Assembly: GCA_039621445.1 (NCBI GenBank)
Contig: CP154954.1
Location: 41,471,572-41,535,571 of the forward strand
Length of the DNA: 64,000 bases
Direction: 5' to 3'
DNA from: Euglena gracilis
Taxonomy: Eukaryota
The position numbers and the translations under genes were made by a program. Below the pieces are notes generated by a model. That model was not told the origin of the DNA. It ran no database searches and saw only the letters and a program-made list of their open reading frames with translations. Below, piece after piece: positions 1-64,000 of this stretch (positions are counted from its first letter, which is position 1; every line of letters starts with the position of its first letter).

Positions 1-452
1 TTCGAGGACAGGGCTCCCCATCCCATCCCCATCAATGCCAGGGGGCGACGTGGGCCAGGCAGCAGCCGCACACCCAACACGATGCCTGCGAAGAAGAAGG
101 CACCGCTGGCCAATACAGTGGCGTTCCCAAGACACAGCGGTGGGACTGGCTCCCTAGAAAGCCATTCAATGCAGCCCATTTTCAGGGGAAAGTTTTTTTC
201 ACAAAGTGCAGAGATCCATTTTTCTCAGCAGCTTCAGCAAACCAGTCCCTTGAAGGTGCAATACAATTACACGACCAATCATGGTTCACCTACCTCCCCT
301 GGGTACGAACAGCAAATGCAAGTGAATGCAGGTTTGAGAGTGCCATAATATTACCAAGGTTGGTGTGCATTTGTCTTTTGTGTGTGTTTGCGCCTTTGCC
401 GTGAATGTGCATGTGAATGCCGGGGGGGTGTGGGTGGGTGGGTCTTGTGGAT

Positions 453-1534
453 GGCTCATTGCGGGAAATTGGCCATGGGACTTTTGGTGGTCGCTCGGGA
501 CCGGTAGCTAGCGACCGGTCGCTAGCGACCGTTGGTCATGGTCGACCGACCATTGGTGGTCGCTAGCGACCGGTCGCTAGCGACCGGTCGCTACCACCAA
601 TATTTCGACCACCCCCCCCCCTTCAGAAAATTTTTCACCCCCCCCCCCCCAATAGGATTTTATTGCAAAACCCCCAAGTTGTACTGCAAAACGATGCTAC
701 CAGGGCCAGGCGCGGATGTAATGCCACGCGCAGTCCTAAGGCGCCTTTGGTCGTCTGACGGGGGGGGTGGTGGGGGGGTGCGGGGGGGGGCCTGCCGCCC
801 CCCCAAGCACCCCCCGGCCCCCCCCCCCCGCCCTCCAATAACAAAATCCCTTCCGGGGGGTAACCGACCCAGGGCCATGCGCGCATGTAGTGCCACGCGC
901 ACGGTAAACAAAACAGTCCTAAGGCGCCTTCGGCGCCCTTGGTCGTCTAGCGGGGGGGGGGGCTGCCGCCCCCCCCCCCCCGCACCCCCCCCCCCGCCCT
1001 CCAATAACAAAATCCCTTCCGGGGGGTAACCGACCCAGGGCCATGCGCGCATGTAGTGCCACGCGCACGGTAAACAAAACAGTCCTAAGGCGCCTTCGGC
1101 GCCCTTGGTCGTCTAGCGGGGGGGGGGGGCTGCCGCCCCCCCCCCCCCCCCCCCCCCCCCCGCCCTCCAATAACAAAATCCCTTCCGGGGGTAACCGACC
1201 CAGGGCCATGCGCGCATGTAATGCCACGCGCACCGTAAACAAAACAGTCCTAAGGCGCCTTCGTGCAAGATCCTAAAAGCAGAAAAAGGAATTTTTGATA
1301 TAAAATTTCATGTTTTTCTCTGAGGGAAATTTTTCCTTCACAGGGGGGGGGGGCTTAAAAATCTTCTGAGGGGGGGGGGGTCGAATTATTGGTGGTCGCT
1401 ACCGACCCGCCGCTCCCACCACCACCGGTCGCTAGCGACCGGTCGCCAGAATTCGGTCGCTAGCGACCATGGTCGCTAGCGACCGGTCGCTAGCGACCAC
1501 CAAAAGTCACATGGCCAATCTCCCGCTCGGAGCC
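453..1534. mobile_element. Non-autonomous TIR element (3-bp GAT flanks; possibly PIF/Harbinger-like)
   Basis: Absent from the duplicate copy near 25505. Imperfect TIR GGCTC...CGGGAAATTGGCCATGGGACTTTTGGTGGTCGCT / AGCGACCACCAAAAGTCACATGGCCAATCTCCCG...GAGCC. GAT at 450-452 and 1535-1537. Subterminal GCTAGCGACCGGTCGCTAGC palindromes. Confidence 0.8.
720..1262. repeat. Tandem repeat, ~165-170 bp unit, about 3 copies, inside the TIR element
   Basis: Recurrent GCCACGCGCACGGTAAACAAAACAGTCCTAAGGCGCC...poly-G/poly-C...CCCTCCAATAACAAAATCCCTTCCGGGGGGTAACCGACCCAGGGCC. Confidence 0.9.
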
Positions 1535-4014
1535 GATGCCTTTGATAGCATGAAATGTTGGCAGGCTCGCACTCCAGGCAAGGCGCATACAATTCATCCT
1601 CGTCTGCGGGGGACACCAGCAACGTGGGCAGCGCCACCGGCTGGGGCGAGGGGTCCCCGGAGACCCGCCCGGGCAGGCAGCCCATGGATGGAGGTGGAGA
1701 CACGGCAACGCCCCCAAATAACATAATGCAGCACCACGCCCAACTCTATGGAGATTTTGTGCCTGTTATTTTGGGGGGGCGCCCAAAAGAAAGCCTGGGA
1801 GGGGAACATTTGAACAAAATTATCCAAACTTAAAAATCACCACAAAATGCTTCACCAATTCCTCCAGATCTTATTTTTTTTTGCAATATTCAAACCTAAC
1901 GGGGTTTGGAACTTGTAAAAGCTCAATGTCATCCATTTCTGTGTTTTTTGATTTATCCCGTGATTTTTCCACCCGGTTCCCTTTGTCTGCACCATAGTGT
2001 GGAAGGGGGGCATTAATTGGGCAGCCAAAGTCTATCCTAAGGATGGGGTATCGTTTGTGGTAGGGGTGGTATTTTGGAGACCATTGGGGGTTTTCATGAG
2101 AAGGTTACCCTACCCCATGACTGTAGGTTGACTTGACTCCGGCTTCGCTACCACCAAAACTTTTCAGATGTGTTTGAATGGTCCACAAAAAACACCACCC
2201 TGGCGACGGTGGTGTTTGGGGTTTGTTTTGGGAATTGACCACTGCCTGGGTTGTGTTGTGTTGTGTTGCCCAAAAAGCGGCAAAACCTCTGAACCAGAAA
2301 AATGAAAACGTACCCCAGGACGGCCTACCGGATGGATTAGACAGCATGCGTCCGTGGCCTGCCCGGCGGCTGTGGCTCAGGTCGGCCTCCGGAGCTCCGA
2401 CGACCTTCGTGGGCCTGCGACGGGCGCAGCCACAGGATACCTGTTGGCCTGTTCCCCGAGGGCATTGTGGATGGCTGACCGCCACCCAGGCCCCCCCTCA
2501 CACCATACCATGGGGTGCCTGGGGTTCCCGGTAGCCCTACGAGAGCCTGCCAGTCCTGTACGTGGTATGGGAACCGCTCAGCAAGGAAAATGGATCCGAA
2601 GCCAAAGCGCGACACAGTGAAAAACAAGTTGTTTCTGCTGTGTTGAACGCTTTCTTCCTTGCATTCCTCCCCCCTCCCCCTCCCGGAGGGCAGAGCTGTG
2701 GGCACACCGGGACCGGCCCGGCCGGGGGTTCGCCAGGCGGCGGAGGTCGCGGACCCGCACGGCCCCGGCGGCCCCACCGTCGCCCCCGCCGACGGCGGCG
2801 GCCGGGAGGGGCCGGGCCGCGGCCCGGGGGTTGCGGTGCCGGAGCTCCGCGGCGGCCGGCTGCGAGCGGTCCCCCAAGTTGAAAAAAGGGCTGTGGGAAG
2901 AAGGTGGTTTGGTCCCCCAGCAGATCAATGCGGGCCGGGTATGGGTGGTGTGGGACCGGCACCCTCTGGTCCAGCAGGGGGGCTGGGGGGACACCCTCTT
3001 GTACACCTAACCGGCTCCCCTTCCTCTGTCTTGGGAGTCCGAAAGCGATGGCCACGGACCCTGGCAGACAGTGGTCAGAAGACCCGAAAGGGGCAGAAGC
3101 AACAACCAGCAGGCCACTACGGCCATTGGCGCCAGGGCCATTGGGGCCAACATTATGCCAGGTACACCAATCCCTTGTTCAAGCTGGGCCATTGCGGCCA
3201 GAACAGCAACTGGGCCATGGCGGCCACAACAGCAATGGCCATGGCGGCCGATGGAAGGCCAGGGTGGCCAACAATACCAAGGCCAGGGTGGCCGATTCCA
3301 CAAACAGATGCCCAGTGGCAGGGGCAGGACAGGTCCACAACCCCCCCAACCATTTATTCATCACAAACCCAATCAGGGGAAAAGGATTGGCCCCCAGAGG
3401 CCTCCCAAGATTTTCAATGGGCATGGCGCCCAAGATCAAAGAGAAGTCAATGGGGACATCAAGAAGGCCAGCGGGGCCAGAATTATCATCAAGGCCACTG
3501 GGGCCATTGTCATTCTTATCAAGGCCATTGGGCCCAACACCATCCTCAACAACGACAAATTCAAGGCCACTGGGGCCATCAATTATCAGAAGGGGAGAAC
3601 CCCCAGAAGCTAAAAGGCTGTCCCCCAGCAGGGGGTTTCAATGTACGGTGGCAGCCCCAGGAGGATGCTCCCACAGGGGCAGTGGAGGACAAGGGGGCAA
3701 CCCCCCCCTCAAAATTCTTTGTCAATGCCCATGGCAGGGGCAAACCAAAACAAGGGGGAGACCCAAAATGGGGCCCCTATGGTATGTCAATCGGCAACGC
3801 CAATGACGAAGTGGAGGATCAGAGAGTCTGTGAGCAGAGCATGCACACCCCCCCAGCCACCTTCAGAGAATACTCAATCCCTAGTGGCACCAGGGGTGCG
3901 ATGTCCAACACCCCCCACCCAGCACCCAGAAAATCATCTAGTTGGGAAAATACACTCCATGGAGGAAAAATGGGGAGACACCCCCCTGTACCAAAGACTT
4001 CAGAAAAGTCTAAA

Positions 4015-5830
4015 ATGGTGGACAAAAAATACCCCCCAGCAACATGTCAATTGATAGAAAATGGAATTCAACCCCCCTGGGTGAATCCCCCAAAATTGTC
4101 CACCCACCCAAAACCCAGAGCCAACCTAGACCTGAACCAGGCAGAAAAAATCCTGTTGGATTACGAAAAAACTGGGGCAGTGAAACGAGTTTGGGACTCA
4201 AAAACCCAGCATTTGATCCCATGGTTTTTAATTTCAAAACCAGAAGGGGGAACAACCAAGTGGAGAATGATCAGCGACTGCAGAGAAATAAATCAGCAGT
4301 TTCAAGTAAAACCTTTCAAGCTGGATCATATCCAGCACATTTTTCCAGTTTTGGAAAAAGGCCACTGGGCAGCAAAAATAGACCTAAAGGATGCCTATTT
4401 TCATATTCCATTACGTCCAGGCGTAAGGCCATTTTTAAGGCATCAGGTGGGGGGCAGACCTGGGAATTTCAAACAGGCTGCTTTGGGCTAAATGTAATGC
4501 CCCAAATTTCATGTCAGTGACGAAAACGTTCGAAAAGCTGTGGAGAAAAAGAGGCATCCAGGTGTTTATTTACCTGGACGACATTTTGCTGGTGGCCCCC
4601 ACCCAAAGCACATTTGCAAAATCACCTGAACAGAGTTGTCAAAGATTTGCTGTATTCTGGGTTCAAAATCAATGTAAAAAGTCCACCCTCCAGCCCACAC
4701 AAGTGGTAACCCATCTGGGTTTTCAACTGAACTACCAGGAAGGAAAGCTACAGGTGCCACCCCTGAAAGTCAAAACCATAAAAAAGGAGCTGGGAAAAAT
4801 CGTGAAAAAAGATTACATGCCAAAAAGGCAGTTGGCTGCCATTTTGGGCCAAATAAGATGCAACCTAATGGCCCTGCCCTTTTTAAGGGCTTTTACAGAC
4901 ACCCTGGCAATTTTTTTCGTGGCAAAGTCCACAGCCCCTTGGGACTCAAAACACCCCATTTTCCAGGAAATCAAAGCCCAATCAAGGGAAATAAAAATTC
5001 TCCTGGACACCTGGGGGGGCAGACCCTTCCCCCAAAATGCAACCAGAATGTTGCACTCAGACAGCAGCACCCATTCCTGGGGGGGGCTAGACATCCACAC
5101 AGGAGAAATTGTGCAGGAATTTTGGAGAAAAGACTCCATTTTGCACATCAATGTAAAGGAGCTCAGTGCAGCAATCAGCACTGTGAAAAGTTTGAGCAAA
5201 CCTGGGGAAACCGTTTCCTTTTCAGTGGACAACCAGGTAATTTACTTTTACCTAACAAAAGGTGGGGGCAGAAAGGACCCCTTCAACAAATGCTAAGACC
5301 ATTTTTCAAGTGGTGCATGGAGCACCAAGTAAACCTCCAAGTCAACTGGGTGCCTTCAAAGGAATGCCTAGCAGACCCCATCAGCAGGTGGGAAATGGAC
5401 AGGGGGGATTATTCTTTAGACCCCCAACTTTTTCAATGGCTCAGACAGCAGTTCAAAGATTTCATAAATCTGGAAACAGATTTATTTGCCTCACCAGGCA
5501 ACAAAAAACTGCCCAAATTTGTTGCCAGGTGGCCCCATTGGGAATCTACAGCGGTAAATGCATTACAATGTCCACTGGACAACATGGGGGATCTTTATGC
5601 AAACCCCCCAGTTCAATAATTCAAAAATTTTTACCAGGTTGAAAATGTATCCCCAGACCAAAGTTTTGATGGTCACCCCCTACTGGGATTCAGCCACACG
5701 GTGGCCCCAATTAATAAAAATGAAAGTATCAGGGACCCCCTGCCTGAAAATCACCCCCTACAGGGGTATGTTCACCAATTGCAGGGGGGAACAAATGCCA
5801 CCCCCCAGGTGGCCCCTGCTTTGCATGATT
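4015..5830 (+). pseudogene. DIRS pol: reverse transcriptase + RNase H + adenine methyltransferase-like domain (frameshifted)
   Basis: RT: KWRMISDCREIN, AKIDLKDAYFHIPL, IYLDDILL, THLG. RNase H: HSDSSTHSWGG, HINVKEL, VDNQV, WVPSKECLADPISR. MT: DLFASPGNKKLPKF...LYANPP...VLMVTPYW. Split over ORFs 2659-4491, 4511-5296, 4858-5619 and 5558-5908. Confidence 0.9.
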
Positions 5831-6344
5831 TGCTCAGGCAAATTTTGGAGGGGAAACAAATTCAGTTTAAAACCATTGAAGATTTCCTGGGGAAAAACCC
5901 CAGTTTAAAGGGTTATCAGAGTGCTTTTGCACTTCTGTGGGTAATTTTGGAAGAAATGGGGGTGCCCCCCCCTGAATCCACCACTGGCCAAGTGGCTGAC
6001 GCTTTAATACAATTATTCCAATTTTCCAAGGCCCAAGCCCGTAATGCCTATGGTGCAATGCTTTTGCTTCCTGGGTTTGGTGGGCTGAGATTCCACACTC
6101 TGTTAACCCCCTACAAGAGGCTTTGTAACCAAAAACTTGGAGAAGTATGGGGCATTTTGGGATCCCCTCCCAATCCTCCTGGGGCTGGCAAAGGCGCACT
6201 GATGCCCACTGATATTTGTACATTGCGAACACAACTGATTTTTCGTTCACGCATCCTCTGTTTATACCGATCCTCAGATTTGGCACAAGTCAAACGAACC
6301 ACCAGTGTGTTGGGTAGGGCACCCTACATCAAGATTAAGCGTAA
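5830..6344 (+). pseudogene. DIRS tyrosine recombinase, N-terminal part
   Basis: LRTQLIFRSRILCLYRSSDL (first catalytic Arg box) followed by YIKIKR, cut by the LTR insertion. Confidence 0.8.
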
Positions 6345-6855
6345 TGAAAACCATTTCTTGGTTCGAAGTTTTTGCGAATCCTTCGGCCTCGGCTGTTTTT
6401 TGAGGCGGCCGCCGGGCTTCGAAGCCTAACTTTTCAATCTTTTTCTTTTTGTCTTTGGGCTTTTTCCCTTGATCATTGAAATCCATTTATTCTTCAAATC
6501 ATTGTTCTTGCATGCACAATCAATTGATTTTTTTTGTAGTTTTGTATCAGTGCATTGGTTGGGTAAAGAACCCTGTGTGTGAGATTGGTTTGAAATTTAT
6601 GGGCTCGAGTGGGGACTTTCTTAGGTTAATTAGGGAAAATTGGCAAATCCTAGTGTGGAAAATAGGTCGGCCGGTCTTCAAAATTTCAAAGAATCGACCC
6701 AGCAAGGTCAAAAATTGAGTTCAGGCTTTCAAGCCGAAGCATAATAATCTTTTCCCTGGGTTAAATTCGACTGAAAACCAAAAAGTGGTATTTCAGTGAC
6801 TTTCGGCCCCACTCAGGCAAATTTTGGCCAATTTTTGGGTTAGGACCCCTTTACG
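6345..6855 (-). repeat. 3' LTR
   Basis: Direct repeat of 12215-12725. Preceded on the minus strand by the polypurine tract AAGTGGGGGAG (6856-6866). Confidence 0.92.
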
Positions 6856-9800
6856 CTCCCCCACTTAGAAAAATATCGGGGAGATTTTAAAAAACGTAAG
6901 TAAAAAAGAAGGGGTCCGCACAAAAGAAACAATTTGGTTTGCGAAAAAAAGGGGTATGTGTGCGGTTGGTAAGAGCAACGAGGGGGGGGGGGCAGCCCAA
7001 AGCGCCACGCCTTACCCCATGCGAGTGATGGTGGGGGGGGGGCAGCCCAACGGGCCACACCGCACCCCGGGGGGAGATGGTGCAACGGTGCAACAGGTTG
7101 GTGCGGAAAATCGGTGTGGGGCAACGGTGCGTGGGCAACGGTGCGGCGCTACTCAGCTGCGTACGCCGCCGCCGCAACCGCCGCCTCCCACTCGAGGTGG
7201 TTGCCACGGTACCGCGTATGCGTGAGTCGTGTGTTCACAATCACAATATGGTATGCGGTTTTTGTCCACACACCACACAACACTCATGCTTAGAATGACA
7301 CTTTGCGCGCACCCAAGGCGGGTCGGGTTGCAACTACGAAAGTTGCACGCCGAGCCACAATGGGGCCGAGGCATGGTTTCGCGTTTCCAACCCTTGCGAA
7401 CCGTTTTTTTTCTTGACCAACCGTCATTCAAGAAATCTGGGGGTTTGATAAGCTAGCTTTCCATCCAGGATTCTTTCTCTTGAGGAGCAAAATACTTCTA
7501 TTTTGTTGGTTGGGATCCCTTTTTTGTTGTGGGGGTTTTGCTTAGTCCCTTTTTAAGGAGCAAATTACCCTCTTTTTTTGATACGCTGCAGCTTTTTTAT
7601 TGGGAGGATTGTTGAATTTTGTGATCTGTTGCTTGTCGCGACCAAACACCAAAAATAAGAATCAACGAAAACAACCCCGCAAACCGCGGGATTGGTTCCC
7701 CGCAATGACAATTCATCACTTTTCCCACAACCGTAACGGGAATGTGACTTACGGCCGTTTTTGTGGGGGGGTCACATCAACCTGTGCCCTCCCGGGCCGT
7801 CTCTCAAATCTTGGCCCAAATTTCCACCTCTTAGAGGAAAAATGCGCTTGGAAAATCTGTCCACCTTTTGCTTTTCATAAAGCAAATCCAAATCTGTGAA
7901 ATTCTCACCTCCTTGCCATTCCAAAAATTGTTCCTCCGAAACCAGAATTTCTTGGGGGGTACCTACGGGAGCCTCACCGACGAAATCGTCGGCCATGTTC
8001 CATGCCTGGGCAAGTTTCTTTCCAAAAATTCTCTGAAAATTCTGCACACCGTCCTTTACGTGGGGGTTGGGCTCCACCTCCTCTCCGTAAATAACACCTT
8101 TAAATTCCCTGAAATTATGTCGGTATAACACATCGACTTTTCGTTGGAACGCCCCCCACTCACTCGCCTCCGAATGAGTGGGGCTCATCCCCATTTTGTT
8201 CCTTCCAACGTTATTCCTTTGTTCCACACAACACAACCCGAATGAATGAATAAGTTCCACCTCCCACACTTGCCCAATAAAAACGTCAGATTTTTTGCCT
8301 TGGGTAAAATCGGCAGACTCAAAATTTTCATTGGTCGACCGTTCAACCCATTTTTTCTTCTCTTTCCCCAGACGGGCGGAATAAAATTGAAATAATTCAC
8401 ATTTTTCCACTTGGGAAAAATGAGGGGGTGCAAAATGCGTTTCAACCCTCCCCTCTTCCTTTTCCATCTGAAAAGTGTCCACTTGTCCACCACCGTTTCC
8501 CAAAATCTGGGGTTCATCCAAATCCAAAATTCGCTTTCGTCATGGGTCATTCGTGGGGGGGTACCCTGGGGGACCAACACCAAACACTCCCCCTTTGGAA
8601 TATGCCTTTCCTCCTTCCTGCCAACCTGAAAATTGACCAAACCTGGACTCGGTATTTTTTATGTTGCGTCCCACCAAAAATGTTTCCACCAGAACGGTGA
8701 AAATGTCTTTTGGGCCCGGGGATGGTGAACTTGCACCAAAAACCCGGCCACAAACGGTTTGGCAAACCCTCCACCATTCCCCATATAGGAGTGGGCATTT
8801 TGTAGTCAAAGGGACTACATTGACAAAAATCAAAATTCAAAAAAATCAGCCCTTTCAAAAATTCACGGTCCTTCATGAGGCCGTTTCGGGGAATTTTAAT
8901 GAAAATTCTGGGTGGTTGTAAAAATTGGGCGTTGGAAAGTGTCATTTTGTGCGAGAATCGGCATACTCCAAATTTCTTTCACACATGGTGGGGTCTTGAC
9001 CATATTTCTTTTTAGGAATGGATGCAAAAGTCAAGTTCACCCCCCTCCAGATTTTGTTCCCATAAAAAGCATCAAAATCTTTGGTACTTTTGACCCAAAA
9101 AATCGCTGGACTTTGTCCACAAAAGTGTTTGACTGTGGCGCAAATATTTTCTGAAACAAATTTTGCGCTGGGGGCACTTGAACAAAAGTTCTGCCCCTGA
9201 ACCGTTGGCCACCACTTTTTCCTTGGGCAGTTTCCCAACATTTGTCATAAAAATTATACAATTTGGTCGTCCCGCCCCCCTTGCCTCGTCCTCCCCCCCA
9301 TGGGCATGGGGCCCAAAACTGAGTGCGGGGGGAGCTTGATTTGCATCCAGAATTTTTGCCCAACAATTAGAGGCATTATTCCCAACCTCACCACAACACT
9401 TACACGGTGCTCTGATTACACAGGTTGTGTAGTTGGGGTTTGGGAGCGGTGCTTCTTTCACCTCTGAAGAATTTTTGACAACGCCCCCCCTTCTTGAGGA
9501 TTTCTGGCAAAATTCTGAAAAATTTCTCGTTTCGCGTTTTCTGAATGAATTTGGTCCCCCCCATCCAATCGGGGGGTTGACTCGTTTCAGTGGGGGCACC
9601 TGGCCCTTTAAATTCCATCCCCCCTCCGTTTGTTCAAGACATCCATGTGCCATTCCCATGATTTGAGTGGGGGGGAAATGAAAATCGCTGGGGGAAAACA
9701 GCAATTTTTGTCCAATTGACCACCCATTGAGTGAAAGAAGCCAGTTTTTGTCCCTAGCCAACTCCGTTGTGATTTTTTCTTCGCTCTGGTTTTCATTCCT

Positions 9801-12196
9801 CCTTTCTTTGTGAAAAATCTGTGGAAGTTCCCGTCTTAGCACATGACAGGTGTCCGCATGAGATTTGGCAAAATTCCGAATCGTCAAAAATTCTGTCCCA
9901 AAATGTTTCCAATGATCCCCAAAAAACGTTGTTGAAAGTCTGGACAGTTTCGTTGTAAAAATCTGCCAACGAAAAGAAAATTCAGGCCTGTGACCTGAAA
10001 ATCTGTTGATTTTTGCCTCATTTTCCACCATGTCCCAAAATGGTGTACCAACAAAAATTGAAATCTGGCAACCAAAAACGGTGCCTTCCCCCATCATCCC
10101 TGCCCCTGCCACCATCCCTGTGAGCAAAATTTGCACCGGGACCCACACAGCTGGAAATTTTTCATGCGTTTCAACCGGAATTTCCAACACTCTTCGCTGG
10201 GGGGCACTCAAAAGGGGTATTGTTTGTGAGGCTGTTACTTCCAAACTTACGGAAGGAAAATCCACCATTCTGGGGGAAACAAAAAACAGAGTGAGGGGGT
10301 AAAAACTGTTGTGGGTTGGGTAATGGGAACGTGCAAAGTGTGGCTTTGCCAACAGGGGGTAGAGACCACCTTATGGTGCTCCTCCCCTTTGGGCAAGACC
10401 TCCACTTCGGCACTGTTGCCCAAAAACGCCGCTCCCCCTACCTCTGGGCCTAGGTTGCCCGAGTAGGGAGCGACGGGGGGATGTTTTGAAATTTTTCGAA
10501 AACCAACCCACTCACCTCTCGAGAGGGGATTGAGAGGGTATCGGTCTCCGCCTGCTTGGGTGGTCAAAGTTCTCTCCTACCCAAAAAGCCAAAACCCAAC
10601 CCATAGCTGGGGCTTGGGGTTGCTGCCGTTGTGCTGGGTGCTGCTGGGCCCCCCTGCACCGCCACCACAGCGGTGCGGGGGAGTGGGCCCCCGGACGCCG
10701 CCACCACAGCGACGCCGGGGTTGGGGGTCTCCCTTCCCGTGGTGTGAAAACAAAATTTGCGGCCAGTGATCTGGGCAGGGGTAAAAAACTGTCCACGTTG
10801 ACCCCCTTCCGCAATAAACTGGGCCCGTGTCCGTTTGAAAATTCTGAGACCCTTAATTGAGAAAAGCTTCGCTCAATCCCAATAACCAAAGTGGAATTTT
10901 CTACAAATCCCTGAATTTTCAGCAAAACTGCCTGAAACGGCGTTTCATTTGAGTTTTCTTAACCCAAAACTGGTAATTTCTCGTCAAAAAAGTTCTTGCC
11001 TTTTGGCGCTGTTGTCCAAAGTTAAATTGGGCTGGAATCCCGCTGAATTTTGATCACTTTGACCAAAGCGGTTTCCATTTTTGAATCTGGGGGATCTGCA
11101 GTTTTTTCCAACTTTGCACAGGGAAATTGAAAACATTCTTCGCCCAGCACTTCAAATTGAATTATTTTGTGCACTCTCCTCCTTGCACGTTCTTTCCAAG
11201 GATCTTTGTTTCCCCCCTCCATCTCCATTTCCACAGGGGGGGCTGAAATTTGTGTGAGGGGGACAATTCCCGTTTATCCTCCACCAGCCAAAAAGCCTGA
11301 TCCGTGCCCACTCCCAGCCTGGGGCAAAAGGAAAAAAATTCCAGTACGGAGGATTCCACCCATCTCCGACAAGATTCGCTGAAAAAATGTGAAAACCACA
11401 GCAGAAATCTGTAGCACAAGGGAAAGTCGTCCCGTACGGAGGGTATCACCCATCTCCGACCGTTTTGGCTGAAAATATGCCAAAGTCACAGGAAATTCCT
11501 GTGACGGGGAAAGGGAAAATTCACTTTTTTCACTTGAAAACTGAAAGATCCTTGGGTGAGACAACGCCTGGGTTTTTTTGTGGGGGAAAATACGTGCCAC
11601 TTTGTAAATGGGACCCTGCCCCCCACAATAAATCTTGCTGAAAATATTGATGAAAATGCATGCCTTTGGCAAAAACTGTGGGGAGTCTTGAGAAAATTCC
11701 AGAAAATTCTGGGTCCTCATCGTAATTCGTGCTGAAATTGGCCATGTTGATTGTGAAAAATCTTCTCGGGTCTAAAAATCCTGTGGTAACCCATGAAAAT
11801 CTGCTGGGAATTCACTTTTCTGAAAAATCTTTGGTGATGCGACAAGTAAATTTGGCAAGAATGATCTTTCTGAAAAATCAGCAGATGGAATGCGATGTGG
11901 CAACAAAATTTCCCCACATGACACCTTTGAATGCCTACAATTCTTCGGGTTCTTTAGAAGCCTTAGGGCTGTGGGTGGGGGTTGTATGCTTGCACACCAT
12001 GGTCGTGTGTTGTATGTGTCCGCCTGCTGATGTCCACCTGCTTCAATACCGCGCGCTGGGGGGCCATTGCAGGGCCCCCCTCCACCAGCTGCAGCTGTAA
12101 ATGATGTGCTTGTTTCTTCAGCTTCAATCTGTTTTGTCTTTCTTCCTTGTCTTTCTTCTGCTTCAGCTGCCTGGCGCGCCTCGCTCTGGCCGGAGA

Positions 12197-12214
12197 ATCC
12201 GGGTAGGACCTCCA
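12197..12214 (-). promoter_or_regulatory. Primer binding site, tRNA-Gln-like
   Basis: Minus strand TGGAGGTCCTACCCGGAT directly after the 5' LTR. Its complement ATCCGGGTAGGACCT-CCA resembles eukaryotic tRNA-Gln 3' ends. Confidence 0.75.
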
Positions 12215-12725
12215 TGAAAACCCTTTCTTGGTTCGAAGTTTTTACGGATCCTTCGGCCTCGGCTGTTTTTTGAGGCGGCCGCCGGGCTTCGAAGCCTAAC
12301 TTTTCAATCTTTTTATTTTTGTCTTTGGGCTTTTTCCCTTGATCATTGAAATCCATTTTTTCTTCAAATCCTTGTTCTTGCATGCACAATCAATTGATTT
12401 TTTTTGTAGTTTTGTATCAGTGCATTGGTTGGGTAAAGAACCCTGTGTGTGAGATTGGTTTGAAATTGGTGGGCTCGAGTGGGGACTTTCTTAGGTTAAT
12501 TAGGAAAAATTGGCAAATCCTAGTGTGGAAAATAGGTCGGCCGGTCTTGAAAATTTCAAAGAATCGACCCAGCAAGGTCAAAAATTGAGTTCAGGCTTTC
12601 AAGCCGAACCATAATAATCTTTTCCCTAGGTTAAATTCGACTGAAAACCAAAAAGTGGTATTTCAGTGACTTTCGGCCCCACTGAGGCAAATTTTGGCCA
12701 ATTTTTGGGTTAGGACCCCTTTACA
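12215..12725 (-). repeat. 5' LTR
   Basis: Direct repeat of 6345-6855. Minus strand begins TGTAAAGGGG and ends ...TTTTCA. Confidence 0.92.
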
Positions 12726-12729
12726 GTAC

Positions 12730-13165
12730 AGGACAAAAATTCCAAAAATGGGAAAGGGTGGTGTCCATTCCCCAATGTCCCCAAATAAGCCCATTTCATT
12801 TAATGATGTGCTATGTTTCTGCAACACGTTTATTCGTCAGACCTGGGGGCCCCCTGCTGATTTCATTAAAACCCCCCTTCAGGGCCATAAGTGCAGACAC
12901 TGTTGCTTCCATCACAAAAGATTTTTTGGCCAAGCATGGGGTGACCCCCCAGGTGTGGGTGGCCCACTCCACCAGAGGAGCAGGAGTCGGTTTACTCAAA
13001 AAATTGGGCCTTTCTGCCCAAGAAGTTTGCGAAATTGGCCAGTGGAGGGGGGTGGAGGCTTTTACAGCCCACTATCTACGACTTGGTGCCCAAGGTGCCC
13101 TGGAACATGCCCTGGCCCCCCTAATTTCAGTGCACAATCTGGCCTCACAAGGGCAAAGTGCGGAG
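12730..13165 (+). pseudogene. DIRS tyrosine recombinase, C-terminal part
   Basis: AHSTRGAG...EIGQW...AFTAHYLR (H-x-x-R, W, Y catalytic pattern). Removing 6345-12729 rejoins the frame as KIKRKGQKFQKWERVVSIP. Confidence 0.88.
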
Positions 13166-16115
13166 ACACCCCCCAGGGGCAAGAAGTCACGTCGCCAAGT
13201 CGGAGCAGCATCGTCAGCCAACCCCGGCGAGGCGGCACTAAGCGGGACCTCCTAACCCGGCGCACCCAAACAATCCAAACAACACCGCCGGCGAGCAAGG
13301 CATGGCCTCACAAGGTCTTTGTGCCCTCGGTGTCCCTTCCTCCCTTGTCGTTTTTGCTCGAGGGAGCACGAAACTCCGGTAACAAAAAGCAGTAAGAAGC
13401 ACCCCCAGCGCACGCACAAACACGCCAGAGCAGAACAGCCGGCAAGGAAAGCAGGACCTCACCATCTCGCAGTGCGGAGCCCGACTGGTCGGCAAGGAAA
13501 GCAGGACCTCGCCATCCCGAAGGGCGGAGCCCGAATGGTCGCCTTCGTTCTAGGCTCTGCTCCTGCCTTCTGGGTTGTCGAAGGTCAAAATTTTGGAATC
13601 AGCCAACTCCGGCGAAAAAGGCACTAAGCAGCAACGCCTTTCCCAGCGCAGCAAAACTATCCAAGCAACACCATCGGCAAGCAAGGCATGTCCTCACAAG
13701 GGAAAAGTGCGGAGCCCGAGGCGTCTGTCCCTCCCTCCCTTGTGGGTTTTTCCTCGAGGGAGTGCGGCAATGATGGGCTTCCCCGGAAAGGGGGGGTCCT
13801 CCGGTCTGGATGGGTGGTAAGACCCTGGCCCTTGAAAAAAGGTGCATGTTGCTGCCTTGCCTAGCTCAAGTTCTTAAGAGGGTTCGTAAAGGGATTGCAA
13901 TGACGAAATCGCAAGAAAGCAAACAGCCAATGGTGCACATAAATGGTTCAAGGAAACTTGGGTAAGAATATCCCCACACGGGATTCCTGACTGTAACATA
14001 AACAAACACACTCAGGCACAAATGTGTGTTGTGAGTTTTGTGCATGCATGTGGGGTTGCGTGGGTGTGTGCAGCGCGCGCATAAGGCGTGCATATGAGAG
14101 TGCTTCCATGAATGCGTGCATATATGTGCGTTTATGTGTGCTGATTTTGTTGTTTTTTTTTTGTGTTCTCAGATGACTGCTGGAATAACTTCAATTTATG
14201 TTGCGTCATCATGTCAAGGCGGCAGAGCGGAGGGTGGATGGATGGATGGGTGGGCAGAGGTCATCAGGAGAAGCAAAGAATATGGGGACAAATGACACAC
14301 CATGCAGACAGCGGCAGGGGCCATGTGCACAATCTGGACAAATATGGACAAGCTGTGGCCACACATCGAGCCGCTGCCCCGAAAAAATAATAGGAAGAAG
14401 CGGCTGGCAGAGGCACAGCGGGCAAATGAACAGACACCATTTGTGGTGGGTGAGAGTGAAGGGCATGGTCAACTGACGGACAGCAGCTCTCACCTCCAGG
14501 CGGGGGTTTCTTCACGTTGCCACTGAGGTCTCTCTGTGGGTCCTGGAAAGAACCAGGCAAATGTCTACGAGGACCTCTGGGCTGCTGCCGCAATACCCTA
14601 GTGCGTTGGTATGTGGCTGGAAACCAGGTTTTTTTGGGGCAAGTTGGGATCAGTTTATGACAAAGAACGGTAGAAAATGCACACCAATTATGGCAGATAA
14701 TGCCCCCAAAATTGCCCTAAATTCGGCCCATTAGACCACTCCTTCCTGTGAATCAAATTCACACACCAATTCATACTTTTTTTTATTATACCAAAAATAG
14801 CGAAAAATGGCCCCAAAAAGAGAGGAAACGCCCCAAAACAGATTCAGATGGCCCAAACTTGACCATGCAGTCGGGAATGGGCAATTATACTGCGGAAAAC
14901 TCCTGCAGAACCTCGAAATATGCGCTAAATATGCGAAATATGCACAAATATGCGATTCTTGGACAAAAAAAGTGAAATATGCACTAAATGTGCGAAATAT
15001 GCGCAAAATATGCACTCTGCATATTCCCTCCCCCCCTGTCTGATGGGCTACTGGTATCCTAATCTGCACAGGCGCAGGCACAGCCACCTTACAGGGGACC
15101 CGAGTGTCCCCGCAGCCAAGCCATCGCACCCATCAGCCGCCCATAGGGGCCGGAGCCCTGCCTTGTCAGCAGGGCTGTCCAGGGAGTCCTGGTCGGGGGT
15201 CGACCCCCCCCCCCCAGAAGGTGTGGATTAGACAACCCTCCCTCCCAAATAACTTTGCAGTGTCCTAAAGTTTTGTGTGCCTGAAGAACTTTGCAGGGGG
15301 GAAAGCTTAAAAAGATCGGTCCAAATAACTTTGCCCCCCTCCCTTTTCAAGGAAAAACCGTGAAAAATGATGCATCTTTTTTGGGAAATCAGGAGGTGGC
15401 AAGGACAAAAAATCATCTGAAATGCCATAATAATCTATTATTAGATGAATATAAATATTAAATAATATCACAAATATTAGTGAAACAAATTTCTTTTAAG
15501 AAGCGTGGTGAATCAATCCATCAATGGTTTTGGGTACTGCCCAAATAAATTTGCAGGGGGTTGGGGCCAAAAAGATCGGTCCTAACTTTGCAGGGGGCAA
15601 AATTATTTGGGGGGCGGTTACCACCGCCACACCACAGGAGGGTTCCTGGTTCCCGGTCAGCCCTGCTTGTTGGGGATGGGGCGGAGGCTGGCCTGGCCAA
15701 TGGTTCTGCCGGCGCCATTTCCGCAGATGATGCCCTGAGGCAAGACGGGTGCATGGCCTACACCGCGGCAGCCCCAGTGCAACGTCCAGACTTCTTTTTT
15801 TATCAACCCCTGGTGGGAGTGCCTTGTGCCGTGGGGTGCCTGTCCATAGCAGGCAAACCGTCCCAAGAGTGGTCAGTTTTGGGCTCGGCTGCCTGCCGAA
15901 CCAGACAAATTATCCTTGTGGGCCATTTTCGCGCCCCCAGCACATTGGCGCTGGGGGTGGAAGGCTGTGCTACAGCAGCCCCCGACCCCTCCTGCCTGCA
16001 TCCACCCTCCAGGGGGGGGGGGTGCGAACTTCCTGATAAAAAGCCCAGCAACAACCTTCTCGGTGGGAGACACAAAGAAAATGGGCCAGCCGGCCAGCGG
16101 CAGCACGGGGCGCAC

Positions 16116-16289
16116 CGCTGCGGGGGCGGCAGTGGCGGGCGGTCGCCGGCGAACCGCGGGGGGAACGACGTGGCCCCGTCGAAGATACAGAGCCGGCGCG
16201 GGCCCTCTGCCTCCGGGGGCGAGGGAGGGGCGGGGGGTGGGGGGAGGGGGGCGGTGGGCGACGGCTCTGCCTGGCCAGGGGGCGGACCC
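16116..16289 (-). CDS. FDGA-motif exon (type A), phase 2-2
   Basis: ccacAG|...GPRRLCIFDGATSFPPRFAGDRPPLPPPQ...|GTgcgc; 174 nt. Confidence 0.75.
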
Positions 16290-16978
16290 CTGTGGAGGAT
16301 GGGACGGGCGGGGGGGGGGGGGGGCGGGTTGCCTGTGGTTGAAATGGGAGGTGTCAGAGAGGACCATGTGTGATGTGCACGTTTGTGGATAGGGTTCAAC
16401 ACTTGGGGAACCCTCGCTGGTGCGAAGCAACAGAGGCAGAAACATCTGCAGAAAGACATTTGCGTTGGATGAAAACAAAATGCGAATTCCTGTGGTTTTC
16501 TGGAATGATTTCTCAAGGCGATATCAGCTTTTAGGTTTGAAAATCATTTTCTTTTGCTCATCCAATCTCCTCGATTTCAACTTTCTAAAAATTTGATCTT
16601 TTCTTCAAATATGCCATGATGCAAAAAAAAACAACTGCCAGATGAAATAGAACCATATGGTCACATGACACCTGTGCCCAAAGGCATTGCCATTATATAT
16701 TACCACAAATCACAAAATAAAAAAGTGCGTTATGAACTTGTGGGTCCAGAGATGCGCAAATGGACAGGCCACACATTCACATTCCACAAAAACATTCCAC
16801 GTGCACGCTTGGCCATCGCCCTTTTTCCAGTTCTGTGATTAACTGGAACTGGAACTGGAATGTGGGAAAAAAAACATGCCGACCAGGGGAACCGCACCCA
16901 ACCGGCACCGGGTGCAGGTTGGTTGGCTGTTTGCGTTGGCGTCTCCATCGACCAGCCCTGCAGGGCCCAGCGGCACAC

Positions 16979-17116
16979 CGTGGCCCGCACGCGGCGGGCT
17001 CCGCAGCAAACCGCGGCTCAAACGACGTTGCGCCGTCAAAGATGGCGAAGCGCTTGGGCCTGGCGGCCGCCCCGGCGACCGGCCCCGCGGGGGACCCCAC
17101 GCCAGCCCCATGCCCC
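16979..17116 (-). CDS. FDGA-motif exon, phase 2-2
   Basis: ttctcAG|...AARPKRFAIFDGATSFEPRFAAEPAACGP...|GTgtgc; 138 nt. Confidence 0.75.
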
Positions 17117-18449
17117 CTGAGAAGTGGGCCAGGCCGTCAGATGCTCATTGATTTCCAAGCTGCATTTTGCAGGTCATTTTTTGGGCAATTGTCCAGCGTG
17201 TCCAGTGTGTCCAGCCTGGCCCAATAGGTGTTCATCCCCCCTCCCCGGGGGGGACTAGCTGGCCAGCACAAATAAATAGCCAGCCCAAAATTTTAGCCCT
17301 AGCTCAACAACTCCCCCGATGCCTTAAAACGCCGCTGGGAGCGTTGGTTCCGCCACCCTCCCGACCACAGGGACAATCCAAGGGTTGATTTCAGAAACAG
17401 TACCCCCCCAAGCCCAATGAATACCAAGGCGACAGTCGACATGGTCCGGACAGGGGACGTTCAGGTTGTATGGGCATTTGCATCGTTGTGAAAGGCAACA
17501 AATGACTTGACGGTCCGGACACCCACTGTTTGTTGGGCAAGGGGTCCATTTTGACACGGGGGGAGGTACCTTTCAGGCACAGTTCAGAATCCCTCGGCGG
17601 GGTGGGGGTGCAAATCGCTTTCCCAGGACCCCCAAAAAGCTCAAATTCAAAAATTCGAATTCAAAAATAAAACACATTTTGCCGGGATCAAGCCAAAGAG
17701 AGCAAAACCCGAGCCAGATCGTGGTGATTGGCCAAAGCAGGCTTCCGAACTCTCCATGTGTGCCCGGGGGGGGGGGGGGGGCTGGTTCACCCCAGGTCTT
17801 TGCTCTATTCGGAAGAGGGGAGTCGCTACGACCCAAGCCAACTTTAACCCAGCGGGGCTCAACTTTAACTGGCAATCCAATAAAGTGGGGGGGGGACTCC
17901 CCTCCCTCCATGGGTTCCTTTTTTGACGCTGGTTCACACGCGAATGGCAACAGATGTGCTCATGAAAATAAAAGTTTTTGGGGAACTCCAAGTGGGCGCC
18001 CATTGGGCTTTTTTTTACGTTTGGGCTCAAATATTTGAAGGACGTCATCCCCTTGAAAAATATGAAGAGAATTTGCAGACGATTTTTTTGGTGTTCAATG
18101 CATTATACACCTGCTTGCGTTCCCAGTCCAATTGGCAAGTGGAGTGCACATGATCCTGGGGGTGGGGGGCACCCCCAGGTCTGTGCGCGACCCCCCCAGG
18201 GAGGACGGAGACAAAAATGTCTATCGAATACCAATAGCATACAACAGAGGCAAACAACCTTTTTTTTTAATGTGATTTGAATGATTTTTATGTGATTTAT
18301 GTGATTGGGTAAATCATCGGATGTGAGAGGGAAAAAAAGCGTTAAATCTCAACGGTGCCTCCAGGTTTTCAGGACATTTGTGAAAAATAATGGAGTGGGT
18401 CGGTGGGTGGGTGGATGGGTGGCAGAAAGCGGCCACAGGTGGCACACAC

Positions 18450-18593
18450 CCAAGCGGCGGGTGAGGAAGGTCTGCAGCGAAATGAGGTGCGTAGGAGGTT
18501 GCGCCGTCGAAGATCGCGAAGGCCGGAAGACGGCGGACGCCGCCGGTGATCAGGGGGCCGGCGGAGGGAGAGCGGGCTGAGGTGGGGCCGCTG
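18450..18593 (-). CDS. FDGA-motif exon, phase 2-2
   Basis: ccctcAG|...GVRRLPAFAIFDGATSYAPHFAADLPHPPL...|GTgtgt; 144 nt; NAGNAG acceptor. Confidence 0.75.
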
Positions 18594-18923
18594 CTGAGGG
18601 GGGAGGAGAGGGGCGACCGAGGCCAGGGCCCATGAGCCCATTTTATTTTTCACAACGTACAGGGGCTGCCCGCAGCACAGGCTGGAGAAGCAGTGTGGAA
18701 TGCGGCCCTGGTTGGGGCGGGTGGGATGGTGGGGCCACTGCCAGAGGGGAAGGGGGGCGGCCGGCGGGACCCTCGGCGGACCCCCTGAGTCGGAGCAGAC
18801 GCATGTTGCCCGACCGTCTGGATTGTCGTCGACGGTACTGTCAGACAATGCGTGTGCCATGGATTGGAAAGAACCGGAAACAGGCAGGCACGCCGGGCAA
18901 GCCAGAGGCTGCACGGGGCGCAC

Positions 18924-19088
18924 CGCTGCGGGGGCGGCAGTGGCGGGCGGTCGCCGGCGAACCGCGGGGGGAACGACGTGGCCCCGTCGAAGATACAGAG
19001 CCGGCGTGCCTCCGGGGGCGAGGGAGGGGCGGGGGGTGGGGGGAGGGGGGCGGTGGGCGACGGCTCTGCCTGGCCGGGGGGCGGACCC
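18924..19088 (-). CDS. FDGA-motif exon (type A copy, 9 nt shorter), phase 2-2
   Basis: Near-identical to 16116-16289; ARRLCIFDGATSFPPRFAGD; 165 nt. Confidence 0.75.
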
Positions 19089-22000
19089 CTGTGGAGGATG
19101 GGACGGGCGGGGGGGGGGGGGGATGGGAGGCAGAAAGGGAGATCAGAGAAGGGGTTACTGTCACTGTCACTGTCGCAGAAACAACAAATTGTGCAAAATG
19201 TGTGGGTGAGAGAAATGAAAATCATAAAAATACAAAAAAAATACACCAAAAACATGCAAAAATGGCTCCAAACTCAACAGAAATTAAATGGAATTAAAAG
19301 GAAAATATCAGTTTGAAGAAATAAAATTTCAAAAAAATGAAGAAAAAAAAACAGAAATGGTAAAAAAAAATGCGAAAAAAAGCAAATCAACGAAAAAAGC
19401 GCCAAAAAGCAAAACAAGACGTGAAAAGAATCGAGAAAAATGCGCAAAAATGCGCATTTTGGGGTAGCTTTTCCTAAAAAAAAATGTGCAAAAAATGCGC
19501 AAAAATGCAGAAAAGTACGAAACGCATTTCCCCTTCCCTGGGAAGCTAGTTGCATGGAAAAACTTTCAGGGGCTCCCGCGGGATGTGCACTTACTATACT
19601 ATATACTGGAACAGTTTTGGAACTCTCTCCAAAGAAAAATCACAGGGTTTACTCCCAAACTGGTGAAGGGGAGACCAAAGCATTTCTTTCGTTTTATTTG
19701 AGCATATTTTGCGATCAGGAGTTTTCAAAAATTAGAAAAACCATCTTTTCTGCTTTTTTTTTGGGTTAAAAATGCATGAAATAAGACTTGCACCTTTTGT
19801 TTGTTTCTATTTATATGTTTGCATGTTTTTGAGGGTCTACATTACGTCCCCCCCCCCCCCCGAAACGACTCCTAATTTGAGGTTTGACCTCCAAATTTTG
19901 ATTCTGAAATTCGACCACGACTTATTTACACTTCAATTTTTTTGCCATCCTTAGCCTCATTGCCCGACCCTGGGAGAGTGGGATGGCATGGCAATTCCTT
20001 TCTGTCTAGTCTAGTCTGTCAACCAACAGCAAGAGGGGCATCTCACTCCCCTACAAAAGTAGGCAATTCCATAGCAGTGGGAAATCTCATCCAGTGTTGA
20101 ATTTTGAAATCCAAGTTGTTCCATAATTATGTGAGTTATTGCTCCAAGGGGTATGGGATTTCATGGAACTCTGCCAAAAATTCTCATCAGAGCAAATCCT
20201 TGTCACAGGCCCCACGGGAAATTTTTGTTCTCGAGAATATGCCAGGGTCCCTGGTATGCCAACCTGTTGTTAAACGAAATTTTCAGGGTCCCAGGCGTCG
20301 ACCGGTCAGCTGACAGTCTTCCTGGGGTTGGGGGAGGGGAAACTTCCGGAAATGGCATGCATCTGTCCTTGAGAGGGGGGAGGGGCGGCTTTTTGCGTTC
20401 TTTTTTTTTGCATTTTTTTTTTATTTTGGCAAGATTTATGCTTTTGTGTGTCCTTCTGTATTTTTTTTTTGCACCCATTTTACCCTTACGCCAAAATTTT
20501 TGTCATTTTTGTCATTTTTCCATTTTTGGTCAACAAATTGCAATATTTCCCCCCCAAAATTTCACGGGATAGAGTCGGAATAGCAAGTATCATGAAAAAG
20601 TGTAATGTCAAAATCATGAAACGGTGCTGTGAAAAAAGATTTTGTTGTATCTCAGGAATTTTGGGTCTTCCCAGTGTGTTAAATGTGGAAAAAGTGCGAA
20701 ATATTTAAAAATTCTTCACATACAGTGAGGAAAAGTTTCGCTTTGACTCAAAAAGTCAAAAAATAAGCACACAAAAAAAACCAATTGGTTGGATTTTTCA
20801 AAAAAAAATCAACAAAACAACAAACTTGAAGAATGCAAAATGAAACAGATATTCTATGAACTTGAAACAACAAAACATAAAAAAATAATCACAAAATACA
20901 AAAACATGCTTGCGGGCCAAAAAAACTAAGTTGTGTTAAAAACCCGCCAGAAGGAAAAAAATAAAAAGAAAAGAAAGCAGAAAGAAAAGAAAGACTACAA
21001 TTCTCTTGGAAGAACTACTTCTGAATTGAAAACACACATTTGTCTTCCTCTCTCCCTTGTTCTTGCTTTTTGAGGAAAAAAAACCCTCAATTTTGGATGC
21101 ATTTGAATTGGGGCATTCTAATTCTTTAATGCATGGGTAAACTGTGGCCAACGTCACTTCCAGCTTGGTGCCACTGGTCGGCCCTGGTCGACCCTGGTTG
21201 GCAAATGGTCGGCCGCAGGTGGGGGTCAGCATATGTCACGACCGTACAATACACTTTGAAACACATTTGCCCACTTTTCTTACTTTTACCCACTTACCCA
21301 ATTTCGACCTCTTTTGCCCGTTTTTGGGGGGGGACAGCTTTTTGGCCAATTTTGGCCATTTAAGCCAATTTTGGGTGCGCTGTTTTTTTGGCCACTTTGT
21401 GCACCATTGGCCACGTTTAGGCAACTTTTGGTCCTTTTGGCCAATTTGGCATTTTTTGATGGCCTCTGTGCTTTTTGTCCACTTTTGGCCACTTTTGGCC
21501 ACTTTTGCCGACTTTTGGCCTTATGGCCACTTTCAGGCTGCTTCTCCTGCTTTTACCACTTTTGGACACTTCGTTGCCACCAGGAATTATTTTTTTAAGG
21601 AGCCTTAAAAAACGTGAAAAAAACTTTAAAAAAAGTGGTTCTGGAATTTTTCGAATTTTGAGCGAAACAGAAGTCTCAAAATATTGGCAAAAACAGGCCA
21701 ACTCCAGGGGAAAAAATGATGATTTCTTGCATCGCTGAACATTGTCCATCCACCCAAAACTCAAAAAAAAATGTGTTTGATTTTCAACCTGGACCGACGT
21801 TGGTTCGATGCCCGGATGGCTTTTTGACCGTCCATGAAAGATAGGCGCCTTAAAGATTCTTAATACCTTAAAAAACCTTTAAAAAACCTTCAAAAATCTT
21901 GAAAATTTTGCCTTAAAAATAACAATGCCTGGTTGCCACCTTTTTGCTGCTTTTTTTGACTGCCTTTGGCTACCTTTTACTGCTTTGGCCACTTTTGTCT

Positions 22001-23348
22001 CTTTTGCCTCTTTTGCACGCATTTTACCATTTTTTTTTACCCACCTTTGCCACCTTTGGGCCACTTTGGGCTTCTTTTTGTTGTGTTTGAAGTCAAAAAG
22101 CAGCAACAAATGGCCACAAATCAACAAAAGTGCCAAAAGCAATCGAAAGCAGTGACTGAATAATGACCAAACATCAGGAAATGGGTCAAAACAACAAAAA
22201 AAAACGAACAAGATTTGGAAAGAGTGGCCAAGAGCGGTCAAAAGACAGCAAAAAGTGGCCAGAAGTTGGCACAAAAAAAAACAGTCAAAAACAACAAAAA
22301 AATGATAAAATGGCCTAAAAGCGGCCAAGGTGGTAAAAATGGCCAAAAGTGAGCAAAGGAGCACAGGGCTGTACGGGAAGGCCTGGTGGGGGGGGGGACC
22401 CCCCACCACAGCATTTTCACAAATTTTTGGGTCGAAAATTGGTGCTCCGGGAAATACGGGAGGAGCTGGTGGGGGGTGGGGGTGGTCGACTCCCCCCACC
22501 CACCACCCTGTGGTTGGGGTGGGGTGGTCGACCCCTCCCACCCACCACCCTGGCTGTTTGGCCGATTCCCGCACTGCCCTGGCCCAAAGCTAGCCAAAAG
22601 CAGTCAACAGCAGCAAAGAGTGGCCAGAAGAAGCCAGAAATGGAACATGACAGGACAAGTAGGTACACCTGGGTAAGACTTCCGTGTTTCCCAAATACTG
22701 CCTCTGCGGCTGACAAACTGCGAAGTCGGCCCTGGTCGCCCCTGGTCGGAACCCCACTTATGGTGGCCTTGAAAATGACCCAGCCCTGGTCGCACCTGGT
22801 CAGCCCTGGTCAGCCCTGGTCGGCTGTAGGTGCCTGGTGGTCAACAAAAACTGATAAAAGGATGTAACAAAAATTCTTCTGTCTTTCAAATTTGTTTATT
22901 TCCAAATTATACTTCATGTTAGTAAACCTTTTCCTCCTCGTTTAGACTTTGTGAGGGAAAAAACCCTCTGGGATCTTGTGCACCAACCCATAGAGGACAC
23001 AAAGAAAATTGTGAGGCACAAATAAACTGACAAATATGCAAATAATAATAATAAAACCCCCCAAAATACTCAAAAAAGCGAAAAGGCATGAAAGACAGCG
23101 AGCAAATAGGCGAATGTCTCTGAGGCGGAGCATCGAAAGAAAAACTTCCGTGATTTCGGCCAAAAGAGGGCCGGGGGTGGGTCTGGAGCCCCCATACTAC
23201 TTTCCCCCTGAGGGTGGTCTGGACCCCACAGGCGACCTACCTCAAAACCGAAGGCTTCCCATTCATCCCTGTCCACCCCACAAGGGAACAAGGAGAACCG
23301 CAGCAAAGAGAGATGGGCCAGCCGGACAGCGGCACTATTGGGGCGCAC

Positions 23349-23522
23349 CGCTGCGGGGGCGGCAGCGGCGGGCGGTCGCTGGCAAACCGCGGGGGGAACG
23401 ACGTGGCCCCGTCGAAGATGCAGAGCCGGCGTGGGCCGTCCGCCTCCGGGGGCGAGGGAGGGGCGGGGGGTGGGGGGAGGGGGGTGGCGGGCGACGGCTC
23501 TGCCCGGCCGGGGGGCGGACCC
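23349..23522 (-). CDS. FDGA-motif exon (type A copy), phase 2-2
   Basis: GPRRLCIFDGATSFPPRFASD; 174 nt; AG/GT flanks. Confidence 0.75.
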
Positions 23523-23714
23523 CTGTGGAGGATGGGACGGGCGGGGGGGGGGGGGGGGCGGGGTGCCTGTGGTTGGCTGTCCTGGGCCATAGCAGAGCAC
23601 GTTATCTGCCCAATGTATCCGCCAGCAAAGCTTGAGATCCGCCACCAGGAGTGGGGGTGGCGGGCCGCTGTGTGCACTGCTGACCCACGCGATGTGTTGC
23701 TGACCCTGGCGCAC

Positions 23715-23842
23715 CGGCAGGCAGAGGGGGGGCGGAGCTGGTGGAGGGCGACGTCATCGACGAAGCGGCTGGGGAACGTGCATGCCCCGTCGTACATCAC
23801 GAAGCGACGGCGGCCAGGCGACGGGGTTGGTCGCCCAGGCGC
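23715..23842 (-). CDS. FDGA-motif exon (acceptor uncertain)
   Basis: PSPGRRRFVMYDGACTFPSRFVDDVALHQLRPP; donor GTgcgc in phase 2. Confidence 0.65.
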
Positions 23843-24039
23843 CTGTGGTCGACTCAACGCCCCCCCCCCCCTCCGGCTCCGGGAGCAGGAGGGGTAAGGC
23901 GTTGGACACGCAGGCCAGCCTTGCGTAGTGTGGTGGGTGTGTTGGGGTGTGGTAGGGGGGCGTGTTGTGCATGGTGTGGCGTGGCGTGGAGAGGTGTGGT
24001 GTGGTGCGGCGAGGTGATATGGCCTCCCTTTCAACCACG

Positions 24040-24164
24040 GTGGCGGCCCGGGGGCGGGGATGGGCTGTGGGGCAGACTGCCGTCGGGGACGAAGCGCGGG
24101 GCAAAGGTGCAGGCGCCGTCGAACACCGCAAAGCGGGGGACGGCGGGGGTGGCTGCTGGCAACC
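24040..24164 (-). CDS. FDGA-motif exon (donor uncertain)
   Basis: cccgtcAG acceptor, then AATPAVPRFAVFDGACTFAPRFVPDGSLPH (frame not in the ORF track). Confidence 0.65.
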
Positions 24165-24499
24165 CTGACGGGCTGGCCAGGGAGAGTTTGGGGGTGCACA
24201 TGCCAACCCCAACAGCAGGGTACTAAGTGAAGGGCGGACGGGGTTCGACCCCCGGGGGGAGGGGGGGGGGCGCTGGAGATATTATTTTGTGTCAGAAAAA
24301 CAAATGCCTCAAAAATCTTGCTTTTCGACACCTTTGGGAAAAAATCAATAAAACCACCTCAGACTGAAAACAGATGCTCATATGGTTGCACCCATCCTAG
24401 CTTCTCCTCTGCCAAGGATGCTGGCTTCTCCGCCCCCCCCCCCCCAATCAGCACAGAGCCACGTCGGCCACAGCTGGGCCGGCCCTTCAGGGGCCACTT

Positions 24500-24661
24500 G
24501 CCCGCTGTCTGCTGGGCTGGAACGGCGGCGGTGGGCGGCGAAGCGCTGGGGGAAGCTGCACGCCCCGTCGAAGACCACGAACGTCTTCAGCTGCCGCGGG
24601 TCGGGCGGGGGCTGGGATGGGCGCCCCCCCCCTCCCGGGCATTCGCTTTCGCCGGGCCGCG
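24500..24661 (-). CDS. FDGA-motif exon (donor uncertain)
   Basis: cccccAG acceptor, then PPPDPRQLKTFVVFDGACSFPQRFAAHRRRSS. Confidence 0.65.
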
Positions 24662-26710
24662 CTGGGGGTTGGGGGAGGGCCCAATGGTCCGCGGCTGGAT
24701 GGACGGCCCGCCACCTCTCCATCAAGGCGGAATACAGAACAGTGGTGTATGTGTTGGCACCAGTGGCGCGACCCGGACACCTTCGAGAAGTTTGGCCACC
24801 GACCCTGACAGCTTCCTGGCAAGGCGATCCCTGGGGCAATAGCCACAGCCCCGGAATGTGTGTGACTCCGTTCGGTGGCCGAATTACGGATGACTGCGTA
24901 CCCAATGAACCACTTGGATTACCTTTTCGGAGGCTGGTTGCTCATCGGCTGTGAACTTGTGGACACCATCTCTGCAGAAATGGCATCCCCTCTATCACTT
25001 TGCTTTGAATGGGCCGTTGGTGCGCCATGAGTATGCTTGCTGCCTGGGACCAACTTCGAGGACAGGGCTCCCCATCCCATCCCCATCAATGCCAGGGGGC
25101 GACGTGGGCCAGGCAGCAGCCGCACACCCAACACGACGCCTGCGAAGAAGAAGGCACCGCTGGCCAATACAGTGGCGTTCCCAAGACACAGCGATCGGAC
25201 TGGCTCCCCGGAAAGCCATTCAATGCAGCCCATTTTCAGGGAGAAGTTTTTTCACAAAGTGCAGAGATCCATTTTTCTCAGCAGCTTCAGCAAACCAGTC
25301 CCTTGAAGGTGCAATACAATTACACGACCAATCATGGTTCTCCTACCTCCCCTGGGTACGAACAGCAAATGCAAGTGAATGCAGGTTTGAGAGTGCCATA
25401 CTATTACCAAGGTTGGTGTGCATTTGTCTTTTGTGTGTGTTTGCGCCTTTGCCGTGAATGTGCATGTGAATGCCGGGGGGGTGTGGGTGGGTGGGTCTGG
25501 TGGATGGGTGGATGCCTTTGATAGCATGAAATGTTGGCAGGCTCGCACTCCAGGCAAGGCGCATACAAATCATCCTCGTCTGCGGGGGACACCAGCAACG
25601 TGGGCAGCGCCACCGGCTGGGGCGAGGGGTCCCCGGAGACCCGCCCGGGCAGGCAGCCCATGGACGGAGGTGGAGACACGGCAACGCCCCCAAACAACGT
25701 AATGCAGCACCACACCCAACTCTACGGAGATGACCCCCAACTTACCTCCCGGTTTTGATTATTTACGCCTGTTATTTTGGGGGGCGCCCAAAAGAAAGCC
25801 TGGGAGGGGAACATTTGAACAAAATTATCCAAACTTAAAAATCACCACAAAATGCTTCACCAATTCCTCCAGATCTTATTTTTTTGCAATATTCAAACTT
25901 AACGGGTTTTGGAACTCGTAAAAGCTCAATGTCATCCATTTCTGTGTTTTTGGATTTATCCCGTGATTTTTCCACCCGGTTCCCTTTGTCTGCACCATAG
26001 TGTGGAAGGGGGGCATTAATTGGGCAGCCAAAGTCTATCCTAAGGATGGGGTATTGTTTGTGGTAGGGTGGTATTTTGGAGACCATTGGGGGTTTTCATG
26101 AGAAGGTTACCCTACCCCATGACCGTAGGTTGCCTTGACTCCGGCTTCGCTACCACCAAAACCTTTCAGATGTGTTTGAATGGTCCAAAAAAAAACACCA
26201 CCCTGGCGACGGTGGTGTTTGGGGTTTGCTTTGGGAATTGACCACTGCCTGGGTTGTGTTGTGTTGTGTTGCCCAAAAAGCGGCAAAACCTCTGAACCAG
26301 AAAAATGAAAAGGTACCCCAGGACGGCCTACCGGATGGATTAGACAGCATGCGTCCGTGGCCTGCCCGGCGGCTGTGGCTCAGGTCGGCCTCCGGAGCTC
26401 CGACGACCTTCGTGGGCCTGCGACGGGCGCAGTCACAGGATACCTGTTGACCTGTTCCCCGAGGGCATTGTGGATGGCTGACCGCCACCCAGGCCCCCCC
26501 TCACACCATACCATGGGGTGCCTGGGGTTCCCGGTAGCCCTACGAGAGCCTGCCAGTCCTGTACGTGGTATGGGAACCGCTCAGCAAGGAAAATGGATCC
26601 GAAGCCAAAGCGCGACACAGTGAAAAACAAGTTGTTTCTGCTGTGTTGAACGCTTTCTTCCTTGCATTCCTCCCCCCTCCCCCTCCCGGAGGGCAGAGCT
26701 GTGGGCACAC

Positions 26711-35279
<8,569 letters not shown>

Positions 35280-38200
35280 CTGCAGATGGGGAGGGGAAGT
35301 GGCAGGGGGTGGAGGGCGTGGGCAGGGCAGCGTCCAGGGGAGGGCTGAGATCCCCTTGACAACAAAAAGGGTGAACCCCATTGAAATGCATGGGGTGTGC
35401 ACGTTTTGGACCGCAGGTTCAGACTCTTGGGGGCACTTATTGACCCCCCATCCCCATCCTGGTGGGTAGGGTCTGACTACCCCCCTTCCTGCATTTCCAG
35501 AGGTACCAATTTTTGGTCAAGTTTTTCCTTGCGCAGTGCTGTGGTGGGTGGGCCCCCCCCCCAGCAGGCCTTCCTGTACAGCGCACTTCATTTGGGGGTT
35601 GTTTCAGGGTTTGAGGATGACCCTCGCTCCCCCAGGAGGGTCCCACACGAACCTGAGGGTCTAAAACAAAAGGGAGAGAAAGCATACCGCTCCCCCCACC
35701 CTCCCCTCCCAGTTCAGGAGCAGGAGGTACTGGAGGAACAAACTGGTTCCCGGATTTCCCAGGCTTCGTGACAGAAACGACGCACCCCCAGTCCATTGGG
35801 TGACCCCCTGGGGGGAGGAGTCCCTCAATGGGCCCCCGGGGTACAAAGGGGGGCTCAGCCAGGCTCAGCCACGGGCCCATCACCAACCCACCCCGACCCC
35901 ACCAAGTGGGATTTGGAAAAGAAGCTTGACACTTGGCGCTTGAAGTGACGGGGGGGGGGGGTCCTGGCTGAGTCCAGCCACCCAAGTCGGGTCCTGGGCT
36001 CAGCAGACTGCCACCGGCACACACACGGCACCACAAAGGGGGCATGCCTTCACTCAGGCCTGGCTCGGATTGGGGACGCCGTGGGGGCAGGTGGCTGGCC
36101 CGCGGCTGCCGGTTCCTGTTGGGAAGGAGAGGGGTTTGTTGGGGCCAACCGGGCCAGTTAGCCTGCTGGCACGTGAAGCTGGGGAGGTTTTCTGACCCGT
36201 TGTGCAGTGACGTTGATGTGCCGGGAGGGGAGCGTGGTGGAAAGCCACAACAAAGGGGGGGGTGGAGGTGGGCAAATGATCGGATTGTACACCGATGTCC
36301 AGACCCTACAATTGGAAAGCGACCCCCCAGGAGTCGGTTTCCACTTTTAAAGGACCACACACTTCCCATCCCTCCCCCAGGGTCGGTCTCTCTGGCCACT
36401 TGGACAAAAAAAATACATAAATAATAAAAATAAATGGACCTTGGCCATTTTTCCGAAAAATTCCGGTGCCTTAGGTGCCAGGAGGGGGACCCTGGCTGGA
36501 TGTTGTAAAGGAATTTTTGGTTAAATGGCATTGGAATGGAGGAAAGATGATCCACGATGGTCCATATGCAACCTTCCCAACGCCTATTTTCAGCCTATTT
36601 TAGAGACCCAAATAAAAAGCAGCCAGCCGCCTATATTTGGGGAAGTGCCAGACAGGCCGCCCTGTTGCCCAATCACCCCTCCTGATTTTGGGCCCAAACT
36701 CCCCGGGTTTAGGCCCGACCGAAAAATCTTTTGCTGCAAAAGCGGCGAAACCTTGGGTTAAAAATGGTCGGGCTTTTCCTTGCCTGCCTCCCCCCTCCCC
36801 CAGCAGAGCGTCCCAGACCTCCCCCCCACCCCGGGTCCCACACCTGAGCGGGTGGTGGGGCCCACTCGTCATCGCGAAACAAGAAGTCCGGGCATCGCAC
36901 ATAGCCCCACGCTGGCACCACAAATTGCATAGGGCACACCCCAGCGGTTTGTTTCCTTCCCACTCATCTTGGCCCACCTCCTCGTCTCCAGTGAGAGCCA
37001 GATTGGACTTCAACGTCAGGAGGAGGAGGGTTTCTGGTGGGGCACCCCACCCCCTGGGGGTCCAATCCAGCACTTTCAACCCCTTCTGGCCGACCCTCCG
37101 GGGGTGGGCATTCCATACACAAACACCAGTCAAACGCCTCCCTAGGGGAGCGGGAGGTCATTGACTGGTGATTGACTGGCACACCGTGCGGTTGAGACAA
37201 CCTGCCCCCCCATCCCCTGCCCGCAGCACACACCGGGCACGGACAACGGAGGAGAGCGGCTGTGGGTCGGGCATGCGGGCGATGTGGGGCAGTGGGGTCA
37301 GCCGGGGCGGCGCCCGGGTCACGGGGCGGCGGACGGCGACCGCCGCCTGCCGCGGGCCCCGATGATGAGAAGCCTGGGGCGGGGGATGCGCATGACCACC
37401 CCCTGGCCCCCCAAAACGCCGGTGTTTGTGATCGTTCGACACAGCTTCAGTTGGAGCGCACTGCCAGGGGTCACGCGTGGGCGGGTGCTGTGCTGTGACC
37501 GCCAAGGCCCTGGGGCGTCCCCCCTCGCCTGCCCCCCGGCGCAGGCGGTGGGGCCAATGCGCGTCTGCATCGGAACCGCATGCCTGCCCGTGCCCGGCGG
37601 TGGCGGGGCCCTCGGCAGGGCAGGGGGTGGGGTGCCGGGCGCGGCGCAGCCAGCGGCGGCGGCGGGCGGGCGGGTCCGGGTCCGGGGGCGGCGGTGGCGG
37701 GCGCCCCGGCCCGCACGGTCGGGCCGCAGCGGCGCCGACCTTCAAACCGGCTGCGAGGGGGAGGGAGGAGGGGGGGTGCCAGTCCGCAGCCAGAAGCAGG
37801 ATCCGACTTCGCTGTTTGGGGGAAAGAACGGCGAACAGGGGTGTTGGCAGCAAAGGGGTCCGGCCAGGCGTGAAATCGAAGGCCCACAGGGGGCTCCTAA
37901 TTAGGGGGGCCGCAAGTCGCTTGGCTCATTGCACCAAAAAAATAACACCAAATGCCAAAAAAAAATAGCATAATTTTTGCTTTTGGGGTGGGAGTTAGAA
38001 GGTGGTGGCGGGGTTACGGCAGGAGGCGCCGTAGGAGCCTCCTCAAATGTTGTTCGCGGTTTTTGCAGGGAGCTGTTCAGAGGGCCACAAAATGCCAAAA
38101 TCCCTTGTGTAACGTGTGTGGTGTCCCATGTGTGTGCAAATCCCTGTTGTTGGGCAAGTCCTTTATGGTGAACTGTCCATAGGGCTCAGAATGCCCGCGT

Positions 38201-39265
38201 GTCCCAAAACACCGAGTGGCACCAGCAATGTCTTTTAACCAACCAACCAACCAACCAACCCGCATTATCCTTTCTTAGGGGAGTGAATCGAACCACCTCA
38301 CCCATCAGCAAAATGCAGATGGGCCGATCGCAGACTGAGTGCGATCGGCTGCGCGTGCGAGGTATGAGGAGGGTGGGATGTAAAAGTACACAGATGGCGA
38401 CACGCACCGCAAGGGTGAGAGGTGGCAACACATTGCAGATGCCTGAAGGTGGCCCGACAGCCGGAGGGTTGGTGAGGGGTATGAGGCTGTCAGGAACAAA
38501 ACCACCCTGCACAACGATTCGGGACGTGTTTCAGGCACACAAAGCACAAAGCGATGGAAACTACCAGAGGAGTGGAGGTGGGGGAAAACATGCCCCCGGA
38601 AGAATTCTTTGTGAGCGAATGCCCGAGCAAATCAGCCTCTCAGGGACGGAGGGTCATCCCAAAAATGCGTGTTTCAGAATGCCTGGACTGGGTGGGTGAA
38701 AGTTCAGGGGGGGGAAATGCGCTCGCCCGGCTTCGGAAAAAATGCGCAAAAATGCGCAAAAATGCGCAAAAAAATGTGCAAAAATGTGCAAAATCCGAGA
38801 AAAAAATGCGCAAAAATCACGAAAATGCAAAAATTACCCCAAAACATGCAAAAATGGCACCAAATTTGAAGAAATTATGTAGAATAATGAGGAAAATGTA
38901 AGTTTCAAAAAAAGTTGAAAATTTCAAATTTTTTTGCAAAAAATTGCAAAAATGGTCAAAAAAATGCGAAAATTTTGGAAAATCACGAAAAAATGTGCCA
39001 AAAAGCAAAAAAAAGGCGCTGAAAAAAAAAAAAAAAAAAAAAATGCGCAAAAATGCGCATTTTTGGAAAATTTGAAAAAAATGCGCAAAAAAATGCGCAA
39101 AAATGCGAAAAAATGCGAAACGCATTCCCCCCCCCCCTGGTGAAAGAACTGTCTTTCCCGTGCCTGTTTTTTTCTCTGGAGGACAGCAGAAGAAGTGAGG
39201 ACGTGGCGATGAGAAGGAGACGGTGGCGGTGGTGGGGGTGGCGGTGCGACTGCTGCAGCCAGGGG

Positions 39266-62282
<23,017 letters not shown>

Positions 62283-64000
62283 CTGACTGTGCTGAATGCC
62301 GTCAATGTTCTGTTTCAAAAAATCAATCAATTTCGGCAACAAAGATGCAAGTACCGAACCTCCCATCAGATAAACCCCAAATAATGCCCAATACCTGCCC
62401 CAACCACCCCTTCCGAACTCCATGAAGGTCAAGGAAACTTAGCAAAAAGTGCACATTGTGCGTATCACCGCACTCTTCTTGAAATCGGATATTGCATCCA
62501 TATGCATATCAGCAAGAGTACCCAATGCCCGCAAGAGGACAAAATGAAATAAAGACATTCAAAAAAATTGGCCGCATACACACACATTTTCGGATTTATT
62601 GGGAATTTTGTGGCAGATAGAGATAATTTGGGGAGCAGGGCATGATGAAGTGTGTCCCAACACTGGTTCAGGCAACGCAAATGCTGTTCGCCTCCCCATG
62701 AGTGGCATACAGACTGAGGCATATGTGCAGGGAAGCAGGGGTCAAAACGCCGCGCTGCACTGTGGGGTGGCAGGAGGCACCGAGGCCCCGAATGAGAATG
62801 GGTTGAGCCAGACCCAAGAAAAGTGAAATGGGTCCAACACCAAACAAATCAGAACTTCTGCTGAATTGCAGGTTGGGGCCAAAGATTTGAGCGAGGCAGC
62901 CCGTATCCAGTCGACCGCCGGCCAGAACCTTGCACACGTTTCCGTGCAGGCATCCGCCATCCCATTTGGATCCGGCTGACAATGCACTCCCCCCAGGGTG
63001 CTGAGTAAAGGAAGGGAAAAAGAGGGGGGATCCAGGGGAACTAGGGAGGGGTGCCGTGGGAGGTGGGATTCGCTTTTTGGGCGGGGCCACAACAGACACA
63101 TCGGCCGGCCGTGCGGCCCCAACTGCACGTTTGCTGCAGAAGATGCTCTGCCGCAGGACGCAGGCAGCCACGGACAGGCAGAAACGGTCTGCCGGTGAGT
63201 TCCCAAATGAATAAAATAAATGGGGGAGAAATAGAGAATTGAGTGGGGAGTAAGAAGTGCCTTCAAGGACAGAGCTCTGGGGGGAGAACGAACTCCGATG
63301 AATTGAAAGGGGCGGATGGACTTCGGCTATCTTCCTGATGGCTGAGGGCCCACCACCCCCCACGCCTGGGAAGTGGCCATCTGACCGGTCAAGCAAACAG
63401 AGTCCTAGGCAGCACATCTCCACATGACAAGCCAGCGGGGGCCTGGGTCTCGCCAACTTGGCTGAAGACAAATCCCGGGGTGGGGGGGTACGGTTTTTGG
63501 CCCGCCTTTTGGCTTGTCCCGTTGGAACTCTGCTTGAGACCCAGATACCAACCTCCAAGGCAGGCTATTGCTTAAGGATAGCCATTTTGCTAGACAATGG
63601 GGGAAAAAGCCACTGGCTGGACCTAAACCCTCCTCCCCCCTGGGGGGGGGGGTTCTGGGGTCCCCTGACTAGGGAAAAAAATCCTTCAGGGGTGCGTGCT
63701 CAGGTGGAGCCAAAGTTGGATTAGCTGCAGCCCCCCCCGGGGGGGGGGGTACTACAAACCCTTAAGCAATAGCCTGCTCCCAGGCGTTGCGGTTTCTCTT
63801 TGGTTTTTTCCCCTGCAAAAAAATGCATGCAAAATGCATAAAAAGCCTGTCAATTTTGGCAGGCTTTTTTTAAAAAAATAAGTGGAAATAACTTCGCCTG
63901 GCCTACTTGGGCCAATTTTCACCCAGTAAAAAGGACACCATTTTTCGGGGAGGCCACAGTTGAACGCGCAGAGGGGGGATCTCCCATGAGGCCAATTTGG

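Follow-up and report, generated by a model that had tools for sequence, protein, structure and literature searches.

The window, i.e., the whole 64-kb stretch of Euglena gracilis DNA analysed here, contains eight copies (c1 to c8) of a short peptide motif, all encoded on the minus strand between positions 16151 and 24581, and none elsewhere. Their consensus is [RK][RK]-[FL]-x-[IVM]-[FY]-D-G-A-[TC]-[ST]-[FY]-x-x-[RH]-F-[AV], approximately 17 residues, to which the conserved columns of the eight-copy profile are confined; the D-G-A is invariant, all eight motifs are intact and a Pro stands before the [RH]-F place in only six of the eight copies. A six-frame regular expression scan of the window with [FY]DG[AS]..[FY] returned all eight copies on the minus strand, with the F/Y codons at 24572, 24123, 23794, 23416, 18991, 18511, 17040 and 16183, and none on the plus strand; no match in any of the six frames fell outside 16163–24572. 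When the profile made from the eight copies was compared with all of the window's 2025 stop-to-stop frames with a length of 15 aa or more, the copies scored 53.7–60.5 bits and the next best frame 6.3 bits, and this search revealed no degenerate ninth copy in the window. Both searches bear out the preliminary description, which had listed eight minus-strand copies: LCIFDGATSFPPRF three times (c4, c5 and c8), then FAIFDGATSFEPRF, FAIFDGATSYAPHF, FVMYDGACTFPSRF, FAVFDGACTFAPRF and FVVFDGACSFPQRF. The predicted features are the following (a slash marks the splice junction):

24472–24722, minus strand: predicted exon 1 (module c1), putative boundaries; the donor CT/GTGGCC after 24472 is off-consensus, 24480 being a possible nonconventional alternative
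24540–24581, minus strand: c1 motif FVVFDGACSFPQRF, in predicted exon 1
24078–24172, minus strand: predicted exon 2 (module c2), acceptor ...ctggccag/C at 24172
24091–24132, minus strand: c2 motif FAVFDGACTFAPRF, in predicted exon 2
23715–23919, minus strand: predicted exon 3 (module c3), donor CG/GTGCGC after 23715
23762–23803, minus strand: c3 motif FVMYDGACTFPSRF, in predicted exon 3
23349–23522, minus strand: predicted exon 4 (module c4), 174 nt, acceptor ...cccgtcccatcctccacag/G, donor CG/GTGCGC
23384–23425, minus strand: c4 motif LCIFDGATSFPPRF, in predicted exon 4
19089–23348, minus strand: predicted intron, 4260 nt, GC 0.43; alternatively a spacer between two four-module genes
18924–19088, minus strand: predicted exon 5 (module c5), 165 nt, acceptor and donor sequences as in exons 4 and 8
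18959–19000, minus strand: c5 motif LCIFDGATSFPPRF, in predicted exon 5
18450–18593, minus strand: predicted exon 6 (module c6), 144 nt, acceptor ctcctcccccctcag/C, donor GG/GTGTGT
18479–18520, minus strand: c6 motif FAIFDGATSYAPHF, in predicted exon 6
16991–17116, minus strand: predicted exon 7 (module c7), 126 nt, acceptor ...cacttctcag/G, donor GC/GTGCGG
17008–17049, minus strand: c7 motif FAIFDGATSFEPRF, in predicted exon 7
16116–16289, minus strand: predicted exon 8 (module c8), 174 nt, acceptor and donor as in exon 4
16151–16192, minus strand: c8 motif LCIFDGATSFPPRF, in predicted exon 8

The predicted gene is located between large repeats resembling transposable elements: window positions 1–454 and 1535–3015 match 25055–25507 and 25511–27018 at 96–98%, and a reverse-transcriptase-like frame is present at 2647–4491. 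A Pfam search with two sets of ten further long frames of the window yielded nothing beyond an RVT_1 match below threshold and two matches at noise level, and an Rfam search of the whole window gave no matches.

Comparison of the codons speaks for the coding nature of the motif. Over 18 codons of the six distinct copies, the pairwise differences number 76, 91 and 147 at the first, second and third positions; the invariant G, A and F each use two or three codons across the copies, and the Ser/Thr column is encoded by AGC, TCC, TCG, ACC and ACG, Ser being written both as AGC and as TCN. Because the codon changes are mostly third-position ones and Ser appears in both codon families, the motif peptide is, judging from its codons, under selection at the protein level in the minus-strand frame. 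Both the earlier statement that the peptide is conserved while codons and flanks diverge and the selection proposed from it thus hold, with the qualification that c4, c5 and c8 share near-identical blocks and are not independent copies, so the comparison comprises only six independent versions of the motif.

According to PMC11170887, the conventional GT-AG introns of E. gracilis have a 5′ site near GTGTG and, before the AG, a polypyrimidine tract rich in cytidine, and these signals are present around six of the eight modules here (four of the six independent ones): a phase-2 GTG[CT]G donor 42–102 nt downstream is accompanied by an AG acceptor, pyrimidine-rich and in phase 1, 45–130 nt upstream, a pairing found at 1.5% of random minus-strand positions. 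The two modules that do not fully fit the pattern are c1 and c2. The ATG at 24722–24720 is the sole Met codon in the open frame upstream of c1, and the ends of the predicted intron 24471–24173 pair at −7.5 kcal/mol; the donor of exon 2 is uncertain, since only a phase-1 GT at 24078, which misfits the common phase, or nonconventional sites are available, and the c2 frame reaches a stop at 24031–24033. Exon 3 has two candidate acceptors, 23919, which fits the phase of exon 2, and 23876 (17 pyrimidines of 20), while the acceptor of exon 6 has 19 pyrimidines of 20 and that of exon 7 is preceded by an in-frame stop seven codons upstream. If the donor after 16116 is unused, the frame of exon 8 continues to a stop at 15803–15805; this tail lacks an exon-like GC pattern, and a further 3′ exon may therefore exist. 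The nonconventional-intron code of Euglena, which is low in information (PMC12501133), allows 3–31 frame-keeping alternatives per junction and so does not fix the boundaries.

A chain of GT-AG introns from the ATG at 24722 places all eight modules in one uninterrupted frame of 548 codons, open frames coming cheaply at 70–77% GC; the predicted product has approximately 445–550 aa, 23–25% Pro and a pI of about 9.9. The GC content of the gene model is 0.77 (GC3 0.83) versus 0.43–0.68 for the predicted introns, and the GC islands match the positions of the predicted exons. Modules c2, c3, c6 and c7 cannot be free-standing genes, because an upstream in-frame ATG is missing for c3, c6 and c7 and the frames of c2, c6 and c7 are shut by stops within 30–46 codons. 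The eight modules are probably joined in one minus-strand euglenid gene, the expression of which is a prediction. The proposal that each module occupies its own exon stands, by splice signals and a single phase, for six modules; c1 and c2 fit it imperfectly, and c3 and c4 lie within one 373-codon open frame, so for these two a separate exon is deduced from the splice signals.

The 4260-nt predicted intron contains A+T-rich simple repeats and a dispersed repeat (19182–19533) that is 73% identical to 38767–39131. This stretch could instead be intergenic and separate two adjacent four-module genes (c1–c4 and c5–c8), an arrangement that we consider unlikely but worth keeping in mind: the gap at 19089–23348, with its GC of 0.43 and dispersed repeats, greatly exceeds the other predicted introns (158–1333 nt) in length, the c4 frame continues to a stop at 23237–23239, and in-frame Met codons occur upstream of c5. 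These Met codons, however, belong to T-rich sequence beyond the conserved block, exon 4 carries a GTGCGC donor and exon 5 a C-rich AG acceptor, as internal exons do, with matching phases, and introns as long as 8197 nt are on record in E. gracilis (PMC11170887, Table 1).

Three of the predicted exons appear to have been homogenised. Modules c4, c5 and c8 have blocks of 217–272 nt in common, with 92.6–94.8% identity; the longest, a 272-nt block around exon 4 (23304–23575), is 92.6% identical to 16073–16341. The identity stops about 50 nt or less from the exon edges, the surrounding introns being unrelated, and predicted exon 5 has a 9-nt in-frame deletion compared with exons 4 and 8. Later gene conversion with tracts of approximately 220–270 nt is the most likely origin of this pattern.

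Taken with the single-gene model, these features suggest a lineage-specific minus-strand gene that arose by repeated exon duplication and encodes a disordered scaffold with eight docking motifs, a reading to which we give about an even chance. One small symmetric exon would have been duplicated repeatedly to yield the eight-module gene. Most exons have one leading and two trailing bases and are preceded by a C-rich polypyrimidine tract with AG and followed by GTG[CT]G; each motif copy would, from the splice signals, reside on its own exon of 95–250 nt. Such duplication keeps the frame because the intron phase is the same on both sides of the exon. Titin PEVK exons and the 54-bp exons of collagen likewise carry one module per symmetric exon; the predicted gene shares with them one unit per small exon and equal flanking phases, and differs in motif, organism, splice signals (the euglenid GTG[CT]G and C-rich tract) and the homogenisation of three exons.

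The predicted protein would be an intrinsically disordered scaffold, in which the motif, present eight times, acts as a short docking site or 'sticker'. Short conserved islands stand in a Pro-rich (23–25%), unconserved spacer of varying length, at a motif spacing of 46–62 residues, which is the pattern expected of a SLiM scaffold, and no folded domain was found in the predicted protein. AlphaFold 2 modelling of one 32-aa module with the eight-row alignment predicted neither helix nor strand at a mean pLDDT of 73.6, a model of 32 residues saying little about the disorder of the whole protein. From the Pro composition and the one-module model, a disordered multivalent scaffold is a reasonable inference; to this extent the preliminary description is supported, while its suggestion of a cytoskeletal or pellicle role found no result pointing towards it. 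The motifs may fold on binding into a small hairpin (F-x-Phi-F, D-G turn, A-x-S-F) and may together bind one folded partner in several copies, or bind one another, giving avidity or clustering. Multivalent motif scaffolds of this kind include formin FH1, the WASP-WIP-type actin regulators, the W-motifs of GW182 and the FG nucleoporins; these have in common with the predicted protein short aromatic islands in a Pro-rich unconserved spacer and, presumably, avidity or clustering, but the motif sequence corresponds to none of theirs, and no WH2, FH2, GW or FG signature occurs here. A more specific proposal can be made tentatively, and we regard it as unlikely: the motif (basic pair, Phi-x-Phi-Ar, D-G-A, x-[ST]-Ar, x-x-R-F) would represent a new SLiM class read by a euglenid-specific folded domain, and the protein a multivalent organiser, e.g., of a condensate or a cortical assembly, shaped by exon duplication and intragenic gene conversion.

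Searches outside the window agree with the earlier remark that the motif is not a recognised one. Pfam gave no family at E ≤ 0.1 in all seven motif-bearing frames, and thus neither a described domain nor a transposon ORF, the two matches named beforehand as counter-evidence, was found in them. A profile search of 1,835,955,588 protein representatives found no true relative. In a set of that size, the eight-copy profile gave 12 proteins at E ≤ 1e-3 (best 1.1e-7), these E-values being sums of 3–7 short matches per protein; nine of the 12 were inspected, and seven proved to be DUF285 proteins with MF.GA.SFNQ repeats and two unrelated repeat proteins that align to other parts of the motif profile. 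The HMM proposed in the preliminary description, run against the window and the representatives, recovers the window copies and, among the 1.84 billion representatives, no more than look-alikes with FDGATSF. In JGI metagenome contigs, 74 pattern matches were found and none was confirmed by tblastn. No homologue at threshold was found for residues 160–345 of the 373-aa frame (among proteins of 205–653 aa), for the exon-4 product (101–2000 aa) or for the exon-1 frame (62–200 aa), blanks that are uninformative on expression. Of the sampled words, 5–8% occur in eight sequencing runs guessed to be RNA and 61% in another run, shares from which no conclusion follows. The strings FDGATSF, FDGACTF, FDGACSF and IFDGATS occur in no paper text, supplementary predicted-proteome tables lying outside the scope of this search.

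The modules might also be relics, i.e., an untranscribed, decaying exon array or coding fragments of mobile elements with no present cellular function, which seems distinctly unlikely. The flanking repeats at 96–98%, the reverse-transcriptase-like frame and the fact that no expressed product was matched in protein databases are compatible with decay; against it, all eight motifs are intact with an invariant D-G-A and mostly synonymous change, no degenerate ninth copy is present in the window, the in-phase splice signals are kept, and the motif-bearing frames have no similarity to transposon proteins in Pfam. Fragments of mobile elements are, moreover, expected to be scattered, whereas the eight copies are co-oriented inside 8.4 kb and no dispersed or both-orientation copies occur within the 64-kb window.

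A hydrophobic strand, D-G and a second hydrophobic strand form a pattern typical of a tight hairpin, and this pattern is visible in the motif alignment. Together with the fairly regular spacing of 46–62 residues, it would suit structural units, e.g., β-hairpins at the D-G turn, packed into one folded repeat domain; the spacers of unequal length, with their 23–25% Pro and lack of conservation, and the strandless single-module model make such a domain very unlikely. It is highly improbable that the product is a multi-copy precursor cut after RR/KR into peptides of about 14–17 residues ending in xPRF. Known multi-copy precursors carry one peptide per repeat unit, as the layout here would, and in the alignment RR/KR stands directly before the motif in five of the eight copies (c3, c4, c5, c7 and c8), but the dibasic pair is absent from that place in c1, c2 and c6, no conserved cleavage site follows the motif and a hydrophobic signal sequence is missing from the predicted N-terminus MERWRAVHPAAD.... 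Derivation from or membership in DUF285, a BspA-like leucine-rich repeat family with MF-x-GATSFNQ repeats, is scarcely credible: its proteins are the best database matches of the profile, but with E-values built from 3–7 short matches per protein, and all seven look-alikes match PF03382 at 199–611 bits (E ≤ 2.4e-59), while none of the seven window frames does so even at E ≤ 10, the gathering score of 25 bits not being reached.

Compared with DUF285, the disordered scaffold favoured here shares only the heptapeptide FDGATSF, followed in the window copies by x-[PQS]-[RH]-F-[AV]. DUF285 is a folded repeat of contiguous units of about 25 aa with N-Q and W-x-[VT]-S-x-V-T-x-M, which are absent from the modules here, set at intervals of 46–62 aa in Pro-rich spacer; conversely, DUF285 is not characterised by the R-F, basic pair or invariant D of the motif. 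The PAM2 motif, a ligand of the MLLE domain of PABP, has Leu/Phe/Pro followed by Asn/Ser, Ala at +4, Phe/Tyr at +7 and a Pro-like residue at +9, and its hydrophobic-x3-Ala-x2-Phe-x-Pro overlays [IVM]-[FY]-D-G-A-x-x-[FY]-x-P; the Asn/Ser place is F/Y in all eight copies, the final Pro is present in six, and the invariant D-G and terminal R-F have no PAM2 counterpart. An ESM Atlas language-model feature search (lead threshold 0.9) had a best score of 0.84, for clusters that include the N-terminus of the DCC1-like thiol-disulfide oxidoreductases (PF04134), probably via [FY]DGxC; Cys is present in three of the eight copies, without CxxC, and there is no Pfam match to this family. Resemblances to FFAT, RVxF, ABBA, D-box, FGDF, WH2 and pyrokinin FxPRL were discarded, as the alignment in each case lacks a required position.

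If expressed, the gene would encode a lineage-specific protein not yet annotated in a protist genome whose annotation is poor, and would be a clean case of a one-exon-per-module repeat protein, with its symmetric phases and its subsequent gene conversion at the level of exons; it is a prediction and bears on no long-standing question. Since neither Pfam, nor the 1.84 billion representatives, nor the searched literature contains a match to the motif, identification of its partner would define a new motif–domain pair. Conserved peptide islands, combined with GTG[CT]G and C-rich tracts, can expose euglenid genes missed by homology-based annotation.

A six-frame scan of the 64-kb window for the pattern [FY]DG[AS]..[FY] gave eight matches, all on the minus strand and within 16163-24572. 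The copies are numbered c1 to c8 from the 5' end of the predicted gene (c1, 24540-24581; c8, 16151-16192). The window has 2025 stop-to-stop frames of 15 aa or longer. A profile made from 32-residue slices of the eight copies and tested on every one of these frames scored the copies at 53.7-60.5 bits, the next frame reaching 6.3 bits. With its flanks, the motif reads [RK][RK]-[FL]-x-[IVM]-[FY]-D-G-A-[TC]-[ST]-[FY]-x-x-[RH]-F-[AV], where D, G, A and the final F are invariant in the alignment. The preliminary description had reported eight exons with one such module each; its eight 14-residue peptides are identical to those read here, and both scan and profile confirm the count.

The repeated peptide is under selection, within a Pro-rich unconserved spacer. 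Among the six distinct versions (c1, c2, c3, c4, c6, c7), compared over 18 codons, the summed pairwise differences at codon positions 1, 2 and 3 were 76, 91 and 147. The invariant Gly is spelled GGC or GGG, the invariant Ala GCA, GCC or GCG and the final Phe TTC or TTT; the Ser/Thr column uses AGC, TCC, TCG, ACC and ACG. The switch of Ser codon family and the third-position excess thus indicate that it is the peptide, in the minus frame, that is conserved; the minus frame is supported over the antisense one, since an antisense reading would load the changes onto first codon positions.

The three LCIFDGATSFPPRF copies (c4, c5 and c8) have common blocks of 217-272 nt with 92.6-94.8% identity; the remaining five copies are old and divergent in DNA.

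Block pairs common to c4, c5 and c8
16073-16341 with 23304-23575
16093-16323 with 18901-19122
18915-19122 with 23340-23556

Because the identity ends no more than ~50 nt from the predicted exon edges and the introns around the blocks are unrelated, we infer from the sequence that this likeness reflects gene conversion among older paralogous exons, not a fresh segmental duplication.

The modules form neither one continuous frame nor eight small genes, since c3, c6 and c7 have no upstream in-frame ATG and stops 30-46 codons from the motif close the frames of c2, c6 and c7. To place exon edges, every in-frame AG and GT site around the modules was listed. The usual acceptor follows a C-rich pyrimidine tract and leaves one leading base; the usual donor, reading GTGCG or GTGTG, leaves two trailing bases.

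Examples of predicted acceptors
c4, c5 and c8, minus strand: ...cccgtcccatcctccacag, then G as the leading base
c6, minus strand: ctcctcccccctcag, then C as the leading base

An acceptor 45-130 nt upstream and a donor 42-102 nt downstream are both present at 6/8 modules (four of the six independent ones), whereas 1.5% of random minus-strand positions carry both signals, whether drawn from the region or from the whole window. In PMC11170887, 28,337 E. gracilis introns are described, with the GT-AG class having a 5' consensus GTGTG and a distinctive cytidine-rich polypyrimidine tract; the module signals match these, so a euglenid source, assumed in the preliminary description, fits. The donor of exon 1 is GTGGC and the ends of its intron pair at -7.5 kcal/mol, which gives this intron a mixed conventional and nonconventional look; exon 2 has no common-phase donor among the sites listed. 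The nonconventional splicing code, as set out in PMC12501133, allows 3-31 frame-keeping alternatives at each junction. That the modules are real spliced coding exons is a prediction we hold to be quite probable.

Exons of the predicted GT-AG chain, one per module c1-c8
24722-24472, minus strand, exon 1
24172-24078, minus strand, exon 2
23919-23715, minus strand, exon 3
23522-23349, minus strand, exon 4
19088-18924, minus strand, exon 5
18593-18450, minus strand, exon 6
17116-16991, minus strand, exon 7
16289 onward, minus strand, exon 8

The chain starts at the ATG 24722-24720, the sole Met codon in the c1 frame, and runs for 548 open codons to a stop at 15803-15805, with the motifs at residues 48, 98, 155, 217, 272, 322, 368 and 420. 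Pro makes up 23% of the predicted product (25% when the tail is left off), Ala accounts for 13%, and Gly and Arg for 10% each; the pI is 9.9. The GC content of the model is 0.77 (GC3 0.83) and that of the introns 0.43-0.68, and GC islands of at least 70% overlie all eight exons. A less likely rival to this single chain is a pair of genes: the 4260 nt that separate exon 4 from exon 5 could be an intergenic stretch instead of an intron. Past 16116 the tail has a GC of 0.59/0.67/0.63 by codon position, against 0.72-0.89 at position 3 in the exons, and for this reason the true 3' exon may lie elsewhere. Another GC island (0.71) lies at 18661-18840, within the intron predicted to separate exon 5 from exon 6, and the c5 frame stays open through it; the island could be extra motif-free coding sequence, and the donor of exon 5 would then lie elsewhere than modelled.

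A second rival, that the locus is a relic or mobile-element cargo, concerns its surroundings, with repeats on both sides. A large direct repeat pairs 1-454 with 25055-25507 (97.6%) and 1535-3015 with 25511-27018 (95.9%), the first copy being longer by ~1.08 kb of sequence that is repetitive within itself (455-1534). This repeat may extend past the left end of the window, in which case the motif gene could sit inside a ~25 kb duplicated unit or between two element copies; the locus as a whole may belong to a bigger duplicated unit that the window does not fully contain. The upstream repeat begins 333 nt from the proposed ATG, a distance that fits exon 1 as the first coding exon. A succession of long plus-strand frames at 2647-6429 is probably a retroelement; its frame 2647-4491 (614 aa) matches RVT_1 with E = 4.1e-5 and a score of 23.8 bits, under the Pfam cut-off of 29.6 bits, and has its first ~370 nt in common with a frame at 26650-27519. 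Direct repeats of 511 nt (6344-6854 and 12214-12724; 97.5%, 5.9 kb apart) resemble an element's terminal repeats, and the long minus-strand frames between them (7772-8539, 9072-10370 and 11772-12389) had no Pfam match. The plus-strand frame 12686-13255 reads ...HSTRGAG...W....F..HY..., which we take to resemble the catalytic C-terminal part of the tyrosine recombinases known from DIRS/Crypton-type elements; it had no Pfam match at E ≤ 0.1.

Regarding function, the predicted product may be a disordered basic scaffold, on which the eight motifs would serve as repeated docking sites or stickers. AlphaFold2 modelling of one module with the eight-row alignment gave a mean pLDDT of 73.6 and neither helix nor strand. 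In this reading F-x-Phi-F and A-x-S-F, strand-like and set around the D-G turn, would presumably form a small hairpin upon binding. A folded hairpin repeat and a peptide precursor are much less likely rivals. The multivalent-ligand mechanism is offered tentatively, at somewhat less than an even chance, and its combination with spliced coding exons is evenly balanced. What the preliminary description saw in the sequence is borne out, and the binding module on a disordered scaffold that it proposed has partial support, the scaffold itself being the part that we infer.

The motif, reported earlier as unrecognised, keeps that status: none of seven motif-bearing frames matched a Pfam family at E ≤ 0.1 (one noise match, E = 0.29), and the profile, searched against 1,835,955,588 protein representatives, gave 12 matches at E ≤ 1e-3, of which the strongest had 1.1e-7 and none reached 1e-10. 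Seven of the nine inspected have contiguous MF-x-GA-x-SFNQ...W-x-VS-x-VT-x-M repeats and all belong to DUF285, a BspA-like leucine-rich repeat family (PF03382, 199-611 bits); the remaining two, P0001 and P0004, align to other parts of the profile and are repeat proteins of no relation. Descent from DUF285 is judged very unlikely: FDGATSF is common to both but conserved positions and spacing differ, so it is treated as a look-alike, and PF03382 did not match the window's motif frames even at E ≤ 10. A DCC1-like identity was also discarded, the top clusters of a protein language-model atlas reaching only 0.84, under its lead threshold. Protein searches over differing length ranges for relatives of the motif frames gave no match, which is neutral on expression; 74 pattern matches in JGI metagenome contigs yielded none confirmed, and the motif strings did not occur in the literature searched. 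The locus is probably a lineage-specific orphan repeat gene of familiar architecture, with a motif without match elsewhere.

Among minor repeats, a dispersed A+T-rich one (19182-19533 and 38767-39131; 73% over 377 nt) has one copy within the 4.26-kb predicted intron, and decamer arrays such as TTTTGGCCAC lie near it at 21473-21533, with similar stretches at ~31.1, 50.0 and 51.1 kb. A direct repeat of ~310 nt (87% identity) pairs 40951-41258 with 56980-57274. Microsatellites of (CA/TG)n type at 28625-28880, 32712-32795, 42461-42699 and 60445-60625, 79-92% identical to one another, translate into long His-Thr and Cys-Val runs.
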